Positions 1 to 52,188 of a DNA stretch of 52,188 nt are shown here, one piece after another (the stretch's first letter is position 1; the number at the start of each line of letters is the position of its first letter). The DNA is from a virus. Taxonomy: Duplodnaviria; Caudoviricetes. Location of the stretch: the IMG/VR virus record IMGVR_UViG_3300027801_002518, positions 1-52,188 of that record. One strand, given 5' to 3'. The translations under genes were made by a program, and so were the position numbers. The notes beneath the pieces were generated by a model, which ran no database searches, was not told the DNA's origin, and worked only from the letters and a program-made list of their open reading frames with translations.

Positions 1-168
1 ACAACCTTACAAACCATAAACGTAAAATCAGAGTTAAAAAAAGAAATTGATGTACTTTGTTCTGCTATCGATAAGATACGACATGAAATTCCATTAACTA
101 ATGATGAGTTATTGGAAGAAGTGCAAAAGATGAGAAATGATTTTTTAGCATTAAGACAAAATCTATAA
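1..168 (+). CDS. partial hypothetical protein (5' end outside window)
   Basis: Frame 1 is open from base 1 to TAA at 166-168 (TTLQTINVKSELKKEIDVL...LRQNL*), directly before the guaC start. Confidence 0.6.
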   Translation, partial: TTLQTINVKSELKKEIDVLCSAIDKIRHEIPLTNDELLEEVQKMRNDFLALRQNL

Positions 169-170
169 AA

Positions 171-1220
171 ATGAGAATTAATACAGAACCAAAATTAAAC
201 TTTGAGGATGTTTTATTACAACCCAAACGGTCTACGTTATCATCAAGAAGAGATGTAGATATGACCCGTAAGTTTACATTTAGAAATTCAAGTGTAATGA
301 ACTTTACACCAATCTTTGCAAGTAATATGGATGGAGTTGGTACATTTAGTATGGCAAAGGTATTACAAGAATATAACATGATGACTGTTATTACTAAGAC
401 AACAACACCAGACCAATGGAAAGCAGCAGTAGATAATGGTGTACGATTACAAAACGTTTCTGTTTGTACTGGTACAAATAAAATGTTTGATGATAAGGCA
501 CAAGATTATAAGAATATGCAAGAAATACTAAAAAGGTTTCCTGATGTTAAAATGATTACTGTTGATGTTGCTAATGCATATCATCAAAATATGGTTGGAT
601 TTATTCGGGAAATAAGAGAAGCATATCCAGACAAAGTTATTGTAGCAGGAAACGTAGTAACACCTGAGATGACGGAGGAGTTAATTATTAATGGTGCCGA
701 TGTAGTTAAGATAGGAATAGGACCAGGTAGTGTTTGTACGACAAGAACAATGGCCGGTGTAGGCGTTCCACAATTTTCAGCAATATTAGAATGTGCAGAT
801 GCAGCTAATGGTGTTGATGGACACATAATGGCAGATGGTGGATGTACACAACCAGGAGATATTGCAAAGGCCTTTGGTGGAGGGGCTCATATGGTAATGA
901 TTGGAGGTATGTTAGCAGGACATAATGAATCAGAAGTACAAGCAATCGGTGGCAAACGAGAATTTTACGGAATGAGTTCAGACCGTGCTAGAGAAGTACA
1001 TGGTAAAAGAAAAGATGGATACAGAGGTAATGAAGGTAGATTAGTACACCTACCCGATAGAGGCCCTGTTAAAGAAACAGTTGAAGATATATTAGGTGGA
1101 GTTAGAAGTGCTTGTACATATATTGGTGCACGAAGATTAAAGGACATGCCTAAATGTGCAACTTTCGTAACAACCTATAATGTAATTAATAAAGTTTATG
1201 AACAATATACAAAAAAATAG
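171..1220 (+). CDS. guaC: GMP reductase (type 1, E. coli-like)
   Basis: KLNFEDVLLQPKRSTLSSR start, ASNMDGVG, DVANAY, catalytic KIGIGPGSVCTTR, ADGGC, FYGMSS, GGVRSACTYIGA; no CBS domains. Confidence 0.95.
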   Translation: MRINTEPKLNFEDVLLQPKRSTLSSRRDVDMTRKFTFRNSSVMNFTPIFASNMDGVGTFSMAKVLQEYNMMTVITKTTTPDQWKAAVDNGVRLQNVSVCTGTNKMFDDKAQDYKNMQEILKRFPDVKMITVDVANAYHQNMVGFIREIREAYPDKVIVAGNVVTPEMTEELIINGADVVKIGIGPGSVCTTRTMAGVGVPQFSAILECADAANGVDGHIMADGGCTQPGDIAKAFGGGAHMVMIGGMLAGHNESEVQAIGGKREFYGMSSDRAREVHGKRKDGYRGNEGRLVHLPDRGPVKETVEDILGGVRSACTYIGARRLKDMPKCATFVTTYNVINKVYEQYTKK

Positions 1221-1574
1221 ATGGATGGATTTATAATATTTGGACTTGGTATCTTAACCTGTGTGGTTATATTTTGTGTGGTGTATTGTGTAATTACAAT
1301 CAAAACACTAAAAGACAATAGTGAAGAAATGGTAGATGATGTTGAGGAGTTGAAGATAAGATATAATACATTAAAAAAAGAATTCGAAGATAAAATCGAT
1401 ACTCATTCTATTTCAATAGAAGAGGTAGATGTAAAATTTGATACTATTTACAAAGAATCAGCAGAGGTAATCAATGAACGATTTGAAGAAATTGATGTAA
1501 AAGTATTTCAGAATGAATCAAAGATAAGTGAAATTGACACTTTTATGGAAAATTCTAAAAAAGATGACTTTTAA
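1221..1574 (+). CDS. membrane-anchored coiled-coil hypothetical protein
   Basis: N-terminal hydrophobic helix followed by an acidic heptad-like region; abuts the guaC stop. Confidence 0.7.
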   Translation: MDGFIIFGLGILTCVVIFCVVYCVITIKTLKDNSEEMVDDVEELKIRYNTLKKEFEDKIDTHSISIEEVDVKFDTIYKESAEVINERFEEIDVKVFQNESKISEIDTFMENSKKDDF

Positions 1575-1575
1575 A

Positions 1576-1704
1576 ATGACAATACAAAAAATAAAATTAG
1601 AAAGAGCCAATCGAATGATTCGTATTGGATTTGGATATTATATGTATATACCCTTCTTCAGAATTGATTTATGGTATTATGGATTTAGAATTACACTTAT
1701 ATAA
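1576..1704 (+). CDS. small hypothetical protein (42 aa)
   Basis: ATG 1576 to TAA 1704, MTIQKIKLERANRMIRIGFGYY...; fills the gap before the tRNA. Confidence 0.45.
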   Translation: MTIQKIKLERANRMIRIGFGYYMYIPFFRIDLWYYGFRITLI

Positions 1705-1728
1705 TTCATTATATTAAACCACATAATA

Positions 1729-1802
1729 GCCTCCATAGCTCAGTTGGCTAGAGCAGCTCACTTGTAATGAGCAGGTCGTAAGTTCGAGTCTTACTGGAGG
1801 CT
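1729..1802 (+). tRNA. tRNA-Thr (anticodon UGU), CCA not encoded
   Basis: Acceptor stem GCCTCCA/TGGAGGC, D arm GCTC-agttggcta-GAGC, anticodon stem GCTCA-ctTGTaa-TGAGC, T arm GTAAG-TTCGAGT-CTTAC. Confidence 0.95.
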
Positions 1803-1807
1803 CAAAA

Positions 1808-1815
1808 TATTTATA
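1808..1815 (+). promoter_or_regulatory. putative phage late promoter TATTTATA
   Basis: Recurrent intergenic octamer upstream of the 1834 start. Confidence 0.55.
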
Positions 1816-1833
1816 GTTAATAAGTAACAACAC

Positions 1834-2052
1834 ATGATTTATCCAACATATAAAAGACCGATACGATATATCAACAACAATCCATATCTGATATTTGCTG
1901 AGATATCAATCGAAAGGGTTGACCGAGTAAACGCAAATGATGTAAAATCTTGGTTAGGATGTGATACCGCATTTAAGGTATCTAGAAATGGAATATATAT
2001 GTTTTGTGATTTAATCAAAGAAGCTGAATGGGAATATGTTAAGGAAGATTAG
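1834..2052 (+). CDS. hypothetical protein
   Basis: 72-aa ORF downstream of TATTTATA. Confidence 0.65.
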   Translation: MIYPTYKRPIRYINNNPYLIFAEISIERVDRVNANDVKSWLGCDTAFKVSRNGIYMFCDLIKEAEWEYVKED

Positions 2053-2149
2053 AATATGGTTAAGGGTTATTTTTATTAGAATACCCAAAGAAATTAAACA
2101 TTGGTTACATCAAATGTACAATATGGAATCAATACATATAAAAAAATAA
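2036..2149 (+). CDS. small hypothetical protein (37 aa)
   Basis: ATG 2036 overlapping the previous gene end, MLRKIRIWLRVIFIRIPKEIKHW... Confidence 0.3.
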   Translation: MLRKIRIWLRVIFIRIPKEIKHWLHQMYNMESIHIKK

Positions 2150-2227
2150 TATGTTTAGTGAACAAGTATTATTAAGTAAAATATAATTAAATCAACTAAT
2201 TTGTTGTAAGAAAATTAATTTAAAATG

Positions 2228-2235
2228 TATTTATA
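2228..2235 (+). promoter_or_regulatory. putative phage late promoter TATTTATA
   Basis: Octamer 3 nt upstream of ATG 2239. Confidence 0.5.
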
Positions 2236-2238
2236 TAT

Positions 2239-2694
2239 ATGAGATGGGTAGAATACTTTCAAAACTTAGCACATAATGTGAAACTTAAATCGAAAGATGT
2301 TAGAACACAAGTTGGTGCAGTTATAGTTGGTAAAGATAAAGAGATAGTATCGACTGGATACAATTCATTCCCTCGTGGAATTAATGATACGAAAAAATTA
2401 AGACAAGAAAGACCAGAAAAGTATTATTGGTTTGAACACGCTGAACGAAATGCTATATATAATGCAGCAAGAATTGGGGTATCTACTAAAGAATGTACGA
2501 TGTACTTAACGTGTGGTATGCCTTGTGCAGATTGTTGTAGAGGAATTATTAATTCTGGTATAACAAGAATCTTCTGTGAACGTTCAAATGGCCCTTCTTC
2601 TGATAGATGGCATGAACACGCTGAGCGTAGTTGGGAAATGTTCGAAGAGGCAGGAGTATCTATACAGTTTTATGATAATGATTTTTTAGGATAA
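2239..2694 (+). CDS. dCMP deaminase (ComEB/T4 cd family)
   Basis: SKD..TQVGAVIV, TGYN, Zn-binding HAERNAI and PCADC motifs. Confidence 0.93.
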   Translation: MRWVEYFQNLAHNVKLKSKDVRTQVGAVIVGKDKEIVSTGYNSFPRGINDTKKLRQERPEKYYWFEHAERNAIYNAARIGVSTKECTMYLTCGMPCADCCRGIINSGITRIFCERSNGPSSDRWHEHAERSWEMFEEAGVSIQFYDNDFLG

Positions 2695-2695
2695 T

Positions 2696-2833
2696 ATGGA
2701 AACATTTGAAGAATATATGAAAGATAAACACACACAAGAAGTTATTAATAAAATAATTGAATTAAAAACAGGACCTCAAACTGAAGGGGTAAAATTTAAA
2801 ATACAAAAACTTCAACAAGGGCTAAACAAATGA
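2696..2833 (+). CDS. small hypothetical protein (45 aa)
   Basis: METFEEYMKDKHTQEVINK...; tightly packed, with an ATGA overlap to the next ORF. Confidence 0.55.
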   Translation: METFEEYMKDKHTQEVINKIIELKTGPQTEGVKFKIQKLQQGLNK

Positions 2834-2991
2834 GCACAGCAGAAAAGGATTTAGAAGAGACTCTACACAAGGCACACGAACTTGGTATATTTAAAGAAAC
2901 CACCGATTTAGCTACTAAACTTCAGAACAACGATGTTGCACTTAGATATAATGATGCAATTGAAATTGCATTTAACAAACTATCAAGGTAA
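2830..2991 (+). CDS. small hypothetical protein (53 aa)
   Basis: MSTAEKDLEETLHKAHELGIFKE...; ATGA translational coupling. Confidence 0.6.
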   Translation: MSTAEKDLEETLHKAHELGIFKETTDLATKLQNNDVALRYNDAIEIAFNKLSR

Positions 2992-3005
2992 TTTCTATTA
3001 CTTAA

Positions 3006-3013
3006 TATTTATA
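3006..3013 (+). promoter_or_regulatory. putative phage late promoter TATTTATA
   Basis: Octamer 5 nt upstream of ATG 3019. Confidence 0.55.
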
Positions 3014-3018
3014 AACGT

Positions 3019-3807
3019 ATGGCGTTTAAAAAAAAACCAAATTATTCCAATAATCTTTTTTCAAAAAGAAGAAAAAGTACTTCTGCTTCATGGATAGCAT
3101 GGAATAAGGAAAGAATATCCAAGCTTAGCGAATCCAAGACTAAGAAAAAATTAGATCCAGGTTATAGAATAAATCGTTCTACTATTGTACGACCAAAGGA
3201 GCAACTCTTAACTAAATCAGAGTACAAAAAAAGAATTCCATTAGCATATATACAAAATCCATATCCAGTAGAAATAGGAACAGACCCAAGTTCAGCATAT
3301 ACACGAGCTGGGGGTAAAATAAAACTAACAGGAAAATACGAAGAAAATGTTGTATTATTTGAAGATATTGATGTAAGTGGTATTATAGGTCATAATGACG
3401 CTACCTTTAACTTCTTAATTGAATTTGGAGAAGGTGATCTTCACACATCTAAAGAATTTAAAACAGAATTGGAAAAACAACATGGATCTGTAAATCCATA
3501 CAAAAATAAAAAAACAGTATCTGTTGTTAAATTACCACTTTGGGATTTAGTAGCTTATCATAAAAAACCAAAGTTTTCAATATCAGAAGACTACGCAGAA
3601 GTTAATGTAGATGACACCATAAATACTAAAATAGACATAATAAATCACATAGAGTGGTTGAGTAAAACGGAAACAGAATCAGATCCACCATTAAGAAAAG
3701 CGAAAGATATGGGAATCACTTCATATTATACTTCACCAATCACAATGGTTGATGATCCAACCTTTTTAGGATTTGATCACGAACTTCCAAAGCCAGAATT
3801 AGAATAA
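3019..3807 (+). CDS. hypothetical protein with basic N-terminus
   Basis: 262-aa ORF, no recognised motif. Confidence 0.75.
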   Translation: MAFKKKPNYSNNLFSKRRKSTSASWIAWNKERISKLSESKTKKKLDPGYRINRSTIVRPKEQLLTKSEYKKRIPLAYIQNPYPVEIGTDPSSAYTRAGGKIKLTGKYEENVVLFEDIDVSGIIGHNDATFNFLIEFGEGDLHTSKEFKTELEKQHGSVNPYKNKKTVSVVKLPLWDLVAYHKKPKFSISEDYAEVNVDDTINTKIDIINHIEWLSKTETESDPPLRKAKDMGITSYYTSPITMVDDPTFLGFDHELPKPELE

Positions 3808-3814
3808 TTATAAT

Positions 3815-4168
3815 ATGAGTTTAAAAATTATTTGTGGAGAACTATACAGACAGGGATTCTTATCTGAAGAAGTGTGGGCAGCTGACCAAGAATTTGGCAA
3901 GCTTCTATACAAATCACATCCTCGTGTAATGTTAGGATACACATATTGGGCAAGGAATGTGGTTAAGTACATGAAGAACAACCCATCTCATACAAAATAC
4001 TTATACAGATTCTTTAAACCATGGACAGAACATATGTCTTATGTTATGGGCATAACCACGAAAAGAAATTTGGTAGGAAACATAACACAAAAAATAGGAT
4101 ATGGTTATTCTATTATTGTTTATAATTATTATCAACTAAAATGGGGAACGTTTAAATTTACAATATGA
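3815..4168 (+). CDS. hypothetical protein; stand-alone KIIC-x-ELY...GY..WA module (CFI-box-CTERM-like)
   Basis: MSLKIICGELYRQG...ADQEFG...GYTYWARNVV resembles a module usually found at the C-terminus of large phage proteins (recalled, not searched). Confidence 0.55.
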   Translation: MSLKIICGELYRQGFLSEEVWAADQEFGKLLYKSHPRVMLGYTYWARNVVKYMKNNPSHTKYLYRFFKPWTEHMSYVMGITTKRNLVGNITQKIGYGYSIIVYNYYQLKWGTFKFTI

Positions 4169-4524
4169 TAGGAGATGTACACAGAACAGTTTCATGGAAA
4201 CGATATTTACTTGAAACCAAATCACCACGAATAAATAAATTCTTAGAGTCAAGGGGTAATGAGGTATTTTACCAAGTATCCCAGGCAATAAATCAAGCTT
4301 CAATTAGAGGAGAACACTCGGTTGTCCTTTTAATACATCCCAATATAAAGAATATCATAGAAATAAAAAAGAAGGACTTCATAACAGTTCTAACTCGGGC
4401 CAGTAGTTGGTTTGAAAAAAAAGAAAAATATGAAATATGTTCAATCATAAAATCATATCGAGAAAATGTATTAAATAAAAATCCAAAGATAAAGACTAAT
4501 AAACGAATAGAAACTTTGATTTAA
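4165..4524 (+). CDS. hypothetical protein with C-terminal UvrB/UvrC-like helical motif
   Basis: FEKKEKYEICSIIK; ends ...ETLI. Confidence 0.6.
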   Translation: MIGDVHRTVSWKRYLLETKSPRINKFLESRGNEVFYQVSQAINQASIRGEHSVVLLIHPNIKNIIEIKKKDFITVLTRASSWFEKKEKYEICSIIKSYRENVLNKNPKIKTNKRIETLI

Positions 4525-4527
4525 TTA

Positions 4528-4535
4528 TATTTATA
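4528..4535 (+). promoter_or_regulatory. putative phage late promoter TATTTATA
   Basis: Octamer upstream of the Hint polyprotein operon. Confidence 0.55.
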
Positions 4536-4569
4536 TACAATAACAGATTATAACAATAGGAAAGAACCA

Positions 4570-6927
4570 ATGAAAGGCACATTATTCTCAGCTGATTTTG
4601 TAAAAGATTCAGATGCAAACTTAAGACTTTTAGAATTAAATACCGATACGGGATTTATCACTAATACACTATCTACACGATTTGATTTTACAGCTTTTAT
4701 TGCCGTATTATCATCCAATTCTATTACTGAACTTGTAATTATATATAAGTCAATTCATGTAGAGTTCGTATCTTTACTTGAAACTACAATTGCCAATGAT
4801 GCAACCTTTATTACAACTGTAACAAAGCAAGAAGAATCCTCAAGTACAATATACCCAACTGCCCCGACAGATGCAGCTGAAAAGTTTATTTTAAGATTGG
4901 CATACGATGAAAATGCTTTATTTGATTCCACGTATTGTAAACAAAGAGCAAACGTTCAGAAGTTATTTTATGATAACTCTGCAACAGGTTCTATACCAGA
5001 ATTTTGGTATAGTGGTAGTGATTATCAAATTAACACACTTACAAGTGGTGTAAATGGACATGATATATTACCTGATTTCGTTGCAAAAACTAAAGAGGAA
5101 CAACACACTTCCCTAGACTTTATTAAAGTTGGTAACGCAGATTCATCATCTGCAGATAGAATATCTGATTTAATTGTAAACTTTAATGAGTTATCAAGTG
5201 GAGACAAAACAATTGAAAAATATCATTATCACCCATCTGATATTACTGATAATGGAAAAGTTTCAGGATTTAGAAGTGTTGGAATTGTATATGGAACTGA
5301 TATTGAGTTCGTATCTATTGGGGGATGGAGAATAGAAGCTTTCATTAGTTTACCAACAAGTGTTGATTTAGATTATTTAGATGCATCTAATTTAATAAGT
5401 TTATATGATAAAAAACATTATTTTCAATTAACATCAAATTGGCTTAGAACAACCGCTAAAGATGCAGTTTATGAAGGTTCTGTTATAATTAAAGCAGATG
5501 ACAGTGAAGTATCAGCCAAAGATATAATAGAAGATGATTTACTTAAATCTATGTACATAGAAGGATTGCCTGATACGGATGATGCAGAAGTATATAGAGC
5601 ATGGTTTGCAAGTGGTTCAACACTTCCAAGTGGTTCTTATGTTACTTCATCTATTGTAGAAAATTCATCAAACGTAATCGGAGATGATTATGGGGTAATT
5701 GGAGAAATAAAATTAGGTAATGACGAAAGAATATACACAACAATAACAAAACATTTCCTAACATATAGTACAGGTTCAAATGAATATAGATTCTTACAAC
5801 AATATCAATTAGATAAAGATGACCACTTCTTAGTAAATTCTGATGATAATAAAATACAAATAGTTGATAATAACGTTGCTATATTAGAATCTACTGAAAC
5901 TGGTTCTTTTTATAGAATTGATATTGAAGATACGGATTCTTTCTTCGTAAGTTCATCACAGAGTGCATTTATTGTTCACAATGCTCCTTGTTTTTTAGCA
6001 GGAACTAAAATTCATACTGAAACTGGAATAAAAAATATTGAAGATGTAAAAGTAGGTGAACTGGTAATGACATTTAATCATGATAATGATGCCTCAGAAT
6101 ATAAAGAAGTATTGGAAGTGATGTTTAAGGAAAATGAATGTGTTATAACTTATGTTTTTGAAGATGAAACTGAACTTACTGGTACTAAAGACCATCCAAT
6201 ATATATTGTAGGAAAGGGATACTCATCCTTTGAACCACAACAAACTCTTGATGATAGTGGATTAAATGTAGAACAAATAGAAGTTGGTGATGTTGCAAAA
6301 CTTTTTGTTGAAGGAGAAGAATATCCACACCTTCTTATTACTGAAATAAAAGAAGCTGGATTTGAAGATGTTTATAATCTAAAAACTATACAAGATAATC
6401 ATAACTTTTATGCTAATAATGTATTAGTACACAACAGAGCTTGTTGTTTTGCAGCAGGTACACAAATATCATTATCTAATAACGATACTAAAAATATAGA
6501 AGATATTATAATAGGTGATGACGTAGTAGGTTGGGATTCGGAAAAAGGCGAAAGAACAATAGGAAGTGTAATTGCACTAAACCACAAAGACACAGTTGGT
6601 TCTCATGCAGCTGCTTGTGAATCACTAGGAGATGCACCATCACTATATACAGTTAATGATACTGAAATAGAATTTACACCGGAACACCCATTCTTAACAA
6701 AAGAAGGTTGGAAATCATTAGTACCTGATAATGCACAAGAACCATATTTATCAGAACAAGAACCAAAAACATTAGTAGTTGGTGATGAAATTAACGTAGA
6801 TGATAATTGGGTAGAGATAAAATCAATTGAAGTTGTACGTTCTAATGCAGATGAAAGAGTATATAACTTTACAGTAGATGGAATACATTCTTATATTGCA
6901 AACGGAATCATAGTACATAATAAATAA
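4570..6927 (+). CDS. circularly permuted ATP-grasp-like domain fused to three tandem Hint (bacterial intein-like) domains
   Basis: N-terminal SADFVKDSDANLRLLELNTDTG resembles the GspS-type RFDF..G..KLLEYNADT motif. Hint1 A299-N471 (AVYEGS...FIVHN), Hint2 C474-N622 (CFLAGT...TKDH...VLVHN), Hint3 C626-N784 (CFAAGT...TPEH...IIVHN). Confidence 0.85.
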   Translation: MKGTLFSADFVKDSDANLRLLELNTDTGFITNTLSTRFDFTAFIAVLSSNSITELVIIYKSIHVEFVSLLETTIANDATFITTVTKQEESSSTIYPTAPTDAAEKFILRLAYDENALFDSTYCKQRANVQKLFYDNSATGSIPEFWYSGSDYQINTLTSGVNGHDILPDFVAKTKEEQHTSLDFIKVGNADSSSADRISDLIVNFNELSSGDKTIEKYHYHPSDITDNGKVSGFRSVGIVYGTDIEFVSIGGWRIEAFISLPTSVDLDYLDASNLISLYDKKHYFQLTSNWLRTTAKDAVYEGSVIIKADDSEVSAKDIIEDDLLKSMYIEGLPDTDDAEVYRAWFASGSTLPSGSYVTSSIVENSSNVIGDDYGVIGEIKLGNDERIYTTITKHFLTYSTGSNEYRFLQQYQLDKDDHFLVNSDDNKIQIVDNNVAILESTETGSFYRIDIEDTDSFFVSSSQSAFIVHNAPCFLAGTKIHTETGIKNIEDVKVGELVMTFNHDNDASEYKEVLEVMFKENECVITYVFEDETELTGTKDHPIYIVGKGYSSFEPQQTLDDSGLNVEQIEVGDVAKLFVEGEEYPHLLITEIKEAGFEDVYNLKTIQDNHNFYANNVLVHNRACCFAAGTQISLSNNDTKNIEDIIIGDDVVGWDSEKGERTIGSVIALNHKDTVGSHAAACESLGDAPSLYTVNDTEIEFTPEHPFLTKEGWKSLVPDNAQEPYLSEQEPKTLVVGDEINVDDNWVEIKSIEVVRSNADERVYNFTVDGIHSYIANGIIVHNK

Positions 6928-6942
6928 AAAGGAATAATTAAG

Positions 6943-7092
6943 ATGGCAAATCAAGAATTAAGTAAATACAAAAGTTTAAGTATAGATAATGTGAATAATC
7001 GAACTTCATATGATTTAACAACAGATGAATCGAGTAAAATAAATACTATATTAAGTAACTTTTTAACATACTTCAAGACAAAACACTCATAA
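6943..7092 (+). CDS. small Ser/Thr/Asn-rich protein (49 aa)
   Basis: AAGGA upstream, MANQELSKYKSLSIDNVNNRTSYDLTTDESSKINTILSNFLTYFKTKHS*; stop abuts the GTG start at 7093. Confidence 0.7.
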   Translation: MANQELSKYKSLSIDNVNNRTSYDLTTDESSKINTILSNFLTYFKTKHS

Positions 7093-7740
7093 GTGATATA
7101 TGCAACTATGTGTGTTGGTACTAAGTGGTTAACTAAGTATCAAGACACAATAAATGCATTTTCATCAAAAAACCATTTGGAGATATTAACTGATAATCCA
7201 ACTGGTTTAATAGGTTCTCACATTACCTTATACGAAAGAAATGTATTTAGTTATTATGAAAAGGTAAACTTTATGTTTAATCTTTCAAAAAAATATAACG
7301 AAAGAATTACTTACATAGATATCGATTGGTTAAATGCCTACAATACAAATATAACATATGATGATACAACATTATATAGTTATGCTACATATGATTTATC
7401 AGATGAGAATATCCTAACCAAATGGTTTACCGAAAACGAATATCATTTTAGAGATAATTTATTATCACATATATCAGTTAATTCTAATATAGATTTTTAC
7501 ATACCAGAAGCATTGATTTCAATACCCCAATTAAATAATATAGATAATATACAACTTGATTTAAAAACAATACAACCAATAATTGAAAGTTGGTATGATT
7601 TAAAAAATAAAAACCCTAGATTTAGACGATATATTAAAAATGGAATAGGTTATGCAGAGGGATGGGGAGTATCAGCAGTGTGTAAAAAATATAAAATACC
7701 AATCGATAAAGTAGATTGGAAAAGACACGCTTTGCTATGA
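7093..7740 (+). CDS. putative nucleotide-sugar transferase-like protein (DxD)
   Basis: IYATMCVG start, ILTDNP, FSYYEK, TYIDID motif typical of GT-A-like phage proteins. Confidence 0.55.
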   Translation: MIYATMCVGTKWLTKYQDTINAFSSKNHLEILTDNPTGLIGSHITLYERNVFSYYEKVNFMFNLSKKYNERITYIDIDWLNAYNTNITYDDTTLYSYATYDLSDENILTKWFTENEYHFRDNLLSHISVNSNIDFYIPEALISIPQLNNIDNIQLDLKTIQPIIESWYDLKNKNPRFRRYIKNGIGYAEGWGVSAVCKKYKIPIDKVDWKRHALL

Positions 7741-8234
7741 AACTATCTACACAGAAATTTAATGAACTTATTAACGAGTTAGAAAAAACACCATTAATTA
7801 ATGAGACAGAATGGAAAAAGAAAATAAGTATAACAGGTGATTGGGCACCTGTTAGTTTAGACAAGAGTTGGATTACTACAACTAAAGTTATACATTATTC
7901 ACTTAGAAATCCAAATCTTAATAAAATACTTGAAGAATTATCAGGTAGAAGTATAAAGGATTGTTTAACCCTACATACAGTAGAAGCAGTACCACCACAA
8001 GCAACAGTTGCACATACAGATAAATATTCTGAAATAACATTAAATATTTTACTTGAAGATGATTGTGAGGGTGGGTATTTATATGTAGAAGGTGAGAAGA
8101 TAGAGGAATATAAAGAAAAGGGAGATTATGTAGTATATGAGGGAAGAAAACAAAAACACTCAGTAACTGCAATTGAAAAAGGTAAAAGAAAGGCTTTAAT
8201 TGTTTGGTTTGGTCCTGTTAAAAGTGTAATATAA
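7737..8234 (+). CDS. 2OG-Fe(II) oxygenase (P4Hc-like)
   Basis: HTD, LLEDDCEGGYL, H-S-V-T, R-K-A-L-I-V-W; ATG 7737 chosen for the ATGA overlap. Confidence 0.88.
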   Translation: MKLSTQKFNELINELEKTPLINETEWKKKISITGDWAPVSLDKSWITTTKVIHYSLRNPNLNKILEELSGRSIKDCLTLHTVEAVPPQATVAHTDKYSEITLNILLEDDCEGGYLYVEGEKIEEYKEKGDYVVYEGRKQKHSVTAIEKGKRKALIVWFGPVKSVI

Positions 8235-8237
8235 ATA

Positions 8238-8762
8238 ATGATATTTGAAGACTCCATACCATTATTTAATTCAACTGAATTAGATATTATTAAATCTAGT
8301 TGGAAAGATGAAAGAGCAAATGTTATCTTCCAAAATAACTATAAAGATGTATCTTACCATGAGACTGTTGTAAATGATTTACCACAAGAATATGTAGATA
8401 GATTTTTAGATTGGATTGAAAGTAAGATTGGAAAGAAGATTTATAATAGAAAAAAATATGATTTACTCTTAAAACGATTTAAAGAAGGAGAATATTTGGA
8501 TTATCACACAGATAGTGATTATAGTAATACGAGTTGGAACGTTGAATATGCTGCTGGGTTTCATGTAAATGATGATTATGAGGGTGGTGAATTTGTTGTA
8601 TATGAAAATGGAAAAGAAAGAGTTATAGGAAATCAAATAGGAGTTCCATACATATTCTCAGCTGATACCCATCATAAAATAAATAAAGTTAAATCAAAGA
8701 TTAGATATAGTATAATCTTATTTGTATATAATAACTCCATTGATACACCCACATTAATATGA
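8238..8762 (+). CDS. 2OG-Fe(II) oxygenase (P4Hc-like)
   Basis: YHTD, NDDYEGGEF, HHKINKV, RYS. Confidence 0.9.
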   Translation: MIFEDSIPLFNSTELDIIKSSWKDERANVIFQNNYKDVSYHETVVNDLPQEYVDRFLDWIESKIGKKIYNRKKYDLLLKRFKEGEYLDYHTDSDYSNTSWNVEYAAGFHVNDDYEGGEFVVYENGKERVIGNQIGVPYIFSADTHHKINKVKSKIRYSIILFVYNNSIDTPTLI

Positions 8763-9373
8763 AAATTTTAATAATAGGTATTGGTAGAAGCGGAACTACC
8801 TCTTTATTAAATGGTATCGCCAACCAAGGATATATTAAAATTTATGAACCATATCTTCACCTAAATCACAATAAAAAATTTACACTATCTGATGATAATG
8901 TTGTACTAAAAACAATTTTTGGACAACTTCCTAAAAATTACAAAAAAGAATGGAAGGAATTTATTAAAGAATTAATTCCAAAATTTGATAAAATCATTTG
9001 GCTTGATAGAAAAAATATGACTGAACATTGTGAAAGTTTTATTAATATGCATTATAGAGACTCACTTCAGCCACCTAGTTTTAAAGAAATGTTTAAAAAA
9101 TGGAAAATGGAGGAAATCCCTAAATCATTTAATACTGACACTTATAATAAAAAAATTTACAAGGACTTAGAAAGCGAAAAGAAATCTTTTAAAGAGCTTG
9201 TAGATGAATTAAATTATAAAATCACTTGGTACGAAGATTTGTATGGCAAAGATAGAATATGTTCCCTTGAAACAATAAATAAGTGGAACTTGGAATTAAA
9301 TCCATTTGATTTAAATGAGTATTTAAACCCAAAAAACAAGTATAGACAATATACTAAAAGTTCTTTAATATAG
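8759..9373 (+). CDS. sulfotransferase (P-loop, Stf0/NodH-like)
   Basis: IIGIGRSGTTSL PAPS-binding loop, YEP, WLDRKN, WYEDL. Confidence 0.8.
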   Translation: MKILIIGIGRSGTTSLLNGIANQGYIKIYEPYLHLNHNKKFTLSDDNVVLKTIFGQLPKNYKKEWKEFIKELIPKFDKIIWLDRKNMTEHCESFINMHYRDSLQPPSFKEMFKKWKMEEIPKSFNTDTYNKKIYKDLESEKKSFKELVDELNYKITWYEDLYGKDRICSLETINKWNLELNPFDLNEYLNPKNKYRQYTKSSLI

Positions 9374-9381
9374 TATTTATA
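9374..9381 (+). promoter_or_regulatory. putative phage late promoter TATTTATA
   Basis: Octamer upstream of 9402. Confidence 0.5.
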
Positions 9382-9401
9382 TAGTATAAAGATGTTATTA
9401 A

Positions 9402-9926
9402 ATGCATATAAAAAAAATAGTTGAATTAAAGTTGTTTCGTAAAGATATGTCCCCTATCGAATCCGATAGTAGGTACACTAACTCCTTTATTACACTCTCA
9501 AATTTTCAAGAAAACATTTTTAAATTACAAAAAGTAATTGATTTTTTACATCAAGATTTGGTATGGGATGGTATTCCAACAATTGATGAGGTAAAAGAAA
9601 GATTAGTATTTGGTTCTGTTTGTATGTTGTGGGAATTTGAAAACAAAGTAGTTGGATGGTCTTGGTTAAATAACGATTGTATAACCATTGATTGGAAATC
9701 AAAGCACAGTTCATTAAAAGAAAAAACAGAACAATATGGAGGAGGGGCATTTTTATCTAAGTTAAATAAAGCAGAAACAACATCAGGATATAAATTTTAT
9801 AGATACGGTATAGAAAATATGTTTCGATATTTTGATAAAGAAATATTATATCTGTATGCTGATGATTGGAATAGAGTATCATCGATATTATGTTATAAAG
9901 TAGGATTTAAAAAATATAATTTTTAA
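9402..9926 (+). CDS. GNAT-like acetyltransferase
   Basis: VVGWSW strand and C-terminal LYADDWNRVSSILCYKVGFK (GNAT motif B, N..S...Y.K.GF). Confidence 0.65.
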   Translation: MHIKKIVELKLFRKDMSPIESDSRYTNSFITLSNFQENIFKLQKVIDFLHQDLVWDGIPTIDEVKERLVFGSVCMLWEFENKVVGWSWLNNDCITIDWKSKHSSLKEKTEQYGGGAFLSKLNKAETTSGYKFYRYGIENMFRYFDKEILYLYADDWNRVSSILCYKVGFKKYNF

Positions 9927-9936
9927 CAAACTAAAA

Positions 9937-10605
9937 ATGGCAAAAATCAAGAACATTACAAAGAACCCACCAAAGGGTAAGATTAAATTTGAAATTACAT
10001 TATCAGAAGAACAAAAAGAAGCTAAATCAAATATTTTAAATCATCCATATAATTTCATTATGGGTAAAGCAGGTAGTGGTAAAACATTATTAGCAGTTCA
10101 AGTTGCATTAGATATGTTCTTTACAAGACAAGTAAATAAAATTGTTATAACAAGACCAACAGTATCTAATGAAGATAATGGATATTTACCAGGTTCTTTA
10201 AATGAAAAGATGGAGCCATGGTTAGTTCCAATTCGTTCTAATATGAGAAAGGTTTATAACAAACCAGCTATATTGGAAAAGATGGAGAACGATGAGAACA
10301 TTGAATTAGTATCACTATCACACTTTAGAGGAAGAACATTTGAAAACGCTTGTGTCATTATAGATGAGTTTCAAAATCTAACCAAACAACAACTTAGTAT
10401 GGTATTGGGTAGATTAGGTAAAGGTTCTACAATGATACTTACAGGTGACCCACAACAGATTGATTTGAAATTTGCAAATGATTCTGCAATACATGAAGTA
10501 CCTAAACTAAAACCATCACAATATGTGTATCAAATATCACTTTTAGATAATCACAGACATGAAGCTCTGAATGAGTTGCTTAAACTATTACATGAATATT
10601 CATAA
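9937..10605 (+). CDS. phoH: PhoH-family ATPase
   Basis: GKAGSGKT, TRP, GYLPG, RGRTF, IIDEFQN, TGDPQQID. Confidence 0.95.
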   Translation: MAKIKNITKNPPKGKIKFEITLSEEQKEAKSNILNHPYNFIMGKAGSGKTLLAVQVALDMFFTRQVNKIVITRPTVSNEDNGYLPGSLNEKMEPWLVPIRSNMRKVYNKPAILEKMENDENIELVSLSHFRGRTFENACVIIDEFQNLTKQQLSMVLGRLGKGSTMILTGDPQQIDLKFANDSAIHEVPKLKPSQYVYQISLLDNHRHEALNELLKLLHEYS

Positions 10606-10643
10606 TTAAGATTTCCTTTATGGTTGCTACCTTAGAGGTGTAC

Positions 10644-10683
10644 TCCCTACTTTTGATTAATTTCATTAGTAGGGATTTTTTTT
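10644..10683 (+). terminator. intrinsic terminator
   Basis: TCCCTAC...GTAGGGA stem followed by T8. Confidence 0.7.
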
Positions 10684-10702
10684 AAAAATAAATAAGAAAT
10701 AG

Positions 10703-10735
10703 CTTGTGTAATTCAATAATATTTCGTATATTACA
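10703..10735 (+). promoter_or_regulatory. Bacteroidetes-type sigma70 promoter (early/middle)
   Basis: CTTG...TTTCGTATATTA; same spacing as six other copies. Confidence 0.65.
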
Positions 10736-10776
10736 TATGTAATAAGAGAGATAATTAAACCTTAAAAACAATTAAA

Positions 10777-10974
10777 ATGAACATAATTAAAGAGATTAAA
10801 GAATTTACTAAGTATTGTAATGAATTTTACAACCTTAAGGGTGGTGTTTACCCGATAGCTACCAAAGAAGAAATAGATTGGGCAATACGAAAATTCCTTT
10901 TACAACCAAACATTATTCCAGTTGATTTTGATTCTCATGATAGAGAACAAGTTAGACAAATAATTGGTAAATAA
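10777..10974 (+). CDS. hypothetical protein
   Basis: 65-aa ORF behind a host-type promoter with A-rich leader. Confidence 0.75.
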   Translation: MNIIKEIKEFTKYCNEFYNLKGGVYPIATKEEIDWAIRKFLLQPNIIPVDFDSHDREQVRQIIGK

Positions 10975-10985
10975 TTGATAAAAAG

Positions 10986-11018
10986 TTTGGTAAGTCCAAA
11001 TAAATTTCGTATATTTAC
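10986..11018 (+). promoter_or_regulatory. Bacteroidetes-type sigma70 promoter
   Basis: TTTGG...TTTCGTATATTTAC. Confidence 0.7.
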
Positions 11019-11061
11019 TATGTAATATGACTGAGAGTAATAACTTATAAAAACAACAAAT

Positions 11062-11544
11062 TTGAAAAAACAAATAGTTTACATTGATATGGATGGAGTA
11101 ATAGTTGATTTTGGAAAAGCAATCCAAGATTGGTTCGATACTCATCCACATTTGGAAGAAAGATATAAAACATTCCCTGACCACATCCAAGGATTATTCA
11201 GAACCGCTCCACCAATACAGGGAGCAATTGAAGCAGTAACGAAATTACACGAAAGTGGTAAGTATGAATTATTCATTGCATCAGCAGCTCCTTGGGGAAA
11301 TCCTCAATCAAATACCGATAAAAGATTTTGGATTGAAGATTACTTCGGAAACTTATTCCACAAGAAAATGTTTATAACCCACAGAAAAGATTTATTGATG
11401 GGAGACTATCTTATTGATGATAGATTAAAGAATGGAGCTGGTGAGTTTACTGGTAAACTATTAAGGTTCGGCCTAGATTGGGAAAATGATAACAAACCAA
11501 ATGAATATCCAACATGGAAAAGTATATTAGATTATTTATTGTAG
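11062..11544 (+). CDS. 5'(3')-deoxyribonucleotidase (HAD, NT5C family)
   Basis: YIDMDGVIVDF, K..W, GDYLIDDR; TTG start. Confidence 0.92.
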   Translation: MKKQIVYIDMDGVIVDFGKAIQDWFDTHPHLEERYKTFPDHIQGLFRTAPPIQGAIEAVTKLHESGKYELFIASAAPWGNPQSNTDKRFWIEDYFGNLFHKKMFITHRKDLLMGDYLIDDRLKNGAGEFTGKLLRFGLDWENDNKPNEYPTWKSILDYLL

Positions 11545-11930
11545 GATTATTATTGGTAGGTTGTTCCGTTGATGAATTTGATGATATAACAATAATACCA
11601 ACAATAACCTTAGATGGTAGATTACCAATGGACAGTAATGGATATTACCATTTACAATTAAATTCAAACACTAATCAAACAACACACCGTATCACAGGAA
11701 GTGTTTTAAACACCACAGAACCAACTAAAGTTACTTGGGATAGTAATCTTGTTTGGGAGCATAATGGAGAGGTTGTACCAACGATAAACAGTACATCTTA
11801 TGTAACCGAAAGTGGAGAAATTAATACAATGATTGCTCCTATATATGGTATGATAACTGATACATTAAGAGTTAAAGCAACCATTAATGAATGGAATATC
11901 ATACAAACACTTAATATAGTTTTAGAGTAA
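11514..11930 (+). CDS. putative lipoprotein with Ig-like fold
   Basis: Lipobox LLVGC followed by acidic residues; beta-rich body. Confidence 0.7.
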   Translation: MEKYIRLFIVGLLLVGCSVDEFDDITIIPTITLDGRLPMDSNGYYHLQLNSNTNQTTHRITGSVLNTTEPTKVTWDSNLVWEHNGEVVPTINSTSYVTESGEINTMIAPIYGMITDTLRVKATINEWNIIQTLNIVLE

Positions 11931-12265
11931 TGAAAGATTTAGAAATAGAATTTCCTGTTACACCAATTACAGAGGATACCTTCATACGACAAAAGTGGGA
12001 ACGTATTGAAGAAGAAGAAATAGATCCTGAATCAGATGAATCGGAAACGTTTGTTTATTGGACACTTCCTCTACCAAAGGATAATCCAGAAGATGATTGT
12101 GTTTGTTTTGTATCTTCTGCTGATGATGAGTGGGATGAGTATCCTAATTTAATTAAAGGAGAGTATGTTGTTGAACTACTTGGGTTCTTTGGAATTGGAA
12201 TATGTTGGACCGAAGAAGAATTGGAAATATTATACAAATCACTAACACATACTGATATAGAATGA
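11930..12265 (+). CDS. acidic hypothetical protein
   Basis: 111-aa ORF coupled to the previous gene (TAATG). Confidence 0.75.
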   Translation: MKDLEIEFPVTPITEDTFIRQKWERIEEEEIDPESDESETFVYWTLPLPKDNPEDDCVCFVSSADDEWDEYPNLIKGEYVVELLGFFGIGICWTEEELEILYKSLTHTDIE

Positions 12266-12345
12266 CATTTTGTCATCTTTGTCAACTTATAATATGACAA
12301 AGTGTCAGTTGATGATAGTGAAATCACCTTTGGTACGACTTTGGA
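12263..12345 (+). promoter_or_regulatory. two TGACA-N3-TGTCA palindromes plus a sigma54-like -24/-12 element upstream of hsp20
   Basis: Palindromes at 12263-12275 and 12295-12307; TGGTACG-ACTT-TGGA at 12331-12345 versus consensus TGGCACG-N4-TTGC. Confidence 0.5.
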
Positions 12346-12384
12346 ACTACTATATACAACTAATAAATTAAAAAATAGAATATT

Positions 12385-12756
12385 ATGTTTTACACAATTA
12401 ATGAAAATTTCGTAGATAATTTTTTTAAAGATATCTACACAAAAAAACCAACCAATAGATTGCATTCACAATTTGAGGGTACTGTTTTAGAGGACGGTTC
12501 ACAACAAGTTACTATTAATACTATTGGACATAATCCAAAAGATATTACAGTAGATGTTACCGAAGAAGAAATCACAGTTAAGTCTACAAAGGGAGAAAAT
12601 ACTTCTTCGTTTGTTAAGGAAATTGATTTAGTACTAACAGTTGGTACTGATTATGATGGAACTAAAACAACTGCTAAATTCGACAACGGAATATTAACTC
12701 TTGTTGTTGATAAGAAAATTAACAAAAAGGCAAAGAGCCTTAAAATTCAGTATTAA
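12385..12756 (+). CDS. small heat-shock protein (Hsp20/alpha-crystallin)
   Basis: G..PKDITVDV..., TAKFDNGILTL (A-x-x-x-n-G-v-L signature). Confidence 0.88.
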   Translation: MFYTINENFVDNFFKDIYTKKPTNRLHSQFEGTVLEDGSQQVTINTIGHNPKDITVDVTEEEITVKSTKGENTSSFVKEIDLVLTVGTDYDGTKTTAKFDNGILTLVVDKKINKKAKSLKIQY

Positions 12757-12787
12757 TGTACTTACAATAAAGGTTATAAAAACTAAT

Positions 12788-12814
12788 GGGAGGTTGAAAA
12801 ATCTCCCTTTTTTT
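12788..12814 (+). terminator. intrinsic terminator
   Basis: GGGAGGTT-GAAA-AATCTCCC followed by T7. Confidence 0.85.
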
Positions 12815-12854
12815 ATACTTTAATATTTATTACTATACAATACACTATATAATT

Positions 12855-13034
12855 ATGAAAGATGTTTACAAACAAAGAGCTGGTGATACTATCGAGGCAT
12901 TAACCACAAGAGCTAAAATAGTTAAAGAAATGGCAGAAGGACAAAGGCCAACAGACCAGAAACAGGCTATAGCATACCTACGAGATATCCACAACGGATT
13001 GGGTAAGTTACAAGAGTTAATAGACTTGGGATAG
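12855..13034 (+). CDS. small hypothetical protein (59 aa)
   Basis: MKDVYKQRAGDTIEALTTRAK...LIDLG*, downstream of a TATTTATT variant at 12824. Confidence 0.7.
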   Translation: MKDVYKQRAGDTIEALTTRAKIVKEMAEGQRPTDQKQAIAYLRDIHNGLGKLQELIDLG

Positions 13035-13039
13035 CATAA

Positions 13040-14281
13040 ATGAAATTCAGAACGGTATTATTGGGATTAACGGCCTTGTTTGTTGCTTTCAACGCGGCAT
13101 TCTTTTCGGTAAGTGGTTTATCTAAACTATTTGCAGGAGCTGCTATATCCGTAATAGTAATGGCAAGTTCATTAGAGCTCGCTAAACTAATAACCGCTAG
13201 TTATTTATACAACTATTGGGATAAAATTAATAAAGGATTTAGAATATACCTTAGTATCGGTGTTGTTATATTAATACTAATAACATCATTGGGTATCTAC
13301 GGATTCCTAACATCTGCATTTCAAGATACATTTAATCAATTTACTGTTAAAGAAAAGCAATTATCATTCTTACAACAAAAAGAAAAGTTTTGGGGTGATG
13401 ATGTTGTACGTTATGATACTGAACTAAATAGAATATCAGAAAACATATCTACACTATCTAATGCAAGAGTAAGTTCAATACAAGTAAGAGATACTGCTAC
13501 TGTAAGTGGATTTAGAAATACAATATCAACTACCGAACTTAGATTATCACAGAAACGTATTGAAGTTGAAGAAACGAATAGGAAATTGGTTCAATCTAAA
13601 AGAGAAATAGCAACAGATTCATTACAAACTATACAACTTAAAATATTAGATGTTGAATCAGCTGAGGGAGTTTCAGCTGAATTGGGCCCATTACAATATC
13701 TTAGTGGATTATTGGATAGACCTATGGATGTAATTATCAATTGGTTTATTCTTGTCATTATATTTGTATTTGACCCATTGGCAGTTGCTTTGGTAATTGC
13801 ATTTAATAATGCAATTATGGTAGATAGAGGAATTGTAGATAAAAAGAAAGTGGTTGAAAGGAGAGAATTATATGGTGAGGAACCAGATGATGATGATGAA
13901 GATGAAGAAGATAATCTATGGGGTTATGAAAAGGAACTTGATAGAGATGAGGAATTACAAATAAAAGAAGACTGGGATACGGCCGACATTTTAGATAATG
14001 AGTTGCCTAAAAAAACCGATGAACCGATTATAGATTTGGATGGAGATGGTGTTATATCAGAAGAAGAAAAAATAATACACTATGATAAAACATCATGGAG
14101 AGATTCATATAAAGGTGCACCCTACTTCATGCATCCTTGGTTTGACTGGAATAAAAGAGAAAGATGGATTAATGATAAACACGCGATTAACCACTGGTTA
14201 AACAACAAAGGTGGTAATCGTGCTGCTCTTGACGGATATAGATCCAAGTACCCAGATAACTTTGATTCAAAAACTTACTAA
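13040..14281 (+). CDS. multi-TM coiled-coil membrane protein (DUF4407-like) with an EF-hand-like loop
   Basis: Three N-terminal TM helices (FSVSGL, ELAKL, SLGIYGFL), coiled coil, fourth TM IFVFDPLAVAL, DLDGDGVISEEE. Confidence 0.75.
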   Translation: MKFRTVLLGLTALFVAFNAAFFSVSGLSKLFAGAAISVIVMASSLELAKLITASYLYNYWDKINKGFRIYLSIGVVILILITSLGIYGFLTSAFQDTFNQFTVKEKQLSFLQQKEKFWGDDVVRYDTELNRISENISTLSNARVSSIQVRDTATVSGFRNTISTTELRLSQKRIEVEETNRKLVQSKREIATDSLQTIQLKILDVESAEGVSAELGPLQYLSGLLDRPMDVIINWFILVIIFVFDPLAVALVIAFNNAIMVDRGIVDKKKVVERRELYGEEPDDDDEDEEDNLWGYEKELDRDEELQIKEDWDTADILDNELPKKTDEPIIDLDGDGVISEEEKIIHYDKTSWRDSYKGAPYFMHPWFDWNKRERWINDKHAINHWLNNKGGNRAALDGYRSKYPDNFDSKTY

Positions 14282-14285
14282 AAAA

Positions 14286-14318
14286 TTAGGTTATATCAAA
14301 TATTTTTCGTATATTTAC
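14286..14318 (+). promoter_or_regulatory. Bacteroidetes-type sigma70 promoter
   Basis: TTAGG...TTTCGTATATTTAC. Confidence 0.65.
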
Positions 14319-14346
14319 TTTATAAATAAACTATAAAATAATAAAT

Positions 14347-15258
14347 ATGAATTTAGGTTACGCATGTATCAACATGACATTAGGTTCACAGAAACCAAAA
14401 ATTACAACAAACCGAGGTATGATTAAGCGAACATTCTTAGAAAAGGGAATGGAATACGCTGGTGAACTTGGTTTACAGAATGCAAGAGATTTCTTCAAGA
14501 TACTTGAATGGAACAATCACAACAACATAAAATGCTTCAGATTATCATCTGATATGTTTCCATGGGCATCTGAATATGGAATAGAAAATTCTCCTTACTA
14601 TAAGAGAATAGAAACTGTATTACTTGCTTGTGGTAAATATGCAACTGATAATGGAATTCGTATAACTTGTCATCCTGGTCCTTTTAATGTATTAGTTTCT
14701 CCTCGTGTACACGTAGTAGAAAATACTATTAGAGATTTAGAGATACATGGTAAGATATTTGATATGATGGGATTAAGTAGAACTCCTTATAATAAAATCA
14801 ATATACATTGTAATGGTGTGTATGGTGATAAGAAATCTGCATTAGATAGATTCTGTGAGAACTTCAAAAGGTTATCAGAATCGGTGCAAACTCGTTTAAC
14901 GATAGAGAATGATGATAAAGCTAGTATGTACTCCGTTGCAGATTTAATGTACATACACGAGAGATGTGGTATTCCTATTGTATTTGATTACCACCACCAC
15001 ACTTTTAATACAGGTGGATTATCAGAACAAGAAGCATTAGAACTCGCAATGAGTACATGGCCAAATGGTATAACACCTATGGTTCATTATTCAGAATCAA
15101 AAAGATTACACGAGGGTAATGATAAAGTAAAAGAACAAGCTCATTCAGATTATATAAATGAGTTACCAAACTTATATGGTAATAATGTAGATGTGATGGT
15201 TGAAGCCAAAGCAAAAGAATTATCTATACTCCCATATATTAATTTAAATAAGATATGA
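14347..15258 (+). CDS. uvsE: UV DNA damage endonuclease UvsE/UVDE
   Basis: LGYACIN, FRLSS, HPGPF, IENDD, FDYHHH, HYSES, AHSD, EAKAKE. Confidence 0.95.
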   Translation: MNLGYACINMTLGSQKPKITTNRGMIKRTFLEKGMEYAGELGLQNARDFFKILEWNNHNNIKCFRLSSDMFPWASEYGIENSPYYKRIETVLLACGKYATDNGIRITCHPGPFNVLVSPRVHVVENTIRDLEIHGKIFDMMGLSRTPYNKINIHCNGVYGDKKSALDRFCENFKRLSESVQTRLTIENDDKASMYSVADLMYIHERCGIPIVFDYHHHTFNTGGLSEQEALELAMSTWPNGITPMVHYSESKRLHEGNDKVKEQAHSDYINELPNLYGNNVDVMVEAKAKELSILPYINLNKI

Positions 15259-15407
15259 AAGTTAAAGAAAAGAAAGTAAGACAGTACAGAAGTAATCAAG
15301 GAAGAAGTCCAAGACAACAAGAAGGGAATGAAAAAATGATGTTTGTGAGCTTTGTTGGGATGCTTGTAGTAATATTGGGTATGGTTGTGTATAGTATATT
15401 TACATAA
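15255..15407 (+). CDS. small single-pass membrane protein (50 aa)
   Basis: MKVKEKKVRQYRSNQGRSPRQQ... plus C-terminal TM; overlaps both neighbours by stop/start coupling. Confidence 0.65.
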   Translation: MKVKEKKVRQYRSNQGRSPRQQEGNEKMMFVSFVGMLVVILGMVVYSIFT

Positions 15408-15625
15408 TGGCCCAATTAAATAAACCAATCGATGTTGTGGTGGTTCACAAAGGTCCTCGGAAGAACTCTAAAATAATATTAGAAGTATATTCTGATGGAA
15501 CACGAGTTGATGATATCATTAACACACGAAAACTAAAACCACTAATACCAAAGGAAAATGAAATATTAGAGATTGGTGTTGGTATATCTTTTTTAAAAAG
15601 ATATAAAAAGAAATATAAAATTTGA
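15407..15625 (+). CDS. hypothetical protein
   Basis: 72-aa coupled ORF. Confidence 0.7.
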   Translation: MAQLNKPIDVVVVHKGPRKNSKIILEVYSDGTRVDDIINTRKLKPLIPKENEILEIGVGISFLKRYKKKYKI

Positions 15626-17001
15626 AATTAAGAGAAAATCAAATAGAACCAGTAGCAATTGGTGTGGAGTTTATGAAAACTCCTAAAATGAAACCATCGA
15701 TTATCGTTGCCCCTACGGCATTCGGTAAATCGATTGTTATTGCTGCAATTGCCAAAGAACTTGGAGAGAAGTTATTGGTTCTACAACCTTCCAAAGAATT
15801 ATTAGAACAGAACTATGATAAGTTTGTTACACTTGGTGGAACTGCATCAATTTATTCAGCATCGGCCGGTAGTAAAGAGATGGGCAGAGTTACTTATGCA
15901 ACAATTGGTTCGATAATCAATATAGCCCAAGAGTTTAAACAGATGGGAGTCACTAAAATCATCATAGATGAGTGTGATAGATATCCAAGAAACAAATCAG
16001 GACAATTGAGAAAGTTCGTTGATGGTATGAAAGCATCTCATGTACTTGGTTTAACTGCAACTCCTTTAAAGTTACAAACGAATATGGGAGATACAGGACC
16101 GTATTCTAAATTGGTAATGTTAACGAATCGTTCTAAACATGGTATGTTTTTTAAATTCATACTTCATGTTTCTCAGATTCAAGACATTGTTAAATTAAAT
16201 TATTGGTCTCCATTAGAATATCAATCATATGATTTTGATACAGGTGCACTTGTTTATAATTCAAGTGGTGCTGAATATACAAATGATTCTATTGCACGTT
16301 CTTATGAGAACCAAAACATTGGCGATAAGATTGTAAAGAAGATTGCAGAAGTACAAGATAGAAAATCAATACTTGTTGCCGTTCCTACAATAGAACAGGC
16401 AACTTTACTTGCAAAACGAATTCCAAACGCTGCCGTTGTACATGGTGGTACTCAAAAGGATGAACGAAAACGAATCATACAAGAGTTTAGAAACCAACAA
16501 ATACGAGTAATCGTACAAGTTAATGTTTTGACAGTTGGATTTGATTATCCTGAATTGGATTGTTTAATTACAGGCAGACCAACGGCATCCATATCTTGGT
16601 GGTATCAGTTTGTTGGAAGAGGAACTCGTATCCATGATAATAAGAAAAACTGTTTAGTCGTTGATTTCGTGGGTTCTAAGGAACGTTTCGGAAAAGTGGA
16701 GGAACTATACTACAAACAAGATGGAAAGGAAAATTGGGAACTCTATGGAGAAAACAAGAAACTACTTACAGGTATACCAATGCATGAAATTGGAATCCAT
16801 TTAGAAGGCGGTATTAATTTATCAGAAAAGAAAAACGAAGATGGTGATATAGAAAAAGTATATATGACCTTCGGTAAGTATAGTGGGAAACCAGTTGCAT
16901 CCGTACCACCTTATTACAGAAAGTGGTTGATAGATAATATTACTTGGGGCCCCTGGAACATTAAAATTAAAAATGAAATAGAAAGATTACATAATTTATA
17001 A
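15622..17001 (+). CDS. superfamily 2 helicase (YejH/RadD/UvsW-like) with C-terminal MxFGKY domain
   Basis: PTAFGKS, DECD, TATP, LTVGFDYP, QFVGRGTR, MTFGKYSGK; TTG start. Confidence 0.92.
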   Translation: MKLRENQIEPVAIGVEFMKTPKMKPSIIVAPTAFGKSIVIAAIAKELGEKLLVLQPSKELLEQNYDKFVTLGGTASIYSASAGSKEMGRVTYATIGSIINIAQEFKQMGVTKIIIDECDRYPRNKSGQLRKFVDGMKASHVLGLTATPLKLQTNMGDTGPYSKLVMLTNRSKHGMFFKFILHVSQIQDIVKLNYWSPLEYQSYDFDTGALVYNSSGAEYTNDSIARSYENQNIGDKIVKKIAEVQDRKSILVAVPTIEQATLLAKRIPNAAVVHGGTQKDERKRIIQEFRNQQIRVIVQVNVLTVGFDYPELDCLITGRPTASISWWYQFVGRGTRIHDNKKNCLVVDFVGSKERFGKVEELYYKQDGKENWELYGENKKLLTGIPMHEIGIHLEGGINLSEKKNEDGDIEKVYMTFGKYSGKPVASVPPYYRKWLIDNITWGPWNIKIKNEIERLHNL

Positions 17002-17002
17002 T

Positions 17003-17917
17003 ATGAATAGATTAGATAAAGAATATCAAAAAATACTTCAAGATATATTAATACTAGGAGTAGAAAAAGAAGATAGAACCGGTACTGGTACGATATCTGT
17101 TTTTGGAAGACAAATTACACACAACATGTCGGATGGGTTTCCATTACTTACTACTAAGAAAGTTGCAATCAAAACAATGATGACTGAACTTAAATGGTTT
17201 CTGAAAGGAGATACCAATATTAAATATCTTGTTGATAATGGATGTAATATATGGAACGGTGATGTTTATAAATCATATAGAACCAAAATGAAACATCATT
17301 ACAAAAATGGTGGAGATGTTGCAACTCAACACGAGTTCATAGAATTAATCAGAGAAGATGATGAATTCGCTGAAAAGTGGGGAGAATTAGGTCCTATATA
17401 TGGCAAACAATGGAGAAGTTGGCCACCAGTTGCTGGTGATATAAACAAAGGAGGAACTGACCAAATCAAAAACCTCATCAAACAATTAAAAACAAATCCA
17501 GATAGTAGAAGATTAATAGTCTCGGCATGGAATGTTGGAGAGTTGGGAAATATGATACTTCCACCTTGTCATTATGGATTTCAATGTTACGTAAACGATG
17601 GTACGTTATCTCTAATGTGGAATCAACGTTCAGTAGATACATTCTTAGGTTTACCATTTAACATAGCATCATATGGTATGTTACTAACCCTATTGGCCAA
17701 AGAGGTTGGCATGATACCTGGTGAACTTATTGGTAATTTAGGTGATACCCACTTATATTCCAACCACGTTGAACAGGCAAGAGAACAGATGGAAAGAACC
17801 TCATTTGAGTTACCAAAAATAAAAGTATCTAATTTAGATATCTTAAATGGAGAATGGGATTATGAAATTAAAGATTATGAATATCATCCAACAATAAAAG
17901 CACCACTAAGTAATTAA
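17003..17917 (+). CDS. thyA: thymidylate synthase
   Basis: DRTGTGT, FPLLTTKK, GPIYGKQWR, SRR, LPPCH, QRSVD..LGLPFN, DTHLY. Confidence 0.97.
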   Translation: MNRLDKEYQKILQDILILGVEKEDRTGTGTISVFGRQITHNMSDGFPLLTTKKVAIKTMMTELKWFLKGDTNIKYLVDNGCNIWNGDVYKSYRTKMKHHYKNGGDVATQHEFIELIREDDEFAEKWGELGPIYGKQWRSWPPVAGDINKGGTDQIKNLIKQLKTNPDSRRLIVSAWNVGELGNMILPPCHYGFQCYVNDGTLSLMWNQRSVDTFLGLPFNIASYGMLLTLLAKEVGMIPGELIGNLGDTHLYSNHVEQAREQMERTSFELPKIKVSNLDILNGEWDYEIKDYEYHPTIKAPLSN

Positions 17918-17920
17918 AAT

Positions 17921-18094
17921 ATGGAACATAGTAATTTATATGAGTTAAAAATAAAACAACTCATTGATGAAAACAAAACACTACAACTAGAACTCGATAA
18001 ACAAGAACACATTAAAGAGGGATACAGGACAGAGGTTGCAAAGTGGAACAAAAAATACAAAGATTTAAAAGAACAAATGATAAAATCAAACTAA
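17921..18094 (+). CDS. small coiled-coil protein (57 aa)
   Basis: MEHSNLYELKIKQLIDENK...; fills the thyA-metK gap exactly. Confidence 0.65.
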   Translation: MEHSNLYELKIKQLIDENKTLQLELDKQEHIKEGYRTEVAKWNKKYKDLKEQMIKSN

Positions 18095-19057
18095 ATGATT
18101 AGAACAGCAGAATGTGTATCTCCGATGCACCCAGACAAAATGTGTGATAGAATATCAGACACACTATTAGATTTACACCTACAACAAGACCCAACTTCAC
18201 GAGTAGCAATTGAAACTTGTGGTGGAATGGGAGAAGTTTACATTACAGGAGAAGTAACTTCAAATGCAGTAGTAACAAGAGAAAATATTGTAAAGGTAGT
18301 TCATGATATAACTACTGATGATACAATTAATGTTATCATTAATATTAATTCACAATCACCTGAGATTGCAAACGGAGTTGATACTGGTGGAGCAGGTGAC
18401 CAAGGAATTATGATTGGATATGCTTGTAATGAAAACGAACAATTTGTTCCACAAGAATATTATCTTTCTAGAGAATTAAATAAATTTGTATTTGAGAAAT
18501 ACCCATTTGATGGAAAAACTCAAGTAACTATGAATGGAAATTCATTAAGAGTAGTGTGTTCATTTCAAAAAGCACCAAGAGTAGAATTGGAAAAATTAGT
18601 AGCTGAATTCTTTAAACCATTTAAACAATATGCAATTGAGGCATTACATTGTAATCCAGCAGGAGATTGGAACATCGGTGGATTTACCGCAGATGCTGGT
18701 TTGACTGGTAGAAAATTAGCAGTAGATAATTACGGTCCAAGAGTACCAATTGGTGGAGGAGCATTTAGTGGAAAGGATTCTACTAAGGTTGATAGAAGTG
18801 CTGCCTATATGTCAAGAAGAATTGCAGTTGATTTGTTAAAAGAAAATAACGCAGAAGAAGTGTTGGTTCATTTAGCATATGCAATTGGATACGACCAACC
18901 GTTACAGGCAACCGCTCTTATAGATGGAAATCATTCATTTATTAGAGGGTATGATTTATCACCAAATGGGATAATCAACTTCTTAGATTTGAGAAAACCA
19001 ATTTTCGCATCAACTGCCGGATTCGGACATATGGGGTGTGGATTTAATTGGAAATAA
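18095..19057 (+). CDS. metK: S-adenosylmethionine synthetase (compact form)
   Basis: HPDKMCDRISD, QSPEI, GAGDQG, DGKTQV, DAGLTGRK, GGGAFSGKD.TKVDRS. Confidence 0.96.
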   Translation: MIRTAECVSPMHPDKMCDRISDTLLDLHLQQDPTSRVAIETCGGMGEVYITGEVTSNAVVTRENIVKVVHDITTDDTINVIININSQSPEIANGVDTGGAGDQGIMIGYACNENEQFVPQEYYLSRELNKFVFEKYPFDGKTQVTMNGNSLRVVCSFQKAPRVELEKLVAEFFKPFKQYAIEALHCNPAGDWNIGGFTADAGLTGRKLAVDNYGPRVPIGGGAFSGKDSTKVDRSAAYMSRRIAVDLLKENNAEEVLVHLAYAIGYDQPLQATALIDGNHSFIRGYDLSPNGIINFLDLRKPIFASTAGFGHMGCGFNWK

Positions 19058-19073
19058 AATAAACACAAAAAGA

Positions 19074-19105
19074 TTTGGAAATGTAAATATATTTTCGTAT
19101 CTTTG
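19074..19105 (+). promoter_or_regulatory. Bacteroidetes-type sigma70 promoter (perfect consensus)
   Basis: TTTG (-33) ... TATCTTTG (-7, TAnnTTTG). Confidence 0.8.
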
Positions 19106-19124
19106 TATAACAAACATTTAAATA

Positions 19125-19463
19125 ATGAAAAAAAACTATTTAACAAAAACACTTTTATACTTCACCGCGTTTCAAAACGGAGATATTAATTCCTTAGAAG
19201 ATATGTATGCATCCAATGTTACTTTGTTGGATTGGGATAATAATATAAGTGGAAAACAAAATGTATTGGATCTTAATAAAGAATTATTTAAAGAAATATT
19301 CACCCTTAATGTAATATCATCCAAACAAGTAGGTAATCAAACCTTTAATGAAATTACAATAAAAATTGATATAAACAAATACACGACTGTATTAAATATT
19401 TTAGATGTGATTACATATAATGACCAATTTAGAATAGAAAATATAACAGCATATAAACGATAA
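19125..19463 (+). CDS. SnoaL/NTF2-like protein
   Basis: YFTAFQNGDINSLEDMYASNVTL.DW, G...V, I..ITAY. Confidence 0.75.
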   Translation: MKKNYLTKTLLYFTAFQNGDINSLEDMYASNVTLLDWDNNISGKQNVLDLNKELFKEIFTLNVISSKQVGNQTFNEITIKIDINKYTTVLNILDVITYNDQFRIENITAYKR

Positions 19464-19466
19464 ATT

Positions 19467-19937
19467 ATGAAAAAATATAAAGTAATATTATTATCAGGAG
19501 GATTTGACCCAGTTCATAAAGGACACATTGAATGTATTCAAAAAGCAAAAGAACTTGCAGATGAAGTTTGGATTGGATTAAATAACGATAGATGGTTGCG
19601 TGGTAAGAAAGGTAAATCGTTTATGAAAGAAGATGAACGAAAGTTTATCATGAGTTCTCTACGAGATGTTGATTACTCTTATGTAATGCATCCAAGAACT
19701 CATACCGATAAAACAGCAATTGATTTTATTGACCATTCACGATTGAAGTATATAAGGGAACATGGTGAGTTACCAAATGGTGTAATGGCATTTGGTAATG
19801 GAGGAGACAGAACAGAAACAACTACACCAGAAAATGATGTATGTAATTCATACGGAATAGATTCAGTATGGGGCTTGGGTGAAAAAGTACAATCATCATC
19901 TTGGTTATTAGAAAAATATTTAAATATAGCAGAATAA
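19467..19937 (+). CDS. cytidylyltransferase (TagD/RfaE-II family)
   Basis: SGGFDPVHKGH, NND, NGGDR, SSS. Confidence 0.9.
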   Translation: MKKYKVILLSGGFDPVHKGHIECIQKAKELADEVWIGLNNDRWLRGKKGKSFMKEDERKFIMSSLRDVDYSYVMHPRTHTDKTAIDFIDHSRLKYIREHGELPNGVMAFGNGGDRTETTTPENDVCNSYGIDSVWGLGEKVQSSSWLLEKYLNIAE

Positions 19938-20176
19938 TGAATATAGAAAAATTAATAAAAGAATACCCAAACAATTATGCATTGGGTGAGAAATTAAGAG
20001 AACTTTATCATGAAAGTAGAAAACAAGCTTCTTTACTAACTGAAAAAATGAAAGATTGTAAAATCTACGAATCACCAGATGGTGGTAAAACTGTTTATGT
20101 ACGTGGATGGGGAGAAGATATTTCAACAAGAAAATTACATACAAATCAATTAAATTTATTCGATGACATTAATTAA
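19937..20176 (+). CDS. hypothetical protein
   Basis: Start at ATG 19937 (TAATG coupling); YPNNYALGEKLR and IYESPDGGKTVY.R motifs recalled from T4-like phage small proteins. Confidence 0.7.
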   Translation: MNIEKLIKEYPNNYALGEKLRELYHESRKQASLLTEKMKDCKIYESPDGGKTVYVRGWGEDISTRKLHTNQLNLFDDIN

Positions 20177-20777
20177 AGACCCAACTAAACTTAGAACTCC
20201 TCTTTTACCGAAATCAATGTCTCAACAAGATATTGATGTTGTTTCTGATAAATTAACAAAAGAATTAACCAAACATGGTGGACTGGGATTATCTGCAAAC
20301 CAAATAGGATTAACAGATAGGGTGTGTTTAATCAATGTAAAAGACCCATTGGTATTAGTTAACCCCAGAGTTACCGAGGTATCAAAAGAAACCGTTGCTT
20401 ATGTTGAGCAATGTTTGTCATTGGAAAAGACAATGAAAAAACCAGTTAAAACCATAAGACATAAATCATTTACAGTAGAGTGTGATAACCTAGGTACGGT
20501 TATATTTTCAGCTGATTCTGATAAAGAGTGGAAAGATTCGAATGAGTTCTTCGCAGACGAGGGGTTATTAGAATGTGTTTGTGCTCAACATGAGATAGAC
20601 CATTTAAATGGAATTCTCATAACAGATACAATTAGAAGATATACTACAACAGTTATACGAGGAAGAAAATACGGGAGAAATGAAAGAGTAATGGTAAAGT
20701 TATCTGATGGTACTACTGAATTTATGAAGTACAAGAAGGCAGAAACATTAATTTCACAAGGAGCCGAAATCTTATAA
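20163..20777 (+). CDS. def: peptide deformylase
   Basis: GLGLSANQIG, EQCLS (EGCLS variant), QHEIDHLNG; C-terminal KYGRNE extension. Confidence 0.92.
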   Translation: MTLIKDPTKLRTPLLPKSMSQQDIDVVSDKLTKELTKHGGLGLSANQIGLTDRVCLINVKDPLVLVNPRVTEVSKETVAYVEQCLSLEKTMKKPVKTIRHKSFTVECDNLGTVIFSADSDKEWKDSNEFFADEGLLECVCAQHEIDHLNGILITDTIRRYTTTVIRGRKYGRNERVMVKLSDGTTEFMKYKKAETLISQGAEIL

Positions 20778-20788
20778 AAAACGATAAA

Positions 20789-21058
20789 ATGGCAAAACTT
20801 ATATTTAGATATACCGACGAAGATTACATTAGTGAGGTTAGAGAGGCAAAATCAGTAGAATTAGAAGTTCCTGGTGATATGGATATTCATGAATACAAAG
20901 TAGTATGTATTAGAATGGCAAAGGCCTTGGGTTATACTGAAAAAACAATCTCCAATGGATTTGGTGATTTGATTTACGGAGAAGATGATAAACATAACTT
21001 AAAAGACCTATTAGATGAACTTAACATCGGAAAAGATAATAAAACAACTAAGAAGTAA
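20789..21058 (+). CDS. hypothetical protein
   Basis: 89-aa ORF in operon context. Confidence 0.7.
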   Translation: MAKLIFRYTDEDYISEVREAKSVELEVPGDMDIHEYKVVCIRMAKALGYTEKTISNGFGDLIYGEDDKHNLKDLLDELNIGKDNKTTKK

Positions 21059-21308
21059 ATTACTTACACAAACTTTAATAACACAGACAATAATCGATTT
21101 ATTAATAGATAAGGGATTTTGTACTTCTTCTGAATTTGATAATAGTTTAAAAGAAACTATTGAAGATATGGAAGATAACGTTATAGAAAATGCTGATTTA
21201 ATGGATACCATCAGTAGTTTTTTAGAAGACAATTTTGATTCAAATGATGAATTGAAGGAGGATTCAGTTATGAAAGGAATATTCTACGGCCCAATTGGTG
21301 AAGCTTAA
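21015..21308 (+). CDS. acidic hypothetical protein
   Basis: 97-aa ORF. Confidence 0.65.
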   Translation: MNLTSEKIIKQLRSKLLTQTLITQTIIDLLIDKGFCTSSEFDNSLKETIEDMEDNVIENADLMDTISSFLEDNFDSNDELKEDSVMKGIFYGPIGEA

Positions 21309-21323
21309 AAATATAAGAAAAAG

Positions 21324-21355
21324 CTTGTTTATATGAATTAATTTTCGTATATTAG
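21324..21355 (+). promoter_or_regulatory. Bacteroidetes-type sigma70 promoter
   Basis: CTTG...TTTCGTATATTAG. Confidence 0.65.
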
Positions 21356-21385
21356 TAGAATAGTTTAATCAAAAGGAGAGACTAC

Positions 21386-22006
21386 ATGAGAAAACCAATA
21401 ATATTTTCGGTGATAATAACATTATTATCATTCGGAGTAATTGATTCGGCAGCATTAAAGGATACCGAAAAAGAATCTAATGAAATAGATTTAGTTGATA
21501 TACTTAAGGAACAGGAAATAGAAAGACAATGTTTAATTGAGAATATAAGACTACAAGAAATATATCACGCAGAAGAACTTAATAACTTTTTAACTGATAT
21601 TGGACATAGAGAAAGTGGTAACAGATATGATATCACAAACAAATGGGGTTACATGGGTAAATACCAATTTGGAAAATCAACTCTAAAAGGATTAGGATAC
21701 AAAGTAACTAAAAAAGAATTCTTATCTAACCCACAACTTCAAGAAGAAGCAATGATGGCTTTATTATTACACAACAAAGAAAAATTACAAAAGTACATTG
21801 ATGTATTCGATGGGCAAACCATTAATGGTATGTTAATTACTGAAAGTGGAATATTGGCTGCAGCACATCTTGGAGGACAAGGTTCTGTAAAACGATACTT
21901 TAAACATGGAAAAGTTTTTAGAGATGGGTATGGAACAAAAATAACATCGTACATGAAGAAATTCAGCGGATACGATATACAATTAAAAAATAAATTAACA
22001 TCATGA
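21386..22006 (+). CDS. secreted lysozyme-like/transglycosylase (possible endolysin)
   Basis: Signal peptide, catalytic RESG, GKYQF, LAAAHLGG. Confidence 0.8.
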   Translation: MRKPIIFSVIITLLSFGVIDSAALKDTEKESNEIDLVDILKEQEIERQCLIENIRLQEIYHAEELNNFLTDIGHRESGNRYDITNKWGYMGKYQFGKSTLKGLGYKVTKKEFLSNPQLQEEAMMALLLHNKEKLQKYIDVFDGQTINGMLITESGILAAAHLGGQGSVKRYFKHGKVFRDGYGTKITSYMKKFSGYDIQLKNKLTS

Positions 22007-22281
22007 TAGAATTTTTATCAAATACAACTAATATCATAATCTTGGTATCGGGGTTACTTAATCTTATTTTGTTAATAGGTGTAAGAAACTTATTAAAACA
22101 AAGTGAACAATTGGAAGATAGACTCATTTCCTCAGTCGATGAAATTAGAGGACGTATTGAAAATACACTTACATCAATGAGAGATATTGATAATAGAGAA
22201 GTATTTGAAAAGGATGATGAAGTAGGGGCCACCTTTGCAGAACTTAAAAAACTAATCGAAGACCTTAACAGCGAAATATAA
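22003..22281 (+). CDS. TM-anchored coiled-coil protein
   Basis: N-terminal TM, coiled coil, FEKDDEVG. Confidence 0.7.
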   Translation: MIEFLSNTTNIIILVSGLLNLILLIGVRNLLKQSEQLEDRLISSVDEIRGRIENTLTSMRDIDNREVFEKDDEVGATFAELKKLIEDLNSEI

Positions 22282-22285
22282 AAAT

Positions 22286-23065
22286 ATGCCAAGACCAAGA
22301 AAAAAGAAATCCAAAATATACTTCGGCTCACCAGCACAAGAAGCAATTGTTGAATATAATGGGTCTACCGATTCAGTACTTCGTTCAAAAATATACGAAG
22401 AGAGAATAAAATATCCATTCGAAAAACTGGCTGAGAATGTTTTAAATACATTTAAGTTTTCATATTTTGATGTATCTAAAAAAGATATTCAAACTGAAGT
22501 AGTTTCTACTATGGTAGAAAAAATACATATGTTTCAACCTGGAAAGGGAAGAGCATTTTCTTATTTTACTATTATAGCAAAGAACCATTTAATTCTAAAA
22601 AACAATGGTAACTATAAAAGATGGAAACAAAATTCTCTATTATCGGCAATGCCAGAAACATGGAATCCTGAAAATGATTTTAATGAAACAGAAGAAAATA
22701 GTGAGTTTAAAGAATTTAAACAAATAATGTTAAAGTATTGGGATTTAAATTTAAATTCTGTCTTTATCAAGAAACGAGATTTACAAATAGCAGATGCTAT
22801 ATTAGAATTATTTCGTAGAAGTGAGTATATAGAAAACTTTAATAAGAAACATCTATATCTTCTTATAAGAGAAATGACAGATTGTAAGACTCATTATATT
22901 ACCAAAGTTGTAAATGTAATGAAGAAGCATCAAAAGAAAATGTTGAATGATTACCTTGAGTATGGTGAATTCAGAGAACCAAGAAAAAAAGATTTCTGGT
23001 CAAGTAAAGAAGAGGATACTAAGGATGTGGAAGAAAATCCATATATAGATAATGATTATTTATAA
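22286..23065 (+). CDS. late-transcription sigma factor (T4 gp55-like)
   Basis: Sigma region-2-like pattern KLAENV...FSYF..DIQTEVV...F.PGKGRAFSYFTIIAKN, comparable to gp55 F(D)P....PFAYFTQI. Confidence 0.7.
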   Translation: MPRPRKKKSKIYFGSPAQEAIVEYNGSTDSVLRSKIYEERIKYPFEKLAENVLNTFKFSYFDVSKKDIQTEVVSTMVEKIHMFQPGKGRAFSYFTIIAKNHLILKNNGNYKRWKQNSLLSAMPETWNPENDFNETEENSEFKEFKQIMLKYWDLNLNSVFIKKRDLQIADAILELFRRSEYIENFNKKHLYLLIREMTDCKTHYITKVVNVMKKHQKKMLNDYLEYGEFREPRKKDFWSSKEEDTKDVEENPYIDNDYL

Positions 23066-23076
23066 TAAAAGATTAT

Positions 23077-24786
23077 ATGGTAAGTGGTTATATTTTAGGA
23101 ATAAGTTGTGGATATCACGATTCTGCTGCTTCTTTAATTAAAGATGGTAAAGTATTGGGTGCGTGTGAAGAAGAAAGATTCACAGGAATAAAACATGATT
23201 CTTCGTTTCCAATAAACACTATTAATTGGTTAGTTGAGGAATTCAAAATTACACCCAATGATTTAGATGCAGTTTGTTTTTATGAAAATCCAAAATTAAA
23301 ATTAGATAGAATTGAAACTTCTACAAAAAAAGGAGGATGGAAAAACTTCTTTAGTAGATTGAAAATAATATCTAAAAATAAGAAAGTATATAAAGATACA
23401 ATATCTCAACTAGAAAGTTTACGAGGAAGTAAAACACAATTAATTTATTGTGATCATCACTTATCTCATTTAGCATATTCATATTACACCTCTCCATTTA
23501 AAGAATCTGCTTTACTATCAGTTGATGGTGTGGGGGAATGGGAAACTACTTCACTTGCAATTGCAGATACTGAAATTAAAAAAATAGGTTCTATTAAGTT
23601 TCCACATTCTTTGGGAATGTTATATTCTACAATGACTGCATTTCTTGGATTCAAACCAAACGAAGGTGAATACAAAGTAATGGGATTGTCTCCGTATGGG
23701 GATGCATCTAAACATATAAAAAAATTCAAAGAACTATATATCACTACTAAAGATGGTGGGTTTGAATTGAATATGGAATACTTTACATATGAGTGGTCAA
23801 CAAATAGTATGTTTAACAAAAAGTTATCAGAATTATTTGAACTACCAAATAGATTACCAGAGGAAACGTTAGAACAGATACATAAAGATATCGCAGCATC
23901 TCTTCAACAAATTTATGAATTCTTATTCTTTAGATTACTCACAACATTATATAATCAAACCAAATCTGAAAACTTATGTTTAAGTGGAGGTTGTGCATAT
24001 AATGGTACGGCAAATGGTAAAATATTAAAAAGAACTAAGTTTAAGAATTTATACATTCCACCAGCCCCATCAGATGCGGGTTCGGCTATAGGATGTGCAT
24101 TACACTATTTTTACAGTAAAAACAAAATTACAAATAGAGTGAATAACTCAAACCCATATTTAGGTCCAAGCTATACTAACGATGATATAGTATCTGCCTT
24201 AACTAAATACGAAAAAGATGTTTGGTATTCTAAAAAACTATATGAACAAATAACTGACATAGTTGCAAATGAAATTGTAGATGGAAATGTTATTGGGTGG
24301 TTTGAGGGCAGAATGGAATTTGGTGCACGTGCATTGGGTAATCGTTCTATATTAGCAAACCCAAGAGACCCTCAAATGAAATCTCGTTTGAATAGGGTTA
24401 TTAAAAAAAGAGAAGGATTCAGACCATTTGCACCAATTGTAAAAGAAGAATATGCATCCCGTTATTTTGAATATAGTGATACGATTCCATATATGAATCA
24501 AGTTGTTAAAGTAAAAGAATCTTACAAAGATGAATTACCTGCAATAACTCATGTTGATAATTCTGCAAGAATACAAACTCTAAATAAAGGACAACAAAAA
24601 CACATATATGAATTACTTAGTGTACTTGAAATACTAAATGAATATCCAATTGTTATTAATACATCGTTTAATTTAAAAGACCAAACAATGGTATTAACTC
24701 CTGAGGATGCTATTAAAACTTTTCTTAATTGTGAAATGGATACGTTGATACTTCATAATTACGTTATAAAAAAGAAAATAATTTAA
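23077..24786 (+). CDS. carbamoyltransferase (NodU/CmcH/TobZ family)
   Basis: HDSAA, EEERF..IKH, HHLSH, DGVGE, EYKVMGL, GGCAYN, DAGSAIG, EFGARALGNRS, FRPFAP, NTSFN. Confidence 0.95.
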   Translation: MVSGYILGISCGYHDSAASLIKDGKVLGACEEERFTGIKHDSSFPINTINWLVEEFKITPNDLDAVCFYENPKLKLDRIETSTKKGGWKNFFSRLKIISKNKKVYKDTISQLESLRGSKTQLIYCDHHLSHLAYSYYTSPFKESALLSVDGVGEWETTSLAIADTEIKKIGSIKFPHSLGMLYSTMTAFLGFKPNEGEYKVMGLSPYGDASKHIKKFKELYITTKDGGFELNMEYFTYEWSTNSMFNKKLSELFELPNRLPEETLEQIHKDIAASLQQIYEFLFFRLLTTLYNQTKSENLCLSGGCAYNGTANGKILKRTKFKNLYIPPAPSDAGSAIGCALHYFYSKNKITNRVNNSNPYLGPSYTNDDIVSALTKYEKDVWYSKKLYEQITDIVANEIVDGNVIGWFEGRMEFGARALGNRSILANPRDPQMKSRLNRVIKKREGFRPFAPIVKEEYASRYFEYSDTIPYMNQVVKVKESYKDELPAITHVDNSARIQTLNKGQQKHIYELLSVLEILNEYPIVINTSFNLKDQTMVLTPEDAIKTFLNCEMDTLILHNYVIKKKII

Positions 24787-24893
24787 AGTTTTCCTTAACC
24801 ATAATATACTTATATTCAGATAGAGGATACTAATAAAAGTTAGAAATACCTCAGAAAATCTCTAATCGTATAACAAAGTGGTTAGTACAAAAC

Positions 24894-24917
24894 ACCCTAC
24901 TTTCCGTAGGGTTTTTT
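24894..24917 (+). terminator. intrinsic terminator
   Basis: ACCCTAC-tttcc-GTAGGGT followed by a T run. Confidence 0.8.
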
Positions 24918-24918
24918 A

Positions 24919-24955
24919 TTTCACACCCAACACACATCTTACATTGGGTGTGAAA
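24919..24955. repeat. perfect 12-bp inverted repeat
   Basis: TTTCACACCCAA - 13 nt - TTGGGTGTGAAA. Confidence 0.85.
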
Positions 24956-25066
24956 ATGAAATTCATTCTTTTTTATAATATATATCATAGTTATTGTAGA
25001 CATGTCCGTTGTTTTGTATAAGGAAGAGGTTATATTTTTTTAACCAAAGCAAAGGAGAATAAAAAT

Positions 25067-25303
25067 ATGGAATTTCTAAATAAAATGGGTGATTGGGCAA
25101 AATCACTAACAGAGATTGGTATTAGTATCATTGCACTTGGAGTAGTATTAGAAGTATTATTTAAAGGTGCAGAGATTCCTTTTTGGCCTGAAGTATCAGT
25201 AGTGGATAACATTATGGGTATTATCGGTTCATTAAGTAACGAAGGACTACTTGGATTAGTAGGTGCCGGAGTTTTATACCACATCCTAAAAAAGAAGGTG
25301 TAA
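25067..25303 (+). CDS. small two-TM membrane protein
   Basis: AAAGGAG RBS, two hydrophobic helices, basic C-terminus, own terminator. Confidence 0.8.
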   Translation: MEFLNKMGDWAKSLTEIGISIIALGVVLEVLFKGAEIPFWPEVSVVDNIMGIIGSLSNEGLLGLVGAGVLYHILKKKV

Positions 25304-25335
25304 TACATACCTAAGACAAATGTACATTAAGGAAA

Positions 25336-25363
25336 GCCTCTCAGTAAAATGAGAGGTTTTTTT
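25336..25363 (+). terminator. intrinsic terminator
   Basis: GCCTCTCA-gtaaaa-TGAGAGGT followed by a T run. Confidence 0.85.
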
Positions 25364-25371
25364 GTTTACTA

Positions 25372-25379
25372 TATTTATA
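25372..25379 (+). promoter_or_regulatory. putative phage late promoter TATTTATA
   Basis: Directly after the terminator, ahead of the structural module. Confidence 0.65.
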
Positions 25380-25401
25380 TACAAGATAATATGGTAAAAT
25401 C

Positions 25402-25815
25402 ATGAGTACACAATTTGAATTATTTCCAGGAAAAAATCTGGGTGATTTGTTTAAGGATATCTACGATAATCAACAAACTAAGAAACTTAGAATATCAGAA
25501 TTGATTGCTGAGATGAGAAAGCTAGTTCGTCATTCTGGTGATATGATAGCAATGGGCCCAATTATAAGAGACTTAATCGATTCCGCTGTTAAGAACGATG
25601 ATGCACTTATTAAGATGGCTGCAATTGCACAAAGAATTATGGGAGCCTCTCAGACGAACGAAGGAGATATGGGATTCCTTTCCGATAGTGAAAAAGAACA
25701 ACTACTAAAACAACTTGATGAAACAATATTAGAAGTAACCGATGGACATGATATCAAAGTTGATGAACTTACATATGAAGTAGAAGAACTAAAACAAAAA
25801 GTAAATAATGAGTAG
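25402..25815 (+). CDS. helical hypothetical protein (possibly terminase small subunit-like)
   Basis: All-alpha, at the head of a late operon; function is a guess. Confidence 0.6.
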   Translation: MSTQFELFPGKNLGDLFKDIYDNQQTKKLRISELIAEMRKLVRHSGDMIAMGPIIRDLIDSAVKNDDALIKMAAIAQRIMGASQTNEGDMGFLSDSEKEQLLKQLDETILEVTDGHDIKVDELTYEVEELKQKVNNE

Positions 25816-27043
25816 ATTATCACAATCATCTTCTATTGGTGGCCGCACACAAAGACAACCATCACCGGTTCTAATTGGAATCGTTCTTGATGTTGTCACT
25901 AATGATGAGCACCCAATCATAAAAGATTCAGGTATTTCAGATACAGAAAATGACACAAGATTTGTTAACAAAATAGGTACTGCTAAACTTAGGAGAATAG
26001 ATGATGTTACATCATCTCCTGATGAACTTCGATATTACCAACCGTATGATTATTCTATATTAGATTTACCTATAATTGGTGAGACTGTTCAAATAATTAA
26101 TATTGGAAATGGATCATCTGTTTATCGAAGGATAACAAATTCAAATGTAAATTCTGGTAACTTACTAGATGGTATTGATAAACTTAATAACCCCAATTCA
26201 GATAAACCAGATGATGGAGGATCTTCTGATTATAGAGAAACGTCACAAACAGGCACTCCCAATTCTTCCGATCCTGATTCAGAGTCTATCGAAAATGAAT
26301 ATTTTGAATCTACACAAATAAATCCATTAAACTTCTACGAGGGAGATAAAATACTACAATCTCGTTTTGGACAATCAATAAGATTTAGTGGATATAATAA
26401 TATTGATAATGTTTTAGCTCCAACGATTGTAATACGAAATAGACAAGGAAATAAATCATTGGAAGAACTAAAAGATGGTACACCAACATATGAAAATATT
26501 GTCGATGATGGTTCTACTATTGTATTATCAAGTGGAGACCATTTATTAGAATTCACTCCTGGTCAGATTGATACTCCAATGGAAACCACTCCAATATATG
26601 CAGAAGAACCAGAATTGAAAGGAACTGACCAAGTTCTTATTAATAGTGGTAGAATTATTTTATCTTCTAAAGATTCTGAAATGTTATTTTACTCTAAAGG
26701 AAACTATTCATTTATATCAGATGGTAAATTAACAATTGATAATGGCTTAGATGGGGCAGATATGGATTTCAATGGAGATGTAATGATTACTACCAATGAT
26801 AATAATTTTACTATACTTGGTGGAGTTGGAGAAATCTATTTAAATACAGATTCAGTTGATGAGCCACTTGCAAGAGGACAAACGTTAATTGATATTCTTG
26901 CCGAACTATGTGAAGCTATAAATAAACAAATATTCTCAACACCTGCAGGCCCAACACCTCCAGGCCCAAACAACCGAGGTGATTTCACTAAAATTAAATC
27001 AAAATTAGATACGATATTATCAACACTTAATTACACAGAATAA
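25808..27043 (+). CDS. baseplate hub/spike protein (gp5/VgrG-like OB fold plus beta repeats)
   Basis: LPIIGETV OB-fold motif, EGDKILQSRFGQSIRF, QVLINSGRIIL, C-terminal TPAGPT; no lysozyme domain seen. Confidence 0.7.
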   Translation: MSRLSQSSSIGGRTQRQPSPVLIGIVLDVVTNDEHPIIKDSGISDTENDTRFVNKIGTAKLRRIDDVTSSPDELRYYQPYDYSILDLPIIGETVQIINIGNGSSVYRRITNSNVNSGNLLDGIDKLNNPNSDKPDDGGSSDYRETSQTGTPNSSDPDSESIENEYFESTQINPLNFYEGDKILQSRFGQSIRFSGYNNIDNVLAPTIVIRNRQGNKSLEELKDGTPTYENIVDDGSTIVLSSGDHLLEFTPGQIDTPMETTPIYAEEPELKGTDQVLINSGRIILSSKDSEMLFYSKGNYSFISDGKLTIDNGLDGADMDFNGDVMITTNDNNFTILGGVGEIYLNTDSVDEPLARGQTLIDILAELCEAINKQIFSTPAGPTPPGPNNRGDFTKIKSKLDTILSTLNYTE

Positions 27044-27046
27044 ATT

Positions 27047-27607
27047 ATGTCCTTTTCAGTCTTTAAACAAAGTATGTTGGCTTATATGGAAAATCCAGCT
27101 AGCATTCAAGATTCTAAAGAATTTGCAAAGAAACTTACAACAGAATATGATCAGTGTGTTCGTAGGGGATATCAAACAATTAATAACATTCCTATACAAA
27201 AACCAAACGTTGAATTGATGGAGACTCTTGTTAACCTCGCATGTCAGATATCATTGACTAAACAAAGTGGATTACATACTTTTGCAGATGACATCGGTAA
27301 AGGTGTTTTGGGATACTGGACAGGAGCAACGTTAACGATAGGAATTCCACCAATCATACCAGCACCAGGTTCTATAGCTAACATATCAACAACTGCTGCT
27401 ATTGTATCTGTTCCTGGAACATGGACTCCACTCGGCCCATTAAATCCAACCGATGATTGTGGACTCTTTCTTGACAAATTGATATCAGGATTACAAATCC
27501 ATTTAACAACTATTCAAGGAATCTATATGACCATATCATCATACCCAGCTGCTCCAATATTTATTGCACCTGGCGTTCTTACATGGACGGGATTTACAAT
27601 ACCATAG
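27047..27607 (+). CDS. putative baseplate-associated structural protein
   Basis: Pro/Gly-rich, located between gp5-like and gp25-like genes. Confidence 0.55.
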   Translation: MSFSVFKQSMLAYMENPASIQDSKEFAKKLTTEYDQCVRRGYQTINNIPIQKPNVELMETLVNLACQISLTKQSGLHTFADDIGKGVLGYWTGATLTIGIPPIIPAPGSIANISTTAAIVSVPGTWTPLGPLNPTDDCGLFLDKLISGLQIHLTTIQGIYMTISSYPAAPIFIAPGVLTWTGFTIP

Positions 27608-27637
27608 CTATTTAGAACCATAAAATTAACAAAGATA

Positions 27638-27645
27638 TATTTATA
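27638..27645 (+). promoter_or_regulatory. putative phage late promoter TATTTATA
   Basis: Upstream of 27667. Confidence 0.6.
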
Positions 27646-27666
27646 TTAAGATAACAAGAAGTAGAA

Positions 27667-28314
27667 ATGAATAATAAGCAATTAATTAAAGTAATAAAAG
27701 CACTCGTTGAGGTAGAAGTTGCCAAAAAACAAACGCTATTTTTGTCTAAAACCTTTCCTAAAATCTTAGAAGCAGAAGTTAACAAAAGATTATTAGAGGT
27801 TACAAAGACATCAAAAAAGGTATCGAAGAACAAAACACAGGATCCATTTGATATGGCAAATGAAGTTCTTCGAAAAGAACAATCATCGATGGTTGTACCA
27901 ATACAAGAAAACATACAAGCACCACAGAGAACATTCTCAAAGAACGCAGTTTTGAATCAAGTATTGAATCAAACAACTCCTTTTTCTAAAGCACAGAGAA
28001 ATGGTCAAGGTGGTGGTTCATCTGTATTGGATAGTTTACCACAACAAACACAACAACCAATGGTTCAAGAAAATACTCACATACCTTCTTATATGGATGC
28101 AGAACCAGATATTGACCAAACAGTCAGTATGGGAACATCTTTAGGAGCAGGTGGACCTGAAGCAATGAGAGCTCAAATGGCTCACAAAATGGGATACCAA
28201 CCAATTGGAACTCAACCAAGTAAAACCGGATTAGGAGTACAGACTGGATTACCTGGTTTAGATAGAATATTAAATAGAGATAACTCTGAACTTGTTAAAA
28301 AGTTTAAGAGATAA
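27667..28314 (+). CDS. hypothetical late protein
   Basis: 215 aa, Gln-rich low-complexity middle. Confidence 0.7.
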   Translation: MNNKQLIKVIKALVEVEVAKKQTLFLSKTFPKILEAEVNKRLLEVTKTSKKVSKNKTQDPFDMANEVLRKEQSSMVVPIQENIQAPQRTFSKNAVLNQVLNQTTPFSKAQRNGQGGGSSVLDSLPQQTQQPMVQENTHIPSYMDAEPDIDQTVSMGTSLGAGGPEAMRAQMAHKMGYQPIGTQPSKTGLGVQTGLPGLDRILNRDNSELVKKFKR

Positions 28315-28329
28315 ATAAAGGAGAATTAG

Positions 28330-28764
28330 ATGGCGTACATTCTTGATAAAAAAATAGTAAAAGATACGGATGAGTATAGTAACCATGCGTATGGAATTAC
28401 TTTGCCTATTCAACCAGGAGGTGGTACTATGTTTAATCAATCCTTTTCATCATTTGAAGCTGCTAAGAGTAATTTAAAAAATTTACTATTAACAAATAAA
28501 GGAGAAAGACCATTTCAACCAGATTTTGGTACTGGTCTAGCATCTTTATTGTTTGAACCACTTACTGATGGGATTCTAGAAGAAAAACTTGAAGCAGCAA
28601 TAACAGATAGTGTTAATTTTTGGTTACCATATATTGATATTGATGAAATAGAAGTACAAATGACCGATGAGATGAAAGATTTAAATAGAGCAGTAGTAAA
28701 ATTGTTATTTTCAGTTGGTGGGCAATTTGAATCACAAGAATTAACATTCAACATAGAGGCATAA
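28330..28764 (+). CDS. baseplate wedge subunit gp25/GpW
   Basis: NLKNLLLTNKGERPFQPDFGTGL..LLFEP, WLPYI. Confidence 0.92.
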   Translation: MAYILDKKIVKDTDEYSNHAYGITLPIQPGGGTMFNQSFSSFEAAKSNLKNLLLTNKGERPFQPDFGTGLASLLFEPLTDGILEEKLEAAITDSVNFWLPYIDIDEIEVQMTDEMKDLNRAVVKLLFSVGGQFESQELTFNIEA

Positions 28765-28770
28765 AAAGAA

Positions 28771-30783
28771 ATGGCACTAAATAGTATAACAAAAAAATCG
28801 AATCAAGGTAGGGACATAAAGTACCTTAATAAAGATTTCTCTGGATTTAGAGAAAATCTAATAGATTATGCAAAAACATATTTCCCACAAACTTATTCTG
28901 ATTTCAACGAAGCCTCTCCTGGAATGATGTTCATAGAAATGGCATCATATCTTGGAGATGTTCTTTCATATTATACAGACGATACATTAAAAGAATCTTT
29001 AATGTTATATTCTGAAGATAAACAAAATGTAATTGCATTGGGGGAGTATCTTGGGTATAAGCCAAAAGTAACATCACCTTCAATCGTAAGACTAGCAGTA
29101 TATCAAACCGTACCATCAACCGGAGTTGGAGATGAAGTAAGAGCGGATTTGGATTATTGTTTAAGAATTAAAGAAGGAATGGTAGTAGTATCATCAAATT
29201 CTGGAACAAGATTTAGAAGTACAGAACTACTTGATTTTTCAGTAGAAAACGAAAGAGAAATTTCAATATATCAAAGTAATGAGGGAACACCTACAACGTA
29301 TTTATTAAAAAAATATGTAAATGCAATGTCTGCTGAGTTAAAAGAAATTACTTATAATTTTGGTAATTCACCTCAACAATTTTCTAAAATACAACTTGGT
29401 GATTCTAATGTAATTGATATATATGATGTAAGAGATTCTAATGGAAACAAGTGGTATCAGGTACCTTATTTAGCACAAGAAATGGTGTACGTTCATTTTG
29501 CAAATTCAGAACAAACCGATAAAGATTTGGCTCAATTTAAAGATTCAGTACCAAACGTTCTTAAAGTTTTAAAAACATCGAGAAGATTTACAACTAAAGT
29601 AAATGATGATAATACAACAACACTTGTATTCGGTGCAGGTAGTTCTTCATCTGATGAAACTCTAATACCTAACTTTAAAAATGTAGGATTGGGATTAAAT
29701 TCTTCTATTGATAAAATGGGTGCATCATTTGACCCTTCAAGCTTTCTAAAAACGAAATCATATGGTCAGGCCCCAACCGGAGAGTTTACAGTATCTTATT
29801 TAGTGGGTGGTGGAGTTAAATCAAATGTAGGTGTTGGTGAATTAAATAATCTTGAAACAATTGCATTCGATGATGATATTTCATCTTTTCAAGAAGCAGA
29901 AAAGGCTCTTTATAGAGTATCTAAAAATTCTGTTGCTGTTGATAATGAAGAACCAGGAACTGGAGGAAAAGGGGCAGATACGATTGAAGAAATTAGAGAA
30001 AATGCACTAGCAAACTTTGGTTCACAAAATAGAGCAGTAACTCGTAAGGATTACCAAGTAAGAGCATTATCATTACCAGCAAAATATGGTGGTATCGCTA
30101 AAGCGTATTGTGCACCGGATGGTGAGTTGGATAATAACTCTCCTGCTTCTATATTAGCCAATCAAACTTCACTTAATGAGTTTACAGGATTAGTTCAGAA
30201 ATTGGGTGATACTAAACGAACAGAACAAGAAATAAAAGATGAAGTAATACGATTCTTGGGTGGTAAGAAATCAAATGTATCTGAAAAGAATAATCCATTT
30301 GCAATTAATTTATACATACTTGGATATAATTCGGAAAAAACTTTAGATACTTTAAATCAGGCAGTTAAGGAAAATTTAAAAACATATATTAGTGAATATA
30401 GAATGTTGACTGATGGTGTTAACTTAATAGATGGATTTATTATAAACATCGGTGTTGACTTTGAAATCAGAGTTTACGGTGGATATAACAAAAGAGAGGT
30501 GTTGGTTAAAGTTCAAAAAGAATTAGCAAAATACTTTAATATAGATAATTGGACGTTTAACATGGCAATCAATATATCGGAAATAGAATTATTAATCGCA
30601 GGTATTGAAGGAGTTCAATCTGTACCAAAATGTGAAATTACTAACAAGTGTTTAGGAAACTACTCAAGTCACTCATATAATATACAAGATGCAACTAAAG
30701 GTAAAATGGTTTATCCATCTTTAGACCCATCTATATTTGAAGTGAAGTATCCAAACAAAGATTTAAAAGGGAGGGTTATATAA
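28771..30783 (+). CDS. baseplate wedge subunit gp6 (baseplate J-like)
   Basis: KDFSGFRENL, DFNEAS.GMMFIE, LGYKP, Y.VGGG..SN, GGKGADTIEEIR, QNRAVTRKDY. Confidence 0.9.
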   Translation: MALNSITKKSNQGRDIKYLNKDFSGFRENLIDYAKTYFPQTYSDFNEASPGMMFIEMASYLGDVLSYYTDDTLKESLMLYSEDKQNVIALGEYLGYKPKVTSPSIVRLAVYQTVPSTGVGDEVRADLDYCLRIKEGMVVVSSNSGTRFRSTELLDFSVENEREISIYQSNEGTPTTYLLKKYVNAMSAELKEITYNFGNSPQQFSKIQLGDSNVIDIYDVRDSNGNKWYQVPYLAQEMVYVHFANSEQTDKDLAQFKDSVPNVLKVLKTSRRFTTKVNDDNTTTLVFGAGSSSSDETLIPNFKNVGLGLNSSIDKMGASFDPSSFLKTKSYGQAPTGEFTVSYLVGGGVKSNVGVGELNNLETIAFDDDISSFQEAEKALYRVSKNSVAVDNEEPGTGGKGADTIEEIRENALANFGSQNRAVTRKDYQVRALSLPAKYGGIAKAYCAPDGELDNNSPASILANQTSLNEFTGLVQKLGDTKRTEQEIKDEVIRFLGGKKSNVSEKNNPFAINLYILGYNSEKTLDTLNQAVKENLKTYISEYRMLTDGVNLIDGFIINIGVDFEIRVYGGYNKREVLVKVQKELAKYFNIDNWTFNMAINISEIELLIAGIEGVQSVPKCEITNKCLGNYSSHSYNIQDATKGKMVYPSLDPSIFEVKYPNKDLKGRVI

Positions 30784-31844
30784 TGTACTATTTCGTAACA
30801 GCATCAAAAGATGCAACAATTTATTTACAACAACCTACCCAGAATACGGGTAGAGATGAGATATTAGAAATATCTAAAACATACTATGGTAATTTAAAGG
30901 ATGTTTCTCATTCTTTAATTCAGTTCAATACAAATGAAATTTCTGCTTCAAACGCAAGTGGAGATATTTCAGTACATTCTGCAGAGTTAATACTTAGAGA
31001 ATGTGATTCAATTGAAATACCTTCTGATTATACATTATACGCTTATCCAGTTTCCCAATCATGGGATGTTGGTATTGGTACTCGATTTGATAAAATATCA
31101 ACCGATAGTGTTAGTTGGAATAAACGAAACTCATCAACGAATTGGCTAGTTGGTTCAGCATCATTAGAAAGTACAGGTTCATTTAACGGAAAGGGTGGAA
31201 TGTGGTTAACTGGTTCAGTTGCAACTCAATCATTCTCATATTCATCAACCGATGTATCAATGAACGTATTAGAACCCATCAAAGCATGGGTATCTGGTTC
31301 AATCACTAATAATGGTTGGATATTAAAACACGATTCTATATTAGAAAATGATACCGAAGATTACGGACAGTTAAAATTCTTTTCAAAAGAAACAAACACT
31401 ATCTATCAACCCAAGTTAAGAATAGGGTGGGATGATTCTGCTTATGCTACCGGTTCTCTTACTGAACTTACCTCTGATGATATTCATGTAACGTTTAAAA
31501 GATTAAAGACTAGATATGTACGAGGAAGTAAACCTACAATTAGAGTTTTTGCAAGAGAAAAGTATCCGCTTAAATCTTATACTAATCTTTATGCATATAA
31601 TGATATTAAATATTTACCATCAACTGTATATTATCAAATAAAAGATGTAGTAACAGGAGAAATTGTCGTTCCATTTGATGATAACTATACTAAAATTAGT
31701 TGTGATGCAAACGGACACTTCTTTAAACTTAATTTAACGAATTGGGAAATAAATAGAGACTATTATATTGAAATAAAAATAAATAGAAATGGTGTAGTTG
31801 AATACTTTGAAGATAAAGATTTAACTTTCACAGTAGAAATGTAA
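30783..31844 (+). CDS. virion protein with DNRLRE/CBM96-like domain
   Basis: KDATIY, SLIQFN, V..SW.VG.G, NNGWILK, FFSKET...PKL. Confidence 0.7.
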   Translation: MYYFVTASKDATIYLQQPTQNTGRDEILEISKTYYGNLKDVSHSLIQFNTNEISASNASGDISVHSAELILRECDSIEIPSDYTLYAYPVSQSWDVGIGTRFDKISTDSVSWNKRNSSTNWLVGSASLESTGSFNGKGGMWLTGSVATQSFSYSSTDVSMNVLEPIKAWVSGSITNNGWILKHDSILENDTEDYGQLKFFSKETNTIYQPKLRIGWDDSAYATGSLTELTSDDIHVTFKRLKTRYVRGSKPTIRVFAREKYPLKSYTNLYAYNDIKYLPSTVYYQIKDVVTGEIVVPFDDNYTKISCDANGHFFKLNLTNWEINRDYYIEIKINRNGVVEYFEDKDLTFTVEM

Positions 31845-31846
31845 AA

Positions 31847-33151
31847 ATGGGTTTATCAGATAAATTTAGAATTAACGAATTAGCCAATAAAGGCTCTAAG
31901 GTAATCAAACGAGAAGATTCGTCTGGTACACTTCTTGTGCAAAAAAAAGACAACAAACAAGTTCCTCCTTCTAAAAAAAATAAACCATTCGTTCCATTTG
32001 GTCAAAAACCAATCAAAGGAAAACAAATTTCCCCAAAATATAAATCAGATTGGGTAGATACTGATGAGTTTAATACTATTCCTGATGGTCAAGAATCCTT
32101 TGCTGGTGAAACATCTGGATATTTAGAGAAACCAAAATATAACGAAGAAGAATTACAGAAAGCTATAGATGTAAAAGTTGATGAGTTAATAAAAAAACAA
32201 AAAGCAAAGAAAGTCCCATATATTCGTCTATCAAAATATAATAAACTTTGGGATAATTTTAATAAGAAGATATCTGAGTTAGAAGATTTAACAATACAAT
32301 TAGAAGAACAAATATCAAAGAACGAAGAGTTACAAAGTAAAATTGATTCTATCAACGTTCGATTGGATGCGGCAAAATTACAACAAGCAGCAGCTGAAAA
32401 TGAAACACAGGCTTCAAATGACAGACATACTACATTATTAACCAACTTCCAACAATCTCTTGTTAAGGGTACTAAGGAGGGTATAGAGAGAGTTTCTCTT
32501 ACTGCACAAGTACGAGGGTTACAGGCACAAAAGATAACGTTAGACAATCTTCTAAAAGCTCAAAGAGAATTAACAAAAGCTGCAACAGCTCAAACCGAGG
32601 CATTAGCTAGTCAAATTACAGCTCAACAAAGTCAAATAGCTGGAGCAGCAGCAGAAACCACAGCCGTAGCCGCTGGTTTAGTACCATTCCCAGGTAATGA
32701 GGCCTTTTATGGTATTACCCAAACAGGAGAATGGACAGAATATGATATATCATGGACAACTGCCGCAAAGGGTACACGTCGACCAGGTAATGGTGGTGTA
32801 TTTAAACTACAAAACCTACGAGATGATAAAGCACAGATAATAGCGTTAAAAGTAAAAAATATAACAGGACATTTAAAAGGATATGGCCCATTTGGATTTG
32901 GAAGTGATGATGGAAAACCATCAGCAACCACAGGAGCTATTAATATTGAACAAGGGTCTATGTTGGAGATTCCATTCTTTTTCAATAAATCAATAGGTGG
33001 TAATAATAACCCAGCCCCCAAGAAGAAATGGATTACATGGGGAAGTGCAAGAGATTACGATGGTCAATTTAAACTTGAAGTTAAATTTTCTGATAACACA
33101 ACTCAAACATCAAGTCAATTATCATATAAGATTAGAAAAAATAAAGGATAA
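31847..33151 (+). CDS. coiled-coil virion-associated protein
   Basis: Long central heptad region with a beta-rich C-terminal domain; in the baseplate operon. Confidence 0.65.
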   Translation: MGLSDKFRINELANKGSKVIKREDSSGTLLVQKKDNKQVPPSKKNKPFVPFGQKPIKGKQISPKYKSDWVDTDEFNTIPDGQESFAGETSGYLEKPKYNEEELQKAIDVKVDELIKKQKAKKVPYIRLSKYNKLWDNFNKKISELEDLTIQLEEQISKNEELQSKIDSINVRLDAAKLQQAAAENETQASNDRHTTLLTNFQQSLVKGTKEGIERVSLTAQVRGLQAQKITLDNLLKAQRELTKAATAQTEALASQITAQQSQIAGAAAETTAVAAGLVPFPGNEAFYGITQTGEWTEYDISWTTAAKGTRRPGNGGVFKLQNLRDDKAQIIALKVKNITGHLKGYGPFGFGSDDGKPSATTGAINIEQGSMLEIPFFFNKSIGGNNNPAPKKKWITWGSARDYDGQFKLEVKFSDNTTQTSSQLSYKIRKNKG

Positions 33152-33154
33152 GAA

Positions 33155-35239
33155 ATGGCAATAAAAGGATTTAAAGATATAATCGATAGAAAAGGGTACA
33201 AGGTTGACTCTGAAGATAGAAAGGTATTTGAAAAAGAAATATCTAAATCTAACTTTGGGTTGGGTTGTTCTGATATGATCGAATTTATCTTATTCGATTC
33301 AAGTGAAAATAAATTACCACAAGGAGATGATGGTAAATTGGTACGATATATAAATTTAGATGATAGTAATATAAAAGATTACTTCATAATATCCGATAAT
33401 CAATTTACCAAAAAGAAAGATGGTACTCCTGAATTTATTGTAGATTTAGAAAAACTAATTAATGAGGCAGGATATTCAAACGGAATATTCAAAACTCAAG
33501 TAACTCTATTAAATAGAAGAGCTGGTGTTGATGGGAGTGTTGATAATTCTTTATGGATACACGAAATCTCTCCTTCACGAACTGAAATTAGAATTTTACC
33601 AAATAGAGCAAAGGGAGATAATACTGATTTAGAAAAAAGATTATCAGTTTTTCTTGATAATGGAACATTTAGAGATGATGTAATTTATTATATTAATGTT
33701 TTTATAGATAAATTAAATTTAGAAAAGATACTTAGAACTTTCTTATTTTCCAAAGGAACAGAAGATGCTGGTATAACTTATATTAATTTAATTAAAACAG
33801 AATTTAAAATAGAAAGTTTTGAAATTCTATTAAATAGAGTTAAAACCAAATTCGTGGAATCAATGAAACATTATTCTGAACGAAGAAATTGGAAGATTAA
33901 TGATATAAACTACGGTAAACCTCTTGGTGATAAAGATGATTGTATTGATTTATCAATACCACAATTAGAAAGAGATGCACAACAATCTTTAATTAATTGT
34001 ATTGATTTTTATTTACCAAAACGTAATATCGTAAAAGATAATGTTTTAAGTAAAGAAGAACAAATTACACTTGATAAAGTTAAACGAATATTAAAAACAA
34101 CCACATCTAAATCAATATATGATTCAACTGTTCCAGATAAAGTAAATGCAAGAATAAGAGGTTGTACTGATCCTAACGCAGAAAATTATAATCCATTGGC
34201 ACAAGATAACGATGGTAGTTGTATATATAAAATTGTTAAAGATGAAAAAGATGAAATAGAAGAGGAGGACGACCCATTTGATGATATAATTAGAGGATGT
34301 ACTAGTCCTAAAGCTCTTAATTACAACCCAAATGCAACTGTCGATGATGGAAGTTGTAAATTTAAAGGTGTTATACCATCGATTTCCAAAGTATATTATG
34401 TTTGGTCTGCAAAGGCAACAATGAAATGGAAACAAAATGGTAAACAGAAGTTCACTGGTGGAGTTGAATATCAAAAATTTTCTATTACTCATGATGTTGG
34501 TGCGTTTAAATTTTCAGGTGATGTTAGAGAAGTTCCTAAGTTTAAAATCGCCATTAAAAAAACTATAAGTTATTTAATTAAAAATATTGCTAAAACCTAT
34601 GGCCGAGGAAGCAGCATCTTCGCTGGAAAAAGACCAAGGAGCGTACTATATAAAGATGCACTTGGAAATCTAAAAACAAGTAGTGTATTATTCTCTGGTG
34701 ATTCAACAACCATTTGTGCACAAAAAGGAAGTGTAATTGCTGGTTCTGGTATAGAAGTGACTATCTATGGACCATGTGGAACACCCTACACACCTCCTAA
34801 GCCTAAAACACCTATACCAGAAGACGTTGTAATTGAAGAAGTTGTAATTGAAGGATGTACTAATCCTATAGCTCTTAATTTCAATCCAAGTGCAACGGTC
34901 GATGATGGAAGTTGTACATTTAAACCAAAGGTGGTGGAAACATTTACAGAAGAAGAAGATATAAACGGACCAAGAGGTAGTGGATTTGATGATGAGTTTG
35001 TAATGATAAATGAAGATGGTGTAGCAGTTCGTCCTGAAGGCAATACTGACGGAGGACTTCCAGGAGACCTAGTAGGGAATGGTACAGGAGATATATCACA
35101 AGGAGGTGGTTATGGCCCTATTATAATAAAAGCAGAACCACCTACAAAATCTGGTGGAGGAGAAAGCAACCGTAAAGATATAGAACGTCTATCAGGAAAC
35201 GTGGTTCTTGAAAAAGCACCCACACCAAAAGAGAGATAA
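33155..35239 (+). CDS. baseplate/virion protein with three GCTxxxAxNYNPxAxxDDGSC repeats
   Basis: EISPSRTEIR motif; repeats at 34160, 34295 and 34853. Confidence 0.75.
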   Translation: MAIKGFKDIIDRKGYKVDSEDRKVFEKEISKSNFGLGCSDMIEFILFDSSENKLPQGDDGKLVRYINLDDSNIKDYFIISDNQFTKKKDGTPEFIVDLEKLINEAGYSNGIFKTQVTLLNRRAGVDGSVDNSLWIHEISPSRTEIRILPNRAKGDNTDLEKRLSVFLDNGTFRDDVIYYINVFIDKLNLEKILRTFLFSKGTEDAGITYINLIKTEFKIESFEILLNRVKTKFVESMKHYSERRNWKINDINYGKPLGDKDDCIDLSIPQLERDAQQSLINCIDFYLPKRNIVKDNVLSKEEQITLDKVKRILKTTTSKSIYDSTVPDKVNARIRGCTDPNAENYNPLAQDNDGSCIYKIVKDEKDEIEEEDDPFDDIIRGCTSPKALNYNPNATVDDGSCKFKGVIPSISKVYYVWSAKATMKWKQNGKQKFTGGVEYQKFSITHDVGAFKFSGDVREVPKFKIAIKKTISYLIKNIAKTYGRGSSIFAGKRPRSVLYKDALGNLKTSSVLFSGDSTTICAQKGSVIAGSGIEVTIYGPCGTPYTPPKPKTPIPEDVVIEEVVIEGCTNPIALNFNPSATVDDGSCTFKPKVVETFTEEEDINGPRGSGFDDEFVMINEDGVAVRPEGNTDGGLPGDLVGNGTGDISQGGGYGPIIIKAEPPTKSGGGESNRKDIERLSGNVVLEKAPTPKER
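34160..34915 (+). repeat. three dispersed 21-aa Cys-bracketed repeats (GCT...DGSC)
   Basis: 34160-34222, 34295-34357, 34853-34915. Confidence 0.9.
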
Positions 35240-35242
35240 TAA

Positions 35243-35250
35243 TATTTATA
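35243..35250 (+). promoter_or_regulatory. putative phage late promoter TATTTATA
   Basis: 3 nt upstream of ATG 35254. Confidence 0.55.
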
Positions 35251-35253
35251 GAT

Positions 35254-38200
35254 ATGGCACGAAGAAAACCAAGAGGATTACCAACAGATTCAAACTTTAG
35301 TGATGAAGTATTTGAAAATAACGGCACGCCTATTCTTTCTGGAGGAGGATTTAGTGATAACGCTATAATTAACCAAGGAGAAGCACAAGTACCAGTTCTT
35401 AATCCAGGACCTATTATAATTCAAGATCCAGTGTTTAGGACTAAGTCTATTCCAATATTTAAAAAAGACATAATTAAAAATGACTTTCCAATACTAATAC
35501 CAAGACCAAAACCACCAACTCCATTATCACCGAGCAGACATATAACAGTTTCCATCTTCTCTAAGACAGGTGGAAGTATTCTTATAAATGGAGTAGATAC
35601 TCTTAAATCTCCCACAAACCTTTCTGGGAAATTTCGTTATACTGGAAAAGAATTATTAAAACCAAAATATTTCAAGGTAATAAAAAGTGGATATGCATGT
35701 AAGGAAGAATATAAATTATATTCTACTAAAAAACGACTTATAAAAACAATAAGACCATTAATTGATAATTCCGATGACTTTATTGTACGTGATGAACTAA
35801 TTCCAATTAGAAAAGATGACTTTCGCGTAGAAAACTTTAAATTTAATAATGGAAGGACGTTCGGAGGTATTGGTGATGTTTATTTAGGATTTACAAGACC
35901 AGTAACATCAATTGTTGCAAAAAAACCATCACCAATTGGTAGTATTGCATATGATTACTATGAATTTATATTGGAAAAGAATGGTAAAATAGTTCCTCTT
36001 TCAGAGCAAATACAACCTATTACAAATACAATAAATCCTCTCATGTTTGTTAAGTTGGATTTCAACATGACAAATATTATTATAAACGATGATATTGAAG
36101 ATGATATAGTTGATACTCCGATTACGGTAAATATAGAGAGTTTTGTATCTGCAGATAATATTATACAATATAAAACATCTTGGGGATCCAGTGGATTTCT
36201 TCTAGATGATGATGATATTGATTTAAAACATACAATTAGGGATGGACAAAAAGAAACACCATCTATTAAATTTACATCAATTGGTATTTCGGATTTTACA
36301 CATACAGTAACGTTTAAATATAACACACCACACGTGAGACGTGATGTAATCAATAAAACAAAAGAGTTTACTCTTGATTTAATTCCTGGTCAAACTAACA
36401 TAGTAGTTAATGCTATAAAAGTTGCAGTGGAGGATTCCCCATTTACACCATCTATAAAAGCAGATATTACTAACGTTAAAGTTAATCTTGCTATAAGAAA
36501 TGGAAGAGTAAATATACCATATAAAAGTATTAATGCAGATAAAGTAATTTATACTCTTGGTAAAAGAAAAAGAGAAATAGAGTTAAGTGGTAGTTTAACA
36601 TTAACCAAGTCTGATTTCCCCAACGGAGTAGGTAACTACATAATTTATTTACAAGCCATATCCAATGGTGGTGGTAGTAGTATAATAGAAAAAATATATG
36701 TAACAGTTGGAAGTAGAGAATTTATACCTGGTCCTGATATTACAAACATAAATTATCCACAAAATATTGTTGGTGCTGATTTTAAAGGATTTAATGTTCC
36801 CTTTGATATTAGTTGGCAATCTATTAATACAAATTATATTAAAGTTTACGCTGGAAAGAAAACCAACAGTACATCTTTAGGACAATTTCCTGCATCTGGA
36901 GTATCATCGTTTAATGTTGATGATGTTCTAAGGAAGTTAAATATTATAAAAATAAGACCTGCAGAAGTTAATGGTGTATATCAGTTTAATTTAATTTTAA
37001 TACCATATAACGAAGAAGGTGATTCGGTAACTGAAGGTAAACATGAACAAATAAGTATTACATTTGATAAAGGAAATTTAACAATCCGAAGAGGAACTGT
37101 TATTTCTGATATTAGAAGTGCATTTGCAAAAGAATTTGACCCAACAATTTTTCGAGAATCAATATCACCATTTTTAACTCATTATTTACATTTAGGTGAA
37201 GGTAATAATAAATTGGTTGCTACTTGGGGTATTGATACAGATACACTATCTACCTTTAAAGATGACTTAGACAATAATACTAGGAAAAAAACGAAAGAAG
37301 AGAAATCATTAGTATTAAAACTATACGAACCACTTCCTCCTAGTGTTAATTTAAATGATACTCTTTGGATATCAAAATTACAGGCAATACCTTTAATTGA
37401 CCAAATCACCATAGTTGATGATGTTTCACAAAACTGTACACCACTTACTCCAAACTTTGCTTTGGAAACTAATGATGTAATAGGTTATCAGATTTTAGAT
37501 GATTTGATATCAAGTGGATCTACCACATCTACGGATGTTGTTAATACATTTATATCTTCTTCTGAATTTTCATTGGATAATTTGAATTTACAATTTGTAA
37601 CTACGGATACAATTTTAATAGAAACAGCTGGTAGTGGAAATTATTATCAAGAACATCCAAATCAATCAATCGATTGGAGTAATTTTGTTAAATATTCATC
37701 TGCAGAAGAGAGAGTTGAAAACTTTGTTTATAAAGTTAAATTACTACAATCATATGAGGACCGATATGGTGGATTGGTATCTGGTAGTTCTATTGATTTC
37801 GGAAGTGGAACTTCAAGTTCAATCACAGGTTCTGCAACTTCATCGATTGCTATTAAGAATGAAGCCACAAGAACTCTTGGTAAAATAAATGATGTTAAGA
37901 AAGGATTTGATTCTTTTGAAAAATTCTTATTTACAAGTTCATCTGTAAGTGGATTGACATGGCCAGGAGCTGGACAAAATCAACTATCTGCTTCAACTGA
38001 TTCAAGTGTAACAACTTGGTATGATATTGTTATTTTAGATGCAACTACTTATGATGAAGGAAATAGTTCACGATTAGTTAATAATTTACCTGCTCATATA
38101 CAAAATGATCCAGATGGTTCTTCTTTTCCATTATTCTTTGATATGATTGGACAACACTTTGATGTGTTATGGGCTCATATTAAAGGTATCAATCAAACAA

Positions 38201-40578
38201 ATAAATTAGAACATAAGTTTGAAAAAGGAATTAATGATAAGTTAATTTATCATATGTTGGAATCACTTGGTTGGGATGCTGATATGGGTGCACAATCTCA
38301 ATTACTTTGGGAATATGCATTTGGCAAACATTCTGATGGAACAGTAGTTGCTGAAATGACCGGCAAGGAGAGACAAAATGAAATTTGGAGAAGATTATTA
38401 AATAACTTACCATATCTTCATAAACACAAAGGTACTAAGAGAGCAATATCAGCAGCATTAAGTTGTTATGGTATTCCACAATCATTACTTACTGTTATGG
38501 AGTTTGGAGGCCCACAAGATACACAATCAGCTGGTACAACTAAATTTACATTTGAAGATAGAACGGCATCTATTAACTTTGCAAGTTCATCAAACGCAAT
38601 AACCGTACCATGGAAATCTCATAACGGAAAATATCCAGATTCAGTTGAACTTAGATTACATACTGACCAAAGACAAGACCAACAGATAGTAAGTGGTTCT
38701 GGTTGGAATCTTGATATAGATTATCCTGAATCAGGAACACTTGGAAAACTTACATTAAATGTATTAAGTGGTTCTACATGGGTATCATCTTCAACTGGAA
38801 AAGTTGCATTCTTTAATGATGAATACACACAAATTGTTGTAAATAGAATTACAGGAAGTGTAAATGATACATTTGATGTTTATCTAAAAGAAGGTTTCCA
38901 AGAAAGAATACGAAATCATACCTCAACTACATTTACAGTACCAAGTGGAAGTAGTGGTTGGAATAATGGACATGAATTAAAAATAGGTGGTTCTACTTTA
39001 ACTGGTTCTCTTGACGAATTCAGATTATGGTCTGCACCACTAAGTGAATCTGTTATTTCAAATCACACATTATTACCAGATGCAATAAATGGTAATCACA
39101 TCACATCATCTACATCTGATTTAATTTTCAGATTAGATTTTGAATATCCAAAAGATAGAGTTGCTGATACTTCTATTAAAAACGTATCAATTGATACTAC
39201 ATATGAAACATTTGCAACCGCTTCCAACTTTGCAGCTAGTTCTACATATCCATATCATTATACTACATATGATAGAGATGTAACCGCGGAAGTTCCTTCA
39301 AGTGGAATTAGTTTTGGTAACAAAGTAAGATTTGAATCTCAAACAAAAATATTAGATTTATCATATAGACAACGAGCAACTAAAAAATCATTTGATCAAT
39401 CTCCCCTTGATTCTGATAGATTAGGATTATTCTTCTCTCCAATAAAAGAGATTAATATGGATATCATGAAATCACTTGGTGGATTTAATATTGATAATTA
39501 TATTGGTGACCCTTCTGATGATTATTCTTCTGAATACAAAGAACTAAGGGATTTACGAACTTATTATTTCAATAGATATAATTTAAATTTATCTGAATAT
39601 ATTCAATTAGTTAGATATATTGATAAATCTCTTTTTGATGTATTAGAATCCCTTGTACCGGCAAGAGCTAAAGTATCGAGTGGATTATTAATCGAACCAC
39701 ATATTCTTGAACGAAGTAAAGTAGAAAGAAGACCTACAAGTGCATCAATGCACAACTATTCCTCAACAGGAGTTGATATACAAGAAGATATTTCTGTAAA
39801 ATCAACAAATGAGGGTGTAGTTGGTATTGTAAGTGCTTCACAATCTACTATATTAAGTGGTGATAAACATCACTTCGATGGATTCATATCTTCATCAGAA
39901 CCAACCATGGCAGGTTCAAATAATTCTTATGATTCTACGATAAGTGCCAATGAAGACATAACCCAACAAGGATTTATCACAGTAAATAGTGGTTCTGATA
40001 TGGGTGGTATTTCTATTAAAATAGATGCAGAATTCCAAACTCCATTACAAGGCGAGTATGAATCATCTATGTTTACTCAAGTAGGAATGGATATGAATTC
40101 ATTAACGGTAGCTGGATTTGGATTATATGCAGAAAACGGACATGCTATTGTAACCAAATTAGATAAAGATAATAATTTTACAAAAGTAAGAAAAAGAGTA
40201 GATGTTATAACAGAAAGTTATACAGTAGATATTCCACAGAACATCGACCCACTGGATTCTTCAAAGGGTAGAGAGTTTGTAACACAAACACTTACCAGAA
40301 AGAAACTAAATTTAAGAAACTTTAATCAATCTGGTTCACTTGCAGCGAATAACGTTGTTAGTATTGTACCATTAAATGGGTATGTACCATATCATTATAG
40401 AAATGTGGGTGATTTAACAAGTGGAATGGAGAATTCGTTCTTTAATGGTTCTAAACAAACATCAAGTACAACTTTAGATGGGGGTGTAGCTGTTCAAACG
40501 TTCACAACTAATCCAAATACATTGAGAGTTTCTGATAGTGGAAGAGGAAGTGGTGAACCGATATTAGAGGTTGATTGA
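35254..40578 (+). CDS. large baseplate wedge protein (gp7/P2 gpI-like) with LamG-like domain
   Basis: LESLGWD, IWRRLLNNLPYLHKHKGTKRAI..YGIP, GSLDEFRLWSAPLS (LamG/concanavalin end), LVPARA. Confidence 0.75.
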   Translation: MARRKPRGLPTDSNFSDEVFENNGTPILSGGGFSDNAIINQGEAQVPVLNPGPIIIQDPVFRTKSIPIFKKDIIKNDFPILIPRPKPPTPLSPSRHITVSIFSKTGGSILINGVDTLKSPTNLSGKFRYTGKELLKPKYFKVIKSGYACKEEYKLYSTKKRLIKTIRPLIDNSDDFIVRDELIPIRKDDFRVENFKFNNGRTFGGIGDVYLGFTRPVTSIVAKKPSPIGSIAYDYYEFILEKNGKIVPLSEQIQPITNTINPLMFVKLDFNMTNIIINDDIEDDIVDTPITVNIESFVSADNIIQYKTSWGSSGFLLDDDDIDLKHTIRDGQKETPSIKFTSIGISDFTHTVTFKYNTPHVRRDVINKTKEFTLDLIPGQTNIVVNAIKVAVEDSPFTPSIKADITNVKVNLAIRNGRVNIPYKSINADKVIYTLGKRKREIELSGSLTLTKSDFPNGVGNYIIYLQAISNGGGSSIIEKIYVTVGSREFIPGPDITNINYPQNIVGADFKGFNVPFDISWQSINTNYIKVYAGKKTNSTSLGQFPASGVSSFNVDDVLRKLNIIKIRPAEVNGVYQFNLILIPYNEEGDSVTEGKHEQISITFDKGNLTIRRGTVISDIRSAFAKEFDPTIFRESISPFLTHYLHLGEGNNKLVATWGIDTDTLSTFKDDLDNNTRKKTKEEKSLVLKLYEPLPPSVNLNDTLWISKLQAIPLIDQITIVDDVSQNCTPLTPNFALETNDVIGYQILDDLISSGSTTSTDVVNTFISSSEFSLDNLNLQFVTTDTILIETAGSGNYYQEHPNQSIDWSNFVKYSSAEERVENFVYKVKLLQSYEDRYGGLVSGSSIDFGSGTSSSITGSATSSIAIKNEATRTLGKINDVKKGFDSFEKFLFTSSSVSGLTWPGAGQNQLSASTDSSVTTWYDIVILDATTYDEGNSSRLVNNLPAHIQNDPDGSSFPLFFDMIGQHFDVLWAHIKGINQTNKLEHKFEKGINDKLIYHMLESLGWDADMGAQSQLLWEYAFGKHSDGTVVAEMTGKERQNEIWRRLLNNLPYLHKHKGTKRAISAALSCYGIPQSLLTVMEFGGPQDTQSAGTTKFTFEDRTASINFASSSNAITVPWKSHNGKYPDSVELRLHTDQRQDQQIVSGSGWNLDIDYPESGTLGKLTLNVLSGSTWVSSSTGKVAFFNDEYTQIVVNRITGSVNDTFDVYLKEGFQERIRNHTSTTFTVPSGSSGWNNGHELKIGGSTLTGSLDEFRLWSAPLSESVISNHTLLPDAINGNHITSSTSDLIFRLDFEYPKDRVADTSIKNVSIDTTYETFATASNFAASSTYPYHYTTYDRDVTAEVPSSGISFGNKVRFESQTKILDLSYRQRATKKSFDQSPLDSDRLGLFFSPIKEINMDIMKSLGGFNIDNYIGDPSDDYSSEYKELRDLRTYYFNRYNLNLSEYIQLVRYIDKSLFDVLESLVPARAKVSSGLLIEPHILERSKVERRPTSASMHNYSSTGVDIQEDISVKSTNEGVVGIVSASQSTILSGDKHHFDGFISSSEPTMAGSNNSYDSTISANEDITQQGFITVNSGSDMGGISIKIDAEFQTPLQGEYESSMFTQVGMDMNSLTVAGFGLYAENGHAIVTKLDKDNNFTKVRKRVDVITESYTVDIPQNIDPLDSSKGREFVTQTLTRKKLNLRNFNQSGSLAANNVVSIVPLNGYVPYHYRNVGDLTSGMENSFFNGSKQTSSTTLDGGVAVQTFTTNPNTLRVSDSGRGSGEPILEVD

Positions 40579-40619
40579 TAAATAATAATTCAAAAATAAA
40601 CAATTTTATAAAATCGTTA

Positions 40620-40627
40620 TATTTATA
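40620..40627 (+). promoter_or_regulatory. putative phage late promoter TATTTATA
   Basis: Upstream of 40656. Confidence 0.6.
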
Positions 40628-40655
40628 TATTGAATAACAAGAGGAAAATTTAATT

Positions 40656-41285
40656 ATGGCTTATTTAAATAACACAGAAATAACAGTAGATGCTATCTTA
40701 ACCAAAAAAGGAAGAGAAAAACTAGCATCAGGCGAAGGACTTAACATCTCTAAATTCGCATTGGGCGATGATGAGGTGGATTACACATTATATGAACCAG
40801 CACATCCAAAGGGTAGTGCTTATTATGATGCAGCTATCAAAGCAATTCCAATTACGGAAGCATCTCCGGATGAAACACAAGTATTAAGATACAAGTTGGT
40901 AACATTACCAAAAGGAACAACTAAGATTCCAAAAGTAGAATTTGGTATTCCATCTATATCTGTAAATCAGAACTCTGGTCAAGTTCAACTTTCCCCTACA
41001 ACTTCACCAAGTGGAAATACACAAAGTGGATATACTATAATATTATCAAATAAGAACGCAGGTTCTATTGTTGGTAGTGGATTAGCTGCAGGTGCATCAT
41101 CAACACCAGCTTTCTTAGGTGATGAAATAACTGCAACAGCGGCAATTGAGACGGGATTACAATTTACATTTATTCCTAATCCAAACACCACACAAAATAT
41201 ATCAACAACTATAACTGTATATGGTAACGAAACTGGAGGTTCACAGTCGATACCTGTAACAGTTACATATATACAACCAAGTTAA
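40656..41285 (+). CDS. virion structural protein (tail-collar/fibre-attachment N-half-like)
   Basis: ILTKKGREKLA...ISKFALGDDEVDY resembles the DUF3751 N-terminus. Confidence 0.65.
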   Translation: MAYLNNTEITVDAILTKKGREKLASGEGLNISKFALGDDEVDYTLYEPAHPKGSAYYDAAIKAIPITEASPDETQVLRYKLVTLPKGTTKIPKVEFGIPSISVNQNSGQVQLSPTTSPSGNTQSGYTIILSNKNAGSIVGSGLAAGASSTPAFLGDEITATAAIETGLQFTFIPNPNTTQNISTTITVYGNETGGSQSIPVTVTYIQPS

Positions 41286-41305
41286 TAAACGGAGAATAAA
41301 ATAAA

Positions 41306-42532
41306 ATGGCACAAATAAACGGACAAGCGGGAGTAAATTTATCACAAGAGTTAGCAAACTATTTAGATGCTAATCAAGGTAACTTGACATCTGAACAAAT
41401 TACTCAAATCATTAATCAGTATTTATCTGGTGGTGATAAATTGGGTGCAACTGGAGGTTCAATCTCCAATGGTATCTACAAAAGATTTGGTGAATTCGAC
41501 CAAGTTAATGGAAAAATAGAAGTTGTAACAACTGGTCTTTGGAGTGGTGATACAGGAAGTATGAGTGCATTTTATACTTCATCTACTCAAACGGCAGCAA
41601 GTTTAAATTACTATGTTAACGCATATGATAAAGACCCTGCTACTAATACCTCTGCAGCTGTACAATATGCAGTTGCATACGGACACAAATATACAAGTGG
41701 TTCTATATCACTAACAAACTCCGATTCTTCAACATTAGCAACTAAAGCAACTTACGCACAATACAAATCAATATTATTAGACCAAGATGATGAGAAATTT
41801 ACATTCTACTCTTCTTCAGCAGCCGGATTACATGATTCAGATGATATCTATGTGATTAATGTATCTCGTGCTCGTTACAAAGAAAAAATGGATGCAGGAA
41901 ATTGGTCAATGATTTTAAGTGGTTCTACTGGAACTCACACATTAATTGATGATAGTGGAAAGAAATTCTCAGATACAGTTGGAAAGGCTGGTAGAGTATT
42001 TAATATTGGTAGTGGTTCATTAAATTTAGGAACTGAAAACTTAGCAACAGTTAATACGTTAACTGCTTCAAACGGACAAGGTTTCGGTTTATTCTACCCA
42101 GACCAAGGATTGGTAATTCTTAATCCACCTGCAGTACACTCACTAATTGGAACATCTGTTGACAGTGGTTCTAATTCAGGAGCAGCACTTTACGCGGGTG
42201 ATTCAAGAGAAGGACAAAACCATTTCTTATTACACAACGCAATTAAAGGTGGTGGTGATTTCCAAGCAAGAAGAACAGAAAATGTTTCTACTTCACATTA
42301 TTTCGTAAGAGCAACTAACAGAGAATTTAACTTCTCTAACAACCCAACCTATGTAACTGGTTCTGATAATTCATTTGTTGAATCAACGTTTGAGAAAGAC
42401 CCAAAAACATTTATTACAACAGTTGGATTATTAAGTGATTCTAATGAAATTATAGCGGTTGCTAAAACATCACAACCAATTCCTAAATCATACGATAAGG
42501 AAGTATTAATAAAAGTAAAATTAGATTTCTAA
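41306..42532 (+). CDS. virion structural protein (tail-collar C-half-like)
   Basis: REFNFSNNPT, ITTVGLLSDSNEIIAVAKTSQPIPK. Confidence 0.7.
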   Translation: MAQINGQAGVNLSQELANYLDANQGNLTSEQITQIINQYLSGGDKLGATGGSISNGIYKRFGEFDQVNGKIEVVTTGLWSGDTGSMSAFYTSSTQTAASLNYYVNAYDKDPATNTSAAVQYAVAYGHKYTSGSISLTNSDSSTLATKATYAQYKSILLDQDDEKFTFYSSSAAGLHDSDDIYVINVSRARYKEKMDAGNWSMILSGSTGTHTLIDDSGKKFSDTVGKAGRVFNIGSGSLNLGTENLATVNTLTASNGQGFGLFYPDQGLVILNPPAVHSLIGTSVDSGSNSGAALYAGDSREGQNHFLLHNAIKGGGDFQARRTENVSTSHYFVRATNREFNFSNNPTYVTGSDNSFVESTFEKDPKTFITTVGLLSDSNEIIAVAKTSQPIPKSYDKEVLIKVKLDF

Positions 42533-42552
42533 TTTTACTCCCCCTAATTTAA

Positions 42553-42579
42553 AAAAACCCCACTCGTAGTGGGGTTTTT
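42553..42579 (+). terminator. intrinsic (possibly bidirectional) terminator
   Basis: AAAAACCCCACT-cgt-AGTGGGGTTTTT. Confidence 0.85.
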
Positions 42580-42589
42580 CATTTCACCA

Positions 42590-42597
42590 TATTTATA
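42590..42597 (+). promoter_or_regulatory. putative phage late promoter TATTTATA
   Basis: After the terminator, upstream of 42616. Confidence 0.65.
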
Positions 42598-42615
42598 TAG
42601 AGAAGTTAAATCTAT

Positions 42616-43773
42616 ATGTTAAAAACAGTACAAAAATCAAATGTATCCAACCGGGCGTTTCAAGTTAATAAATCTTGGACGGTCACGAGTGCGGATTATC
42701 CTATAATATCTGGTTCATTTACAACCGATAAGGAGTTTGATACAACTAATGCAATTAAACAAGAAGGATTATATACATATCCTTTATTTAAGTCCATTAA
42801 ATCAAAATACTATACTGATATATCTAATCCATTTACTTTACATGGTAGGATGGAAAGCATTGGTGATCCATATGAACGAAAACTTGGTACAACAGGATAT
42901 GTTATAGCAATCCCACAGAAGAAATATGGAGAAGGGATACAGGGGAATTCCTTAACTGTTAAGGATTTAACCAATGATGTAGAATTTGCTGATGATAGTT
43001 ATGGAAATCTTACTTCAACAAATCCACTATATACTTTAGTATCCCTTGATTTGGAAAACGGAACAATTGTAATAAGTGATACAAACGATGGTGAATTCTC
43101 AGGAACACTATGGTCATCCCCAGGAGATTCCGCTATTGATTTAGAAACAGGCCTTGTAAAAATGACATTCAATGGGGATACGGATTCCTTCTATATAATG
43201 AGAATCGATTTAGAGGCAGGAACTATACAAACGGTATTAGAACTTGACTTTGAAGGACTTGATATTGACCAATTGAAATTTGGAAACATAATATATTCAG
43301 AAGGTTTGGTTATATTTAATGATAGCGTATCACAATTCAGTAGTTATACTATGGATTTCAAATCAACAAAAACCATAAATGAAATGGAAGTGTTGGTCAC
43401 ATCTAAAGCAGGAGAATTTAATTATTCACAAAACCCATCCGCCGTTGATATAACATTAAGTGGTTCATATGATTTTCAAACTACTGCAGTAAATAATGTA
43501 AGACCCGCTGGAACTAAAAAAATAAAAGTAGTTAATGATATAAAGAGAAAAGAATTTATAAGTGGTTCATTTAATCCATCTATAAGTGGTTCTTGGAATG
43601 ATTATGATACATCTGCTTCAATTGACCCAACAGGTTCATATTTAGCACCAATGATAACTACAATAGGGTTATATGATAAGAGTGGAGAAATGATTGCAAT
43701 TGCAAAATTACCACAACCAATAAAGAATTTACCAGATTATGACTTAAATTTTATTGTTAGACTGGATACGTAA
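42616..43773 (+). CDS. virion structural protein, paralog of 41306
   Basis: DDSYGNL, GNIIYSEGLV, EFNYSQNPS, ITTIGLYDKSGEMIAIAKLPQPIK. Confidence 0.7.
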   Translation: MLKTVQKSNVSNRAFQVNKSWTVTSADYPIISGSFTTDKEFDTTNAIKQEGLYTYPLFKSIKSKYYTDISNPFTLHGRMESIGDPYERKLGTTGYVIAIPQKKYGEGIQGNSLTVKDLTNDVEFADDSYGNLTSTNPLYTLVSLDLENGTIVISDTNDGEFSGTLWSSPGDSAIDLETGLVKMTFNGDTDSFYIMRIDLEAGTIQTVLELDFEGLDIDQLKFGNIIYSEGLVIFNDSVSQFSSYTMDFKSTKTINEMEVLVTSKAGEFNYSQNPSAVDITLSGSYDFQTTAVNNVRPAGTKKIKVVNDIKRKEFISGSFNPSISGSWNDYDTSASIDPTGSYLAPMITTIGLYDKSGEMIAIAKLPQPIKNLPDYDLNFIVRLDT

Positions 43774-43798
43774 AAATTCGGTTTTATTAATTTTTCTA

Positions 43799-43806
43799 TA
43801 TTTATA
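43799..43806 (+). promoter_or_regulatory. putative phage late promoter TATTTATA
   Basis: Upstream of 43852. Confidence 0.55.
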
Positions 43807-43851
43807 TGAGAAGGTTTAATAAAAACTGAAATTAAAAAAAGGAAAAATATT

Positions 43852-44055
43852 ATGGCATTATATCAATTATTAGCAAAAGACAAATCAGTAGTAACAGATA
43901 ACTTGGAACTAACATTAGAACAAGTTGTATCATATGCTGAAGATAATGAATTAAGTGGTGTATTTCAATATGATACTTATGATGATGGTACTGATATATT
44001 CGATTCACTTGATGATGATGACTTTTGTTTAAAAATAATATCTGAAGAAGAATAA
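43852..44055 (+). CDS. small very acidic protein
   Basis: AAGGA RBS; 67 aa, D/E-rich. Confidence 0.7.
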   Translation: MALYQLLAKDKSVVTDNLELTLEQVVSYAEDNELSGVFQYDTYDDGTDIFDSLDDDDFCLKIISEEE

Positions 44056-44057
44056 TT

Positions 44058-44240
44058 ATGGCATCAATAGAAGACTTATACAACGGCTCCGATTATAAAA
44101 AATTGGCAGATAAAGGTAAAGACAAGACACCTACTTCTGCAGATATGACTAACAAACTACATAAAGATGATAAGGCTTTAGCAATAGCCCGCGGTGGTAC
44201 GTTAAATCAAACAAAGTATTCTGACTCAGTAGAACGATAA
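44058..44240 (+). CDS. small hypothetical protein
   Basis: 60-aa coupled ORF. Confidence 0.7.
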   Translation: MASIEDLYNGSDYKKLADKGKDKTPTSADMTNKLHKDDKALAIARGGTLNQTKYSDSVER

Positions 44241-44249
44241 AACAACAAT

Positions 44250-44828
44250 TTGAGTTTACTAATAAATAGTTCTGAAAAATGGGCATTTATTCATATACCT
44301 AAAACCGGTGGAACATCGTTATCTTCCATTATAAGGGAAATAGGTGGTACGAATCAAATCACAGGACATGATTCTATAAGATGGGTTGAGGATGTATCCG
44401 ATTATTATATTTTTACAATTGTAAGAAATCCATACACACGTTTAGCTTCGGCTTATAATCATGAGCTTAGAAAAAACACACACACTTATACATTCGGTGG
44501 GTTTTTAAAAAAAGCCAATCCATTTCATCAATGGATTCTTCCCCAAAGTTATTATATCAATGCGGGAAAAACAGAAAATAGAAAAATATCATTTGTAGCA
44601 CATTATGAAAATTATGGGAATGATATTAAAACAATACTAAATAAATTAAACTGTACTTCAAATATTCCGCATCTTAACCGTAATCCAATTTACGATACAC
44701 ATCCAACTTTAAATCAAGAAAATTATTATAAACATTTCTTTACAGAAGAATGGATGATCGATTGGGTAAAAGAGAGATACGAAGATGATTTCAAACTTTT
44801 TAACTATGACATGGACTTACCAAGGTAG
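44250..44828 (+). CDS. sulfotransferase family 2 (carbohydrate sulfotransferase-like)
   Basis: FIHIPKTGGTS, VRNPYTRLASAY, PQ, YEDDFKLFNY. Confidence 0.88.
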   Translation: MSLLINSSEKWAFIHIPKTGGTSLSSIIREIGGTNQITGHDSIRWVEDVSDYYIFTIVRNPYTRLASAYNHELRKNTHTYTFGGFLKKANPFHQWILPQSYYINAGKTENRKISFVAHYENYGNDIKTILNKLNCTSNIPHLNRNPIYDTHPTLNQENYYKHFFTEEWMIDWVKERYEDDFKLFNYDMDLPR

Positions 44829-45267
44829 AATAATAACTGAATTATCCGATATGCCAGAAGGCACATATGGATTTATTTATAAAATAACAAATGGACACAC
44901 CAGTGAGTACTATATTGGGAAAAAACAAGTAGTATCAATTAGGAAACGTAATTTCGGCAAAAAAGAAATAGCTGCTTTAACAGATAAAAGAATAAAGCGT
45001 TATGAAATGGTTACCAAAGAATCAAAATGGGAAGATTACCGTTCTTCAAATAAAACAGTAAGTAGTTGGTTTAACAAAGATGGAAGACCGGCCATTCTTG
45101 AAAATGATAGATTAGAATTAAAAATACTTAAATTCTGTAAATCTAAAAAGTCCTTAACGTACTATGAATTACAAGAACAGTTCTATCATAACGTTTTAGA
45201 AGATGAATATTCGCTTAATGATAATCTTTTAGGAAAGTTTTTCAGAAAAGACTTGGAAATTACATAA
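44806..45267 (+). CDS. GIY-YIG nuclease family protein
   Basis: YGFIYKITN...YYIGKK, W..Y.SS, YYE; probable start MTWTY at 44806. Confidence 0.8.
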   Translation: MTWTYQGRIITELSDMPEGTYGFIYKITNGHTSEYYIGKKQVVSIRKRNFGKKEIAALTDKRIKRYEMVTKESKWEDYRSSNKTVSSWFNKDGRPAILENDRLELKILKFCKSKKSLTYYELQEQFYHNVLEDEYSLNDNLLGKFFRKDLEIT

Positions 45268-45283
45268 AAATTTCGTATATTTG
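45252..45283 (+). promoter_or_regulatory. Bacteroidetes-type sigma70 promoter
   Basis: CTTGG...TTTCGTATATTTG. Confidence 0.7.
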
Positions 45284-45351
45284 GAATAACTGTGTATAAT
45301 ACATAGTAACAATACATGCATTAATATTTTTTTAATAAAAGTGATGTATAA

Positions 45352-45383
45352 TTTGGATATGTGAAATATATTTCGTATATTTG
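45352..45383 (+). promoter_or_regulatory. Bacteroidetes-type sigma70 promoter (perfect consensus)
   Basis: TTTGG...TTTCGTATATTTG. Confidence 0.8.
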
Positions 45384-45403
45384 TATAAATAAAGGTTAAA
45401 AGT

Positions 45404-46345
45404 ATGCTTTCACACCACGAAAGGCAAGAAGTTATTAACATATTAAATGAAGTTTTGGGGATTGGTACGTCAATGAAGAACGATGAACAGGCCCATTTCT
45501 GTCCATTTTGCCATCACCATAAGAAAAAGTTACAAGTTAACTTAAAGACACAACAATGGCATTGTTGGGTTTGTGATGCAAAAGGAAAAAGAATACAACG
45601 ATTATTAAAAAGACTACAAGTAGATACTCGTAAGTTAAAAAAGATATATGAGATATATGGTGATGATTATATAGTATATTCAGATAAAACCGATGATGAA
45701 AAAGTTGAGTTACGATTACCAAGTGAATTTAAATCACTATTAAAAGAACCAATCGGATTCAACCCCACATACAAAAAAGTTGTAGGGTATGCAAGACAAC
45801 GCAATCTCAGTACAGAAGATATTAGAAGATATAATATCGGTTATTGTGATGGTGGTCATTACGCTGGTCGTATTATTATTCCTTCTTATGATTCTGATAA
45901 TAGACTTAATTACTTTATTGCTCGTTCTGTATTTGCGGATGAATCGTTTAAATATAAGAATCCACCTGTTTCTAAAAATGTTATAATGTTTGAAAACCAA
46001 ATTAATTGGGATGAACCTATAACTTTGGTAGAGGGTGTTTTTGATGCAATGGCAGTAAAACGAAATGCAATACCAATTCTTGGTAAGTTTATACCTAAAA
46101 AATTAAATGAAAAAATATATAATAAAGGTGTTAAATCTATTAACATATTATTAGATGAAGATGCACAATCTCAGGCATTACATTATACAATGCAATTTCA
46201 AAATCAAGGAATTGATACAAAAAATATAGTACCATCTGAAAAAGATGCTGGTGATATGGGCTTCTCTCAAGTTAATAAAGTACTAAAACAATCAGAGAAA
46301 ACAAACTTCACAGATATAATTTCTCAAAAACTAAAAGGTTTATGA
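45404..46345 (+). CDS. DNA primase (Zn finger plus TOPRIM)
   Basis: CPFC...HCWVC, RIIIP, KYKNP, VEGVFDA, LDEDA, KD. Confidence 0.92.
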   Translation: MLSHHERQEVINILNEVLGIGTSMKNDEQAHFCPFCHHHKKKLQVNLKTQQWHCWVCDAKGKRIQRLLKRLQVDTRKLKKIYEIYGDDYIVYSDKTDDEKVELRLPSEFKSLLKEPIGFNPTYKKVVGYARQRNLSTEDIRRYNIGYCDGGHYAGRIIIPSYDSDNRLNYFIARSVFADESFKYKNPPVSKNVIMFENQINWDEPITLVEGVFDAMAVKRNAIPILGKFIPKKLNEKIYNKGVKSINILLDEDAQSQALHYTMQFQNQGIDTKNIVPSEKDAGDMGFSQVNKVLKQSEKTNFTDIISQKLKGL

Positions 46346-47523
46346 TTTATATAATTACACATCACATTCGTAAAGGAAGTTATGTTGCTTGGTATAATTT
46401 AATAAATTTCAAATCCAACTCAGATGTTACATATTGGGAATCTTCCGATAAAAACGATATAGAAACTGCCAACTTAAATTCAAAGGAGCCCCCATATCAA
46501 GATGCATTAGAACAACATATTAAAGAAATAAATCCAAAACCAACAGATGTTGTTATGTTCGATATAAATTATCTAGAGTTGAACGTTCCTGGATTGACCA
46601 ATTCCTATCTTACTACTCTTGGTGAACGATATGGAATAAAACTAGTAGCCGTAGATGATGATAACTTTAAAAACTATGCCGATTCTAATAATTATACTTT
46701 TTTTTCAAATCGATTCGAAGTAAATAATAATAATTCTGTTAGAGACAATTTTAATTATTATAGATATCGTGCTACTAAAGAATCATACTTTGATAGTATA
46801 CCAGAAATCGTCAGACCATTTGCAAATAATATCCGAGAGAAGAAAATGAATATGATAATCGGTGTAGATAAAGAAGAACGTTTTGAAATATTTAAATATA
46901 CTCATAATATTGGATTAGATAAAGGCTCGTATTTAGCATATAGTGCATTTTGTTCAACATATGATGACTCAATATTGAGTGATCCTTTGAAAAAATGGAA
47001 AAAAGAAAACATACCTACTATATTAGATACTCCAATTGAAGCCTCTATGACAGGCACCGTAAACCCACAAATACCACCCTTTCCATATTGTCTGAATAGT
47101 TATGTTAGTTGTATTTTGGAAACATCTATACGTGGCAGTTCTGAAATGCATTTAAATTTAGAAGGAATCGAAACATATAGCCAATCAGAAATTCATTTAA
47201 GTGAAAAATCTTGGAATCCATTTATATCACACAATATACCATTAATACTTGGAAATTCTGGAATAAATGCATATCTTATAGACTTAGGATTTTGGATGGC
47301 AACTGATTTATTTGAACTATCAACAAAATACACACCAGAGGGAATCGTACAACAATACAAATCTAATTTAGATATTATAAATAAAATCAGTAAAGATGAA
47401 TTACGAGAATATTATATGTTAAATTATCGTAACATTGAACGAAATTACGACATAATGAAATCTCAGAAATTTTTTTATAATAAATTAAATTATAAACAAC
47501 CAAAACAAATAAGTTTAATTTAA
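46342..47523 (+). CDS. putative glycosyltransferase-like protein (GT10/GT-B-like C-terminal domain)
   Basis: SYVSCILET...LSEKSWNPF...PLILGNSG...L.DLGF, RNIERNY; ends ...ISLI. Confidence 0.55.
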   Translation: MIYIITHHIRKGSYVAWYNLINFKSNSDVTYWESSDKNDIETANLNSKEPPYQDALEQHIKEINPKPTDVVMFDINYLELNVPGLTNSYLTTLGERYGIKLVAVDDDNFKNYADSNNYTFFSNRFEVNNNNSVRDNFNYYRYRATKESYFDSIPEIVRPFANNIREKKMNMIIGVDKEERFEIFKYTHNIGLDKGSYLAYSAFCSTYDDSILSDPLKKWKKENIPTILDTPIEASMTGTVNPQIPPFPYCLNSYVSCILETSIRGSSEMHLNLEGIETYSQSEIHLSEKSWNPFISHNIPLILGNSGINAYLIDLGFWMATDLFELSTKYTPEGIVQQYKSNLDIINKISKDELREYYMLNYRNIERNYDIMKSQKFFYNKLNYKQPKQISLI

Positions 47524-47549
47524 AATTAAAATCAAAAATTAAAAAGTTT

Positions 47550-50500
47550 ATGATAATAAATAAAGTTTATCATTTGGCAGATTTACACATCCGTAATCTC
47601 CAAAGGCACAAAGAGTACAGATTAATATTCAAGAAATTTTTAAAACAAGTAGTAAAAGATGATATCCAAGATTCGGTTATTTATCTTGCGGGCGATATTG
47701 CTCACGCTAAAACGGAAATGAGTCCAGAATTACTTCAGGAAATATCTTGGTTCTTTACGGAGTGTGCAAAATTACGTGAAACTATTATTATAACAGGTAA
47801 TCACGATTGTAACTTAAACAACAATCATAGGTTAGATGTACTAACTCCAATAATAGAAAACTTAAAGAATCCTCGTTTACATTATTTACGAGATACTGGT
47901 GTATATAATATTCATAATCTTACCTTTGTAGTATATTCTATATTGGATAAGAAAGAGAATTGGCCAAGTGGAAATGATATTGAAGGTGAGAATACAATCT
48001 GTCTTTTTCATGGACCGGTAAATAAAGCACAAACTGATATTGGTTATATTGTTTCTTCTAATTCATTTCAAGTAGAAATGTTTGATGGATTTGATATAGC
48101 GATGTTAGGTGATATTCACAAAAGACAAACGTTTGGTAAAGGATACGAACACATTGCATATGCAGGTTCTATGGTTCAACAAAATCATGGAGAGATGTTG
48201 GAGAATCATGGTTATCTTCTATGGGATGTTCCTACAAGAACGTTTACCGAACATCATATACATAATGATTATGGATTCCTTACAGTTGATGTAGTGGATG
48301 GGCAGATACCACAATGGGTGTATGATGAAGTGGGTACTAAACTTCCAAAGAATCCAAGGTTACGATTACGTTTTACAAATACAGAAGCTTCTACAATGAA
48401 ACTTCGTATTACAGAATTAAAGAAAATATTTAAAGTTGCAGAAGTAACAGTTACACGAACTGATACAATGGGACAACTTAAACAAAATAGTAAACTAAAT
48501 AAAAACATAGTTGGTAATGTTAAGGATGAAACATTCCAAAACCAATTAATACGTGAATATTTAGAAAGACAGTATTTGTTAGATGATGATGAGTTAAATC
48601 AGATAACCGACATCAATAAGGAAATGAACGGTTTGATTGATGATTCAAAGATAGCAGAGAATATCTTATGGACACCAAAGGATTTCCAATTTTCTAATAT
48701 GTTTTCATATGGAGAAGATAACTTAATTCGTTTTGATAAAGCACAAGGTATCGTTGGTATATTTGCACCAAATGCAGCTGGTAAATCATCTTTGTTCGAT
48801 GCATTATCTTTTTGTGTATTTGATAAAACATCTCGTACAAACATATCAAAGAACATAATGAACAATCGCAAGCAAAACTTCTATTGTAAATTTAACTTTG
48901 AGATAGATGGTGTTGATTACTTTATTGAACGAACTGCAAAGTATGTTAGGAAAGCAACATCGGTTAAAGTTGATGTAAACTTTTGGAAAGAAGATGGAGG
49001 TATTCCACAGTCTTTAAACGGAGAACAACGAAAAGACACGAATAAAGAGATAGAAAAGTATTTAGGTAAGTTTGAGGATTTTGTTTTAACTACACTTTCA
49101 CTTCAAGGTAATAATGCATTATTTATTGATAAATCACAAAGTGAACGTAAGGAAGTGTTATCACAGTTTATTGGTGTAGATATTTTTGATAAATTATATC
49201 AACAGGCAAGCGATGAAAATAGAGATAATGCTTCATTAATTAGAAAATTCAAACAAGATGATTTCACTCAGAAATTAGCGGATATCGTAGTTGAATTAAA
49301 AGAAAAAAAATCAGAATACAAACTTTTAGATATTCAACAAGATTCTGCCAAGGTAGAAGAAGAAAAACTTAACAAAGAAATAATCAAATTAAATGAGAAA
49401 ATTGTTAAGTTAAATGCAGATAGTGGTGTTTCTATTGAAGAGTTAGAAAAACGAAGAAAACTACTTTCTAAAAAACAAGATGAGCTAAAAGAATCTAAAA
49501 ATTCAATTCAAGAGAGGATTACACATAGAGAAGAGACACAGATTACTCTTGATGAAATTCTTGACAAGTTCGATGAAGAAGATTTAGAAGAGGGTATTAC
49601 TAAATTAAAGGAAAAACGGAGTTCTCAACAAACCTTGGAGTCTGATATTGAAAAGATTAAGATTAAGTTGGATTCTTTATATGAACGGAAGGAACATTTA
49701 GATTCTCACAAGTATGATGAAGAGTGTGATGTTTGTATGGAGAACTCCCAAACTATTCGAGAACAGAAAGCAAAGGTAGATTCTAAGATAAAAGATGGTG
49801 AATCTCACTTACATGATTTTAATCAACAACACCTTGAAATAACATTATCAATTGATTCGTTAGTTCCATATGAAAAAGAATGGACTAATTTTCAAGAAGC
49901 AAAATCCAAAGAAGATAAAATTGATAGAGAAATATCAGGACTTATTAACAAGTTATCAACAACGGAAACTGAAGAATATCGTAATTCTACTCAATTAGTA
50001 CAACAAGAGCAACTTATTGAAGAGTATTATAAGAATGAAACTCAAATTAATAAGAATAGAGAAATCCGAAATGAGATTGTAGATGTTAGACATGGTTGGG
50101 AAAAAATCAAACAACAGATTAGAAACTCCAATTCAGAAATTCTTTCCTTAAATGGTAAAATATCAGCATTACAGAACCAAAAGGAAACAATTGAAGATAG
50201 AGTATCCGAGGTTAAAGATTTGGAATCTCAATCTAAATTATTTGATTATTATTTAAATGCTCTTGGTAGAGATGGAGTTTCATATGAACTCATTGAGAAA
50301 GCACTTCCAATGATTGAAGGTGAAGTAAACAATATATTAGGTCAAATAGTTGATTTCGGAATGCAATTAGAAATTGATGGCAGGAACATTAATGCATATC
50401 TAGTATATGGAGACCAGAGATGGAGTTTAGAAATGTGTAGTGGAATGGAAAGATTCATTAGTGGATTGGCAATTCGAGTTGCACTTATAAATGTATGTAA

Positions 50501-50708
50501 CCTTCCAAGACCTAATTTCCTCGTTATAGATGAAGGATTTGGTACATTGGATAGTGAGAACTTACAATCCCTTTTTATGTTGTTCACCTACCTTAAAACT
50601 CAATTTGATTTCGTAATGATTATCTCACACATAGATTCTATGAGAGATGTGGTAGATGACTTGATTACTATTAAAAAAGAAGAAGGATTCTCTAACGTAA
50701 GATATTAA
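47550..50708 (+). CDS. fused Mre11/SbcD nuclease - Rad50/SbcC ATPase (gp47-gp46 fusion)
   Basis: ADLH, GD, GNHD, LGDIH, YAGS; Walker A APNAAGKSS, Q-loop, coiled coil with CDVC hook, CSGMERF, IDEGFGTLD, ISH. Confidence 0.93.
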   Translation: MIINKVYHLADLHIRNLQRHKEYRLIFKKFLKQVVKDDIQDSVIYLAGDIAHAKTEMSPELLQEISWFFTECAKLRETIIITGNHDCNLNNNHRLDVLTPIIENLKNPRLHYLRDTGVYNIHNLTFVVYSILDKKENWPSGNDIEGENTICLFHGPVNKAQTDIGYIVSSNSFQVEMFDGFDIAMLGDIHKRQTFGKGYEHIAYAGSMVQQNHGEMLENHGYLLWDVPTRTFTEHHIHNDYGFLTVDVVDGQIPQWVYDEVGTKLPKNPRLRLRFTNTEASTMKLRITELKKIFKVAEVTVTRTDTMGQLKQNSKLNKNIVGNVKDETFQNQLIREYLERQYLLDDDELNQITDINKEMNGLIDDSKIAENILWTPKDFQFSNMFSYGEDNLIRFDKAQGIVGIFAPNAAGKSSLFDALSFCVFDKTSRTNISKNIMNNRKQNFYCKFNFEIDGVDYFIERTAKYVRKATSVKVDVNFWKEDGGIPQSLNGEQRKDTNKEIEKYLGKFEDFVLTTLSLQGNNALFIDKSQSERKEVLSQFIGVDIFDKLYQQASDENRDNASLIRKFKQDDFTQKLADIVVELKEKKSEYKLLDIQQDSAKVEEEKLNKEIIKLNEKIVKLNADSGVSIEELEKRRKLLSKKQDELKESKNSIQERITHREETQITLDEILDKFDEEDLEEGITKLKEKRSSQQTLESDIEKIKIKLDSLYERKEHLDSHKYDEECDVCMENSQTIREQKAKVDSKIKDGESHLHDFNQQHLEITLSIDSLVPYEKEWTNFQEAKSKEDKIDREISGLINKLSTTETEEYRNSTQLVQQEQLIEEYYKNETQINKNREIRNEIVDVRHGWEKIKQQIRNSNSEILSLNGKISALQNQKETIEDRVSEVKDLESQSKLFDYYLNALGRDGVSYELIEKALPMIEGEVNNILGQIVDFGMQLEIDGRNINAYLVYGDQRWSLEMCSGMERFISGLAIRVALINVCNLPRPNFLVIDEGFGTLDSENLQSLFMLFTYLKTQFDFVMIISHIDSMRDVVDDLITIKKEEGFSNVRY

Positions 50709-50709
50709 T

Positions 50710-51156
50710 ATGATAGTTGATTTAAATACGTTTGCAGATTCAAGAGGTTCTTTAACTTGTATATCTACTAAAAAGTGGGAACAAGTAAATATAAGTGTAA
50801 ATAGTAAAAAGTTTACATTTAGAGGAATGCATTATCAAGAATATCCAAAACAAGAAAAACAAATTATAGTTACTAAAGGAACGATAATAGATTTTATTTA
50901 CAATTTAAAAACTAAAACTTTAGAAGCGTATTGTTTAGGTGAGGGAGAAAGTGTTTATGTAAACAAAGATTCTGCACATGGGTTTTTAACATTGGATGAT
51001 AATACAACAGTTACTTATTTAGTAAAAGGTAAATACAATCCATCAAGAGAAAAGTCCATTATATGGAAAGATATTCCTCATTTAAAGACAATAGTTCTTG
51101 GTACTTGTAATGAAGATGATATTATAATATCTGAAAAGGATAACGAAGGTAAGTAA
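50710..51156 (+). CDS. rmlC: dTDP-4-dehydrorhamnose 3,5-epimerase-like cupin
   Basis: DSRG, RGMHYQ, AHGFLTL, Y.V...YNP..E..I.W.D, ISEKD. Confidence 0.85.
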   Translation: MIVDLNTFADSRGSLTCISTKKWEQVNISVNSKKFTFRGMHYQEYPKQEKQIIVTKGTIIDFIYNLKTKTLEAYCLGEGESVYVNKDSAHGFLTLDDNTTVTYLVKGKYNPSREKSIIWKDIPHLKTIVLGTCNEDDIIISEKDNEGK

Positions 51157-51327
51157 TTACTTTGTTACTCTTAGTACATTCGATGGTTTAGGTTGTTTAG
51201 GCTGACTTATTTTTTGTTTTACCAATCTCTCAATTAACCCACTTTTACTATATCCATTCTCTGCACAGTAATCATTCAATTCCTTGTATAACTCTCTTTT
51301 TATTTGTATTGTAGTATATTTTCCCAT
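51157..51327 (-). CDS. ribbon-helix-helix DNA-binding protein (56 aa)
   Basis: MGKYTTIQIKRELYKELNDYCAENGYSKSGLIERLV: alternating beta strand followed by helix-G-x-S-helix. Confidence 0.75.
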   Translation of the reverse strand: MGKYTTIQIKRELYKELNDYCAENGYSKSGLIERLVKQKISQPKQPKPSNVLRVTK

Positions 51328-51375
51328 TATATATAGATTTCTATATAATATATATAACAAAATCTTTTTTTTAAA

Positions 51376-51383
51376 TATTTATA
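51376..51383 (+). promoter_or_regulatory. putative phage late promoter TATTTATA
   Basis: Upstream of 51402. Confidence 0.6.
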
Positions 51384-51401
51384 TAGGAAAGATGTATTCC
51401 C

Positions 51402-52188
51402 ATGGCAATAATTAAATCATATTCTCCTTTTTTAAACTTATCAAATTTTCAAGTATTTGAAAATGACGATTTGCCTAATTCCGAATACTTCAGAATTACA
51501 GAACTAAGTGAAACACTAACTGGTGGTAAGAATGGATTTCTTATAGAGGGTTCTGAACACTTAAGAGAATCTACTGAAATAAAAATAGAAATTTTAGATG
51601 TAGAGGGTAATCCTGTATATTTTGAACCAGGAGATGGTAATCCTGAATATTATGAAGGTAATTCTAAATTAGTATCGGTTCATGTATATGATGATACTGC
51701 AATTGGAATAGGTAAAATTACGATTCTTGGAGAATTAAAAACTCATGTTGCAGATCTTAATCAAATTAAAGATATACCTAAAGAATGGAAAGGTGTTTAC
51801 AATGTTAAATGGGAAAGAACAATACAGATAAATAAAAATATATCTAATGAAACTATCGTTAGATTTTATAAAAAACCCTCTGTTACAATAGAGGAACTTG
51901 TAAAGCCGATATTTACAAAAAACATACCAAGTGTAACACAAACAGGTACTTTGTTTGGAATTTCTCAAAGTCCACCAAGTCAATCTGACATAACAAAATG
52001 GAGAGCAGGAACAAATTATAAACTAAAAATATCAGATGGTATTAGTAATTGGACATCTTCAGTAGATGATAATATAATATCAGTTCCTTCATTAAACTAT
52101 TCTGCAAACGTAATTGAGGTATTAAGTGATACCGAAGTTATGGTAGATACTCCATATACATCAAGTGGTGATTTAGTTAATGATTTCG
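51402..52188 (+). CDS. partial large virion structural protein (runs off the window)
   Basis: MAIIKSYSPFLNLSNFQVFENDDLPNSEYFRITELSETLTGGKNGFLIEGS...; open to the end of the window and absent from the ORF track. Confidence 0.75.
   Translation, partial: MAIIKSYSPFLNLSNFQVFENDDLPNSEYFRITELSETLTGGKNGFLIEGSEHLRESTEIKIEILDVEGNPVYFEPGDGNPEYYEGNSKLVSVHVYDDTAIGIGKITILGELKTHVADLNQIKDIPKEWKGVYNVKWERTIQINKNISNETIVRFYKKPSVTIEELVKPIFTKNIPSVTQTGTLFGISQSPPSQSDITKWRAGTNYKLKISDGISNWTSSVDDNIISVPSLNYSANVIEVLSDTEVMVDTPYTSSGDLVNDF

Follow-up and report, generated by a model that had tools for sequence, protein, structure and literature searches.

Within the window, the whole 52,188-nucleotide stretch of phage DNA analyzed here, positions 4570-6927 of the forward strand translate to a 785-residue protein, P0001, which appears to combine an ATP-grasp-like domain with three consecutive Hint domains and a lone C-terminal lysine (Table 1). 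The dipeptide HN occurs four times in this protein (residues 470, 611, 621 and 783), and three of these occurrences are Hint C-termini. Indeed, the junctions HN/AP/CF and HN/RAC/CF and the terminal HN-K lie exactly where the initial annotation had placed them, and its claim of three tandem Hints is borne out by Pfam, hhalign and fold comparison taken together. None of the three +1 residues (A472, R623 and K785) is Cys, Ser or Thr, and canonical splicing is not expected, as had been argued there. This junction pattern is not by chance, because the same architecture recurs in 117 of the 120 listed homologues.

Table 1. Features of the P0001 reading frame, numbered from the first nucleotide of the window.
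Feature	Residues	Position	Strand	Assignment and basis
Whole ORF P0001	1-785	4570..6927	+	Plausible ATP-grasp-like domain, Cys1-less Hint, two complete Hints, terminal Lys
N-terminal domain	1-~290	4570..5439	+	Plausible permuted ATP-grasp-like fold (AF2 model, Foldseek, VIA)
Hint1	~292-471	5443..5982	+	Predicted Hint fold without position-1 nucleophile (VIA, hhalign)
Junction 1, end of Hint1	H470-N471	5977..5982	+	
Linker 1	Ala472-Pro473	5983..5988	+	Translation
Junction 1, start of Hint2	C474	5989..5991	+	
Hint2	474-622	5989..6435	+	Cys474, T539-x-x-H542, H621-N622; BIL-A / mini-intein type (Pfam, VIA)
Junction 2, end of Hint2	H621-N622	6430..6435	+	
Linker 2	Arg623-Ala624-Cys625	6436..6444	+	Translation
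Junction 2, start of Hint3	C626	6445..6447	+	
Hint3	626-784	6445..6921	+	Cys626, T703-x-x-H706, H783-N784 (Pfam, PDB sequence match)
Protein end	H783-N784-K785	6916..6924	+	Followed by the stop codon
Terminal Lys and TAA stop	Lys785	6922..6927	+	One-residue 'C-extein' (translation)

Hint-type Pfam models cover residues 473-~622 and 626-784, with AXH as the top match (E 1.6e-19) and with further matches to Hint and PT-HINT. The two complete domains align with each other in hhalign at a probability of 99.8%, share 26% identity, and are anciently diverged. For fold comparison of the Hints we used an AlphaFold2 model of residues 270-785, in which pLDDT drops below 50 only in the two linkers (residues 471-474 and 623-626) and in which the pTM of 0.44 describes beads on a string. 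The top VIA match of Hint2 in this model was BIL2 of the Tetrahymena BUBL1 locus (6tmm, Z 20.1), over an aligned range (model 65-357) that also takes in part of Hint1; the NpuDnaB intein (Z 19.5) and a Clostridium thermocellum BIL (2lwy, Z 17.7, 32% identity) were matched as well. Similarly, the best PDB sequence matches were the C. thermocellum BIL 2lwy for Hint2 (E 8.1e-6) and the NpuDnaB mini-intein 4o1r for Hint3 (E 6.8e-7). The catalytic positions C474, T539, H542, H621 and N622 of Hint2 and C626, T703, H706, H783 and N784 of Hint3, together with K785, are invariant in all 52 aligned homologues. As far as sequence can tell, Hint2 and Hint3 are clearly not vestigial.

Both domains have the core of a class 1 intein (HINT fold, Cys/Ser1, T-x-x-H and His-Asn); Hint1 lacks the position-1 nucleophile. 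Their fold and all of their splicing-block residues are common to the class 1 mini-inteins NpuDnaB (4o1r), gp41-1 (6riz) and NrdJ-1 (8ubs), at Z 19.0-19.5. Unlike those elements, however, they lack a +1 nucleophile, the residue after Hint2 being R or K in 116 of 117 listed homologues; they join no pair of host exteins, since the 'C-exteins' measure 2, 3 and 1 residues and the last is a single Lys; and they occupy no conserved insertion site. A canonical-intein reading of Hint2 and Hint3 was rejected on the non-nucleophilic +1 residues. Cys1 and His-Asn without a +1 nucleophile is instead the combination by which A-type BILs are defined (Amitai 2003 and Dassa 2004, as cited in the available part of PMC4031507).

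The first Hint is more divergent. It gave no Pfam match, pairwise blastp of the putative domain against Hint2 and Hint3 was not significant, and hhalign paired it with Hint3 over 139 columns at a probability of only 50% (E 1.7e-4). As modeled, Hint1 is a real Hint fold, because residues 292-473 (model 23-204) match inteins and BILs at Z 16.3 (6rpq), 15.8 (6zgq) and 15.0 (6owu). Position 1 is Ala299 in P0001, and among the 52 relatives it is Gly in 35 and Ala in 10. The residues E453, D456, H470 and N471 are invariant (52 of 52 aligned homologues), and of the intein machinery Hint1 appears to keep just the end for C-terminal cleavage, namely block F/G-like residues and His-Asn. A class 3 intein reading was also considered and rejected, the aligned block-F position being Arg rather than Cys in hhalign.

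The N-terminal domain was modeled by AlphaFold2 at a pLDDT of 86.9. The top Foldseek match of residues 1-293 was YjfC (7uk6; E 2.7e-5, probability 1.0, TM only ~0.35), and VIA matched the domain to the group formed by GspS, YgiC, YjfC and eukaryotic glutathione synthetase at Z 7.2-6.0, where a Z of ~7 is middling and inside the range that the tool gives for common arrangements. These four are ATP-grasp ligases with a permuted fold order, and they are the best fold matches of the phage domain. Its invariant residues among homologues, E22-x-N24, K60, R109 and K173, include an E-x-N near the N-terminus that presumably fits such an order. The phage domain differs from the GspS and eukaryotic glutathione synthetase family in having no sequence-family match to it: residues 1-470 gave no Pfam match at E<=1, an alignment of the N-domain alone found 0 matches at E<=10 among PDB profiles, a PF03738 search of the record gave 0 matches, PHROG matches of the protein fell at the Hint level only, and ESM Atlas offered only sub-0.9 leads (GshA PF08886 and ATP-grasp families). 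With modest support, residues 1-~290 are plausibly permuted ATP-grasp ligase-like, and the 'ligase' proposed earlier as the fusion partner stands to this extent on Foldseek and VIA.

P0001 belongs to a large family. There were 710 full-length homologues at E<=1e-3 among 8000 scored candidates (90%-identity clusters), 120 of which were listed, and 246 matches among 50%-identity representatives. The homologues come from metagenomes and uncultured viruses, and their public-source names were uninformative. A tblastn search of 50,697 cultured-phage records returned no full-length relative and only five records, all matching at the Hint level with 14-25% coverage. Relatives carry anywhere from 0 to 3 downstream Hints: P0119, for example, is without Hint2, and relatives with no downstream Hint still stop a few residues past the His-Asn of Hint1. 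The protein contains no homing endonuclease. Three IMG/VR contigs share synteny, with a dCMP deaminase gene upstream and PhoH downstream, and none of the neighboring genes has an obvious functional link. The family was not described in the portions available of papers retrieved on phage BIL/Hint domains, on ATP-grasp with Hint or intein-like domains, and on tandem viral Hints. One paper, in the text available, mentions ATP-grasp, Hint domains and bacteriophages in unrelated passages.

To follow the linkers we used the 117 homologues with both junctions, from the 120 listed of 710. In these, linker 1 reads AP in 79, A in 10, SP in 7 and something else in 3, and is missing from 18, so that 28 of the 117 have zero or one residue; where it is two residues long it is X-Pro in 86 of 88. 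Linker 2 takes 72 different sequences of 2-17 residues, and RAC is found in five of the 117, namely the cluster of the query itself and its four closest relatives (65-90% identity). Its first residue is R in 85, K in 31 and F in 1, and its last is T in 65, C in 49 and G in 3. A tree from which the linkers were left out implies at least 15 changes of state in linker 1 and, in linker 2, at least 74 changes of sequence and at least 42 of length; the first residue of linker 2 changed only 8 times. The protein ends in VHNK, with a single Lys, in 117 of the 120 listed homologues. A divergent set of 116 representatives of at least 430 aa had linkers of 0-14 residues, plus one of 61, between Hint1 and the next Hint (n=60), and of 1-10 residues, plus 30 and 36, between later Hints (n=42). 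The +1 residue is K or R in 33 of those 42 Hint-to-Hint linkers and in 69 of 70 tails; after the last HN-type Hint, K comes first in 64 of the 70 and R in 5.

These data bear directly on a proposal in the initial annotation, that Ala-Pro and Arg-Ala-Cys are themselves encoded, activated products. That proposal largely fails the check on linker conservation that came with it, linker 2 existing in 72 forms of 2-17 residues, and since linker 1 is absent in 18 of the 117 listed homologues and a single Ala in 10, no dipeptide or cyclo(Ala-Pro) could be a conserved output. The fallback offered alongside it, a Hint duplication with vestigial linkers, comes closer to the evidence, although the Hints themselves are not vestigial. 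We find the pattern best read as probable selection on the residues adjoining the scissile bonds, not on the peptides as such: position +1 is basic following Hint2 and Hint3, and position -1 holds Thr/Cys or Pro.

On balance we lean towards an explanation in which the linkers serve as spacers within an autoprocessing Hint array that is under selection, varies in copy number (0-3) and is carried by an enzyme-like phage protein. The conserved core would be the permuted ATP-grasp-like domain with the Cys1-less Hint1. Cys474 and Cys626 would form thioesters by N-S acyl shift, Asn471, Asn622 and Asn784 would cyclize, and the C-terminal ~315 residues would cut themselves away from the ATP-grasp-Hint1 core, a maturation with a single turnover, with AP, RAC and Lys as by-products at most. 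The fate of the thioesters could be plain hydrolysis, BIL-style religation or transfer to some other nucleophile. A nonsense mutation within a linker would remove the downstream Hints and leave the domains before them unharmed, yet these Hints are kept, their catalytic residues intact, across hundreds of lineages, which argues that they are probably selected for their chemistry. Cleavage of the array is predicted here from sequence and model alone. A plain maturation leaves unexplained why two different Hints (26% identity) are retained, why a lone Lys comes after the last Asn, and why 86 of the 88 two-residue forms of linker 1 are X-Pro, proline at -1 being unfavorable for N-terminal intein cleavage. 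The AP linker, fairly well conserved (79 of the 117 listed homologues), may have some role.

The nearest known systems are A-type BILs, which, in the part of PMC4031507 available, act chiefly by cleavage and carry His-Asn with no nucleophile at +1. Like them, the phage Hints combine the HINT fold, Cys1, a block-B T-x-x-H and a C-terminal His-Asn, have no Cys/Ser/Thr at +1 and are not inserted in a conserved site of a host protein. They differ in sitting as two tandem Hints at the extreme C-terminus, 0-17 residues apart and with a single Lys after them, and in being preceded by a Cys1-less Hint and a fused ATP-grasp-like domain. Upstream cleavage that frees an amine while a downstream thioester is held, the logic invoked for AP and RAC in the first place, does have precedent in the available accounts of A-type BILs (PMC4031507) and of BIL2 in Tetrahymena BUBL (BIL-ubiquitin-like) loci (PMC8616854); it is the claim of AP and RAC as products that is not supported.

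A rival reading gives the thioesters a different fate. In a conjugation or ligation device of the Hedgehog or BUBL kind, which we regard as unlikely, those at Cys474 and Cys626 would not be hydrolyzed but passed to a nucleophile: a lysine (Lys785 or a Lys of a target, which would form an isopeptide), a polyamine, a thiol or a lipid. In a variant, the freed alpha-amines would join the flanks again in the manner of A-type BIL splicing, to give ...HN-AP-RAC-K; splicing of this type by aminolysis is on record in the accessible text of PMC4031507. The Z of 20.1 to BUBL1 BIL2 points the same way, and BIL2, as presented in the available part of PMC8616854, forms an isopeptide through the epsilon-amine of Lys and hands a ubiquitin-like domain to substrates without ATP. 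So do the terminal Lys of 117 of the 120 listed homologues and the K-first tails (64 of 70), the invariant His-Asn, which simple N-terminal release would not need, and the resemblance of the N-domain to amide-forming ligases with polyamine or thiol substrates. Against it, Arg, a poor nucleophile, holds +1 after Hint2 in 85 of the 117 listed homologues, and therefore basic charge, not nucleophilicity, seems to be selected there; moreover, there is no target or acceptor to point to, the locus adjoins no conserved partner gene of known role, and two sequential transfers are hard to rationalize.

More broadly, the array might be a general machine that frees an N-terminus and activates a C-terminus, in BUBL style, in marine phages, though we consider this distinctly improbable. 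A segment of any kind that starts after a His-Asn and stops before the following Cys1 would come free, with its amine exposed and its other end held as a thioester, and would then be cyclized head to tail or, without ATP, ligated onto a target. As described in the available sections of PMC8616854, BUBL loci likewise hold several BILs in one polypeptide, and the segment between two of them is freed N-terminally by the upstream domain and activated C-terminally by the downstream one, with Lys as acceptor; that segment, however, is a folded ubiquitin-like domain and the point of the system, whereas the phage segments are 2-3 residues and not conserved. Indeed, the segments here are AP and RAC, and a Pfam search of the phage protein gave no ubiquitin-like match. 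A few distant relatives (P0218, P0213 and P0222) do carry Cys-rich segments of 30-61 residues between Hints, and PCPECC-type repeats occur in their inter-Hint or post-Hint1 Cys-rich segments. Such modules and Cys-rich tails would make the family a fused enzyme-plus-precursor system for peptide maturation, in P0001 with the cargo shrunk to 2-3 residues or with the terminal Lys as an acceptor that caps the enzyme.

We think it quite doubtful that the Hints are non-catalytic, whether as folded binding or scaffold modules, comparable to the Hint-related AXH domain, or as decaying remnants of selfish inteins, with no processing at all. AXH is the top Pfam match (E 1.6e-19), the nucleophile is already lost from Hint1, and 0-3 downstream copies would suit dispensable or mobile modules. 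However, Hint2 and Hint3 have kept all of their canonical catalytic residues without variation (52 of 52), as Hint1 has its His-Asn (52 of 52), a homing endonuclease is absent, and a selfish C-terminal element could be shed by any nonsense mutation, yet this one is present in 117 of the 120 listed homologues.

Least credible, and in our view very improbable, is that the inter-Hint peptides are the product, with Asn cleavage by Hint1 freeing Ala472 and Hint2 holding an Ala-Pro thioester (RAC likewise on Hint3) that would yield cyclo(Ala-Pro) or act as an acyl donor: the chemistry is plausible, AP outnumbers every other form of linker 1 (79 of the 117 listed homologues), an X-Pro sequence (86 of its 88 two-residue forms) favors diketopiperazine formation, and the Cys-rich segments indicate that the inter-Hint site can hold real cargo, but linker 1 is missing or one residue long in 18 and 10 of the 117, RAC appears in 5, linker 2 changes on nearly every branch, free Lys is no meaningful product, and one small molecule per 785-residue (88-kDa) single-turnover protein would be an implausible production route. 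BUBL loci offer this reading a precedent in the available text of PMC8616854.

Farther afield, the Hint model matched Hedgehog (1at0) at Z 17.7. Hedgehog Hints are not known to carry the terminal Asn, and they have a sterol-recognition region. The available part of PMC3417536 has Hedgehog Hog and PT-HINT as C-terminal Hints for autoproteolytic release or transfer of a neighboring module, to which the phage Hints may be likened; PT-HINT, however, sits before a toxin domain, whereas nothing but Lys follows the phage array. Hint and BIL domains have been known as units that cleave or splice themselves singly, and here a large family carries them as arrays: a nucleophile-less Hint followed by 0-3 complete ones, with almost no extein between and one Lys after the last Asn. 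In 18 of the 117 listed homologues two successive Hints share a single Asn-Cys bond as their scissile site, C-terminal for the first and N-terminal for the second. Should processing follow the prediction, the array would be a natural test bed for coordination between neighboring Hint active sites, and tools for protein ligation and cleavage could draw on it for compact BIL-type domains with a tolerance for non-nucleophilic flanks. As regards the mini-peptides, the outcome is mostly deflationary, AP and RAC not being conserved products. Among the divergent relatives, P0239 and P0261 end in a Cys-rich tail, and P0261 also has a weak match to Peptidase_S74 (E 0.0065) that misses the cut-off.

Translation of the Hint-array ORF reproduced exactly, in sequence and position, the junctions described in the initial annotation, which had placed three tandem Hint domains in this protein with only Ala-Pro and Arg-Ala-Cys between them. 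The tandem arrangement was likewise borne out, for Hint2 and Hint3 by sequence and for Hint1 by structural alignment of a model. Pfam Hint-type models (AXH, Intein_splicing, Hint, Hint_2, PT-HINT, Vint and Hom_end_hint) matched residues 473 to ~622 and 626-784, and by sequence these two domains are clear paralogues (blastp 26% identity, E 3e-12; hhalign probability 99.8%), whose divergence is ancient and which have both been retained. Pfam gave no match to residues 1-470, blastp detected none for the Hint1 region, and hhalign aligned 139 columns of Hint1 with Hint3, nearly the whole domain, at a marginal probability of 50% (E 1.7e-4). Residues 270-785 were modelled with AlphaFold2 from an alignment of 52 sequences (mean pLDDT 84.7), and the model was aligned structurally against all representative structures. 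Hint2 reached Z 20.1 with BIL2 of the Tetrahymena BUBL1 locus (6tmm), an alignment of model positions 65-357 that also covers part of Hint1, followed by the NpuDnaB intein (Z 19.5), a Clostridium thermocellum bacterial intein-like (BIL) domain (2lwy, Z 17.7, 32% identity) and Hedgehog (1at0, Z 17.7). Because model positions 23-204 (protein 292-473) align to known structures at Z 16.3 (6rpq), 15.8 (6zgq) and 15.0 (6owu), Hint1 is a genuine Hint fold. By sequence, the closest solved structures are the C. thermocellum BIL for Hint2 (E 8.1e-6) and the NpuDnaB mini-intein for Hint3 (E 6.8e-7). The only residues below pLDDT 50 are 471-474 and 623-626, the two linkers, and the low pTM (0.44) means that the packing of the domains against one another is not confident.

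Coordinates of the Hint array, its junctions and other features of the window
Feature	Position (nt)	Strand	Description
262-aa ORF	3019-3807	+	precedes the 119-aa ORF; no Pfam or PHROG match
119-aa ORF	4165-4524	+	directly upstream of the Hint-array gene; no Pfam or PHROG match
Hint-array ORF	4570-6927	+	785 residues
Junction 1	5977-5994	+	H470-N471 / A472-P473 / C474-F
Junction 2	6430-6450	+	H621-N622 / R623-A624-C625 / C626-F
Protein end	6916-6927	+	H783-N784-K785-stop
Auxiliary/nucleotide-metabolism set	171-1220, 1729-1803, 2239-2694, 7716-8762, 9937-10605, 11089-11544, 17003-17917, 23077-24786		
1774-aa ORF	35254-40578	+	structural block
1052-aa ORF	47550-50708	+	calcineurin-like phosphoesterase with AAA_23/SbcC motifs; fused SbcD-SbcC-like protein

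Conservation across the 52 relatives is strict at the predicted active sites. C474, T539, H542, H621 and N622 of Hint2, and C626, T703, H706, H783 and N784 of Hint3 together with the terminal K785, are invariant in 52/52. In Hint1, E453, D456, H470 and N471 are invariant and the column aligned with Cys1 is dominated by Gly and Ala (Ala299 here; Gly 35, Ala 10, Phe 3, Thr 2, Val 1, Ser 1), so this domain has kept the C-terminal, Asn-cyclising end of the machinery and lost the N-terminal nucleophile.

The linkers behave differently from one another. Of 8000 candidates scored in a word-seeded search, 710 proteins reached E<=1e-3, and we compared the best 120, headed by the window protein's own cluster; most are full-length at 750-820 aa. 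A subgroup of 916-968 aa (for example P0006-P0008, P0028 and P0030-P0034) carries a ~165-residue insertion between the N-terminal domain and Hint1, for which Pfam found no match in P0006. Both junctions are present in 117/120, the exceptions being a fragment (P0101), a protein with one recognised junction (P0084) and P0119, which lacks Hint2 and has PF16472 in its precomputed Pfam list. Among these 117, linker 1 is AP in 79, absent in 18, A in 10, SP in 7 and GF, GR or NGHGL once each, and a two-residue linker is X-Pro in 86/88. Linker 2 takes 72 different sequences of 2-17 residues, often Pro/Gly- or Tyr/Gly-rich; it begins with R (85), K (31) or F (1) and ends with T (65), C (49) or G (3). 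The proteins themselves end in VHNK (117 of the best 120; HNKI 1, truncated 2). On a FastTree phylogeny of the N-terminal domain and Hint1, with the linkers excluded and 115/120 rows kept (each >=700 aa and with two junctions), linker 2 needs at least 74 changes in sequence and 42 in length, against 8 in its first residue and 16 in its last. The initial annotation had proposed that the linkers are genetically encoded activated mini-peptides. Arg-Ala-Cys fails this comparison: linker 2 varies at random, in length as well as sequence, among near relatives, and RAC is found in 5/117, namely the query's own cluster and its four closest relatives (65-90% identity). Ala-Pro gives a mixed picture: most homologues have it, yet it can be dispensed with, being absent or reduced to a single residue in 28/117, with at least 15 changes of state on the tree. 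Since the one is random and the other dispensable, no defined peptide is a conserved output of the array, and the mini-peptide proposal is not supported. Constraint falls instead on the neighbours of the scissile bonds (a basic +1 residue, Thr or Cys in the -1 position before Hint3, Pro in that before Hint2, a single terminal Lys) and on the Hint catalytic residues. Where linker 1 is absent (18/117 close homologues and 9/60 divergent representatives among the matches listed), HN is joined directly to Cys-Phe, so that a single peptide bond serves as scissile bond for the two domains alike, and Hint1 gains a canonical +1 Cys.

Starting from the observed residues, folds and conservation, and taking each chemical step by analogy with A-type BILs, we somewhat favour the array being a module that processes itself in a single turnover. 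N-S acyl shifts at Cys474 and Cys626 and Asn cyclisation at N471, N622 and N784 would detach the Hints from an ATP-grasp-Hint1 core, which every family member shares. In A-type BILs, according to PMC4031507, His-Asn is present, the +1 nucleophile is absent and cleavage predominates. The main rival, which we consider unlikely, is that the thioesters at Cys474 and Cys626 are used productively, for capture or ligation. BUBL BIL2, which heads the structural matches by Z, is described in PMC8616854 as forming a Lys epsilon-isopeptide and as passing on a ubiquitin-like domain with no need of ATP, and productive use would explain the near-universal terminal Lys and invariant His-Asn better than plain release; however, the +1 residue of Hint2 is mostly Arg, and we can name no acceptor. 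That the Hints are non-catalytic or decaying seems more doubtful still: a nonsense mutation in a linker could remove them and leave the upstream domains untouched, yet the active sites persist intact, which argues that Hint chemistry is used. Least probable is that the inter-Hint peptides are the product; making one molecule per 88-kDa protein would, besides, be an odd route to a metabolite.

The N-terminal domain is likely a putative ATP-grasp-like ligase, judging from a model of residues 1-300 (pLDDT 86.9, pTM 0.82). Its best Foldseek matches all fall in one ATP-grasp ligase group, with TM-scores of only ~0.35: E. coli YjfC (7uk6, E 2.7e-5), YgiC, plant and human (homo)glutathione synthetases and glutathionylspermidine synthetase. 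An independent structural aligner ranked the same enzymes first at Z 7.2-6.0, a middling range; ESM Atlas gave weak leads, and sequence searches (Pfam, PDB profiles, PF03738) gave no family match. The invariant residues include E22-x-N24 near the N-terminus, D9, D13, K60, R109, D113, K173, E216 and R235, an order that we take to be consistent with the permuted ATP-grasp arrangement of the YjfC/glutathione-synthetase group. In the papers that we searched there was no description of an ATP-grasp-like/Hint fusion or of comparable tandem Hint arrays. We place the array with known BIL-type Hint autoprocessing.

A profile-free scan of residues 1-300 against 1.84 billion cluster representatives gave 246 matches at E<=1e-3, of which 150 were parsed with HMMs built from the Hint-array family itself. 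These 150 comprise Hint1 with one further Hint (42), two (39) or three (2), Hint1 alone (26), a Hint without Hint1 (3) and 38, mostly fragments, with none recognised. Linkers and tails were tallied in the 116 representatives of >=430 aa, the 34 shorter ones being dropped. Among the matches listed, Hint1-to-Hint linkers (n=60) span 0-14 residues plus one of 61, in 29 sequences (AP 17, none 9). Hint-to-Hint linkers (n=42) are 1-10 residues long, with outliers of 30 and 36, and begin with R (21), K (12), F (5), T (2), Y (1) or A (1). Behind the last Hint of the His-Asn type (n=70), the tail is K alone in 42, and starts with K in 64, R in 5 and V in 1. In some distant members of the family, Cys-rich segments of 30-61 residues with repeated PCPECC-like motifs separate His-Asn from the next Cys1 in P0218, P0213 and P0222, and Cys-rich tails of ~50-100 residues immediately follow the His-Asn of Hint1 in P0239, P0261, P0235, P0255 and others; Pfam matched no family to either, and both may be genuine cargo for the Hints. 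Past the Cys-rich region, P0261 weakly matches Peptidase_S74, a chaperone of phage tail spikes that cleaves itself (E 0.0065, short of the cut-off), and the C-terminal end of P0230 looks similar by eye; if real, different self-cleaving C-terminal modules would be interchangeable in this family. In P0132-P0135, P0147, P0148, P0163 and P0195 another type of Hint takes the last position, and the proteins end in conserved '...SGLGDN...' or '...KHL'-like tails. Because this Hint lacks a terminal His-Asn and, in P0134, matches Vint and Hint models, its sequence suggests that an N-cleavage-only Hint substitutes for the His-Asn type in these lineages.

All long genes of the window lie on the + strand of an IMG/VR virus record of 52,188 bases (G+C ~30%, completeness estimate 28%), whose nucleotide-metabolism genes, 2OG-Fe(II) oxygenase-like ORFs, baseplate wedge protein and SbcCD-like protein fit a large T4-like marine myovirus. 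Among 50,697 cultured-phage records there was no full-length relative. The Hint-array gene belongs to the metabolic block, not the structural one, in a region that also holds an IMPDH/GMP-reductase-family protein, tRNA-Thr(TGT), dCMP deaminase, two 2OG-Fe(II) oxygenase-like ORFs, PhoH, NT5C nucleotidase, thymidylate synthase and a carbamoyltransferase. Related genes in three other IMG/VR contigs (L002-L004; 53, 214 and 276 kb) share this neighbourhood, with dCMP deaminase upstream and PhoH downstream, and divergent homologues (23-38% identity) of the 119-aa and 262-aa ORFs also lie upstream of the Hint gene there.
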